In this document: positions 1 to 37,267 of the stretch, in pieces
Numbering within the stretch: the first letter of the stretch is position 1
Layout of the letters: the number at the start of each line of letters is the position of its first letter
Notes under the pieces: generated by a model
Seen by the model: only the letters and a program-made list of their open reading frames with translations
What the model was told of the DNA's origin: nothing
Database searches by the model: none
Origin: an uncultured virus (IMG/VR IMGVR_UViG_3300043469_000509)
Lineage: Duplodnaviria; Heunggongvirae; Uroviricota; Caudoviricetes; Crassvirales
Length of the DNA: 37,267 bases
Direction: 5' to 3' (one strand)
Virus record (IMG/VR): IMGVR_UViG_3300043469_000509
Translations under genes and position numbers: made by a program

Positions 1-3000
1 AGAAAGCAAATGTATGCTGATAGTTTAGAATTAGCTAAAGAATCTAGAAAAAAAGAGTCGGGATTTGTTTATCCAAATAACCCAAATATTTCTAAAAATA
101 CTTATGATAGTCTATTCTCTCAAGAATTAAAATATCCTCATTATTTGTTTTCAGAAGATTCATATAAAGCAGATAAAAAAAATAATAATCTTAATAAAGA
201 TTTTAAATTTGATGATTATATATATAATGCAAATGATACTATTTATAAAAGTGTAACAGGTAAAGATTTACCTAAACAAAAAAAAAGTGATGATGAGTTT
301 TATAAAAAATTTGAGAGCAGTTGGAAAACGTATATAGATAAAAAAGGGAATAGTGTAGAAGAAAATACCCATACTGGTGAAAAATATACAACTGATTCTA
401 GAACTAATATTACTAGAAGCAGTTTTACTTATCCTGGTGATCTTACTTATAGTACAATAATGAGTAGCCCATATATAAAACCTGATTCTGTTGTTTATAA
501 AGGAAGTACTAATAAACTCATAGAGTCTGAACTTAATCCTAGTACTACTAAAGGTTCTTCTATAAATAATGAACCTATAAAATGGGGTAAAAAATCTACA
601 AATTCATATAAAAATTATACACACCAGGCTGAAGAAAGAGAATATTACCCATTTCCAAAGCAAAAAATTTTAAATGCTGATAAAGATGCTCCAAAAGGAG
701 AAAAAATGACTGTAAATAATTACAATCAAATGGGGTGGAAAACTGAAAATACTTCTGAAAAACCTAAAGTAGAAACTGCTAAACCTTTAGGTATTAAACC
801 TATGGGTACTTCTGTAGAACCTAAATTAGCTGGAAATGTAACAATACCAGAGATACCTAGTTCTAAAAATAATATACAAAACTACACAGGAAGTAAAGCA
901 TTACAAATACAAGGTAAGCCAAGTGGGTATATTAATAAGGGTAATAATACTGGTAGACAAGAGTTTAGAAAAGGCGGATGGTTAGATGGATTAGATAATA
1001 ATAAATATGTATCTGAAAAAGATGCTACGTCAACTGTAAAGACACCAGCTATTGCTACTAACAATAATGCTTTTAAAGAAAAAGTATATAATCCAGATAA
1101 AGCATATAAATATGCAATAGATGCTGCAGGTACAGTTTTTTATCCTGCAAGTTTAGCAGGTTCTGCTATAGATTTTTATCAAGGTGATAATGTTGGAGGA
1201 GTTGCAGGATTAATTCCATTTGGAAAAGGGTATAAATTTTTAAAAAATGCTAAAGCCATTGCAGCAGGAGCTGGTGCAAGTAAATCTGCAAAAAAATTTA
1301 CTAGTGGTGTAAATAAAATAATGGGTGCTCATATAGGAACTCAAGTATATGATGCAAAATCAGATTTAATTGATCCTCTAATGAAAGATAAAAAGAAATT
1401 TGGAGGTTCAATTGATGGATTGGATGGGGATAAAACTGAACAAGCTCCAGATGTTACTAATGCTACAGAGTATGTAAAAGGTTGGTATAACTCGCCTATG
1501 TATGATAACATATTAAGAAATCAAATTGCAGATGCTGGTATAAAAAGTCCTAGACGTACAGAAAGAATTGTAAAAAGATATAACAATTATTTTAATAAAG
1601 ATCTTAATAATTCATTTTATGATATCACTCCTAACTTAGTAAATGATCCTACTCATTATGGGAAAGGTATTCTTGATTATAAAGGAGGTAGAAAAATAGA
1701 ATTAAATAAGAATTTTGTAGAAAATAGTCCTAAATTAGTCAATAGTTTATATGCACATGAATTAACTCATGATAATTTAATGACTTTTAAAGATAGAGAG
1801 TATATAAATAAAAATACTCCAGAGTATAATCCTGCATTACATAAAGAAGACACATATAATAAGCTTACAGATCCTGAAGAGGTAAGATCTCAAATACATT
1901 CTATTAGACAGCTAAGTGGAGAAAATAAAATCTATGACCCACTTACCCAGCCTTTTAAAAAAGAGTATTTAGATAAGGTAAATAAATCCTATAATCAAGG
2001 AACTAAAGAATCTGAAGATTATAATCAATTACAAAGATTAAGACAGTTTTATTCAGATGATCAGATTACTGAGATGATGAATACTATAACTAAATCTAAT
2101 TCTAATAATGGAAAGGTTTATGCAAAGAATGGAGGTTGGTTAGATGGTTTAACTACTAATAAGTTTGATATGGGAGGTACTATAGATGAGGAAGATAATA
2201 ATACACCAAGCAATGTAACAAGTGCAATGAGGGCATTAATGCCTACTATACAAAAATCAAATGAACAATCAAATAATAAAACTGTAACCCTTAATTATAA
2301 AGCAGAGCCAGCCGCAGCATCTACTACATCTGTAAACAACAATGTAGCAAAACAAAAAGCTGCTGAACTTGCAAAAGATATAAAGATTTATGGCACACCT
2401 GAAAAAGCTATTATTGCTAAAGTAGCTGCAAAAGCCATGGCAGAAGCTAAAGAAAATAAAAACAAAGGAACTTTAGCTAAAACACAAAGTATTGATCCTA
2501 ATGATAGATGGATGTTAGGAGCTGCTAATTATAGAGGAGATAATCCAGAGCAAGTTATTAATGCTAATAAACAAGTGCAAGCACTTGGAGCTATGGGAGC
2601 TGGAGTTGTAGGAGTCGGAAGTATTCCTGTAGTATCTCAAACATTAGGTGCAGGATTTGCAGCAAAAGGAGTTTATGATATTCCTCAAACAGTTAAAACA
2701 GTTGCTGATCCAAATGTGTCTTTACATGATAAAGCTAAAGCTGTTACTTTTAATGCTGGTGATTTTTTAGGAGTAGGTGAAGGTATTAAAGGAGCTAAAG
2801 TAATAGCTCAAGGGGCTAAAGGTTTAGTAAGTGATGCTGTTAAATACTCTACAAAAAAAAGTTTTAAACCTGCATCTTCAAGTGTTTTACAAAATTCACC
2901 ACTAGTTAATCCTCAAGGAGATTTCAATATGGATTTAGCGGAAACTTTTCAAAAGACTTTATCTGATGCTGATTATAAGAAATGGATGGAACACATGTAT

Positions 3001-3939
3001 CCAGCTGAAGATGCTCAAAATATTTCTCTAGAAGAGTTTAAACAAGCTCATAAAGAAAGTTTAGAAAGGTTTAAAAACTCTATGATAGCAGGAGGTAAAG
3101 AACATGGTTTATTTATTAAAGATAAATTAGCCCATAAAGTACCTAATAATACAACTATTGAATTTGACCAAAATGGAGAGCGTTTTTATAAACAGGCCTT
3201 TAGCCCAGATTCATATGATTATAATATATTAAATTATAATCATTCAAAAGATCAATCTTATTTAAAAAGAGCTACTAATGAACAATTTCAAAAAGATCAA
3301 GGTTACAATATTTCAAACTTAACTGCCAAAGAAAGAAATTTACTAGAAGCTTATGCACATGGTTATGATAAGTCATTAAATGCAGTAGCAAGAAACAATT
3401 CTGCAGGAACTGTTTCTACATTTTATCAAGATATGGGAGAAATATTAAATAAAGGTATTTTAAAAAATAAATTTAAAGAACCCACTACCGTCAGACGAGG
3501 GATTCAGAATGATTATGAAATTGAGTTATTAGATAAAGTAACGCATAAACCTACAGGAGTAAAAAAACTAAGATCTGAATTAGAAGTAGGAGATGTATTT
3601 CAAGATAAATCATTTATTTCTACTTCAACAAATCCAACAAGTAGCTGGGGAACCTCTGAGTTATCAGAAATGATTGAAATACCTGGAGGAGGTATTCAAT
3701 CATTAGCTGTTCCTGAAGCAGCTACAAGAACTCAATATAGAGGAGAAAAAGAAGCTATATTACCTAAAAATCTTATAAAAGAAATTATAGAGGTAACTCC
3801 TAATGCTACCACACTCAATGGTACAAAATATAGAAGTAAAATATTAAATCCTTATACAATAACAGGAGCTTTACTAGGAAATACATACATAAATCAAACA
3901 AAAAAACAAAACGGAGGTTGGTTAGAAAATTTAAAATAA
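1..3939 (+). CDS. Polyvalent virion cargo protein (probably 5'-truncated): zincin-like metallopeptidase domain plus C-terminal R-S-E clade ADP-ribosyltransferase domain
   Basis: Frame is open from base 1 (AGA AAG CAA ATG), so the true start may lie upstream. HELTH (HExxH) at 1756-1770 with a downstream EE (DPEEVRS). ART motifs: LEAY..Y..LN..AR helix, VRRG (3490-3501), FISTS (3613-3627), EKE (3745-3753). Repeated GGWLD-like motifs. Confidence 0.8.
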   Translation, partial: RKQMYADSLELAKESRKKESGFVYPNNPNISKNTYDSLFSQELKYPHYLFSEDSYKADKKNNNLNKDFKFDDYIYNANDTIYKSVTGKDLPKQKKSDDEFYKKFESSWKTYIDKKGNSVEENTHTGEKYTTDSRTNITRSSFTYPGDLTYSTIMSSPYIKPDSVVYKGSTNKLIESELNPSTTKGSSINNEPIKWGKKSTNSYKNYTHQAEEREYYPFPKQKILNADKDAPKGEKMTVNNYNQMGWKTENTSEKPKVETAKPLGIKPMGTSVEPKLAGNVTIPEIPSSKNNIQNYTGSKALQIQGKPSGYINKGNNTGRQEFRKGGWLDGLDNNKYVSEKDATSTVKTPAIATNNNAFKEKVYNPDKAYKYAIDAAGTVFYPASLAGSAIDFYQGDNVGGVAGLIPFGKGYKFLKNAKAIAAGAGASKSAKKFTSGVNKIMGAHIGTQVYDAKSDLIDPLMKDKKKFGGSIDGLDGDKTEQAPDVTNATEYVKGWYNSPMYDNILRNQIADAGIKSPRRTERIVKRYNNYFNKDLNNSFYDITPNLVNDPTHYGKGILDYKGGRKIELNKNFVENSPKLVNSLYAHELTHDNLMTFKDREYINKNTPEYNPALHKEDTYNKLTDPEEVRSQIHSIRQLSGENKIYDPLTQPFKKEYLDKVNKSYNQGTKESEDYNQLQRLRQFYSDDQITEMMNTITKSNSNNGKVYAKNGGWLDGLTTNKFDMGGTIDEEDNNTPSNVTSAMRALMPTIQKSNEQSNNKTVTLNYKAEPAAASTTSVNNNVAKQKAAELAKDIKIYGTPEKAIIAKVAAKAMAEAKENKNKGTLAKTQSIDPNDRWMLGAANYRGDNPEQVINANKQVQALGAMGAGVVGVGSIPVVSQTLGAGFAAKGVYDIPQTVKTVADPNVSLHDKAKAVTFNAGDFLGVGEGIKGAKVIAQGAKGLVSDAVKYSTKKSFKPASSSVLQNSPLVNPQGDFNMDLAETFQKTLSDADYKKWMEHMYPAEDAQNISLEEFKQAHKESLERFKNSMIAGGKEHGLFIKDKLAHKVPNNTTIEFDQNGERFYKQAFSPDSYDYNILNYNHSKDQSYLKRATNEQFQKDQGYNISNLTAKERNLLEAYAHGYDKSLNAVARNNSAGTVSTFYQDMGEILNKGILKNKFKEPTTVRRGIQNDYEIELLDKVTHKPTGVKKLRSELEVGDVFQDKSFISTSTNPTSSWGTSELSEMIEIPGGGIQSLAVPEAATRTQYRGEKEAILPKNLIKEIIEVTPNATTLNGTKYRSKILNPYTITGALLGNTYINQTKKQNGGWLENLK

Positions 3940-4812
3940 TTAATTATGACAAAAGCAGAAATACTTAAAACACACAAGATGACCGAGAAGGAGTTCTACG
4001 AGAAGTTTCCTACTCAAGAAGCATATAATCAATTTCAAATGGGAGGTTCTTTATCTCCTAAACAAAAGTTTCAAGATGGAGGTTTAACACCTCTTGTAGC
4101 TACATATCCTACACCAAACTTACCAGCAACAGGAACAAATATACCTACCGCTGCTGCAGCTCCTGCTGCTGCTCCAGGAAGTGGATTTAAACTTTCTAAT
4201 CTGTCTGGACTTGGCGGAGGTCAACAAGCTCCTAAACAAACAGGAGAAGACCCTAATGCCCCTACTCAGAAAAATATAGGTAAAACTATAGGCGCTGTTG
4301 GAGGCGCTGCTATTGGCTCACTTATTCCAGGAGCAGGTACTATGATAGGGGGAGTTGTAGGAGGTGCTATTGGTGGGGCTATAGATAAGAAAACTTATGA
4401 AAATAAAATGGAAGATTATAATGCTGTTAAATCTAGCCAACAAAATGCAATGACTTCTAACATAGCTGGTAACTTTAATCCTAGCGCACAAGGTAAGCAG
4501 TTTAAGATGGGTGGTAATTTTACAGAATATCACGGTAATACACATGAGAATGGTGGTATACCTATTGGACAATCAGAAGTAGAAGGAGGAGAAACTAATC
4601 ATAATGGTTATATATTTAGTGATACACTTAAATTAGGTAAAAAAACATTTGCAGATATGAGTAAGAAAATTAATAATAAGTATTCTAGAAGACCAGATGA
4701 TAAGATATCTATGGAGTCTAAAGAAAGAGAATTAGGTAATCTTATGAAAGTACAAGAAAGTACTGGATTAACTAATAACTCAAGAGGTATGTTTCAATTT
4801 GGAGGAAGTTGG
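964..4812 (+). repeat. Dispersed peptide repeat [F/Y/K]-x-x-G-G(-W-L-D) in the first two cargo proteins
   Basis: FRKGGWLDGL (964), KKFGGSIDGL (~1393), AKNGGWLDGL (~2122), FDMGGTID (2164), KQNGGWLENL (~3904), FQMGG (4033), FQDGG (4069), FKMGG (4501), FQFGG (4792). Confidence 0.75.
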
Positions 4813-5754
4813 ATGAAAAATATTAATAAGTTAACTAATCAAGCTAATAATCCACCTAACTATACACGTAGTAATTATGCTCCTACCGCAATAACTGAAT
4901 CTCCTACAGGATTTTATACTACTGAAGATAGAGATTCTAATAAAGAAGCTTATGGTAATATATACAATGCACTAATAGAAAGCCCTATTGACAAACCAGT
5001 TATTGAAAAAGCTATTGAAGATGAGAGATCTAGAGTAGGTTTACAAACTACATCTCCTACATTATCTAAATCTTCTGTACCACCAACACCTTCTACTATA
5101 ACAGATACTAATAAACCATTGCAAACAAATGTTAATCCATTAGGCTACCTAGCTAGTCTTGTTGGACCAGCTTATACTATTGCTCAAGGATTAAAAGGTC
5201 CTGATCCAGTAAACTTTGATAGAATGACTAGTAAGTATCAATATGCTGATCCTAGAGGAGCTATGGCTGCTGCTAATAAAGGATTGACATCTGCTTACAA
5301 CTCAACTAAAAATGCTGTTAGAAATACAACTAGTAGTGCCGGTGATCTTCTTGCAAATATGACAAATTTATCTAGCAAAGAAGGTATGGATAGAGCTGCT
5401 ACTATGGCTGGTATTAAAAGTCAATATGATATAGCTAATACACAAGGTTTAAATCAAACTAACTTAACTAAAGATCAGTATAATGCTCAAATTCAAATGA
5501 GAGAATCTGTAGCTAGACAAGAAGAACAAGATGCAGCTAAAAATGCTATTAGTCAAGGGTTAAATAACTTCGGGCAAAATACTCTAGGATATGGTCAAGA
5601 TGTAGCTATGAATAGAACACAAAACACAATGCTACCACTACTTGCAGATGGTTATGAGTACGTTATGGATGATGCTGGTAAGGTAAGTACTAGAAGAAAA
5701 ATAAGCAATACTAATAAAGGAAATCAGATTACAGAAGTTCCTGTATACGGATAA
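3946..5754 (+). CDS. Virion cargo/ejection protein with glycine-zipper segment and G-x-x-HE-x-GG...EVEGGE domain
   Basis: 602 aa. Gly-zipper IGAVGGAAIGSLIPGAGTMIGGVVGGAIGGAI (~4288-4383), GNTHENGGIPIGQSEVEGGE motif, four F-x-x-GG motifs and a Q/N/A-rich helical C-terminus. Lies upstream of the virion RNAP cluster. Confidence 0.6.
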   Translation: MTKAEILKTHKMTEKEFYEKFPTQEAYNQFQMGGSLSPKQKFQDGGLTPLVATYPTPNLPATGTNIPTAAAAPAAAPGSGFKLSNLSGLGGGQQAPKQTGEDPNAPTQKNIGKTIGAVGGAAIGSLIPGAGTMIGGVVGGAIGGAIDKKTYENKMEDYNAVKSSQQNAMTSNIAGNFNPSAQGKQFKMGGNFTEYHGNTHENGGIPIGQSEVEGGETNHNGYIFSDTLKLGKKTFADMSKKINNKYSRRPDDKISMESKERELGNLMKVQESTGLTNNSRGMFQFGGSWMKNINKLTNQANNPPNYTRSNYAPTAITESPTGFYTTEDRDSNKEAYGNIYNALIESPIDKPVIEKAIEDERSRVGLQTTSPTLSKSSVPPTPSTITDTNKPLQTNVNPLGYLASLVGPAYTIAQGLKGPDPVNFDRMTSKYQYADPRGAMAAANKGLTSAYNSTKNAVRNTTSSAGDLLANMTNLSSKEGMDRAATMAGIKSQYDIANTQGLNQTNLTKDQYNAQIQMRESVARQEEQDAAKNAISQGLNNFGQNTLGYGQDVAMNRTQNTMLPLLADGYEYVMDDAGKVSTRRKISNTNKGNQITEVPVYG

Positions 5755-5782
5755 TTGATTATATTAATACAAACACAAAGAT

Positions 5783-7651
5783 ATGAGATTTTTTAAACCA
5801 AGTGCTACAGAGTATCAATCCCAGTTTTCTCCTTTAAACCTAGATTTTATGCAAAAGAATCTAGCTCAAAAGGAAGCTAATGATGTAGTAGCTGAAGACT
5901 TATTAGATAAGACAAGCCAGCTCCAAGTTGAAGGTGGTATGGTAAGTGATCCTAATGAAGTTAAAAAATATAATGATTGGATACAAACTAATACTGCTAA
6001 CATTAGAGAGAAATTTGCAGCTGGAGATATGGATGCTAAAGAAGCTTCTAGAAATTTAGCTAAAATTGTTCAAATTTATAATACTAATGAAGATATTAAG
6101 TTTTTTAATACTGATCAAAAATTAAGCGCTTTAACTAGGCAAAGAATAGCAGAAGGTAAGGCTAATAATGCTATAAGTAGTAATATAAGTTATCTAAATG
6201 GAAACTTACAAACTGAAGCTATATCTTCTAAATCTGGTTTAGATGCTTTAGCTAGAGCTCATAACTTAACTAATCCTTCTAGTATGTATGATAAAGAGAA
6301 TTACTTAGAGCAATTTAGGGATATGAAAGCTAGGGTATCTAGTACTTCTTTTGCTGGTAATCCGAGTTTAGATTTTTCTACTGGAGTACCTTTAATAATG
6401 AATACTGATGGTAAAACTGTAAACTCTCAATTAACTAGAGAAATGGTTAGAGAAATAGCAGCACAAATGGCCCCTCAAGAAATTAATAATGCAGCTACTC
6501 CATGGGTTCAGTATAATCAAAATAAGTATAAAGGTAATTATAACGAAGCTAATTTTGTAGATGATTTTGAAAATGCTTTTACTGGATATGTAGATACATA
6601 TACTTCTGATGTAAATAAACATTTTTCACAAGTAAGCGGTAGCGGTAGTGAAAAAACTACAACACCTCCACCACCACCAAGATCTGTAGCTGCAGCTGGG
6701 TCTACTCAAGATTATGGGGTAAATCTTGTAGATATGATGGATAGTAAGGGTATTGATGTTTTAAATAATTTTATATTTGACTATAACAAAACTTTTGATT
6801 TTACTAAAATAGATGTTAAAGGGACTCCTGAAAATGATTATTTTACTAAAAAACAACCTAGTTCAATGGACGCGCCGTTTTCTTCAGACTCACCTTTAGC
6901 TAGTGCTTATCAACCAGTAGATATAACAGATCCGCAGTTTAAAAAGTTATTTACAAACTTTGTAACTAACAGTACTAAATGGAAACATAATTTAGCTGGA
7001 GTAAATGGTGAATTTGAAATACCTCAAGGAACATTATTACCTATGTATGGAGATTTTGCTAGAAATATGGTTGAGTTTAAAAAAGACGTTATTAAAACTG
7101 GAAATACAGCAACACCAATAACTAGTGATACTAATCCTCAAATATGGTCTGATTATGTAGGAGTAGATAAAGGAGCTGCTACTGTTGGTAATGTAATTAC
7201 ACAAGCTATAAATAATGGAGCTGCTATTTACAGCCAAAAAGATAATAGAATATTAACCCCAGAAGAAACTACAGCTTTGTATGACGAGCAATCAAAAACA
7301 CCGCTTAGCGGTATTCAAGAATACAGTCCTGAAAATGTTTTATCTTTTATGACTGGCGATGATAATTTTACAGGGGGTATTGGATTTGCTACTAGTAAGG
7401 GTAAATATGTAGTTAATAAAGTAACTGCAACTGATACTGAAGCAATGATAAACAGATTATATAAAAATGGTAAGTTAAATACTAATCAGTGGTTAGATTT
7501 AGGGTATGGTGGAGCTAAATATAAAATAGATAAAGATAATAAAGTATATTTAAAATCTCAAAATAATAAAGTTTTGGAATACCCTAGAGTTGCTGAAATG
7601 CTTCAAAATATATATAATACTAAAGTAGAAGTTAAATCTGGAAAAAAGTAG
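5783..7651 (+). CDS. Putative virion cargo protein (622 aa); N-terminal part of a predicted -1 frameshift fusion with the amidase
   Basis: Long ORF in the cargo cluster. Ends ...GGA AAA AAG TAG at a slippery heptamer. Confidence 0.65.
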   Translation: MRFFKPSATEYQSQFSPLNLDFMQKNLAQKEANDVVAEDLLDKTSQLQVEGGMVSDPNEVKKYNDWIQTNTANIREKFAAGDMDAKEASRNLAKIVQIYNTNEDIKFFNTDQKLSALTRQRIAEGKANNAISSNISYLNGNLQTEAISSKSGLDALARAHNLTNPSSMYDKENYLEQFRDMKARVSSTSFAGNPSLDFSTGVPLIMNTDGKTVNSQLTREMVREIAAQMAPQEINNAATPWVQYNQNKYKGNYNEANFVDDFENAFTGYVDTYTSDVNKHFSQVSGSGSEKTTTPPPPPRSVAAAGSTQDYGVNLVDMMDSKGIDVLNNFIFDYNKTFDFTKIDVKGTPENDYFTKKQPSSMDAPFSSDSPLASAYQPVDITDPQFKKLFTNFVTNSTKWKHNLAGVNGEFEIPQGTLLPMYGDFARNMVEFKKDVIKTGNTATPITSDTNPQIWSDYVGVDKGAATVGNVITQAINNGAAIYSQKDNRILTPEETTALYDEQSKTPLSGIQEYSPENVLSFMTGDDNFTGGIGFATSKGKYVVNKVTATDTEAMINRLYKNGKLNTNQWLDLGYGGAKYKIDKDNKVYLKSQNNKVLEYPRVAEMLQNIYNTKVEVKSGKK

Positions 7652-7697
7652 AAACTCCAGTAGAAACTGGGGCTCACCCTACTGGAGTTACGAGAGC
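7642..7697 (+). promoter_or_regulatory. Programmed -1 ribosomal frameshift signal (A_AAA_AAG plus downstream stem-loop, possible pseudoknot)
   Basis: A AAA AAG at 7642-7648 is in the correct phase immediately before the TAG. Perfect 11-bp inverted repeat AACTCCAGTAG (7653-7663) / CTACTGGAGTT (7679-7689). Loop GCTC (7672-7675) could pair with GAGC (7694-7697). The -1 frame is open 7636-8508. Confidence 0.8.
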
Positions 7698-8508
7698 GGA
7701 ATTAAATAATAATTCTAATGTCCCAAAAACTGAAACAAAATCTACTAAAGAAGAAATCTTTAAATCTATTAAACCTAAAACTTCTTCTTCATTAGTTAAG
7801 CCTTTAAAAGTAGTTGAAAAACCTAAAGTAAATGTAACGCCTAAACCTAATTCTAAACCTATACAAGGGGATACATCATTAATACATAATGAAAAAGGAT
7901 ATAGTGTTCAATATGATCCTACTACAGGAGGGCCTTTAGAAACTCCTAAGAAAGGAATTATGCTACATCAAACAGGTGGAAATGCTAAGTCAGCATTACA
8001 ATCAGCTAAAGGTAAAACAGGATTTCATACTCTTATTGATAAAAATGGTAACATTACAGAGTTAGCAAATTCTAAACAAGTAACTTATCATGCAGGTGCA
8101 AGCCATTTCGGCTCAGAAAAATCTTCAAATGCTTCATTATTTGGAATAGAATTTGAAGGTGTTCAAGTAGATAAAATGGGTAGATATGAAGAGTTAACTA
8201 AAGCTCAAATAACTAACGGGGCTAAATATGTAGCAGCAAAAATAAAAGAATTTGGAATTACTATAGAAGATGTAATAGGGCATCATGAAGCTACTGTTTA
8301 TAAAAATTCTGCAAGTAGAAAAAAAGGAAGTGATTCTCTTACAAATGAGGATTTCTTAGACGCTAAAGAAATTGCAAGTAATAGACATTCTCATGGAGAG
8401 TTTGCAGGATTAGCTAGAAAATCTGATATGTCAGTTAAAGTGATGAGTCAAATTATAACAGAAGTTAAAAAAATACTTAATGGACAAAACTATACAACCA
8501 GAAAATAA
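7648..8508 (+). CDS. N-acetylmuramoyl-L-alanine amidase (Amidase_2-like) with P/K/T-rich N-terminal linker; probably expressed by -1 frameshift from the upstream ORF (ORF track start 7960)
   Basis: GIMLHQT, FHTLIDKNGNI, YHAG, GIEFEG and VIGHHE motifs typical of Zn-dependent type-2 amidases. The frame is stop-free from 7636 with no ATG until 7960, which falls inside the first catalytic strand. Confidence 0.8.
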   Translation, partial: VETPVETGAHPTGVTRAELNNNSNVPKTETKSTKEEIFKSIKPKTSSSLVKPLKVVEKPKVNVTPKPNSKPIQGDTSLIHNEKGYSVQYDPTTGGPLETPKKGIMLHQTGGNAKSALQSAKGKTGFHTLIDKNGNITELANSKQVTYHAGASHFGSEKSSNASLFGIEFEGVQVDKMGRYEELTKAQITNGAKYVAAKIKEFGITIEDVIGHHEATVYKNSASRKKGSDSLTNEDFLDAKEIASNRHSHGEFAGLARKSDMSVKVMSQIITEVKKILNGQNYTTRK

Positions 8509-11500
8509 TGATACTTTAGATTTATCTAAAATAGATCCTAAACAATTAGATTACATATTAGCAGTACCTAATAGAAATCTAACATTATATAACATTGATA
8601 AATCTCAATATGATAGGGAGTTTATTATCCCTCAATCAGGCGATCCTTATGAGGCTTTAGGAGAATTTAGAGCTAATAACCAATCAGCTATTGACCAGCT
8701 AACTAATAGCGCATTAAAAGGAACTTTAATGGCGGGTACTACATTTGCAGATACTTTTGCAGGTAGTGCAGCAGGATTAGTTAATGTATTAGGTAAAAGT
8801 ATAGAATTAGCTACTGATGGAGTAGATACTGATAATGGTGATAATGCTAAACAAATATTTAATGCTTTTATTAATAACCCTGTTTCTATAGGTTTAAATG
8901 ATTTAAACGAAATAGTTAATAGCGATTACTTAGTTAATTATAGAACTAAGCAAGAAATGGATAACGAGTGGTATGAAAATTTAGGTACTGCTAATTTCTG
9001 GGGAGAGAGTATTTTAAAGAATGCTGGATTTATGGTAGGAGGCGCTGGAGCTAGTAAATTAATTGGTAGTGGATTATCTCGTATGGCTAGAATAGAACAA
9101 GCTAGACAAGAATACAAAACTATTCAAGATGCTACTAAAGCTGTTTTATCAGGTATAGATGTAGACCCTTCAGATGTAAAACTATTAATGTCTACAGTAA
9201 AAAACAATCCTGGTATATATGGACTAGAAGCTGAAAAGGTTATAAAAAATTTAGCTGAGGCTGCTAAGACTGTTAGAGTTAGAACAGTTGGTGTACAAGC
9301 TGCTACTGCTACCCTAGGATCTTTTGGTGAGGCTAGAGTAGAGGCTTTAGGTAATGGAAATCAATTTAAAACTGATTTAACTACTAAACTAGATATGGAA
9401 TTTAAAAATCCAGATGGTAGTTTTAAGTTAGGTAAGGATGAAGAACAATATGAACAAGCTTTAGATAAGATAGATAATGAAGTTATGTCTTATCAGAATA
9501 TATCATTTTTAGGAAATGCTTTAGCACTATCTGCAAGTAACTACGCTGGTTGGAGAGAAACTTATTTAAAGTCTTATGACTTTAATAAAAAGAATATGAT
9601 AGGTAGTTCAATGGGAAATGTTGCAGGAGGTTATAAATATACTTCTCCAACAGCATTTAAAGCTACTCTACAAAAGAGAGGTTTAGACATGTTAAGAGAA
9701 TCTCAAGAAGAGCAAATTCAATTTGTTATTGATAAGGGAACAGCTGAATATGTTAACTCTCTTTATAACGGAGGAGATGTTGCTGGTAGTTTATTGAAAG
9801 GTTTAAGTAAGGGATTTAGCGAAGCATATGGATCAGCTGAAGGTTGGGAAAATGCTTTTGCTGGAGGTTTATTTGGCTTTATGGGTGTACCTGGAATGAA
9901 CTCTATTTTTAGTGAGTACAAAGAAACTGGAGCTAGAATTAAAGAAGAGTCTAGTTTAGTAGATAAGTTAAATGCTGCTATTAAAGATGGTGGGTTAGAT
10001 AACTCTAAAGAAAATATTTTAACTAGAGCTTATGCTAGAGATTTAGGGCTAACTATTGATCAAACTGAATCTTTAAAAAATGAAGATAGAAAGTTATATG
10101 AAGATTTAAAGGATAAGAAGTTTTTTAATGTTGCTAATGCTTTTATTGAAGCTGGTAAATATGAAGACTTTATAGATTTAATAGAATCTGAATCAGATTT
10201 AGATATTTCTGAACTTAAAAAAAAGTATAGTATTCTTACTAAACCAGGAGATGAAAACTCAAGAACATCTTTATTTGAAAATTGGGAAGAAGCTGAAATT
10301 AGAGGTTACATAGCTAAACAGGCTGGTAAGGCTAAAACTGAGGTTAAAAAACTTAGGGAGTTAAAAGATAATTTAGATACACTATATCAAAATCAATCTG
10401 TAACTATAAGAAATAAAGAGGGTGAAGAAGTATCTTACATGCTAAAAAATATGCTTACTGAGTCTTTCTACATGGCTGAAAGAAGAGATAAGAGAATACA
10501 AGATGTAAGACAAGAGCTAACAAAAACTATGACAAGCTCTGATTTACCTTTAACTAAAGAAGCATTTGATTTATCTATGATAGATAATCTATATAATGCT
10601 TTGTCTGGTAATTTACTAGTTGTTAATCCTACACCTAGTGATATCTTAGAAGGTAAGATGGATTTAGATAAAGTAATTACTTCTTTAAATGATTACGTAA
10701 AAAGATTTAAAGCATCTACAAATGATTCTAAAGTTATAGGATTGATGCAAGATTATATTGATTTACTTAGTGAGAGGGCTATGAGTAATTTAACTTTAGC
10801 TCAAGTAAGTAAGAATGATTTTTCTGATTTAATAGCTTCTATTAAAAAACATAAAGCTAAGGCAGAAAAGTCTGTTGTTGAAAAACAAAAAGAAGAAGTT
10901 AATAAAGAACTTTCAGATACTGAAAAATTAAATATAGTTAAAGAGAGAGGTAAGGCTGCTGGCTATTCAAATGTAGATGGTGAAGGTAGACCTGGAAATT
11001 TCTTTACATTAAAAGATGCTGCTGGTAACATAAGAAGATATGAGATTGAGCCTTTAAATGTAGGAAAAGAAAAGAAGAAACTTCAAGATGAGAAAGAAGC
11101 TAAGTTAGCTGAGCTTAATGAAAATGATGAAGAGTTAATAAAACAAATTGAAGAAGAATATGAAGCTAAAGAATTAGAATTATTAACTTCTTCAAAGCAA
11201 GAGGCCGCTATTAAAGACTTTGAAACTGGTGAATATTTAAGAGATAAAAAAGGTAAATTAATAAAATTTGATAATGCTTTTGCAATACAAAATTTTGATA
11301 AGCTAGACTTTATTTCTAGAGAGCAGGGATTAAATATTAAACGTACAAGAATAGCTCAATTAGCTAACAGAAGAAAACTTGATGCTATTAGAGAATTAAC
11401 ATTAGAATTAAATTCTAAAATAGAAGAAGAGATTTCTAAACTTGAATCTTTAATAGCTGATAAAAAGAAGACTAGAAAAGAGATTGCAGAGTATAAAGAA

Positions 11501-14470
11501 TTAAAAGAATTATTACCCTCTATAAAAGATAAGGGTGAAGCTAATAAAATAATTAAGAAATTAGAACAGCAGCTAGGAGAACTAGAAGAAGGTATAGATA
11601 CAATAAATCTTTTAATAGACCAACTAGAAGCTCACAAACAAGATTTACTAGATTTAGCAGAAGAGATTAAAACATCTTTTGAAGAGGGTACAAATTTATC
11701 TTTTGAAAAATATATAAATAATTTAGATAATTTACAACTTTCAGCTCTTGAAAAAATATGGGCTAGAAATTTATCTAGGGATTTAGAAGAACTTTTAAAT
11801 GATAATGAAATACAATCTTCTTTAAATAGCTTACAACAACTTAAAAATAATACTTTAAATGAGATACAAGCTACTCAAGAAATTATAAATAATTTAAAAG
11901 AGTTAGTAGATAAATCTAATACTTTTAAAGAATGGATTTTATCTAGTAAGATAAAAGGATTACCTTCTTGGTTTGTAACTAAGTGGAGTGTAGGTAAAAA
12001 GACAGACCCTTTTCAGTTTAGTTCTAAAGTAGGAGATTTACAAGATATAAAAAGATTATACCAGTTTCAAAACGTAATGAATAAGTACGCTGAAAAATAT
12101 GGCTTATCTTCTAAAGAAACTTATAATGAATTTTTAAATGATTTAAAAAATTTAAAAGATGCTGAAAATATACGAAATGAAGATTTAAATAGGACTTATG
12201 ATGAGATTAGAAATCTAGAAAATGAGATACTTGTTAATAGTAGAGATTTAGAAAATTTAAAAAATAGGTTAGAAGATATTATTGAGTTAAAAGGATTTCT
12301 ACAGAATGAGTTAAAACTTAAAAACTTAAAAGATTCTATTAACCAATTAAAAATTAAGTATACTAATATTATTAATAGAGACAGTAAATACAATACTGTT
12401 GAACCTAATCAGGTAGCTTTTGAAGATGGGCAACCTAGTGAAGTTTATAATGAAGGTGATTACAAAGCTTTAAGCTTACCTTCTAGTGCTATGAGTTTAA
12501 CTCCTTTTTATACTACTAATAAAACTGTGGAACAAAATCCAGATGGTAGTACAAAATATAAAGATAATGGATTTCCTGAACTTAATCAGAATGAAGATGC
12601 TATTAGATGGAATAGATTTTTAGAAAGGACTTCTAATTTAGGAGCTAAAGATAGTAATTATAGACTACAAGCTTTTGTAAGAAATTTATTACCTGCAACT
12701 TCTAAATTAAGAATAGACGCTGAAAAAAGAATTTTAGAAGGTGGTGGAGTTTTATCTGATGATGATATAATTACTGCTGTTGTAAATTTATCTGGAGAAA
12801 TTATGACTGCTGATAAAGATGGTCTATTATCTAGAGAAGGTGGTTATATATACACTTTCTTACCATTAACTCATCACTTACTAGGAGTTAATAGTAAGGT
12901 TGCTGATAAGGGCTTATGGATGTACTGGAAAAAGTATGCTGGTGTAAAAATGCAGCACACTCTTACTTTAACTAAGATAGAACAAGATTCTACACATGAT
13001 GATGATTTAGTGGAATTTGGTAAAGGTAATCAAATAAAATTAAGTGTTGCTAAAAGAGAGATAAGAGAATTTGCAGCTAGACAACATGCTAAATTTATAA
13101 CTAATATTAAAGGAGCTATAGCAGAAGGTAAAAAAGTAATCTTACCTGTACAATCAGTTAGTAATGGTATTCTATTAAAAAGGAAAGCTGTTGAAGGAGA
13201 GCTTACTATGGACTCAGTAAGTAATGTATTACTTAACATGAGGGATTTAAATACTAATTCTGCAGAAGGGTTAAATAATGTAGAAGTACATGTTGTAGTA
13301 AAAACTGGAGATAATTATAGCATACCTAGAACATCTATAGTTATCCCTAATGCTAAAAAGGGAGCTGTTGTTGTTTATAATAAAGTTACTAAAGAATATT
13401 TTTACGCTAATCAAAGAAACATAAATGATACAGAAGTTGATTTAGTTTTACATTTATTAGAATTAGTAGCTAATAATCCAGAAAAAAACTTAAACTTAAA
13501 TTTAAATATAGGTAATAATAAAACTAATTTTTATAAAGATGGTAGTTTAACAAGACAAGAAGTTCCTATTTTTCAAAAATTTGGAGGGTTATCTATAATG
13601 AATAACTTAATTTTTTGGGGTAGTCCTAATAAAGGAACCCATAATAAACATACAATTTTTGTAGATAAGGGTAAAATTCATTACCCTAATCCTAATAATA
13701 ATTTTACTATGGAGTCTATACCTTTAACAAAGGTAAGAGATGTTAAAGTAAATGCTAATTTACAAGCTTACTTAAAAACTAAACGTCATAATGTAAACCA
13801 TAAAATGTTTGAAACTCAAGCTTGGTATATGCACCCTGTAATTAAGAATGGTAAGCTTGAGTGGGAAATGGTTGAAGGTGGTTATAAAGCATTCTTATTA
13901 AATGGGTCTAAGTCAATTAGCCCTGTGTTAATTAGTAATGCTGTTAATTCTAATACTAAAAATAATAACTTAAAATTGCTTTTTGCTTCTAAAAACGTTA
14001 TATTAGATATCAATCCTGAAACTGGTGTTCCTAAAATTGAAAATCAAATAAATAAAGAAGCTCCTAAACCAGATCCTACAGCAGCAGCAGCACAACAACA
14101 ACCTGCACCTGCAGCTCCTGCAGCAGCTGCTCAAGAAACGTCTCCAGCAACTATTGTACCTATGAGTGCAGAAGCTGCTTTAATAGAAGCCTCTTTAAGT
14201 AATGAGGATTTTTATGCAAGTTTAGCAGCAGAAGGACATGGTCAAGTAACTGATTTAGCTACTTCTTTATCAATTTTAAATCAAACTGGTAATACATCAA
14301 ATGATTTAGGAGAAACTCCTTTTGTAGAAGATTCAAATCTAGCTAGGGTAACGCCAGATAATGTAGTAGATGAAAACCAAAAAACTTGTAATACAGGAGG
14401 TAGTACACCTCCAAATACAGGAGGGATTAAAAAAAACCAAGATATACCTAAAAATAACAGCGAAGACTAA
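8480..14470 (+). CDS. Giant virion cargo/ejection protein with long coiled coil (gene upstream of the virion RNAP)
   Basis: 1996 aa. Gly/Ala-rich hydrophobic N-terminal segments, ESQEEQIQ motif, extended E/K/L heptad region and PAAP linker near the C-terminus. TAATG stop/start coupling to the RNAP gene. Confidence 0.65.
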   Translation: MDKTIQPENNDTLDLSKIDPKQLDYILAVPNRNLTLYNIDKSQYDREFIIPQSGDPYEALGEFRANNQSAIDQLTNSALKGTLMAGTTFADTFAGSAAGLVNVLGKSIELATDGVDTDNGDNAKQIFNAFINNPVSIGLNDLNEIVNSDYLVNYRTKQEMDNEWYENLGTANFWGESILKNAGFMVGGAGASKLIGSGLSRMARIEQARQEYKTIQDATKAVLSGIDVDPSDVKLLMSTVKNNPGIYGLEAEKVIKNLAEAAKTVRVRTVGVQAATATLGSFGEARVEALGNGNQFKTDLTTKLDMEFKNPDGSFKLGKDEEQYEQALDKIDNEVMSYQNISFLGNALALSASNYAGWRETYLKSYDFNKKNMIGSSMGNVAGGYKYTSPTAFKATLQKRGLDMLRESQEEQIQFVIDKGTAEYVNSLYNGGDVAGSLLKGLSKGFSEAYGSAEGWENAFAGGLFGFMGVPGMNSIFSEYKETGARIKEESSLVDKLNAAIKDGGLDNSKENILTRAYARDLGLTIDQTESLKNEDRKLYEDLKDKKFFNVANAFIEAGKYEDFIDLIESESDLDISELKKKYSILTKPGDENSRTSLFENWEEAEIRGYIAKQAGKAKTEVKKLRELKDNLDTLYQNQSVTIRNKEGEEVSYMLKNMLTESFYMAERRDKRIQDVRQELTKTMTSSDLPLTKEAFDLSMIDNLYNALSGNLLVVNPTPSDILEGKMDLDKVITSLNDYVKRFKASTNDSKVIGLMQDYIDLLSERAMSNLTLAQVSKNDFSDLIASIKKHKAKAEKSVVEKQKEEVNKELSDTEKLNIVKERGKAAGYSNVDGEGRPGNFFTLKDAAGNIRRYEIEPLNVGKEKKKLQDEKEAKLAELNENDEELIKQIEEEYEAKELELLTSSKQEAAIKDFETGEYLRDKKGKLIKFDNAFAIQNFDKLDFISREQGLNIKRTRIAQLANRRKLDAIRELTLELNSKIEEEISKLESLIADKKKTRKEIAEYKELKELLPSIKDKGEANKIIKKLEQQLGELEEGIDTINLLIDQLEAHKQDLLDLAEEIKTSFEEGTNLSFEKYINNLDNLQLSALEKIWARNLSRDLEELLNDNEIQSSLNSLQQLKNNTLNEIQATQEIINNLKELVDKSNTFKEWILSSKIKGLPSWFVTKWSVGKKTDPFQFSSKVGDLQDIKRLYQFQNVMNKYAEKYGLSSKETYNEFLNDLKNLKDAENIRNEDLNRTYDEIRNLENEILVNSRDLENLKNRLEDIIELKGFLQNELKLKNLKDSINQLKIKYTNIINRDSKYNTVEPNQVAFEDGQPSEVYNEGDYKALSLPSSAMSLTPFYTTNKTVEQNPDGSTKYKDNGFPELNQNEDAIRWNRFLERTSNLGAKDSNYRLQAFVRNLLPATSKLRIDAEKRILEGGGVLSDDDIITAVVNLSGEIMTADKDGLLSREGGYIYTFLPLTHHLLGVNSKVADKGLWMYWKKYAGVKMQHTLTLTKIEQDSTHDDDLVEFGKGNQIKLSVAKREIREFAARQHAKFITNIKGAIAEGKKVILPVQSVSNGILLKRKAVEGELTMDSVSNVLLNMRDLNTNSAEGLNNVEVHVVVKTGDNYSIPRTSIVIPNAKKGAVVVYNKVTKEYFYANQRNINDTEVDLVLHLLELVANNPEKNLNLNLNIGNNKTNFYKDGSLTRQEVPIFQKFGGLSIMNNLIFWGSPNKGTHNKHTIFVDKGKIHYPNPNNNFTMESIPLTKVRDVKVNANLQAYLKTKRHNVNHKMFETQAWYMHPVIKNGKLEWEMVEGGYKAFLLNGSKSISPVLISNAVNSNTKNNNLKLLFASKNVILDINPETGVPKIENQINKEAPKPDPTAAAAQQQPAPAAPAAAAQETSPATIVPMSAEAALIEASLSNEDFYASLAAEGHGQVTDLATSLSILNQTGNTSNDLGETPFVEDSNLARVTPDNVVDENQKTCNTGGSTPPNTGGIKKNQDIPKNNSED

Positions 14471-17400
14471 TGAGTGTAATATGTCCTAGAGTAAATACTT
14501 CTGAATGGAAGTCCTTAGAAAGAAAGTATGGTTATGACTATGCTTGGAAACTATATATGTATAACAATAGTAATATACCTTCTTTAGAAGAGGCTAAATT
14601 ATTAAAAGTTAAACATGAAAAAGTATTGTCCAAATTTATATTTGAAGGGGTTGAATTAACATCTTTAGAAAAAACTGATTTCCTAAATTCTTTAAAATAT
14701 TTCTTTGTAAAAAACTTAATAAATAACTTTGATACTATTCAAGATATTGAAAATATTTTAGAAGACATTTTAGATAGTAAGTCTATTATGAATGTCTATG
14801 ATAAGGCTCTTGAAAATATCATTGATGCTTATTCTGAAAAGGCTGATCCAAGATTAACAAATATTTTAATGGCTGTTATTAAAGATCATCCTACTAATTT
14901 TTTAAGAGAGGCTTATCAAATTGCAGAGGAAGATTCTTATAAAGCTGGTTTAATTTACAACCAGTTTAAAAAAGAGTTATCTAATATTGTTAAATTTGTT
15001 AAATCTAACGATGAGGACCCTGATACTAAGAAAACAGAAGCTGTTACTGAAACTACTAAAGATAGTTATGGTAAGGAATCTATAGAGCAAAATAGAAAAG
15101 ATACTTTCTCAAGAGGTATTAAGATACTATTATCAGGAGTTCCTGAATATGCTAAAGATGGAAGTTACGCAAGAAATAGTTTAGGCATGCTTCAACCTGT
15201 TAATGCTAATAAAGTTAATAATGAGTTACTAAATTTATTTGCTAATACTCCAGCTACAGCTCAAGATTTTTTAGAAAAACTTTATTCTGAGGCTGATACT
15301 AACCCTACAATTAATTGGGTGTATGAAAAAGTATTTAGTAGTTTAAGTACTAATCCTAAAACTGGTGAATTAGAATTAACTAATTCTAATATTTCTGAGT
15401 TACCTAGGTTTAATATGATAATTAAATTTATCCAGTCTTTTGCTAATCATAAATATAAATTAGATGCTGCTATTGTTAGTAAAACTAAAGAGGGTACTTC
15501 TATTAAGATACAAGATGCTGATACTAATAAGTTAACTAATAGAATATTAAAAGAGTGGAAAACTAATATTGAGAAAGCTTTAGATAGTGGTGTTGTAGTA
15601 GGATCACGTAAGATTATCTTTAACAATGATGTTAATGCTTTTGTAAATTTTCTAAATGCTCAAGATGAATCTTTAGAGGACAAGCTAGCTGTATTAGGAT
15701 TACCTCAAGTTAATGAAAAGCTAATAGATGAATATAGTGCTAGTAATACTTTAAATATACTAAGCAATAATTTAAGTTTTATACAAACATTTTTTGATTT
15801 AACAGGATTAATAAAAGAGTCTGTTAAAACAATTCCTGGTAATAAAGGATTACTAGAGATGTTTGAACCTCTTAGTAAGAACACTAAGCTGCATGCTTAT
15901 ACTGTAGGGCTACTTGAATTTACACTACCTTTTAGAAAGGACTATGATAATCAACAGTTTAATACTGATGGTAATTTAATGAGTACTATTAACTTAAATA
16001 GTTTTCAAACATTACTTTTAAATAGATTAAATAATGCTGTAGATAAAGCTAGACAAAAGTTTCCTAATGATAGTGTTTATAATAATTTTGAAAATATTTA
16101 CGAAGAGCTAAACAAAGAAGTTCCTGAAGCATTAAATCAATGGTCTTCAGATTCTAAATTTATGCAAAGAGTCTTATCAGGAGAGAAGTTAGAAATTAAA
16201 CTTCTTGATGGTATGGTTGCAAAAGGAGGAGATGGTAAAAGTACTTCAGCTTTAGTACAAACTGATTTATGGGGTATGTTTATTAATAGCTCATTAAATA
16301 ATGTATTTCCTGCTATTAAACACGGTGATAGAAGTATGTTCTATGGCTACAAGTTTGGGTTTGGAGGTTCTGATATATTAAGTACTGCTGGATATATGCC
16401 AGATAGTAATTGGAAGAATAGATTTACAGATATACTTTTTGATTACTTAGATACTGAAATACAACGCATTAAAATTTTTAGAAGCGGGGCTACTGAAACT
16501 GCTGATATACAAAACATTAATAAGTTAGGTAAAGAGTTTATTTTGTTTTCTGAGATATTGGATACATTTAATTCTAATAAATTACATAGAAATAAAATAG
16601 ATTCTTTAATTACTAATTATACTAATATCCAAGATTTAAAAGAAGATAAATTTATAGCTAGTCTTATTAATAAATGGGCTGGTAATTACTTTAATGAAAG
16701 TATAGCACAAGCTAAGAATTCAGGTATAGGAGAGCTAGGTAATGGTATTGATGTTAATATATCAAATAAACTTTATAATGCGTTAGAGTACTCACAAAGA
16801 GGCTTAAAAAAAGATCAAGCTTTCTATGATGAAGTTATTAGTTTAGCTGCTGCTAAATTTTTTATAGGAGCTGTAGAACAAACTAAACTATTTACAGGCG
16901 ACCCAGCTCTTTACCAAATTAAAGGGTTTGAAAAAAACTTAGAAGCTTTAGAAAGTAAATCTAAAGAAAGTATATTAATATATGATTTTATAAAAAGAAT
17001 TACTATGCAATCATCTACTAAGATGGTTGCTGTTGTAGATACTGTAACTAATAACTTTTTAAATAATCTAGCTGCTGAAGAAGATTTTAAATTTTCTATA
17101 AATGGAGGCCCTAAACAAAGTTATAATAAAAACTTTGATGGTACTATTAGAGAGCTAGTTATTAATGACCCTAAAACAGTTAGTAAGTTAAAAGAAGAGT
17201 TGGCTTTAATTTTTAAAGACAATCCTGAAGCATTAGCAGCTTATACTGAGAATGGGTTTGATGAAACAGATGGCTTTAGTATAGGTAATATATTCTTTGC
17301 ATTAGAAGGTATATTTAGAACAGAAGGAATTCACTCTGCTAGATTAGAAACTGTTAAAAGGGAATTAAAGTTTTTATCTGGTACTCAAGAAGAACTAGAT

Positions 17401-20400
17401 ACTCTTTATACTGTCCCTAAAGGAGAAAACCCTGAGAAATATTTTAGCCAAACAGTGAGACCATTTACTCAACAAAAGTTTCAATATGTTGGCCCTAACT
17501 ATATGAAGGATAGAAACTCTTATATAGAAGATGGTAAAAAAGGTAATTGGAGAAACAGAGTAGGTATTACAGCAGGTAGAAAAACATCTTATGGATACTT
17601 AATGCCAAGTGTTGTTAAAGGCACTGTCCTAGAGCAATTAAATAACTTTATGTTAGAAAATGCTGTAGATGTTATGCACTTTGGTTCTGCTGCTAAATTT
17701 GGTTCTGGTAAGACTAGGGATTTTTATAAAGTTAGAGAAGAAAATGGAGTTAAAATTACTGAAGGATTTAATGATTCTCCAATATTAAGCAATGAGTTAG
17801 GATTTTTAGATTTTAGGTATATGGGTAAACAGCAAGAAATTGCTTATGAAACTAAAAATAAAGTTAGTGATAGTACCCAAGCTAGGAAGATTAATCTTAG
17901 TGGTATAATGGAAGATGGTGTACCTATTGATTATGCTGGTACAAATGAAGAGTGGGATAAATTATCTGAACAAGAAAAGCTATCTAACTCAGAATTATTT
18001 AGATTCATTACTAGATATGATCAAATTTATAATGAGCTAATTCAAGAATTTATCTCAGAGCTACAAGCTGGTTATGAGTTATCTAATACTTTTAATATTA
18101 CTAACCCATTAAAGTTTGTTAATTTAATTAGAAAACAAGCTGAAGATAGAGTATCTCCTGATAATATAATAGAAGCTATTATTGATTGGGCTAAAGATGA
18201 TTCTAATTTAAAGTATATAGAAAGTTTAGCTAACTACCAAAAGATACAATATGTATTAACTAGTATAATAACTAATAATCTTTTAATATTAAAAAGACCT
18301 GGAACAATGTTTCCTCAATCTCCAAGTACTGGATATGAGTCTACAGATTCTTTTAGAACTTTTAGTGGTGAAAATTTAGAAAGTAATGACGCTTTAAAAT
18401 TCTATACTTTTGACAAAGATGAAGATGGAAATATAATTAAAGTTAATCCAGCTGAAATAATGATACCCTTACCTCTAGATAAGGTTGAGGGATTATTTAA
18501 TTACTACGATGGTAAATCTATATTAATAAATGGAGAGGTTTATAAAAAACCTAATGCTGAAAGAAACATTAATAAGTTATTAGATATTATAAATAATCAA
18601 ATAGCTGAAGGTAATTTACAACACCAATATCTAATTAAAGGATTACGTATTCCTAATCAACAGCTTAGTTCTAATGATGTATTTAAAGTTAAAAAATTCT
18701 TAAACCCTATTTATAACCAGACTATTATAGTACCTAATGAGATACTAGTTAAAAATGGTTCGGATTTTGACATTGATAAGGAAAGTTTATACTTCCCTAT
18801 TTTAGATGATGAGATGAAAGCTAAAGACTCTGATAAAATGTCATCTGTAGAAAAACTACATAGTGAATTATTAGATTTAGAAATTAAACTTTTATTACAC
18901 CCTAAAAGAGTTAGTAGATTACTTATGCCTGTAACTGAAGGCTATTTAAAAACTATTGCTAAAAAAGCTCAAATAGCAAATATAAAAAATGTAAATAAAC
19001 AACCTACACATTTATTTGCTTTAGGAAGTTTAGTAGAAGGTACTTTAGATTATGTAGGTGGTAAGCAAGGTGTAGGGGTTGTAGCTACTTGGATTACTTT
19101 TCAAAAACTAGCTGAAAGATATAATATAGTTTTAAAAACTTCACGTACTAATAGTAAGGGGGATTATATACCTGTAACTTTAGACAATAGGTATTTAGAT
19201 GGTAAAGATGTTATTGTTAATGATAACTTTATTAGTTTTGGTAAAACTGTTAATCGTAATATTATTAATGAGAAACAAGATAGCGGTCAATCTAGAGAAA
19301 TCTTATTAGAAGAACAAATAGAAGATGTTTTATCTAATCTTATTACAAGTCAAGTAGATATTGTTAAAGATAAGTGGGCTTCAGAAATTAATATTAGATT
19401 AAATACTTTAAATTTAGTATGCTATCTTGTAATGAGAGGCTGTTCTACTAAAAGTATTGTAGACTTTATTAATAATCCAGCAATAAAACAATTTAATGAG
19501 ATTAAGGAGATTAACAAAGCTATGTCTATTGATTCTCCTTACCCTAAAGATAATAAAGGTATAATTCAATTTATAGCTGGTAAACAACCTAATTATATAA
19601 GTAGTATATTAGAAGAATATATTAAAGTAACTGATGAAGCTGGGCAAGTAAAAAACTTAAAAGATTTTTTATCTGCTGATACAAAGTATTTAAAAAGTCC
19701 TGAAGAAGTTTGGGAAGTTGATAACACTCTTTGGAGAATGTTAAATAGTTCTGAAAGTATATTTGATTCTAACCAATTAAATGAGCTTAGATATAATACA
19801 TTATTATCTAGTTTTATACAATCTAGAAGTTTAATTAATACTATATTTGACCCTTTATACTTAACTAGAAATAGTTTAAATAAAGATTTAATTGAAAAGC
19901 AATCTATATTAACTAATAAAGGCTTTGATCATATACATAAAGATACTACTAAGAAAGCTGCTATAAAAATTTATAATGAGCATTTTATTAACTTCCTATT
20001 ACAAAACCAATTAAAAAGTGTAATTGAGTCTAAGTATGAGAATTTAATGAAAGGTCCGAATAGTATGGCTAGAAGAATATCTAGAGCTAAAGATAACCCT
20101 AGGTTTGCTAATAACTATTTAATACAAAACTTAATATCTATTATAGATAATAAATTAGGTAATAGTACAGAGCAAGTTATAGATAATGTTAAACTATTCT
20201 TAACTAAAACTACTACTACTGAAACTAATAACTTATCTAATAACTTTGAAGAGATTGAGAGTATAGATAAAGCGTTATATGAAGACTTAATTTACTTTAA
20301 TTTATTTCAAGCTGGTATAAGTAATAGTCCTTATCAATTAAGTAAAATACTTTCTCATAAGGGTCAGAAATTAGTTTTAGATGCTTTAAATAATGAAGGT

Positions 20401-21480
20401 GTACAAAACTTAATTAATGATAATAACTTAGCTATTTTTTATGAGAAGTTCTTTCTAAATAATGGTAAGTATAATGAACTAGATAAAAATTGGAGTAAGT
20501 ATAGAGATGAAAATTCTTTTTATTCTGAGCCTGATTTTGCAGATGCTTATGAAGACTATGAAGACTACGAAGACCCTTTTGATTATCCTAGTAGTGAGTT
20601 TAGTCCTAAAGAAGATAGATATAAGCATAAATTATTTAAAAAAGGTTATGACTCACAAGGGTTATTAAAGTTATCAACTAAGGAAGGTAATATTATAACC
20701 CCTGCTGGTGGAGTTAATGGTATTAATTACATTGTAACTAAATATGACACTCCTAATGAAGATATATTAGAGTTAATACAAAGTTATGAAATTGTTAATT
20801 TAGAGCCTACTCAATCTGTTACTAGTGAATCTACTACTCAACGTAAAACATATTCTGGTAAAGTAACAAGTTTGCAATCTAATCAAATATTTGTATTTGG
20901 TTCTAATGAAGGGAATTCTAAGGGGGCTAAACCCACACATGGTGCAGGTAGTGCAAAGATTGCTAGAGAAAAATTTGGCGCAATACAAGGTCAAAGTAGA
21001 GGTCTGCAAGGGCAATCTTATGGCATTGTTACTAAGAAGTTTTACGATGTAGAAAAATCAAGTACTCCAGAAGAAATTACAAAAGAGATTCAAAGTTTAT
21101 ATGAGTATGCTAAACAAAATCCAACTAAAGAATTTTTAGTATCTGATTATTCTGAAAGCAATCTTAATGGTTATACTGGACAACAAATGGCAGATATGTT
21201 TAATGCTGCTGGATCTATACCATCTAATATAGTATTTAATGAGAATTTTGATAAGTTAATACCTGCTCAATCACAAGCTACTACATCTACTGAAGATGAA
21301 AAAGCTGATATTTTTTATAACCTTGAAGAGTTCACAATTGAGCAAAAAGTTGTTATATTAGATAAGATGTTAGCTAAAGGTGATGCCCTATCTGAAGAAG
21401 ATGCTTTAGATCAATTAAACCAAATGTTAGCAACTGATAAAGAGTTTGCTACTGAATATATAAAATCTTGTTTATCTTAA
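14470..21480 (+). CDS. Virion-packaged two-barrel DNA-dependent RNA polymerase (crAss-like, phi14:2 gp66 type)
   Basis: 2336 aa. LRIPNQ (18643-18660) followed by GSDFDIDK with catalytic DxDxD at 18763-18777. ETDG motif. Size and context match crAss-like virion RNAPs. Confidence 0.9.
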   Translation: MSVICPRVNTSEWKSLERKYGYDYAWKLYMYNNSNIPSLEEAKLLKVKHEKVLSKFIFEGVELTSLEKTDFLNSLKYFFVKNLINNFDTIQDIENILEDILDSKSIMNVYDKALENIIDAYSEKADPRLTNILMAVIKDHPTNFLREAYQIAEEDSYKAGLIYNQFKKELSNIVKFVKSNDEDPDTKKTEAVTETTKDSYGKESIEQNRKDTFSRGIKILLSGVPEYAKDGSYARNSLGMLQPVNANKVNNELLNLFANTPATAQDFLEKLYSEADTNPTINWVYEKVFSSLSTNPKTGELELTNSNISELPRFNMIIKFIQSFANHKYKLDAAIVSKTKEGTSIKIQDADTNKLTNRILKEWKTNIEKALDSGVVVGSRKIIFNNDVNAFVNFLNAQDESLEDKLAVLGLPQVNEKLIDEYSASNTLNILSNNLSFIQTFFDLTGLIKESVKTIPGNKGLLEMFEPLSKNTKLHAYTVGLLEFTLPFRKDYDNQQFNTDGNLMSTINLNSFQTLLLNRLNNAVDKARQKFPNDSVYNNFENIYEELNKEVPEALNQWSSDSKFMQRVLSGEKLEIKLLDGMVAKGGDGKSTSALVQTDLWGMFINSSLNNVFPAIKHGDRSMFYGYKFGFGGSDILSTAGYMPDSNWKNRFTDILFDYLDTEIQRIKIFRSGATETADIQNINKLGKEFILFSEILDTFNSNKLHRNKIDSLITNYTNIQDLKEDKFIASLINKWAGNYFNESIAQAKNSGIGELGNGIDVNISNKLYNALEYSQRGLKKDQAFYDEVISLAAAKFFIGAVEQTKLFTGDPALYQIKGFEKNLEALESKSKESILIYDFIKRITMQSSTKMVAVVDTVTNNFLNNLAAEEDFKFSINGGPKQSYNKNFDGTIRELVINDPKTVSKLKEELALIFKDNPEALAAYTENGFDETDGFSIGNIFFALEGIFRTEGIHSARLETVKRELKFLSGTQEELDTLYTVPKGENPEKYFSQTVRPFTQQKFQYVGPNYMKDRNSYIEDGKKGNWRNRVGITAGRKTSYGYLMPSVVKGTVLEQLNNFMLENAVDVMHFGSAAKFGSGKTRDFYKVREENGVKITEGFNDSPILSNELGFLDFRYMGKQQEIAYETKNKVSDSTQARKINLSGIMEDGVPIDYAGTNEEWDKLSEQEKLSNSELFRFITRYDQIYNELIQEFISELQAGYELSNTFNITNPLKFVNLIRKQAEDRVSPDNIIEAIIDWAKDDSNLKYIESLANYQKIQYVLTSIITNNLLILKRPGTMFPQSPSTGYESTDSFRTFSGENLESNDALKFYTFDKDEDGNIIKVNPAEIMIPLPLDKVEGLFNYYDGKSILINGEVYKKPNAERNINKLLDIINNQIAEGNLQHQYLIKGLRIPNQQLSSNDVFKVKKFLNPIYNQTIIVPNEILVKNGSDFDIDKESLYFPILDDEMKAKDSDKMSSVEKLHSELLDLEIKLLLHPKRVSRLLMPVTEGYLKTIAKKAQIANIKNVNKQPTHLFALGSLVEGTLDYVGGKQGVGVVATWITFQKLAERYNIVLKTSRTNSKGDYIPVTLDNRYLDGKDVIVNDNFISFGKTVNRNIINEKQDSGQSREILLEEQIEDVLSNLITSQVDIVKDKWASEINIRLNTLNLVCYLVMRGCSTKSIVDFINNPAIKQFNEIKEINKAMSIDSPYPKDNKGIIQFIAGKQPNYISSILEEYIKVTDEAGQVKNLKDFLSADTKYLKSPEEVWEVDNTLWRMLNSSESIFDSNQLNELRYNTLLSSFIQSRSLINTIFDPLYLTRNSLNKDLIEKQSILTNKGFDHIHKDTTKKAAIKIYNEHFINFLLQNQLKSVIESKYENLMKGPNSMARRISRAKDNPRFANNYLIQNLISIIDNKLGNSTEQVIDNVKLFLTKTTTTETNNLSNNFEEIESIDKALYEDLIYFNLFQAGISNSPYQLSKILSHKGQKLVLDALNNEGVQNLINDNNLAIFYEKFFLNNGKYNELDKNWSKYRDENSFYSEPDFADAYEDYEDYEDPFDYPSSEFSPKEDRYKHKLFKKGYDSQGLLKLSTKEGNIITPAGGVNGINYIVTKYDTPNEDILELIQSYEIVNLEPTQSVTSESTTQRKTYSGKVTSLQSNQIFVFGSNEGNSKGAKPTHGAGSAKIAREKFGAIQGQSRGLQGQSYGIVTKKFYDVEKSSTPEEITKEIQSLYEYAKQNPTKEFLVSDYSESNLNGYTGQQMADMFNAAGSIPSNIVFNENFDKLIPAQSQATTSTEDEKADIFYNLEEFTIEQKVVILDKMLAKGDALSEEDALDQLNQMLATDKEFATEYIKSCLS

Positions 21481-21491
21481 AATAAAATAAA

Positions 21492-21902
21492 ATGTTACCT
21501 AAATTAAAAGGAAGTCAAATGGAACCTAGCGGATCAACTAAAATGGCTGTACAAGCTATATCACAATGCTTATTTGAAGCTGAAATTCAAATGCATATAG
21601 TACATCTACAAGCAAGAGATAAATCATTTGCAATGCATGAGGCACTTGGTGCATTCTACTCATCATTAGCTGATTTAAATGATGATTTAGTAGAGAAAAG
21701 TTTTGTTAAAACTGGTCTTATGTTAAACTATTCATCAATGATGATTACTAATAATGTAGAACCTATCTCTTATATTAAGAAAGAGATGGCTAAGATTGAA
21801 GCTATGAGAGCTAAAGTTACTGAAGGATATATAGAGCAGATGATTGATAATATATTAGAACAATTTGCTCACGTAATTTATAAATTAGAGAACTTACACT
21901 AA
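21492..21902 (+). CDS. Ferritin/Dps-like protein (DUF5856-like)
   Basis: 136 aa, helical. HIVHLQ..SFAMHEALGAFY..L..LND.LVE pattern and C-terminal IYKL, as in phage Dps-like proteins. Confidence 0.7.
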   Translation: MLPKLKGSQMEPSGSTKMAVQAISQCLFEAEIQMHIVHLQARDKSFAMHEALGAFYSSLADLNDDLVEKSFVKTGLMLNYSSMMITNNVEPISYIKKEMAKIEAMRAKVTEGYIEQMIDNILEQFAHVIYKLENLH

Positions 21903-24721
21903 TGGATGTATTTTGTATAAATACTAATAATCCTGAATTTCAAAAGTTATTAGCTGAGAGTGGAATGAAGCAAGGTGTATTTGCTATGGCAATCTCTAAA
22001 TGGATGACTGAATCTGGAATACACAATAGATACCCGACTTTACAAGAGTTGGGTATTACTACTGCAGAGAGTGTTAAGCCAGGAGTAGAAGGATTATTTG
22101 AATCTAATCCTGAGTTAGCTAGTGCTGTTTATGACGCTACAATACCAAATAGATTATCAGAAGTTTATAAACTAACAAATACACCTATAGGAGATCCTGT
22201 AAGTCAAACAGAAGGAACTGGATTATGTGATGGTACTTGTGGTATAATGGCTTATAGATTAAAAGAACAAGGTATGCCTTACGGTACTACACAAATAGAT
22301 GATAAGTATGCTAATTATCATGCTATAGCATTAACTGAAATAGATGGTAAAAGATTTATTTTAAATCAACCTCAATTAGAGTTTATAAGCAGAAGTTATC
22401 AAAAAGCCCCTGTTTGGGAAAGGGCTCAATATTGGAGAGGTGATGATGTTAGAATGAATAGACACTTAGAGGAATTAAATAAATTTATCTATGGTATGGA
22501 AATGCCGCTTTTTAATTTTTTTACTGGTAAATCTTTTGAATCTGATTATGGAACAATCCAACCAGTTTTTAAAGATATTACTAAAATAGAAAGAATTGAA
22601 GATATAAAAAATTATGACGGGAAAATAGAAAAACGTACAATTGTTCATCAAACAGCTAAATTGATATCAAATCCTAAAGTATCTGTAAAATGGGCATATG
22701 ATAAAGAATTTCCTAGCGAGGAAGCATTAACTGAGTTTTCGTCTACTTTAGATGGTGAAGAAATATTAGCTTGGACTAATGATGTAATGAAGCCAAGATT
22801 AATCGAGGCTACAGAAGAAAATTTAATTCAAGAGTATAAACTTACTAAAGAACAGGCAAAAGAAAGCATTAAGAAAATTAATTCTGCTAAAATAGAAAAA
22901 GGGAGTGAAGATAATAAACGTATAACCTCAGAACAAGCTAAACAGGCTCAACAATTATATTCTCAATATCTTGAGCAAGGTGGAACTCAACAAGATATAA
23001 AAGGATTTAAAGAGTTTCTAGATAAACCAGCTACGAGTGAAGAAGTTGCTAAGGAAGCTGTTGATGTAATGCAAAAAAGCATACAAAAATTAGAAAAAGA
23101 CGGTATGGTAGATAATAATAGAAAGATACTAAAACCTATTGATTTTAATGCTTATAATAATAAACTTACTAATCATGCTAGAAATAAATACGGAGTTACT
23201 GGAGAAGGTATGTTATTTAAGATTGTTGATTCTAAATCAAGCTTACCTTATGATAGATTAATAGGTTATAATAAAAGTACTTTTTATGATGTAAATAATG
23301 AGTTATTTAAAGAGCTTCAAGAAAAATATGATGCTTATCATAGTTCTGAAGGTAAAAGTGGCTATTATCAATTAAAAGATTCTACTAATTTAAAACAAGC
23401 TGATAAAGACCTAGATAATTATTTATTAGACTTTTTAAAACCTTTTGGTGTAAAATCTCAAGAAGTAGAAGAATTAAAAACTAGATTAGGTAAAGATGCT
23501 CTAGCTTTAACAGATGTTTTAAATAAAGTTATATACCATGTAAATTCAGATAAACTGAATGCATTATCAATTCCTGAAGAGGCTTCACATATGATAGTAA
23601 TGTTAATGGGTAAACATAATCCGTTAATTAAAGATTTACTAGACAACATACATAAATGGGAGAAATATGAGAGTATTAAAAAATTATATTTACCTGAGTA
23701 TCAAAATTTAGCTCAAGTTAAGATTGAGGCAGTAGGTCAGTTACTTTCTGAAGCTTTAGTTAGAAATAATTTAAAACCTGCTGCAAAGTCTATGTTTAAA
23801 ACTATTATAGATAACATTTCTAAATGGTTAAAAGAAAAATTTTCTAAATTTCAATCACAATTATTTATAGCTGATAAAATAGCTGTAGAAGTATTAAATG
23901 GTAATGCAGACTTTATAGGTAATTTAAAACCTGCTTATCCTAAAGTAGATTTTGAAAAAGCTTTAAATGGTAATCCTTTAGCTAAGAAATTAGTTACAGA
24001 ATTTGCATCAGAATTAAAATTACCTTTAGTAGGTAGTTTAGCTATTGCTGGACAAAATGAGGCTATATATAGATCAGAAAAAGAGCCTGTGCATGACTTA
24101 GATTTTTTACAAGATGGCAGAAAATCTAGTCTTAATAATAAAGTAACTAGAAAATTAAAAGAGTTAAAGGCTGTAGAAGCTCATAAAGGGTGGCCATCTC
24201 CTGATGGTACTTATACTTGTTTTACATACTTTATTCCTGCAGAAGGCTATGAAATAATACCTACAAATATAAATAAAAATAATTGGGTAACTGAATTTGA
24301 GATACACAAAAATGGTAAATTATTTGTCAGTTTAAAATACTATTGGGTAAAAGATGGTAAAGGTAAATTAACAAGAACTTTATTAACATCTTATGAAAAT
24401 CCTCTAGATGTAACAACTGATTTATCACAAGTTTATATGCCTACAGATTTCTTCTTTTATCCTAAAGGGTATTCTGATAAACCAAGTGCTAATAATATGG
24501 CGCATTGGACATCTATTTATAATGGTAAAATGCTATTATCTCCAGAAAGTAGAAAAGAAAGAATGTTTGATAGACCTAAAGATCAAAATGATTACTTATT
24601 ATTAAATCCTGAAGATAGGAGTAGAAAACCTACTGAAGCTTTTATGTATTATCAAATTAGTGATGATGCTGTTATAGAAGAATTAATACAAGAAGGAACG
24701 TTAAAAACAAAATGTGAATAA
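21902..24721 (+). CDS. Polyvalent virion protein: papain/transglutaminase-like domain, degenerate zincin and Pol-beta-type nucleotidyltransferase-like domain
   Basis: GLCDGTC (Cys 22226) ... YHAIAL (His 22319) ... FILNQP. PEEASH (23573-23590) with later EAVGQLL. LVGSLA (GS 24032) ... HDLDF (DxD 24095-24103) ... RPKDQND. Confidence 0.6.
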   Translation: MDVFCINTNNPEFQKLLAESGMKQGVFAMAISKWMTESGIHNRYPTLQELGITTAESVKPGVEGLFESNPELASAVYDATIPNRLSEVYKLTNTPIGDPVSQTEGTGLCDGTCGIMAYRLKEQGMPYGTTQIDDKYANYHAIALTEIDGKRFILNQPQLEFISRSYQKAPVWERAQYWRGDDVRMNRHLEELNKFIYGMEMPLFNFFTGKSFESDYGTIQPVFKDITKIERIEDIKNYDGKIEKRTIVHQTAKLISNPKVSVKWAYDKEFPSEEALTEFSSTLDGEEILAWTNDVMKPRLIEATEENLIQEYKLTKEQAKESIKKINSAKIEKGSEDNKRITSEQAKQAQQLYSQYLEQGGTQQDIKGFKEFLDKPATSEEVAKEAVDVMQKSIQKLEKDGMVDNNRKILKPIDFNAYNNKLTNHARNKYGVTGEGMLFKIVDSKSSLPYDRLIGYNKSTFYDVNNELFKELQEKYDAYHSSEGKSGYYQLKDSTNLKQADKDLDNYLLDFLKPFGVKSQEVEELKTRLGKDALALTDVLNKVIYHVNSDKLNALSIPEEASHMIVMLMGKHNPLIKDLLDNIHKWEKYESIKKLYLPEYQNLAQVKIEAVGQLLSEALVRNNLKPAAKSMFKTIIDNISKWLKEKFSKFQSQLFIADKIAVEVLNGNADFIGNLKPAYPKVDFEKALNGNPLAKKLVTEFASELKLPLVGSLAIAGQNEAIYRSEKEPVHDLDFLQDGRKSSLNNKVTRKLKELKAVEAHKGWPSPDGTYTCFTYFIPAEGYEIIPTNINKNNWVTEFEIHKNGKLFVSLKYYWVKDGKGKLTRTLLTSYENPLDVTTDLSQVYMPTDFFFYPKGYSDKPSANNMAHWTSIYNGKMLLSPESRKERMFDRPKDQNDYLLLNPEDRSRKPTEAFMYYQISDDAVIEELIQEGTLKTKCE

Positions 24722-24738
24722 GTTAAATTTTTAAAATA

Positions 24739-27700
24739 ATGAGTTGTAAGATAGACCCTAAAGAATTTCCAATAGGTACAGTTAGAGATTTAGTTAATTC
24801 TAAAAAGCTAAGTACTTTTAAAGCTTCATCTGAAGATACCTTTGAGAGTATTAATAATAAAGTAAAGATATTTCAAAATATAGTTACAAGTGAATTAGTA
24901 GATAATACTAAATTAGTTAAAGGTTATCATTTAGATCCTAGCGGTAAAACTTCTAGGTATGTGTGGGTAGATAATAAAAACTTAGCTTTTGCTGGTAGGG
25001 TTACTGATGCTAATTCAGCAAGATTTAAAAGGCGTAAAGGTTTTAAAGCTGCTGCTGAGTTAAGTAATTTACCTGATAATGAGAGAAAAAGAATGTTAGG
25101 TACTAAAGTTCATAAAGCTTTACAAGATTTAACTTATTATTATATGAAGTTAAAGCCTGCTATGTTAGCCAATGATTTAAGTACTATACCTGATGTTAAA
25201 CTTAGTGATATACAGTCAGAATTAGGATTAACTGATTCAGAATTTGCAGGGTTACAAAGTGGGTTTCTTGAAATTTTTAAACTAATTAAAGATACCCAAA
25301 CTAAAATTGATCCTAATGGTAAGGTTAGTATTAATCCTGAAAGTTTTATTCCTGATGTATTAACTGCTGCTAAAGGTGGTACAACAGATTTATTTGTACT
25401 TTACTCAGATAAGACAGGCTCTCTATTTGACTACAAAACTATGTCTGGTATGGTAGGGCAAGATGGTAAGTTAGCTGATGCTAGTTGGATACCTGACTAT
25501 AAAATGGAAGAATTTAATTTACAATTACCTACTCTTGTAGAGATGTATAAGAATATAGGTGTAAAAGAATTTAGACATGTTAGAGTAGTTCCTATTTTGA
25601 TTAAACTAAAAAATAAAGCTAAGAATGATACTACTAAAGTTAAAGGTAATACTTTAACTGATACTATACAAATGATAAAGATGGGTAAAGAGGCTGATAA
25701 GTATTTAAGCCACATACCTATTACTATCGAAGATACTGGTAATAAATCTTTAAATAAATCAATTAACGAAGCTTTAAAGCTTAGACATAACTTGACTAAA
25801 AGGCTAGGTAAGTATTCTGATGATAGTGCTGAATATATTAGTTTAATGAGTAGAATACGTAATCTTACAGCTAGTATTAACTCTATTATGCTAGATAAGG
25901 ATATTAGAAGTACTTTTAAACAATATAGAAGTATTGTAGATAGATACTTAGCAGATAATAATGTTCTTAGAGAGGGGACTTTGTTAAAAGATAGTCCTTT
26001 GTTTTTAACTAATCAAAAAATAGAAGCCTTATTAGCAGATATAGATATTTTTGAGTCTATAGCTGCCAGTACTCCTGAATTTATTGACAGTTTAAAAGTT
26101 GATGATGAAGAAGTAAACAAAGAAAAGTATTTAAATACTTTAACTATTTTAGTAGGCAGAACTTCTATGTTACGTAAAGCTTTACAAGAAAGGTTAATTA
26201 CTTTAAACTTGTCTACAGATGAAGTTCAAGCAATGTTAAATGATAAAAACTTAACTTTTTTTGATAGATATCTAAGAAGGTTTAGTAATATTCAAAATAC
26301 TATTTTCCAAAAAGTTAGGAATTTAATAGATACTGCTAACAATCGTTCTAGACTAAGCCTACAAGAATTTACAAGCCAGCTAAAAAAAATAGACGGGCGG
26401 GTACAAACTTGGGGAGAGTCTAAAGGCTTATCAGGATTTAAAGTTTATGAAGTTTTTATAAATAAACAAACAGGTAATTTACATACTAAATTTAAAAAAG
26501 AGTTATATGAAAAATTAAAATTAGCTCGTAAAGAACGTGATTTTAAGACTTTAAATAAGTATGTAAAACTAAAAGATGATGCTTCTGTAACTTATCAAAA
26601 TAAAAGACAAGAATATATAATTAAACATTCATTAGTTGGAGATGCTTTAACTACTGATACAGACTTCCTAGCTTGGGAAAGGGCTAATAATCCTGAGTTA
26701 AGTACTAGTGAAGTTAAATATGCTAACTATTGGTATTTATATTATGACATAAATGAGTCAGCTATTGAAGATGAGCTTTATAATGCTGATTTTCTAACTA
26801 TAAAAAATACTCCTGAGTTATTAGAATACTATAAGTTTTGGACTTCTAATATGGAGAAATTTAGGAAGTATTTAGATTTAAGTGGGGATAGATTACCAAA
26901 ACAATTTGTACCTTGGATTAAAGCTTCTATTGTTGAGCAATATTTAGCTAATAATATTAGCTTTTCAATGGAAAGTTTTAAAAACTTACTTGGTCTAAAC
27001 GAGAATAATGATCTTACTTTTAGTGATAGTTATCAAGAAATTAGAACAGAAATTGATGTTGATACAGGTAAACCTAAATTAGAGATACCTAAATATTTTA
27101 TTAACCCTCTTGTTAATAATCAAGGAGAAGTAGATAATACTTTAAAGTCATTTGATTTAAGTTCTAGTTTAACAATATTTGCTGGAATGGCTTTTAATTA
27201 TAACAACTTAAAAGAAACTGAGAATACTGTTGAAGCACTAAAAGAGATATTAGCTATTAAAGGAGTTGTACAAACTACAGCTGATGGTGATATTGTTAGT
27301 TTAGCAGGGCAGCCTGAAAGAGAAAAAAGTAAGAGATCTAAAGAATACGAACTACTTGAAACTTTAACTAACTTTCATTTATATGGAGCATTTTATAAAG
27401 AAGCTCCAGGTAAAGCAATGACAGCCTTATTAAAGCTAAAGAAGTATCAACAATTAAAAGAGCTAGCTTTATCTCCAATAGCTTCTGCAGTGAACTTAAT
27501 GGGTGCTAGAAGTAATGCTGCTTTTGAAGGTGTTAAAGGATACTTTTATACAAGAGAAATGTGGGTTAAATCTTTACAAGACAGGTTTAAAGATAAAGAA
27601 AAATACTTTGCTTTAGCTCATTTCTTACAGCCTTATCAAGGTAAGAATGTTAAAGATCTTGCTAAAAATGTTTCTATACATAAAGGTATTACTAGTAAAG

Positions 27701-28905
27701 GTAATCAAATAGCTAAAAACTTAAATTACGATAGTTTATTTGTAGGTTTTAGAATGGGTGATGAGCATATAGATGAGCAAGTTATGTACTCTATGTTACA
27801 AAACTATGGTATAGTTGAGGGTAAATTAAAAAGATTTACTAAAGCTGATAGAGAAGCTAATAAGTTTAAAAGTTTAGCTGACTCTGCTTCTATAGACTCT
27901 GAGGGTAACTTAATCATAGAGGGCCTTATTGATGCTTCTGGAAAGACTAATGAAGAAATCTATAGAGAACTTCGTAATGTTATTTTAAATACAACTATGA
28001 GCATTAAAGGGGGTTTAAATAATGAAGATATGGCCGCTGTAAATTTAACTACTGCTGGACAAATGTTTATGACGTTTAGAAACTGGCTACCTGCTTTAGC
28101 TGAAGAAAGATTTAGAGGTATAGACAAAGCTTGGAGTAATACTCAAAGTTCTTTAAGATATAATCCTCAAATTAATACAATTACTGAAGGTAGATATACT
28201 GCTTTTATAAGTAATATGAGTACTGAAGATAAATCTATAATGAATCTTATTAGAGTAGTTAGTATAAATACGTTTAAGCTAACAGCAGATGTTGTTACAT
28301 TTGGAGGTTTTTTTGGTAAGGTGAATGCTCTAACTTATAAAGTTAATGAAGATAGAGCTAGACAACAATATGAAACTTTCTTAACTAATAATAAAGAGTT
28401 ACCAGCTGTTAAGAATGGTAGTTTAACTTTTGAAGACTTTTTAGATTATAAGAAAGGGCAGATAAAAGCTTTATCAGTTGAAATACAATACATGCTATCT
28501 ATTGTATTATTACTTATGGCTATGAGTGGAGGATTTGATGATGACGATAAAGATAAGTTTTATAAAAAAAACCTAGCAACGCGTACATTGTACAGAGTTC
28601 TTAATAGGTATCGTAGAGAGCTTATGGGAATAGTAAATCCTTTTGACTGGATAAGTTTGTTTAGAAATCCTGTACCTTTGATGAGTTTAGGTAATGAAGT
28701 TTTAACAACTTTAAACAATACTTTAGATGAGGGTATGGATATCGTTACAGGAGAAGCAGAGGATAGAAGTTTAATAAAACCTTTAGGTAAAAAGAATATC
28801 AAAGATAGAACAGAAAGATTTTCAAAAACTTTTGGATGGATTCCTGGATATAAAGCTTTTAAATGGTTAGAGATATTTGAAGAAGATAAAAAAAGTAAAT
28901 ACTAA
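24739..28905 (+). CDS. Large virion cargo protein with N-terminal PD-(D/E)xK nuclease-like domain
   Basis: 1388 aa. GTKVH (25099-25113) ... E ... GTTDL (D 25387) ... FDYKT (25426-25440). Hydrophobic helix IQYMLSIVLLLMAMSGG near the C-terminus. Confidence 0.7.
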   Translation: MSCKIDPKEFPIGTVRDLVNSKKLSTFKASSEDTFESINNKVKIFQNIVTSELVDNTKLVKGYHLDPSGKTSRYVWVDNKNLAFAGRVTDANSARFKRRKGFKAAAELSNLPDNERKRMLGTKVHKALQDLTYYYMKLKPAMLANDLSTIPDVKLSDIQSELGLTDSEFAGLQSGFLEIFKLIKDTQTKIDPNGKVSINPESFIPDVLTAAKGGTTDLFVLYSDKTGSLFDYKTMSGMVGQDGKLADASWIPDYKMEEFNLQLPTLVEMYKNIGVKEFRHVRVVPILIKLKNKAKNDTTKVKGNTLTDTIQMIKMGKEADKYLSHIPITIEDTGNKSLNKSINEALKLRHNLTKRLGKYSDDSAEYISLMSRIRNLTASINSIMLDKDIRSTFKQYRSIVDRYLADNNVLREGTLLKDSPLFLTNQKIEALLADIDIFESIAASTPEFIDSLKVDDEEVNKEKYLNTLTILVGRTSMLRKALQERLITLNLSTDEVQAMLNDKNLTFFDRYLRRFSNIQNTIFQKVRNLIDTANNRSRLSLQEFTSQLKKIDGRVQTWGESKGLSGFKVYEVFINKQTGNLHTKFKKELYEKLKLARKERDFKTLNKYVKLKDDASVTYQNKRQEYIIKHSLVGDALTTDTDFLAWERANNPELSTSEVKYANYWYLYYDINESAIEDELYNADFLTIKNTPELLEYYKFWTSNMEKFRKYLDLSGDRLPKQFVPWIKASIVEQYLANNISFSMESFKNLLGLNENNDLTFSDSYQEIRTEIDVDTGKPKLEIPKYFINPLVNNQGEVDNTLKSFDLSSSLTIFAGMAFNYNNLKETENTVEALKEILAIKGVVQTTADGDIVSLAGQPEREKSKRSKEYELLETLTNFHLYGAFYKEAPGKAMTALLKLKKYQQLKELALSPIASAVNLMGARSNAAFEGVKGYFYTREMWVKSLQDRFKDKEKYFALAHFLQPYQGKNVKDLAKNVSIHKGITSKGNQIAKNLNYDSLFVGFRMGDEHIDEQVMYSMLQNYGIVEGKLKRFTKADREANKFKSLADSASIDSEGNLIIEGLIDASGKTNEEIYRELRNVILNTTMSIKGGLNNEDMAAVNLTTAGQMFMTFRNWLPALAEERFRGIDKAWSNTQSSLRYNPQINTITEGRYTAFISNMSTEDKSIMNLIRVVSINTFKLTADVVTFGGFFGKVNALTYKVNEDRARQQYETFLTNNKELPAVKNGSLTFEDFLDYKKGQIKALSVEIQYMLSIVLLLMAMSGGFDDDDKDKFYKKNLATRTLYRVLNRYRRELMGIVNPFDWISLFRNPVPLMSLGNEVLTTLNNTLDEGMDIVTGEAEDRSLIKPLGKKNIKDRTERFSKTFGWIPGYKAFKWLEIFEEDKKSKY

Positions 28906-28913
28906 ATAGAAAT

Positions 28914-28946
28914 AAAAAGGAGAGGCTGTTAGACCTCTCCTTTTTT
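28914..28946. terminator. Bidirectional intrinsic terminator between convergent gene blocks
   Basis: AAAAA-GGAGAGG-ctgttaga-CCTCTCC-TTTTTT, giving U-tracts on both strands. Lies between the stop at 28905 (+) and the stop at 28949 (-). Confidence 0.9.
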
Positions 28947-28948
28947 AT

Positions 28949-29188
28949 TTACTTAATAGCTTCTTTAATAGCTTTCTTAGCTTTATTAATACTTGCAAAA
29001 CTACCTAAATAAACTCTCTCACCGTTTAAAGTAGGACGAGCCATATAAGTAGGATTAGCAATATTCTTATTACTTACATATACTCCTTTAGGTAATACAT
29101 CTCCTGTACTAGTAACACGTTTACCTTTAATAGTTTTAGTAGTTACACATTTAACTTTACCTTTTGTTGTTTTAGTCTTTCCTTTCAT
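28949..29188 (-). CDS. Small basic AP2-like DNA-binding domain protein
   Basis: LPKGVYV...YMAR..LNGERVYLGSF.S...A..A resembles the AP2 domain of phage HNH-AP2 proteins. No HNH motif present. Confidence 0.6.
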   Translation of the reverse strand: MKGKTKTTKGKVKCVTTKTIKGKRVTSTGDVLPKGVYVSNKNIANPTYMARPTLNGERVYLGSFASINKAKKAIKEAIK

Positions 29189-29221
29189 TATTATTTAATT
29201 AAAATTTATTAATATTTTTAT

Positions 29222-29881
29222 TTATTTGTCATACTCATATTCTAAAATCTTACCTACTAAGTCACTTCGATGGTTAGCTTTTAATTTAATCCATTTAATA
29301 CCAGGTATTTGTTTTGATAATTCAATAACATAGCTCAGACCATTATAATCATCTTTAATGTCTTTTTGCTCGTTATCCCCATTAATAACAATCTTACCTG
29401 TTTTACCTAATCTAGTTAGAATAGCAAGCATTTCAGCTTTAGTAGTATTTTGACTTTCTTCTAAAATTAGAATATCATCAATAGTTTTACCTCTAATAAA
29501 TTGAATAGGTAAAGCTTTAATTTTACCTGATTCTATTAGATTTTCTACTTCCGCCTTATTAGTACAGCATTTATTTAAGTTCTCTATAAAAGCTTCCATA
29601 TAAGGGTCAAACTTTTCATCTAAAGCACCAGGAAGAAATCCTAGTGATTTACCTACTTCAATAGCTGCTCTTGTATTCCAAATACAATTTACCTGCTTCT
29701 TCTTAAGGAAGTCTAAAGCTGCTTGAGCGCAGACTAAACTTTTACCACTACCAGCCCTACCTGTAACCACTACAATTTGATTTGCGATGATAAGACTTTT
29801 AGCATGTTTCTGCTCATCATTTAACTGGATAGCATTGATCACCTTAATCTCTCCTTTTCTCTGTCTATTAGGTTCTTTCAT
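29222..29881 (-). CDS. phoH: PhoH-family ATPase
   Basis: GRAGSGKS Walker A, LGFLPG.L.EKFDPY, FIRGKT, ILEESQN, LTRLG, GDNEQKD and HRS motifs. Confidence 0.93.
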   Translation of the reverse strand: MKEPNRQRKGEIKVINAIQLNDEQKHAKSLIIANQIVVVTGRAGSGKSLVCAQAALDFLKKKQVNCIWNTRAAIEVGKSLGFLPGALDEKFDPYMEAFIENLNKCCTNKAEVENLIESGKIKALPIQFIRGKTIDDILILEESQNTTKAEMLAILTRLGKTGKIVINGDNEQKDIKDDYNGLSYVIELSKQIPGIKWIKLKANHRSDLVGKILEYEYDK

Positions 29882-29888
29882 ATTATAA

Positions 29889-31799
29889 TTATTTTATTTC
29901 ACAACCAGATGCTCCACAAGCTATTTCATCAACTAATGTGGTATTATCATCTTCTTCAATAACTTTAGTAAGGTCAATAGAATGAATATGTTTAACTAAT
30001 TCTTCATACTTCTCTTTAGTTATATCTTCAAAAGGAGCTTGAATATAGCTACCGCCATCATAAGGTAAAACACTTAACCCATTAAAATAATCTCTATTAT
30101 TCCACATCCACTCTCCTACTACTTGCCATTCATCTAATTTTTTCCATCCTGTAAATTCATCAGTATAAAATCTATTTTTATCAATAGATATAGTAGCAGA
30201 TATGTTATGAGTATTTTCACCAGCATTATGTCCAGGTTTAACCCAAGTTTCATTTAGAAATTTAACTTTTTCAAGTAACTCTAATGCTGTTTCTTTGTTT
30301 CTAATAGTAGCTCCTTCAGGTGCTTTAATAGGTATTTCTACTACAGCACTATTAGCAATCATCTTATAGTCTTGTATAATCTCAGGATGATTAGCACTTA
30401 GATACTCATAGATAGCCTCAGATTTATTCATCTGCATTCTTCTAATATAGTAATTATTATGCCAAGCATGGATACCTGAACTTACACCTAACACTAAACT
30501 AGTAGTACCAGATGGTTTAATACAAGTTGTTCTAGCTGCAGGATTAATACCTAGGTAATTAGCTAAGCGTTTATTAGTATCAATAACAACTTCTGTAGCT
30601 TCTTTAGGGTCATACTTAAATATTTCATTAGAAGCAATACCTGTCATTCCTATACCTATTAGAGCATCTTTCTCAGTAGTCTTCTTCCAAATAGGTCTTA
30701 GATAATGGAAGTCAGTAAATCCTGCTTGTAATGTACCAAAGAATGAAGCAGCTTCTGCTCTTTGATTATAGTCTTCTTGCGACTCTAAATTTGATACATT
30801 AATCTCAGATAAGTTACAGAACTGATAAGGTCTTAGTGCTATTTCACAACAAGGGTTAGTACCCCAATCTGGATTGTTAGTAAAGTAAATACCTGGTTCC
30901 CCACTATTAGATAGCTCAATCTTCTTCCACAAGTCTAAGAAAAACTCTTTAGATATCTTATGTCTTACTAAGACAGCAGAGTTATTAGCCCTACCTCTTT
31001 GAGGGTTTTCTTCCCACCAATTACCAAACTTACAGGTAAGCATAGCTTCATCATCTGCATTGAATAAGCAAATTAATGCTGCTCTACGAATACCTCCTGC
31101 TAGTACTGAATCAGCTAAGTGACATACAACATCATGTACTTCTAGTGAGGTTAACTTCTCACCATTACTCTTTCTATCAAGAATCCTCTCTATTTCAAAT
31201 AAACACCTCATAAGTGGTTCAGGTCCTGGAGCTTTACCACCAGCTGTAACAAGTCTTTGTCCTTTAGGCCTAATATCACTAAAATCAAATTTAGGTTTAG
31301 TAGTCCTAAGTCCAAAATAACTAGCCATAAGATGTCTTACAGCATCAGCCCAACCTTCAATACTATCACCTACAAGATACTTTTGTTCTTTAGTAGGTTT
31401 ATGTATTTCAGGTAACTTATCAACATGGTTATTCTGAACAGAATAGCCTACACCTGTACCTCCTAATAGTAGGAACATAATTTCACTAAAACTTCTATAG
31501 TCATCTATAGGTAAATAACAGCAGTTATAAATTCTAGCTTCATTCTTTTCAATAGCAGCACCAGAGAATTGCATAGCTCTCATACTAGGCAACACCTTTT
31601 TTTCATATATAAACTTTGACTGGTAAATAATATCTTCTTGTAACTTAGGATATTTCTTAAGCATCATATTTATATACCTATCTACTACTTCACTATAGGC
31701 TTCTCTTCTCTTTAAAATTGGATTATACTTTGCGTACTTGTTAAAAACTACTAAGTCGCTTAACACTTGAATTGATGTTTCTGTTTTGTTTTCTATCAT
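29889..31799 (-). CDS. nrdJ: Class II (adenosylcobalamin-dependent) ribonucleotide reductase
   Basis: PSMR, YNCC, GGTGVG, GIRRAA, RANNS, TNPCCEI, CNLSE, KPSGT and a C-terminal CGASGCEI cysteine pair. No small-subunit gene adjacent. Confidence 0.9.
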   Translation of the reverse strand: MIENKTETSIQVLSDLVVFNKYAKYNPILKRREAYSEVVDRYINMMLKKYPKLQEDIIYQSKFIYEKKVLPSMRAMQFSGAAIEKNEARIYNCCYLPIDDYRSFSEIMFLLLGGTGVGYSVQNNHVDKLPEIHKPTKEQKYLVGDSIEGWADAVRHLMASYFGLRTTKPKFDFSDIRPKGQRLVTAGGKAPGPEPLMRCLFEIERILDRKSNGEKLTSLEVHDVVCHLADSVLAGGIRRAALICLFNADDEAMLTCKFGNWWEENPQRGRANNSAVLVRHKISKEFFLDLWKKIELSNSGEPGIYFTNNPDWGTNPCCEIALRPYQFCNLSEINVSNLESQEDYNQRAEAASFFGTLQAGFTDFHYLRPIWKKTTEKDALIGIGMTGIASNEIFKYDPKEATEVVIDTNKRLANYLGINPAARTTCIKPSGTTSLVLGVSSGIHAWHNNYYIRRMQMNKSEAIYEYLSANHPEIIQDYKMIANSAVVEIPIKAPEGATIRNKETALELLEKVKFLNETWVKPGHNAGENTHNISATISIDKNRFYTDEFTGWKKLDEWQVVGEWMWNNRDYFNGLSVLPYDGGSYIQAPFEDITKEKYEELVKHIHSIDLTKVIEEDDNTTLVDEIACGASGCEIK

Positions 31800-31824
31800 A
31801 TATATTATTTATCTACCACACATT

Positions 31825-31864
31825 ATTGAATGGGAGGACATACAATATATCCTCCCTAATCAAT
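31825..31864 (-). promoter_or_regulatory. RNA hairpin in the nrdJ leader
   Basis: On the - strand GGGAGGAUAUA-UUG-UAUGUCCUCCC forms 11 bp with one U-G pair, extended by AUUGA/UCAAU. No U-tract follows. Confidence 0.5.
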
Positions 31865-31900
31865 TTTTACAACTTTCTCTTATAATACATAAGATACTAC

Positions 31901-32674
31901 TTAGTTATTTTTACTATCTTTCTTAATAGCTACAGAATGATACTTACCACAAGTTTTGCATTGATATTGCTGAGTCTGTCTTCCAGCAATACTAATTCTT
32001 ATCTTATGTTTAACTATATTTGGAGAGCCACACTCCACACAGTTAATACCATTACCTTCTACTCTAATAGTTTTAGTAACTTTATTCTTTAAATAAGGAT
32101 TTAGTTTATTGAAAACTTCTTCTAAGACTTCAACATCTTGCTTACAATATGCTACCATTTTGTTTAAAGCTTGTTTGTTGTGTCTTAAAACAACGTCATC
32201 CCATAATTCTAATCCTCCAGTTTCCATCTTACCTTCAGAACCTAAGAATTTACTAATATAATCTAACTTGTTAGAGTTAAATAAGAATAGTTTCTTAGCT
32301 TCTTTTAAGGTGTCAATAGATTGAATAAAAGGAGTTAATGCTACTCCGTGATATAAGCATCTAGTTCTCAACCACTTGGTATCGAATCTATCTGAATTAT
32401 GCCCTATCACTTCGTCAGCTGAATTTAAAATCTCAGCAAACTTTGCTACTAACTCACTATCATCTCCCTTATTCCAAGCTAAATACTTAACTTGGCTATC
32501 TCCATCCCACTTGTAAGCTACACAAATAATTGCACGTTCTTGAATAATATCTTTATCAGTTAACCTAACTTCATAACCTATTCTCCAAGATTTAACTATA
32601 TTATAAGATGTCTCAATATCATAAAATAGTCTTTTAAACTTTTTAACTCCTTCTTTCTTTACTTTACTGCTCAT
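31901..32674 (-). CDS. DnaQ/RNase H-like 3'-5' exonuclease with C-terminal zinc ribbon
   Basis: YDIET (Exo I), GHNSDRFD (Exo II), YCKQDV (Exo III), plus CVEC...CKTC. Confidence 0.85.
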   Translation of the reverse strand: MSSKVKKEGVKKFKRLFYDIETSYNIVKSWRIGYEVRLTDKDIIQERAIICVAYKWDGDSQVKYLAWNKGDDSELVAKFAEILNSADEVIGHNSDRFDTKWLRTRCLYHGVALTPFIQSIDTLKEAKKLFLFNSNKLDYISKFLGSEGKMETGGLELWDDVVLRHNKQALNKMVAYCKQDVEVLEEVFNKLNPYLKNKVTKTIRVEGNGINCVECGSPNIVKHKIRISIAGRQTQQYQCKTCGKYHSVAIKKDSKNN

Positions 32675-32903
32675 TCTTTAGGTATTTGTTTATAACCAGT
32701 TTAGCTTCTTTTTCTGATTCTGAATCTTCTGAAATCAAAAAGTGTCTAACTGTATTAAATTCTTCTTCTGATAATTGAGGTACTAAAACATCTAACTGAT
32801 CTACAGTTATTCCTAACCCACTAGCAGTTAAATGTTTCATAGTAAACTCAAAATTATTACCATCAGAACTAGGCTCCGCTGCTTCCAAATCCGCCATTTC
32901 CAC
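32664..32903 (-). CDS. Hypothetical protein (start uncertain, alternative ATG at 32840)
   Basis: Fills the gap between the dUTPase and exonuclease genes on the same strand. Confidence 0.5.
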   Translation of the reverse strand: MEMADLEAAEPSSDGNNFEFTMKHLTASGLGITVDQLDVLVPQLSEEEFNTVRHFLISEDSESEKEAKLVINKYLKNEQ

Positions 32904-33357
32904 GTTGTGTTATAGGAAGTTCTGAAACTTCACTAAAATTAATAGTTGGTATTGGTAATATAACAAGCTGGCCAATTCTTTCACCTACATCATACAACTT
33001 AGGTGAAGTTTTGTATTTAAAGCGTAGTTTAATCTCACCTGTATAACTAGGGTCAATTACTCCTACCGCATTAGCAAGAAATAAATCTTTCTTAGATACA
33101 CTGCTTCTAGGAAATATAAAACCTCCATAACCTTCAGGTATCTTCATAGCTAATCCAGTACCATATTCATAATAGGCAGCTTCTTCAATAGTAGCTGGTA
33201 CATGATTAACTGAAGTTGCAGTTAAGTCTGCTCCTACATCTCCTATATTAGCGTAAGTTGGAATTACAGCCTTCTCATCTAACTTCTTAAATTGTACAAA
33301 TACATTTGGTTTAACCATGTCTTCTGCGTAAACTACTTGTTCTGCTTCTTTAGTCAT
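32869..33357 (-). CDS. dut: Trimeric dUTPase
   Basis: GADL, PRSS, GVIDPSYTGEI, RIGQLV and RGNGGFGSSG motifs. Confidence 0.95.
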   Translation of the reverse strand: MTKEAEQVVYAEDMVKPNVFVQFKKLDEKAVIPTYANIGDVGADLTATSVNHVPATIEEAAYYEYGTGLAMKIPEGYGGFIFPRSSVSKKDLFLANAVGVIDPSYTGEIKLRFKYKTSPKLYDVGERIGQLVILPIPTINFSEVSELPITQRGNGGFGSSGA

Positions 33358-33721
33358 TGAATTCTAATTTTAATTGTTGTTGTTTGTAAATATCATTTCT
33401 ATCATCATCTCCTCTGTTAAGATGTATGTTCTCTCTAAGCATCATTAAACTAGCTATTGCGTGGTCTATGTGATTATGTGTTGACTCATCAATATCTTCG
33501 CCTATCATCCAAGCATTAAGATGTCTTTGAGCTGCATCATAATAACGTAACCAGTTAGTACCATGTGAATAATTAAACTTAGAATACTTGTTAGCCCCAT
33601 AGTTAAATACTTTAGCTACACTCATTAAAGATAGCTGAGGTACATCACTCATACAGGGTTTACCCTCATCAAATTTAATAGTTTCCCTTACTTTCATTGT
33701 CTTCTTTTCTAAAATACTCAT
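33350..33721 (-). CDS. dATP/dGTP diphosphohydrolase-domain protein (DUF5664-like); start probably 33697
   Basis: KFDEGK, VAKVFNYGANKY..NY..G, YYDAAQRHL..W..GEDID.E...H..HA motifs. Confidence 0.8.
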   Translation of the reverse strand: MSILEKKTMKVRETIKFDEGKPCMSDVPQLSLMSVAKVFNYGANKYSKFNYSHGTNWLRYYDAAQRHLNAWMIGEDIDESTHNHIDHAIASLMMLRENIHLNRGDDDRNDIYKQQQLKLEFND

Positions 33722-34268
33722 CTCTATACCTTTCTATGTCCATATTAGGAACTGAAGCCACTTCAGCATCCTTATCTATTGTAACCCCTAAAGCTTCACT
33801 TAAATGTTTTCTTGCTTCCTTTGTAGGATATAAACAAGCTTTAGTTCTACTAAAAAGAGTTTTAGTTTTATCGTATCTTAATAAGATACTCAATAAATTC
33901 TCTTTAAAGTCTTCACTCATTTGTGAATACTTACCGTTAACAAATTTATTAAAATCATTTAAATATTGCATAGGTACATACATTTTAACAATACACCAAT
34001 CTTCAGATGTTTTGTATCCAATAAAGTACTCATCTATACTTAAAGTTTCTAATATTTTATTAAATTTGGTTTGGTCTAAAATAGGTTTTTTAAATGTTAA
34101 ATATAAAACATCTTTTTGAGCATCTCCTCCAATATAACAATTATGAAAATTCTCTCCATAAAAATCAAATGAATATCCTAACATACTTCTTACAAAGATA
34201 TTTGATTTAGTAACTTTAGTTACATCAAAATTATCTTCTTTACTAGTTTTCTCTATCTCCTCTATCAT
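33675..34268 (-). CDS. Hypothetical protein
   Basis: 197-aa ORF in the co-oriented, tightly packed block. Contains F..GKYS.MS..FK. Confidence 0.7.
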   Translation of the reverse strand: MIEEIEKTSKEDNFDVTKVTKSNIFVRSMLGYSFDFYGENFHNCYIGGDAQKDVLYLTFKKPILDQTKFNKILETLSIDEYFIGYKTSEDWCIVKMYVPMQYLNDFNKFVNGKYSQMSEDFKENLLSILLRYDKTKTLFSRTKACLYPTKEARKHLSEALGVTIDKDAEVASVPNMDIERYRDEYFRKEDNESKGNY

Positions 34269-34297
34269 CTATCTCCTCTTACTAGTTATTATTATTA

Positions 34298-35179
34298 TTA
34301 TTGTAGATTTAGATTAGCTTCTAAATCTAACTTATCTTCTACTAAACTTGTTTGAAAGAATAGCCCTGAATTACCTAATCCTAATAACTTAATAAGCTTA
34401 TAGTTTTTAGTAAACTCTTCTATACCTTGGTATTCACCAAATTTATCAATGTAATTAGATAGTATTTCATTTCTAAATACATCAATATGAGTTTCAGCAC
34501 CTTCTGTATAAGAGCATTCATCTTTTAACTGTTCAGCAAATGCACTACCTTTACCTGGAATTCCTTTAATATTATCTATAGAATCACCTGTTATTACTTG
34601 TGTCCACAAGTTTAACTGAGCGGTATCTTCACTAATATCATAAAATTCTAGCTTCTTGTAGTTAAAATGATTACCTGGAATCTGATCTAAGTCTTTATCT
34701 GTATGAACAATTAGGACATTCTGCCCCAATTGTTGACTACACATATTAACTAAATCATCTGCCTCATAACCATCTACTCTACAGAAACCTAAGGTTTCAA
34801 TAGCATAAGCTGTTAATTCTTTCAAAAATCTAGGTTTTTCTAACTTCTTTCGATTAGCTTTGTATTCTGGGTAAAAACTATAACGATGAGAACCTGCTGT
34901 TAAGAAAGCTACATATTGAATACAACCTGAGTCCATAAGAATCTTTAAGAAGTAGTTATTAAATTCTTCAATAACATCATTTAAAGACCTTTCAGCTTGT
35001 GCTCCAAAATGAGCTATCTGATAATCATCTTGTTTCTTATCTACACAGATAGCAAATAAAATACTATCTGCATCAATTATAGCTGTTTTAAGCCCATTAT
35101 CTTGCATTATCTTAGTATTACTTATAAAGTCTACTAAAGTTCCTCTAATCGAAGGATTAGGCGCTAATTTACTCAGCAT
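34298..35179 (-). CDS. 5'-3' exonuclease / flap endonuclease (Pol I N-terminal, phage RNase H-like); start possibly 35107
   Basis: IIDADS, YPEYKANR, YEADD, DKDLDQIPG and GDSIDNIKGIPGKG motifs. Confidence 0.9.
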   Translation of the reverse strand: MLSKLAPNPSIRGTLVDFISNTKIMQDNGLKTAIIDADSILFAICVDKKQDDYQIAHFGAQAERSLNDVIEEFNNYFLKILMDSGCIQYVAFLTAGSHRYSFYPEYKANRKKLEKPRFLKELTAYAIETLGFCRVDGYEADDLVNMCSQQLGQNVLIVHTDKDLDQIPGNHFNYKKLEFYDISEDTAQLNLWTQVITGDSIDNIKGIPGKGSAFAEQLKDECSYTEGAETHIDVFRNEILSNYIDKFGEYQGIEEFTKNYKLIKLLGLGNSGLFFQTSLVEDKLDLEANLNLQ

Positions 35180-35528
35180 AATCTTCTTCTAATAAGCTAA
35201 CATCTTCTTGATGCATTACTGCTAACCATTGATTATACAAAACTTTGTAGGGCTCATTTAAGGTAAACATTTGATAATATCTCCAAAGCTCCTCATCCCC
35301 TTGTTCATAAGCTATTATAAACTCATCACTAGAAATAGCATCAGTAGTCAAATACTCTTCTATCATAGGGCCTAAATTGTACTTACCATTAATAGCAGCA
35401 TCATACTCATTAGACTTAGGTCCAAATTGAGCTAGAACGCCATCTATTAATTCAGTAGGGTACATATAAATAGATCCTTTATACTCTCTCTCTGTCGAAG
35501 AGCTCGTTGTCAATTGCATTTCTTGCAT
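35169..35528 (-). CDS. Hypothetical acidic protein
   Basis: 119-aa ORF in the co-oriented block. Confidence 0.6.
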   Translation of the reverse strand: MQEMQLTTSSSTEREYKGSIYMYPTELIDGVLAQFGPKSNEYDAAINGKYNLGPMIEEYLTTDAISSDEFIIAYEQGDEELWRYYQMFTLNEPYKVLYNQWLAVMHQEDVSLLEEDYAE

Positions 35529-35778
35529 ATATATTTAAATTGCTATATTGATTAATTAAATAATCGTTTAGATTTTCAACCATTTCTTCATACTCGTTGG
35601 CTATACTTTCTTTATAGATATAACAATCATTAACCTCATCATAATCAAAGATTAATTCGGGGTCTTTGTATTTATCTTTTATAAGTACATCAGCTAAATC
35701 TGAAGCTAAAGTAAAACTATCTAAACTAATTTGTGTATTTTTAATTTGTTTTTCAGCTGTCTTACTCATTTGTATCAT
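35479..35778 (-). CDS. Hypothetical acidic protein
   Basis: 99-aa ORF in the co-oriented block. Confidence 0.6.
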   Translation of the reverse strand: MIQMSKTAEKQIKNTQISLDSFTLASDLADVLIKDKYKDPELIFDYDEVNDCYIYKESIANEYEEMVENLNDYLINQYSNLNIYARNAIDNELFDRERV

Positions 35779-36358
35779 TTATAGTATATATTGTAATAAT
35801 TAATTGCCTTCTACCATCTTCAGTAGGTATAAATCTTGTAGGTATCTCTTGAATAAACTCAGATGAATCATCTGCACCTACGATTAGTTTTAAACAGTCT
35901 AATAACACCTTACGGTATATTAAAGCTAGATTATCTATATCCCAGTTATTCTTATCAATACTTTTAACAAAAGTCATATCTACCCCAATTGGAAACAACT
36001 TAGGATCTATTTTTTGTAAATCGTTTAATTCATTAAGAAAGTACAATTTAACTTCTCTAGCAATTTTAGTTCTTAGATGAAAAGGTAACCCAACCCAAAT
36101 ATCTTGCCCAGAAATCTTTTTGAGTTTAGGAGTTCCTACACTTCTAACATTCTTAATTACTTTCTCACTACTTTCTTTATTAATTAATATACCTTCTTTG
36201 TTAAATCCGTAATCTTCTTTCTTATACTTCTTAGGTATAGGGACTCCTCGTTTATAAAAAATAGGTCTTCTCTTGTTGCTAAGTGTAATATATTCTAAAT
36301 AGTTATCTAAAACTTTTTGATATATTATACTTTTATCATCTATTTGGTAACCTCTCAT
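35762..36358 (-). CDS. RusA-like Holliday junction resolvase
   Basis: WDIDNL...K..LD.L.....DD pattern matching the RusA catalytic acidic residues. Confidence 0.65.
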   Translation of the reverse strand: MRGYQIDDKSIIYQKVLDNYLEYITLSNKRRPIFYKRGVPIPKKYKKEDYGFNKEGILINKESSEKVIKNVRSVGTPKLKKISGQDIWVGLPFHLRTKIAREVKLYFLNELNDLQKIDPKLFPIGVDMTFVKSIDKNNWDIDNLALIYRKVLLDCLKLIVGADDSSEFIQEIPTRFIPTEDGRRQLIITIYTINDTNE

Positions 36359-36393
36359 ATATCTTCCTCATACTTTAATTAAGGATTATTGTA

Positions 36394-37266
36394 TTAGAGT
36401 AGGCTATCAATCAATATTTGTGCTTCTCTTAAACCAAACTTTGCAATATAGTCACTAATATCTTTAGCTCCGTATTCATCTGGTATATATAAAGGTGTAA
36501 AATCAGAAAAAGCTGATACTATATCATTAGTACCAGCAATTCCAGCTTTATCATTATCATAAAAAGAATAGAAGTTTTTTAATCCAAGATTTTTTAGTTT
36601 TAAATATAATTCAAAAGTAAAAGGGTTAGCTTCACCTTGTAAACTTATAGCTTGGTAACCTAATTTATATAGACACATAACATCTTTTAGACTCTTGGTT
36701 ACGATAATAGTATTAAATACATATTTTTCATAATTAGTTACTAAAGCATCATAACCTTCTATATCAGTTTGATTACCAGAAAACAACCATTTAGTTTTCT
36801 TGTTTTTAGTTAAAGGACAATAGATTTTATAAGTTTTACCAAATTGATAAGCATACACAGGGTTTTTACTATTGTAAATTCTGCATAAACTACCATTTAA
36901 CCAAACATATTTACAGCTCTTTACATTAAATAAGTTTAAAGTATTTTCATCTATACCATATAGACTCCAATAATCTAAATCTACCTTAGTAAAAGGTTGC
37001 TCTTCTATTGTAATGACATTCTTCTTAGGTTTAATCAGACTTGTTGCTGTTACAGGTTGACTTTGCTGTAAAGTGTTATCGCGAGTAACAGGTTTTTCTG
37101 ACTTACTAATAAGATTAAAATCATTAGAAATTATCCTTAAAGCTTCTTGGAAGTTACAATTATATAATTTTTCTACTATATTGAAACAATCAAATATTTC
37201 TTTAGTACCAAAATCTTTAGCTGTAAATTTATTTCCATTATATTTTATTCCAAAACTTGGATTTTT
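36394..37266 (-). CDS. DnaG-type primase (5'-truncated by the window edge)
   Basis: Manual translation shows the frame open from the window end (KNPSF...KDFGT...DCFNIV..LY.CNF.EAL..I...F, then D.DYW..YGI) into a TOPRIM region with TKSLKDVM, SLQGE, YDNDKAG and KDISDY. The ORF track captured only 36394-36858. Confidence 0.85.
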   Translation of the reverse strand, partial: KNPSFGIKYNGNKFTAKDFGTKEIFDCFNIVEKLYNCNFQEALRIISNDFNLISKSEKPVTRDNTLQQSQPVTATSLIKPKKNVITIEEQPFTKVDLDYWSLYGIDENTLNLFNVKSCKYVWLNGSLCRIYNSKNPVYAYQFGKTYKIYCPLTKNKKTKWLFSGNQTDIEGYDALVTNYEKYVFNTIIVTKSLKDVMCLYKLGYQAISLQGEANPFTFELYLKLKNLGLKNFYSFYDNDKAGIAGTNDIVSAFSDFTPLYIPDEYGAKDISDYIAKFGLREAQILIDSLL

Positions 37267-37267
37267 A

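Follow-up and report, generated by a model that had tools for sequence, protein, structure and literature searches.

A putative programmed −1 frameshift that would append an amidase domain to a cargo-type protein in an uncultured crAss-like phage

The DNA analysed here, called the window throughout, is a stretch of 37,267 nucleotides from an uncultured crAss-like phage of lake water (IMG/VR record IMGVR_UViG_3300043469_000509). The crAss-like phages infect Bacteroidetes (PMC7886860). Within the window the order of the open reading frames is 1312, 602, 622, 1996 and 2336 aa, and no tRNA genes are encoded. The 602-aa product matches the crAss_CARG1 profile of Pfam (PF25725, E 4.9e-09, 36.8 bits against a cut-off of 27) and also the Gly-zipper profile PF13488. 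Downstream of the 622-aa gene and of the amidase ORF that follows it lie giant RNA polymerase-type ORFs (8480–21480), the counterparts of gp47, gp49 and gp50 in crAss001, and the first of them, the 1996-aa ORF, starts at 8480 and thus overlaps the 3′ end of the amidase ORF. The succession of a muzzle-sized ORF, a CARG1 protein, the 622-aa gene and the giant RNAP-associated ORFs resembles the gp44–gp50 order of crAss001, with the 622-aa gene, between the CARG1-domain gene and the giant ORFs, in the position of gp46. Related DNA was not detected among GenBank phages by blastn or tblastn (E 1e-5); a bacterial and archaeal genome collection gave no matches to the protein patterns and the cassette pattern, and viral-contig scans with the −1-frame protein P0001 and the family proteins P0044 and P0040 gave no matches either. 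The features of the locus are collected in Table 1.

The 622-aa protein belongs to a family with 35 representative matches, mostly about 590–690 aa long, and has no sequence match in GenBank phages (tblastn, E 1e-5), in the PDB or in Pfam. The top BFVD match of its predicted model (pLDDT 74.6) is a 'Structural protein' of Cellulophaga phage phi14:2 (E 8.3e-12), although the TM-scores in the fold search are low, 0.13–0.28; the next matches are crAss-like proteins of approximately 400–1100 aa, several of them near 600. A PDB fold search with the same model returned nothing at E 0.001 or better. Cargo protein 2 of crAss001 (gp46, 60.2 kDa) is of similar size, and we found no frameshift extension reported for it in the crAss001 virion paper (PMC10172136). 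The 622-aa product is probably an ejection protein, a label drawn from synteny and fold likeness only.

Table 1 Features of the 622-aa gene, the putative recoding site and the amidase extension in the window
Feature	Coordinates	Strand	Remarks
Upstream neighbour, 602 aa	3946..5754	+	crAss cargo protein 1 domain and glycine zipper
0-frame gene, 622 aa	5783..7651	+	virion protein, cargo-protein-2-like as judged from position and fold
TAA closing the −1 frame upstream	7633..7635	+	read from the sequence
Slippery heptamer A_AAA_AAG	7642..7648	+	in 0-frame phase; the same heptamer in L003, L008 and L031
Conserved recoding cassette	7642..7713	+	24 −1-frame codons common to the relatives' module; similarity stops after the NNN codons
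0-frame stop TAG	7649..7651	+	abuts the heptamer; invariant in 4 of 4 cassettes
Stem-loop	7653..7689	+	arms 7653–7663 and 7679–7689, 11 bp; loop 7664–7678 (15 nt)
Candidate pseudoknot pairing	7672..7697	+	loop GCUC (7672–7675) with GAGC (7694–7697)
P/K/T-rich linker, −1 frame	7714..7947	+	without ATG, GTG or TTG; approximately 80 residues
Amidase_2 (N-acetylmuramoyl-L-alanine amidase) domain	7948..8289	+	−1 frame; PF01510
First canonical start of the −1 frame	7960..7962	+	falls inside beta-strand 1; first conserved His two codons further on
C-terminal tail of the amidase ORF with stop (8506–8508)	8290..8508	+	overlaps the start of the 1996-aa ORF

A first-pass annotation, made from the sequence alone, had interpreted the end of the 622-aa gene as a programmed −1 frameshift site that appends a peptidoglycan amidase to the virion protein, and its description of the reading frames is accurate. 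The 622-aa ORF ends TCT GGA AAA AAG TAG, the heptamer stands in X_XXY_YYZ phase with the 0 frame, and the −1 frame opens 6 nt 5′ of the heptamer and stays open to the stop at 8506–8508, for 291 codons counted from 7636; the length given for the fusion, 908 aa (622 + 286), is likewise correct. Since the −1 frame is closed upstream by the TAA at 7633–7635, the shift must fall between 7636 and 7651, where the two frames overlap by 16 nt, heptamer included. An in-phase A_AAA_AAG occurs three times in the 12,100 codons of the window, and at the other two occurrences the −1 frame runs for 3 and 5 codons, as against 288 here. The Shine-Dalgarno-like stimulator that dnaX- and IS3-type signals have about 10 nt ahead of the heptamer is not found here, the sequence upstream of 7642 showing no AGGAGG-like run; such a stimulator is optional, and pairing with SD sequences plays little part in Bacteroidetes hosts. 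Rfam covariance models over 7500–7850 yielded two chance-level rows only (E 4.5–4.6, far under the gathering scores). TAG serves as the stop in 2 of the 21 ORFs counted. A reassignment of TAG to glutamine, as in some crAss-like phages, was considered and rejected: the amidase lies in another frame, readthrough of the TAG would lengthen the 622-aa protein by a mere 20 codons or so, and code 11 leaves the long ORFs intact.

Downstream of the heptamer, after a spacer of 4 nt, stands the perfect 11-bp stem that had been noticed at the outset, with arms that are fully complementary. The RNA fold predicted for 7640–7720 has an energy of −21.2 kcal/mol (z = −3.41), and none of 200 shuffled sequences is as stable. 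Among the 18 inverted pairs listed for the window, perfect hairpins with separate arms of at least 11 nt number two, the other one being terminator-like and located at 28914–28945. The 4-nt spacer is short; a conserved 9-bp core of the stem begins 6 nt past the heptamer. In the four sequences available for comparison (the window and the three relatives described below), 8 of the 11 pairs are invariant, two have changed on one side (CG to UG and UA to UG) but still pair, and one is lost in two sequences. Synonymous third positions vary at none of 8 sites within the arms, in comparison with 5 of 9 outside them (Fisher p = 0.029). Compensatory changes are not seen, with none of 15 pairs altered on both sides in four DNA instances whose stem is mostly invariant, an invariance to which the conserved peptide could contribute in part. 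The loop GCUC and the downstream GAGC are complementary, as the first-pass annotation had pointed out; all four pairs are invariant in the four sequences, and the pseudoknot is therefore neither supported nor refuted.

The stretch between the heptamer and the amidase appears to be translated although it offers no place to start. None of the 108 −1-frame codons in 7636–7959 is ATG, GTG or TTG, and the first canonical start, the ATG at 7960, is codon 107 counted from the heptamer. The codon-usage score of 7642–7959 in the −1 frame is +0.757 per codon, compared with +0.688 for the 622-aa gene, and over 7714–7959 it is +0.777 in the −1 frame as opposed to −0.74 and −1.35 in the other two. These other frames contain 26 and 46 stops in 7636–8508. 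The PF01510 match itself is clear (E 2.5e-16, 60.6 bits against a cut-off of 26; residues 105–218 of P0001, profile positions 5–121 of 131) and begins ahead of Met109, the residue encoded by the ATG at 7960. Nine PHROG amidase or endolysin families are matched by the −1-frame protein, from residues 80–108 onwards. In solved relatives the aligned strand starts 23–42 residues into the chain. Alignment with 9hna and AmpDh2 covers a first-strand His, the motifs HAG and GIE and the His of GH, which would be zinc-binding and catalytic residues; the third ligand falls outside the aligned part. The earlier view that the ATG, two residues before the first His, is an implausible start is thus borne out, as a protein begun there would lack part of the first strand, and together with the full −1 coding signal and the lack of a canonical start this makes independent initiation inside 7636–7960 unlikely.

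Three further phage contigs, L003 (96,997 nt), L008 (97,846 nt) and L031 (52,449 nt), retain the heptamer, the TAG and the stem where the homologous gene ends, a conservation that had been named in advance as a check of the proposal. The 0-frame proteins of these relatives are only 29–30% identical, and their C-termini and the upstream 0-frame sequence cannot be aligned. In the family as a whole the C-terminus is GKK in 10 of 44 proteins and RKK in one, over very different ranges of E-values. Among the 35 representative matches no in-frame fusion is found, and for the three long ones (802–915 aa) the similarity is limited to the first 130–331 residues.

The −1 ORFs of the relatives reach their first start codon at codon 161 (L003), 33 (L008) and 220 (L031), and in L003 and L031 a conserved domain lies entirely upstream of any start. 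The start-less part of this module has a dN/dS of 0.17–0.33 and matches PHROG profiles from residue 4–6 onwards; these start-less modules are under purifying selection. Of the expectation that muralytic domains would be swapped in the −1 frame, the exchange itself is found, with a module of 516–545 aa in place of the amidase, and for its muralytic nature the single hint is the PHROG label 'endolysin'. The module matches nothing significantly in Pfam and nothing in PDB sequence searches, its AlphaFold model was rejected as useless (pLDDT 40, Z of 5 or less in a wide structural search), and in the Atlas it falls to unnamed clusters, the nearest named one being a lysozyme family at 0.76, a weak lead; for want of an identification by any of these, the word 'muralytic' derives here from the PHROG label alone. 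Two complete relatives have no Amidase_2 domain anywhere in their genomes, from which it follows that the amidase is not a fixed lysis gene of the group but an insert at the place of the module.

The length of the A-run, which the first-pass annotation had wanted checked in raw reads, was instead followed in Logan contigs assembled from the runs of other samples. In four of four such runs the contigs (records 5, 13, 18 and 27) span the whole site and carry A6 with no indel, in assemblies at a depth of 2–6, and the run is therefore not an assembly error. With the signal conserved, the module exchanged and the A6 run reproduced, the frameshift interpretation is supported, and we consider it very probable that a programmed −1 ribosomal frameshift at this site yields, next to a 622-aa product, a 908-aa fusion of cargo-type protein, linker and amidase. 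Most ribosomes would read GGA AAA AAG and stop at the TAG, releasing the 622-aa protein. A fraction, facing the 11-bp hairpin where the mRNA enters, would slip back by one base on A_AAA_AAG, the two Lys-tRNAs re-pairing on AAA AAA, and resume translation with GUA at 7648 to continue through the cassette, the linker and Amidase_2. Packaging of the fusion could then proceed through its cargo portion and be followed by ejection when the phage infects, by which the cell wall might receive a small number of peptidoglycan amidase molecules. The slip itself, its rate, the incorporation into virions and the role in wall penetration are what we infer from this arrangement.

The A6 run would also permit the same product to arise during transcription, if the RNA polymerase stuttered on it and some mRNAs with A7 were translated to the 908-aa fusion in the standard manner. 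The crAss-like phages have unusual RNA polymerases, giant ORFs of this type being encoded just downstream, and these might slip on such a run. The mechanism nevertheless appears improbable, as efficient transcriptional slippage is known from runs longer than A6, and as it would leave unexplained why a hairpin is conserved at the ribosome entrance, why the synonymous sites of its arms are frozen and why neither the heptamer's last G nor the TAG varies. Homopolymer runs are also where indels usually arise, and an A7 would fuse both frames exactly; on a further reading a single 908-aa ORF was interrupted, either by an indel in the assembly or by the recent loss of 1 nt from an A7 run, which would have left a pseudogene. 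This reading is already largely refuted and retains hardly any likelihood: besides the A6 in other samples' contigs, the same out-of-frame layout occurs in three diverged phages, the recurrent GKK ends (10 of 44 proteins) and the lack of in-frame fusions among 35 representatives speak against a broken ORF, and the start-less modules have been kept by purifying selection.

The remaining alternative treats the amidase as a gene in its own right, such as the phage endolysin, translated from the ATG at 7960 or from a non-canonical codon in 7636–7959, with the heptamer and the stem being incidental. Gene callers do annotate it in this way. From the equivalent ATG they produce a 182-aa protein, P0019, and in one relative a 201-aa amidase that is 92% identical, P0018, has its called start Met where the window has ATA (7879–7881), which suggests that some relatives may start the amidase independently; the PHROG matches, too, are to endolysin and amidase families. 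However, a separate gene would account neither for 108 start-less codons that score as coding nor for the homology between the opening 24 codons of the −1 frame and those with which the frameshift module of the relatives begins, and its first canonical start would cut the amidase fold. The start-less domains of L003 and L031 and the two complete relatives that lack Amidase_2 also speak against it, and we regard such independent expression as very unlikely.

The signal resembles well-studied bacterial ones. The IS3 family, for example IS911, uses the same A AAA AAG heptamer with a 3′ hairpin. In Escherichia coli dnaX (tau/gamma) the identical heptamer, two Lys-tRNAs and a hairpin a few nucleotides downstream bring about shifting that, as described in PMC5389563, reaches 84% in vitro and falls to 20% when the hairpin is missing and to 50% when the SD sequence is. 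In contrast to both systems, no SD-like stimulator is visible here and the 0-frame stop follows directly after the heptamer; moreover, the −1 product of dnaX is the shorter one, whereas here it is longer and gains an enzyme. Among phages, the tail-assembly chaperone G/GT of lambda is likewise made in a minor, C-terminally extended form by a −1 shift. The capsid proteins 10A/10B of the T7 group also arise from a −1 shift near the 3′ end of a late gene, the minor extended form being made in a fixed ratio, and gene 10 of K1F is described as such a structural-gene frameshift (PMC13370021). The gene considered here differs from these in being of the cargo or ejection type, not a chaperone or capsid gene, and in that the extension is a wall-hydrolase domain on a long flexible linker, exchangeable between phages.

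The logic of the proposed fusion has a parallel in retroviral Gag-Pol, where the −1 shift takes place as ribosomes reach the end of a virion structural gene and appends enzymes of which a small fixed share is packaged via the structural part. The same principle would here be applied to a virion-associated wall hydrolase, although the host, the details of the signal, the proteins and the enzyme activity are unrelated and no sign of proteolytic release is seen. In function the closest likeness is to T7 gp16, an internal protein that carries a lytic transglycosylase domain, is packed in the head and is ejected ahead of the DNA. The crAss-like fusion would similarly place a muralytic domain on a head-packed, ejected protein, with the differences that the enzyme is an Amidase_2 and not a transglycosylase and that it would be present only on the frameshifted minority. 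The T7 ejection proteins are mentioned in the crAss001 virion paper, which also names the cargo proteins of that phage and whose main text does not contain the words peptidoglycan, hydrolase or murein (PMC10172136).

Crassviruses are among the most abundant phages known, and the proposal bears on how their cargo and DNA pass through the cell wall. An amidase attached by frameshifting to a cargo-type protein would, if the proposal is correct, supply the missing wall-opening activity and extend phage programmed frameshifting, familiar in chaperone and capsid genes, to enzymes that are ejected. We found no earlier description of such a frameshift in Crassvirales in the literature searched; the extension would have been overlooked because gene callers drop it or start the amidase inside its domain. 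A cargo gene that ends in GKK and a stop and is followed by a start-less −1 ORF can serve as a rule for re-annotating crAss-like genomes, and the site offers a natural, compact candidate recoding cassette amenable to reporter testing.

The comparison with the relatives further allows a tentative but plausible reading in which the heptamer, the TAG, the hairpin and the 24 codons form a portable recoding adaptor that travels from one crAss-like phage to another along with interchangeable 'warhead' modules and docks onto cargo genes with unrelated 3′ ends. Three observations suggest this. The module is far less diverged than the gene it follows, with a dS of 0.40 and a dN of 0.11 between L003 and L008, compared with 0.95 and 0.69 in the best-conserved part of the 0-frame gene; behind its one N-terminal domain stand three different C-terminal domains; and the similarity of the window to the module ends exactly after the cassette. 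Crassviruses would in that case use recombination at a single recoding joint, fixed in place, to tune the injected enzyme, wall-attacking or other, and its low dose, and the phage of the window may have kept the adaptor and exchanged the usual module for an amidase. What it retains of the module is exactly the 24-codon cassette, even though the domain to which these codons belong is lost.

A programmed -1 ribosomal frameshift at the 3′ end of the 622-aa gene (5783-7651) is very probably how the downstream amidase is expressed. The gene ends in TCT GGA AAA AAG TAG, and the elements read there by the first-pass annotation are all borne out: an in-phase A_AAA_AAG at the end of the ORF, an 11-bp stem exactly as placed, and a -1 frame that opens after a TAA and runs to 8508. 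Because this TAA closes the -1 frame upstream, the two frames overlap by only 16 nt, with the heptamer inside the overlap. The first ATG, GTG or TTG of the -1 frame is the ATG at 7960, and the other two frames of 7636-8508 contain 26 and 46 stops. In-phase A_AAA_AAG is found at three sites among the 12,100 codons of the window, and at the other two (10219 and 31602) the -1 frame is closed after 3 and 5 codons, compared with 288 at 7642. The predicted RNA fold of 7640-7720 reaches -21.2 kcal/mol, against -11.85 ± 2.74 for shuffled sequences (z = -3.41); all 200 shuffles folded less well. Among the 18 inverted pairs listed for the window, only this stem and a terminator-like repeat where gene blocks converge are perfect hairpins with separate arms of at least 11 nt.

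Coordinates of the frameshift site, of the Logan contigs spanning its A-run and of the -1 modules in related contigs
Feature	Position	Strand	Remark
Slippery heptamer A_AAA_AAG	7642-7648	+	X_XXY_YYZ phase
0-frame stop TAG	7649-7651	+	directly 3′ of heptamer
-1 frame upstream closure TAA	7633-7635	+	sequence
-1 frame stop	8506-8508	+	frame open from 7636 up to here
Stem arms	7653-7663 / 7679-7689	+	11 nt, fully complementary, 15-nt loop (inverted-repeat listing)
Logan contig, record 5	7574-7724		zero gaps over A-run
Logan contig, record 13	7525-7964		zero gaps over A-run
Logan contig, record 18	7583-7733		zero gaps over A-run
Logan contig, record 27	7430-7675		zero gaps over A-run
-1 module, L003	7025-8659
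-1 module, L008	8055-9602

The start-less stretch of the -1 frame is coding. With a codon-usage score trained on the window's own ORFs, the -1 frame of 7642-7959 scores +0.757 per codon, against -0.86 and -1.20 for the others, the corresponding values being +0.688 for the 622-aa gene and +0.597 for the amidase part. The -1 translation matches Pfam Amidase_2 (PF01510; E 2.5e-16, 60.6 bits, cut-off 26) over residues 105-218, corresponding to profile positions 5-121 of 131, and nine PHROG amidase/endolysin families from residues 80-108 onward. The first-pass annotation considered ATG 7960 an implausible start, and the coding signal upstream as well as the position of this codon agree: it encodes Met109, within the first strand and two residues ahead of the conserved His. 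In alignments to the solved amidases 9hna and AmpDh2 the strand begins before Met109, and their chains carry 23-42 residues N-terminal to it. Initiation at 7960 would therefore truncate the fold and leave the ~105 preceding codons as coding sequence without a start.

The heptamer, TAG, stem and first 24 codons of the -1 frame form a cassette that is likewise present in three other phage contigs, L003 (the same contig as L004, L007 and L028), L008 and L031, which answers the earlier suggestion to look for a conserved slippery site and stem in homologous genes. In the four-way alignment no sequence 5′ of the heptamer is alignable, and near-identity begins sharply at CTGGAAAAAAGTAGAA and extends for ~70 nt. 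Across the four sequences eight of the 11 stem pairs are invariant, two change on one side with pairing kept (C-G to U-G and U-A to U-G), and two of the sequences lack the second A-U, which leaves a 9-bp core starting 6 nt 3′ of the heptamer. All four candidate pseudoknot pairs are invariant, and no pair of the four cassettes changed on both sides, i.e. covariation was not seen. Of the third-codon positions free to vary, none of eight in the stem arms and neither of two at the pseudoknot does so, compared with five of nine in the rest of the 24 codons (Fisher p = 0.029 for arms versus elsewhere, 0.011 with the pseudoknot sites added); in this small sample of related sequences, the frozen synonymous sites lend support to an RNA structure. 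No Rfam family matches the cassette RNA.

The 16-mer pattern scan that found L031 matched at least 117 stretches; no pair of two long frames occurs among the other matches listed, where the next best is L085 with 132 and 152 codons. The scan also matched unrelated phage contigs (L014, L026, L115 at 2003 or 303, and the L022 group). In one such set a 61-codon ORF closes with GGAAAAAAGTAG; a strong hairpin (-16 kcal/mol) comes next, together with a -1 frame of 82 codons. Frames of 33 and 30 codons recur in another set, and both sets may represent further frameshift sites, e.g. tail-chaperone ones.

The relatives' -1 ORFs extend for 545 (L003), 516 (L008) and 519 (L031) codons from the heptamer and encode a module in which a P/K/T-rich linker joins a conserved ~150-aa N-terminal domain to a variable C-terminal one. 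The module proteins P0048, P0049 and P0050 have one common N-terminal domain and at least three unrelated C-terminal ones, therefore domains are shuffled inside the frameshift extension. The window's extension has exactly the first 24 residues in common with the module, followed by its own linker and amidase; the first-pass annotation anticipated swapped muralytic domains in the -1 frame of homologues, and a different module, with an endolysin label among its PHROG matches, does stand there. Amidase_2 is found nowhere in two relatives' genomes that are 100% complete (G001, G002) or in the partial G003, and the amidase is thus a lineage-specific replacement at the module's place.

Gene callers begin P0048, P0049 and P0050 at an internal Met, cutting the conserved domain. 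The first canonical start lies at codon 161 in L003, 33 in L008 and 220 in L031, and in two of the three contigs the conserved domain is wholly 5′ of any start. PHROG matches of the module nevertheless begin at residue 4-6 (phrog_873, labelled endolysin, E 2.2e-13; phrog_2276, labelled tape measure; phrog_7694), and dN/dS over codons 25-155 is 0.17-0.33 across three pairs, therefore the stretch is translated. Judging from sequence, only slippage in the preceding gene would bring ribosomes to it. For the module, the L003-L008 pair gives dS 0.40 and dN 0.11; the 0-frame gene, even in the 290 residues where it is conserved best, gives dS 0.95 and dN 0.69, and identity between its proteins is 30%, over just 291 residues. 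Cassette and module therefore look younger than, or exchanged between, their host genes.

The 622-aa protein has no match among GenBank phages in nucleotide and translated searches. Its relatives number 16 in a large protein collection and 35 representatives by profile search, with full-length members nearly all of 586-691 aa. An in-frame fusion is seen in none of the 35; three long representatives (802, 877 and 915 aa) match over the first 130-331 residues only. The N-terminal ~300 residues are conserved in the family and the C-terminal halves are not. A GKK C-terminus occurs in 10 of 44 family proteins, fragments lacking the true C-terminus included (P0002, P0012, P0014, P0017, P0022, P0034, P0035, P0040, P0042 and P0044), and P0013 ends in RKK, which still allows the heptamer to be encoded. 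Among distant members, the C-terminus is GK in P0046 and P0047 (877 and 915 aa) and QKK in P0028 (627 aa); these may have other slippery sites or none. At three loci (L001/L002, L005 and L006; two of the contigs come from marine TARA samples) the cassette is missing and the next giant ORF directly follows the homologue, therefore only part of the family carries the frameshift extension, as an accessory feature.

Several observations make it a well-supported inference that the 622-aa protein is a virion cargo protein. Pfam assigns the upstream 602-aa ORF a glycine zipper as well as the crAss cargo protein 1 domain (E 4.9e-09). An AlphaFold model from 32 family sequences (mean pLDDT 74.6, last eight residues disordered) has no PDB match at E ≤0.001 and 10 BFVD matches at that level, with low TM-scores of 0.13-0.28. 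The best is a "Structural protein" of the crAss-like Cellulophaga phage phi14:2 (E 8.3e-12); the next ones are uncharacterised proteins from crAss-like phages, with lengths of about 400-1100 aa and in several cases near 600. The crAss001 study gives the order gp44 (muzzle), gp45 (cargo 1), gp46 (cargo 2, 60.2 kDa) and RNAP-associated giants gp47, gp49 and gp50, and expects gp45 and gp46 to form a trans-envelope channel (PMC10172136); the 622-aa gene occupies the place of gp46.

An assembly artefact or a decayed single ORF is highly improbable. In Logan contigs of depth 2-6, rather than raw reads, from four lake-water metagenome runs representing four other samples and studies (likely source run left out), one contig in each run spans the A-run without gaps; the A6 length is thus upheld, and no indel occurs across 7000-8600. 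The cassette in L003, L008 and L031, the lack of in-frame fusions among the 35 representatives and the dN/dS of the relatives' start-less modules likewise argue against an artefact. In one run A7676G changes a hairpin-loop position to the base of the relatives. Transcriptional slippage on A6 would yield an identical protein, yet it leaves the conserved hairpin and the frozen synonymous sites unexplained, and we consider it unlikely. Independent initiation of the amidase, which is slightly less likely still, has a point in its favour in P0018, a 92% identical amidase (counterpart of 7879-8505) on a 3-kb contig called from a Met at the window's ATA 7879-7881, and some relatives may also be able to make free amidase; however, the start-less stretch is coding, ATG 7960 falls inside the fold's first strand, and the relatives' start-less module is conserved. 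The originally proposed pair of products, a 622-aa protein and a ~908-aa frameshift fusion, is therefore supported, with the slip itself deduced from sequence.

In the frameshift model, two Lys-tRNAs would occupy AAA AAG as the ribosome meets the hairpin at the mRNA entrance, the stop codon being next in the A site; a fraction of ribosomes would re-pair on AAA AAA and go on with GUA (7648), giving the 622-aa protein and a 908-aa fusion (622 + 286). By analogy with T7 and P22 ejection proteins, drawn for crAss001 in its structural study (PMC10172136), the fusion might be packaged via its cargo part, ejected, and cleave peptidoglycan locally. The signal is of the dnaX/IS3 type. The dnaX study reports 84% shifting in vitro with the same heptamer and a hairpin, 20% without the hairpin, 50% without the Shine-Dalgarno element and 2% without the slippery sequence (PMC5389563). 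Unlike dnaX, the window site has no Shine-Dalgarno-like element that we could see. The logic resembles lambda G/GT, T7-group 10A/10B and Gag-Pol, i.e. a minor C-terminally extended virion protein. The novelty lies in the type of gene, which encodes a cargo-type protein of a crassvirus, in an Amidase_2 payload carried on a long linker, and in a module that can be exchanged. No account of such a frameshift for crAss-like phages turned up in the literature searched; the unexplained frameshifts noted by Yutin et al., in the part consulted, are confined to Zeta-group RNAP genes (PMC7886860).

The window is AT-rich (G+C ~30%) and has very large ORFs in one long same-strand block, in order at least 1312, 602, 622, 1996, 2336, 136, 939 and 1388 aa. 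Of 21 ORF ends counted, 19 are TAA and only two TAG, one being the cassette stop, which the -1 frame reads within GUA GAA. The 2336-aa ORF (14470-21480) matches phrog_2072, of unknown function, over 143 positions (E 2.1e-25) in its C-terminal residues 2127-2267 only, and apart from this neither giant ORF has a Pfam or PHROG match. The 136-aa ORF (21492-21902), an odd small gene within the giant-ORF block downstream of the cargo genes, matches DUF5856 (PF19174, E 2.4e-11) and phrog_858, labelled "starvation-inducible transcriptional regulator". The plus-strand late block ends at 28905, and exactly between this end and the minus-strand block (28949) lies a perfect 12-bp inverted repeat (28914-28945) with an 8-nt loop and a terminal T-run, which is probably a two-way terminator.

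Follow-up and report, generated by a model that had tools for sequence, protein, structure and literature searches.

The window, here meaning the whole 37,267-nucleotide stretch of an uncultured crassvirus genome that was analysed, carries four genes for giant proteins on its plus strand. The first (8480..14470, +) encodes a 1996-aa cargo protein resembling crAss001 gp47 (BLASTP E = 2e-36), with no cysteine at its head (N-terminus) and a single one in its tail, C1970 (TGT, 14387..14389, +), 26 residues from the C-terminus and followed by a low-complexity extension. The second (14470..21480, +) encodes a 2336-aa virion RNA polymerase of the crAss001 gp50 and phi14:2 gp66 type (BLASTP against gp50, E = 9e-10), in which head cysteine C5 (MSVIC.., 14482..14484, +) and tail cysteine C2334 (21469..21471, +; protein end ..KSCLS*, offset −2) are invariant columns of a six-polymerase alignment (A2), while two further cysteines, C1651 and C1658, are internal. 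The catalytic DFDxD motif of two-barrel polymerases is present as SDFDID (S1431-D1436, 18760..18777, +), with S1431, D1432, D1434, and D1436 invariant in A2, the alignment that also holds crAss001 gp50 and phi14:2 gp66. The third giant gene (21902..24721, +) encodes a 939-aa protein with head cysteine C5 (21914..21916, +), tail cysteine C938 (24713..24715, +; protein end ..KTKCE*, offset −1), and internal cysteines C109, C113, and C773. The fourth (24739..28905, +) encodes a 1388-aa protein resembling crAss001 gp49 (BLASTP E = 2e-5), which lacks a tail cysteine and whose sole cysteine, C3 (24745..24747, +), belongs to an M1, S2, C3 start that is invariant in alignment A1. A 136-aa DUF5856 gene (21492..21902, +; Pfam PF19174, phrog_858) is interposed between the polymerase and 939-aa genes; its only cysteine is internal (C26, kept in the related loci L001-L003), and its product is not a member of the putative chain described below.

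Searches of Pfam and PHROGs left the 1996-, 939-, and 1388-aa proteins without a match, as did a search with four sub-pieces at E <= 1, and no HExxH motif was found. A PDB sequence search gave no match either. GenBank yielded no close relative: tblastn of the polymerase against 50,697 phage records found no place covering at least 80% of the query, the best being in cr4_1 (24% identity over 16%). Based on homology to crAss001 and phi14:2, the window proteins are probably virion components that enter the host by ejection.

The initial annotation of this locus had read the cysteines of the four giant proteins (tail only, both ends, both ends, head only) as the topology of a linear chain, and an open reading frame list and codon check placed every gene and cysteine codon it named where it had put them. 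Its remark that the upstream cargo proteins lack cysteine was likewise borne out, as the four upstream plus-strand proteins (1309, 602, 622, and 182 aa) have none. These include an internal control outside the putative chain, namely a cargo protein 1 homologue (gp45-like; 3946..5754, +; Pfam crAss_CARG1, PF25725, E = 4.9e-9, bit score 36.8, cut-off 27; BLASTP against gp45, E = 2e-6). In the minus-strand replication genes of the window, cysteine content ranges from 0 to 2.7%. If the 11 cysteines of the four giant proteins were placed uniformly, at least five would fall among the 8 N-terminal or 13 C-terminal residues with P = 1.4e-7; the strongest evidence that the terminal cysteines do not reflect chance is their conservation in relatives.

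All six terminal positions are kept in the four nearest four-gene relatives in IMG/VR (L001, L002, L003, and L058) and in L059, including both end cysteines of the 939-aa homologues. The C1970 column aligns across all six clade members, where it lies 17-77 residues from the protein ends. The homologous modules of cultured phages, crAss001 gp47/gp50/gp49 and phi14:2 g067/g066/g065, share the SDFDxD motif and the same terminal-cysteine pattern: in crAss001, gp47 has a single cysteine at −2, gp50 has C5, one internal cysteine, and one at −8, and gp49 has only C5; in phi14:2, g067 ends in a cysteine, g066 has only C3 and C2179, and g065 only C3. DAC15 displays the same pattern. The window’s clade differs from crAss001 and phi14:2 in having a fourth link, the 939-aa protein, and a tail extension past the first tail cysteine.

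We surveyed 85 loci, grouped into 67 clusters, which yielded 123 junctions between neighbouring large open reading frames; the 52 loci (L006-L057) retrieved when crAss001 gp49 alone was the query, almost all from near-identical contigs (mostly 97-99%), were left out of all counts. Tabulated in this way across Crassvirales, cysteines were enriched at protein ends, and tail and head cysteines co-occurred at the junctions between neighbours: 89 junctions had both, 24 neither, 2 only the tail cysteine, and 8 only the head cysteine (Fisher p = 1.4e-16), with the upstream cysteine located 17-77 residues from the end in seven of the eight head-only cases. Among concordant junctions, the head cysteine occupied positions 3-5 in 83 of 89 (full span 2-7), and the tail cysteine was 0-3 residues from the end in 79 of 89 and 0-8 in all 89. 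The ends of the series behaved as a linear chain predicts, i.e., head cysteines were absent from 32 of 34 first members (both exceptions being at a contig end) and tail cysteines from 53 of 57 last members, the other four having a cysteine no more than 80 residues from the end. The rule was followed by 64 dereplicated IMG/VR chains, in which cysteine made up 9.2% of head-zone residues (90/976) and 4.6% of tail-zone residues (87/1885) vs 0.026% of inner residues (90/342,675), when about 0.75 terminal-zone cysteines would be expected by chance. No other cysteine was present in 86 of 115 complete chain proteins. Other genes of the same loci contained 1.57% cysteine, with a head cysteine in 5 of 77 and a tail cysteine in 9 of 77. 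Eight loci without a long open reading frame under code 11 opened when TAG was read through, with the cysteine pair kept; proteins of this TAG-recoded gut lineage carry 7-10 internal cysteines each. At the sequence level, the head-to-tail terminal-cysteine rule is thus kept across Crassvirales, and these comparative data strongly back the linear topology originally proposed for the window.

Several apparent exceptions were traced to individual loci. An 820-aa reading frame without a head cysteine (L003) results from an in-frame deletion that has merged the DUF5856 and link-protein genes, with the MAVFC head intact at residue 105; L103 duplicates L102 with a frameshift; and an extra head cysteine in L119 belongs to an unrelated cysteine-rich reading frame. 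A split without a cysteine pair (L090) is nested in a fused clade and may reflect either a sequencing error or a break of recent origin.

Gene fission and fusion provided a separate view of the same pattern. Nineteen representatives join the gp47-like part to the polymerase in one reading frame (3,974-4,789 aa or more) that lacks a junction pair; in 10 of them, the tail cysteine is the only one. In eight other representatives the break is located elsewhere, and the cysteine pair is found at that break. The module formed by residues 490-740 of the 939-aa protein is located, in other lineages, within neighbouring polypeptides, either at the C-terminal end of the polymerase reading frame or at the N-terminal end of the gp49-like one. 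At least six architecture changes are needed on a polymerase-core tree (FastTree, for which supports are local only). Across the sequences compared, the cysteine pair is absent at fusions and moves along with a shifted split site. Identical modules, in unchanged order, make up one, two, three, or four polypeptides depending on the crAss-like lineage, each break being bridged by a cysteine pair. The gene for the first chain member of crAss001 and of DAC15, with only a tail cysteine, is on the opposite strand from its partners; three cysteine-rich genes separate the tail-cysteine gene from the head-cysteine gene in L101. Together with the 136-aa gene of the window, which already means that gene adjacency is not identical to chain order, the opposite-strand arrangement indicates that the pattern is not a junction signal acting at the nucleotide level. 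The initial interpretation is partly supported: its head-to-tail topology is strongly backed, the disulfide (or a metal bridge) and its control of stoichiometry, ejection order, or reductive release are putative, and collinearity with gene order, found in the window apart from the interposed gene, is not universal.

A structural precedent for such a joint exists in the cyanopodophage A4 (Anabaena phage A-4L), for which cryo-EM shows a Cys1715–Cys5 disulfide between the pre-ejectosome proteins gp27 and gp26, with the C-terminal helix of gp27 inserted in gp26 (PMC12002296). These are the sole cysteines of gp27 (1717 aa) and gp26 (1114 aa), and the two genes are adjacent and ordered as in the window, the tail-cysteine gene preceding the head-cysteine gene. 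Unlike the crassvirus module, A4 has a single link and no RNA polymerase in the linked pair; at 41.7 kb, this phage belongs to a different family (Saffermanviridae). Comparison of A4 gp26 and gp27 with the window and crAss001 proteins gave no BLASTP match at E < 0.1 and no phmmer match at E <= 0.01, and with no detectable sequence homology the precedent is one of analogy. The portions of PMC12002296 considered here do not present the link as part of a broader pattern connected with split genes.

Sequence conservation also points to the protein ends as possible docking sites. The last 75 residues of the window polymerase (21253..21477, +), which hold C2334, have 67% mean column identity vs 38% for the last 215, and the first 90 residues of the 939-aa protein (21902..22171, +) have 70% vs 36% for the first 250; both can be regarded as conservation islands in the alignments. 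Co-folding of each tail with the head of the next protein had been suggested for this locus, and for this pair it gave a weak pass, with an ipSAE of 0.49 (runs 0.53, 0.48, and 0.49) vs 0.00 for the best of three controls, in a score range (<=0.60) that contains only 18 of 157 solved complexes and both of the passing mismatches. The runs share at least 91% of contacts, with a partner pLDDT of at least 61. In the calibration of the tool, 116 of the 157 solved complexes and 2 of the 215 mismatches attained the mark applied. The model was built on 5-row alignments and its result is given without contacts or cysteine distances; it weakly supports a predicted docking of the polymerase tail onto the 939-aa head.

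We estimate at roughly 60% the probability that these joints are covalently linked in virions, forming a head-to-tail chain of the four proteins. In the virion, the order would be the 1996-aa protein, the RNA polymerase, the 939-aa protein, and the 1388-aa protein, amounting to a “virtual polyprotein” of 6659 residues or ~756 kDa, and each joint would bond the near-C-terminal cysteine of one protein to Cys 3-5 of the next. The bond would most likely be a disulfide, a chemistry suggested by the gp27-gp26 link seen in A4 by cryo-EM. The short conserved end domains would dock first and the disulfide would then lock them. As the links are at the extreme ends, the chain would stay nearly linear and able to thread the portal and tail channel, which it would pass as a single unfolded thread, each member drawing in the next, before the reducing cytoplasm frees the polymerase and its partner proteins. 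The scarcity of other cysteines (0.026%) would avoid wrong cross-links. Two features of the window fit this chain less well: its polymerase and 939-aa protein have two and three further cysteines, respectively, and the first tail cysteine is 26 residues from the end, as opposed to 0-8 in 89 of 89 concordant junctions, so that this joint would bear a side branch. The 7-10 internal cysteines per protein in the TAG-recoded gut lineage likewise count against it. That ordered threading and reductive release are the selected function of the cysteines is a more tentative proposal. We would put forward with similar reserve the broader idea that crassviruses and at least some cyanophages build a redox-cleavable “virtual polyprotein”, in which up to four giant proteins are disulfide-stitched into a thread of ~6,600 residues, pulled through the tail in fixed order, and cut by the host cytoplasm to release the polymerase for early transcription, a peptide bond and a cysteine pair being evolutionarily interchangeable.

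Two points of chemistry and habitat count against a disulfide chain: disulfide formation is disfavoured in the cytoplasm, and the crassviruses of the gut live in an anoxic setting. Under one alternative, the two cysteines of a joint would instead share a metal ion (Zn, Cu, or Fe), or the ends would dock non-covalently, giving the same topology with no disulfide or redox release. The comparative data reveal pairing and not chemistry, and the conserved end domains co-fold weakly with no bond modelled. Consistent with this alternative too, many crassviruses inhabit the anoxic gut and no thioredoxin gene was found in four related complete genomes, which also counts against disulfides. A thiol oxidase (Erv1/ALR) search of these genomes likewise gave no match, but its control matched nothing anywhere, so this result carries no weight. 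We nonetheless consider metal-bridged or non-covalent joints improbable, because a pair of thiols is ill suited to bind a metal on its own, no additional conserved His or Cys accompanies the cysteine in the end motifs, the A4 cysteines with this signature are disulfide-bonded in the cryo-EM map (PMC12002296), and disulfides are present in crAss001 particles (PMC10172136).

Somewhat less probable still is that each terminal cysteine bonds a non-neighbour, such as a further copy of its own protein, some other cargo protein, or the portal or capsid interior, yielding homodimers or a network. Each protein is probably packaged in multiple copies, with about six each proposed for crAss001, and sequence alone cannot say which thiol meets which. 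Such bonding would however leave unexplained the junction-wise co-occurrence (89 both, 24 neither, and 10 discordant of 123), the missing head cysteines of first members (32/34) and tail cysteines of last members (53/57), and the removal by fusion of exactly one tail and one head cysteine; in addition, the upstream cargo and muzzle-like proteins of the window have no cysteine to pair with. Finally, fixed cysteine distances (head 3-5 in 83/89, tail 0-3 in 79/89) are typical of modification motifs, but processing, modification, or targeting marks (lipidation, prenyl-type tags, or protease sites) are very unlikely here. Lipoproteins carry a signal peptide and lipobox before the cysteine, and none precedes the head cysteine; in CaaX-type motifs the C-terminal cysteine is always followed by three residues, whereas 0-8 residues are found here; and marks would be expected also on the first N-terminus and last C-terminus, where they are absent. 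Equally unlikely is a by-product of sequence constraints at coupled stop/start junctions, as a junction RNA signal cannot act between opposite strands (crAss001, DAC15) or across inserted genes (L101, window).

No phages are more abundant in the human gut than crassviruses, and a chain rule would bear on how they load and inject nearly a megadalton of protein, among it the polymerase with which infection begins. It would tell which end meets which end and predict the order of the cargo thread, account for the near cysteine-free state of these huge proteins, and unite the split and fused versions of the genes as a single functional unit. Homologues of the module were found by mass spectrometry in crAss001 and phi14:2 virions (PMC10172136, in the part used here; bioRxiv 10.1101/2020.03.07.982082), and fused “polyprotein” forms are mentioned in the latter. 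In the consulted parts of the crAss001 structural atlas (PMC10172136), no density is resolved for gp47, gp49, and gp50, the tail is described as stabilised by disulfides, and the disulfides discussed lie in the tail and gp57. Nor could the recent work on phage N4 (PMC13434306) resolve these giant proteins. That N4 work, again as partly covered here, offers the closest functional parallel: gp50 of N4 is a single-polypeptide virion RNA polymerase of ~3,500 residues ejected as “beads on a string”, i.e., a giant packaged polymerase with short-tail ejection, whose N-terminal, catalytic, and C-terminal regions share a single thread. Its parts are joined by peptide bonds, in contrast to the proposed crassvirus joints, and neither “disulfide” nor “cysteine” occurs in the N4 text covered (PMC13434306), which asks how three crassvirus proteins map to the parts of the N4 polymerase.

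The word “cysteine” occurs 0 times in the main texts of PMC10172136 and bioRxiv 10.1101/2020.03.07.982082, and the one PMC10172136 supplement searched does not mention gp47, gp49, gp50, or disulfide. Across the openly accessible literature searched, no earlier description of terminal-cysteine linkage of crassvirus cargo was found. The initial remark that no description was known has to be tempered by the single disulfide link already published for A4. The cyanophage Lbo-JY46 also displays the head-to-tail terminal-cysteine signature, and because both it and A4 carry it, the signature may help annotate ejected proteins in uncultured phages.

On the + strand, the window opens with ORFs of 1309 aa (10-3939), 602 aa (3946-5754; Pfam crAss_CARG1) and 622 aa (5783-7651) and an N-acetylmuramoyl-L-alanine amidase gene of 182 aa (7960-8508; PF01510, E = 4e-15), and continues with a gp47-like ORF of 1996 aa (8480-14470), a gp50-like polymerase ORF of 2336 aa with an SDFDID motif (14470-21480), a 136-aa DUF5856 ORF (21492-21902), the 939-aa link protein ORF (21902-24721) and a gp49-like ORF of 1388 aa (24739-28905). 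Replication genes (PhoH, ribonucleotide reductase, polymerase exonuclease) occupy the - strand from ~29 kb, and GC skew reverses from about +0.2 to -0.23 at the same place as this strand switch (~28900-29300). BLASTP matched the 602-aa protein to the cargo protein gp45 of Bacteroides phage crAss001 (E = 2e-6), and the 1996-, 2336- and 1388-aa proteins to crAss001 gp47 (E = 2e-36), gp50 (E = 9e-10) and gp49 (E = 2e-5), respectively, while the SDFDID motif (residues 1431-1436) is unchanged when aligned to crAss001 gp50 and phi14:2 gp66. Based on these matches and this motif, the window is assigned from sequence to a divergent crAss-like phage; with its polymerase as query, coverage among GenBank phages did not exceed 16%. 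The amidase gene, Cys-free and located within the cargo block, runs 29 bases into the 1996-aa gene (start at 8480), and may encode a virion-borne wall hydrolase.

Across the four chain proteins, the 1996-aa protein has a sole Cys (C1970, 26 residues from the C-terminus), the polymerase has a head Cys (C5), a tail Cys (C2334, at -2) and an internal pair (C1651, C1658), the link protein has a head Cys (C5), a tail Cys (C938, at -1) and three others (C109, C113, C773), and the 1388-aa protein has a sole head Cys (C3). The probability of at least 5 of these 11 Cys falling in terminal zones is 1.4e-7 under uniform placement. The Cys codons named in the initial annotation were all exact upon codon-level recheck, as was its remark that the upstream cargo proteins showed no Cys (0 Cys in the 2715 residues of four proteins); Cys content reaches at most 2.7% in the replication genes. 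The proposal of a chain collinear with gene order stands for the four members themselves, but had overlooked the 136-aa gene intervening before the link protein gene. This wedged gene (21492-21902) is DUF5856 or "starvation-inducible regulator"-like, and its product has one Cys, internal (C26) and kept in relatives. At 17747-20209 in L003, a relative from the window's clade, an in-frame deletion fuses the DUF5856 gene to the link protein, with the MAVFC head kept at residue 105. The polymerase internal pair (19420-19443), with 6-7 residues between the two Cys, is also clade-conserved (C1761/C1769, C1778/C1786 and C1773/C1781 in L001-L003) and lacks a counterpart in phi14:2 g066; it might serve as a small metal site or form a disulfide within the protein.

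All terminal Cys are kept in L001-L003, IMG/VR relatives whose polymerases are ~44% identical to the window's, with polymerases starting MTC and ending KSCLT or MINC, link proteins starting MAxFC and ending KCE, and last proteins starting MSC. The same holds for two further clade members (L058, L059), and the first protein's Cys is aligned in all six members, within a motif resembling E-x-C-K-x-G and ahead of a 17-77-residue low-complexity extension. The rule also holds in much more remote phages. In crAss001, the sole Cys of gp47 (2341 aa) is at -2, gp49 (1349 aa) has C5 only, and gp50 combines C5 with an internal Cys and a third at -8. In phi14:2, the C-terminal residue of g067 is a Cys, C3 and C2179 are the only Cys of the polymerase g066 (2180 aa), which has been crystallised, and g065 has C3 only; DAC15 shows the same terminal pattern as these two phages. 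About 100 columns are invariant in a six-polymerase alignment, and C5 and C2334 are among them.

A profile search built on this alignment yielded 80 diverse IMG/VR loci, and adding L001-L003, phi14:2 and the window itself gave a set of 85 loci in 67 clusters. Junctions were defined as neighbouring + strand ORFs of at least 450 aa each (n = 123), and were scored for a tail Cys among the 13 final residues of the upstream product and a head Cys among the first 8 of the downstream one. Tail and head Cys occurred together at 89 junctions, and neither was present at 24, chiefly between Cys-free cargo genes upstream; discordant junctions were limited to 2 tail-only and 8 head-only cases (Fisher's exact test, p = 1.4e-16). 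The terminal enrichment and neighbour co-occurrence that the initial annotation proposed to test are found across the survey. At 7 of the 8 head-only junctions the upstream Cys lies 17-77 residues from the end, and the two tail-only junctions are accounted for by the L003 deletion and by genes inserted in L101. In the latter (13927-21719), three Cys-rich genes (781, 500 and 440 aa) separate a tail-Cys polymerase from the next head-Cys gene.

Across 64 chains, 90 of the 976 residues in head zones and 87 of the 1885 in tail zones were Cys, where chance would give ~0.75 terminal-zone Cys, compared with 90 of 342,675 inner residues (0.026%); 86 of 115 complete chain proteins have no Cys outside of the end zones. 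Cys content in other genes of the surveyed loci is 1.57%. In 83 of the 89 pairs the head Cys occupies position 3-5, and in 79 the tail Cys is followed by 0-3 residues; Lys is common near the latter. The linear topology also extends beyond the window: a head Cys was detected in only 2 of 34 first members, in both cases where the contig stops and truncates the upstream gene, and only 4 of 57 last members have a Cys among their final 80 residues. Of the 80 loci, eight gut-derived ones (L109, L110, L114, L115, L120, L121, L128, L135) encode the long ORFs only with TAG readthrough (23-58 in-frame TAG per giant gene; none of these ORFs exists under code 11), and keep the tail/head pair, yet have 7-10 inner Cys per protein.

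Gene architectures fell into three classes according to how far the polymerase motif lies from the N-terminus of its own ORF. This distance is ~1350-1770 residues in 23 representatives with a separate gp47-like gene, ~2080-2850 in 8 with a break farther upstream, and at least 2900 in 19 whose ORFs are fully fused and reach 4789 aa. A Cys pair is found at each break, with the sole exception of L090, nested in a fused clade, where the split (3804-16804) includes a 243-base gap. Fused ORFs have no pair at the equivalent place, and a single, tail Cys in 10 of 19, as in L065, where a 4686-aa ORF with one Cys, at 4685, precedes a 1672-aa protein starting MAC. The module formed by residues 490-740 of the link protein belongs to neighbouring polypeptides in other loci: L133 and L090 carry it at the polymerase C-end, whereas L092, L105, L060 and L096 have it at the N-end of long gp49-like proteins, whose C-terminal 1100-1300 residues correspond to the 1388-aa protein. 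Taken together, these breaks with pairs, fused ORFs without, and relocated module indicate that module order is constant while break points shift, each break bearing one tail and one head Cys. A FastTree phylogeny of 63 polymerase-core rows, with support values that are local only, requires at least six architecture changes.

When neighbours fuse, exactly one Cys of each kind, tail and head, disappears, which is consistent with a linear chain. Neither a pairing of terminal Cys with a third party nor a head-to-tail closure within a single protein fits this loss. A nucleic-acid artefact was rejected, as crAss001 and DAC15 encode the tail-only protein and its presumed partner on different strands, and other genes lie between partners in the window and L101. 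Overall, sequence comparisons demonstrate a conserved, polar and pairwise code of end Cys that tracks polypeptide breaks.

Two conservation islands stand out within the window's clade, namely the polymerase's final 75 residues and the first 90 of the link protein (column identity of 67% vs 38% for the last 215 residues, and 70% vs 36% for the first 250). Co-folding this tail and head, as proposed initially, gave an ipSAE of 0.49 (0.53, 0.48, 0.49) vs 0.00 for the best of three controls, from 5-row alignments, with at least 91% of contacts concordant between runs and a partner pLDDT of at least 61. In tool calibration, 116 of 157 solved complexes passed the mark, as did 2 of 215 mismatches, although scores of 0.60 or lower included only 18 of these complexes and both passing mismatches. 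The model thus lends weak support to docking of the polymerase tail onto the link-protein head.

We propose that end domains would dock and then be locked by the Cys pair, most likely as a disulfide, yielding one thread of 6659 residues and 756 kDa. With links at the extreme ends, this thread would be near-linear and able to cross the portal and tail unfolded, a passage proposed for crAss001 cargo (PMC10172136), and its parts would separate upon reduction in the cytoplasm. The strong purge of other Cys would avoid wrong cross-links. Counting against this mechanism are the position of the window's first-joint Cys, 26 residues from the end, and the 7-10 inner Cys of some lineages; a thioredoxin gene was not found in four related genomes.

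The paper on cyanopodophage A4 (PMC12002296) describes a C-terminal helix of gp27 inserted in gp26 and fixed by a Cys1715-Cys5 disulfide. In the Anabaena phage A-4L record, gp27 (1717 aa) and gp26 (1114 aa) have C1715 and C5 as sole Cys, and their genes are adjacent in that order. A4 thus displays the same end-Cys signature as the crassvirus chain, and there as an actual bond; because a search for sequence similarity to crAss proteins found none, A4 is considered an analogue and not a relative. A 125-kb cyanophage outside of the Crassvirales classification, Leptolyngbya phage Lbo-JY46 (L140, 1723-14629), encodes homologues of the gp47-like N-terminal and gp49-like C-terminal parts: a 1552-aa protein whose sole Cys is the last residue, followed by a 2748-aa protein with a sole Cys at 4, neither with a visible SD[FY]DxD polymerase motif. 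According to the crAss001 atlas (PMC10172136), the tail and gp57 contain disulfides; cargo Cys go unmentioned there, and the word "cysteine" does not occur in its main text. By passing the tail unfolded, the proposed thread would be an equivalent of the N4 polymerase, a single 3,500-residue chain (PMC13434306). One link of this kind is already known from A4 (PMC12002296), and no earlier description of such a crassvirus cargo chain was found in the literature searched; a multi-link chain including the virion polymerase, and a rule by which a Cys pair takes the place of a peptide bond as genes split and fuse, both appear to be new.

The polymerase C-terminal region (residues 2127-2267; window 20848-21270) also matched phrog_2072 (E = 2e-25), a domain found by tblastn, alone or in other contexts, in 217 records from many unrelated phages, including Vibrio, Pseudomonas, Erwinia and Sphingomonas PAU phages, with some neighbours annotated as macro domain.
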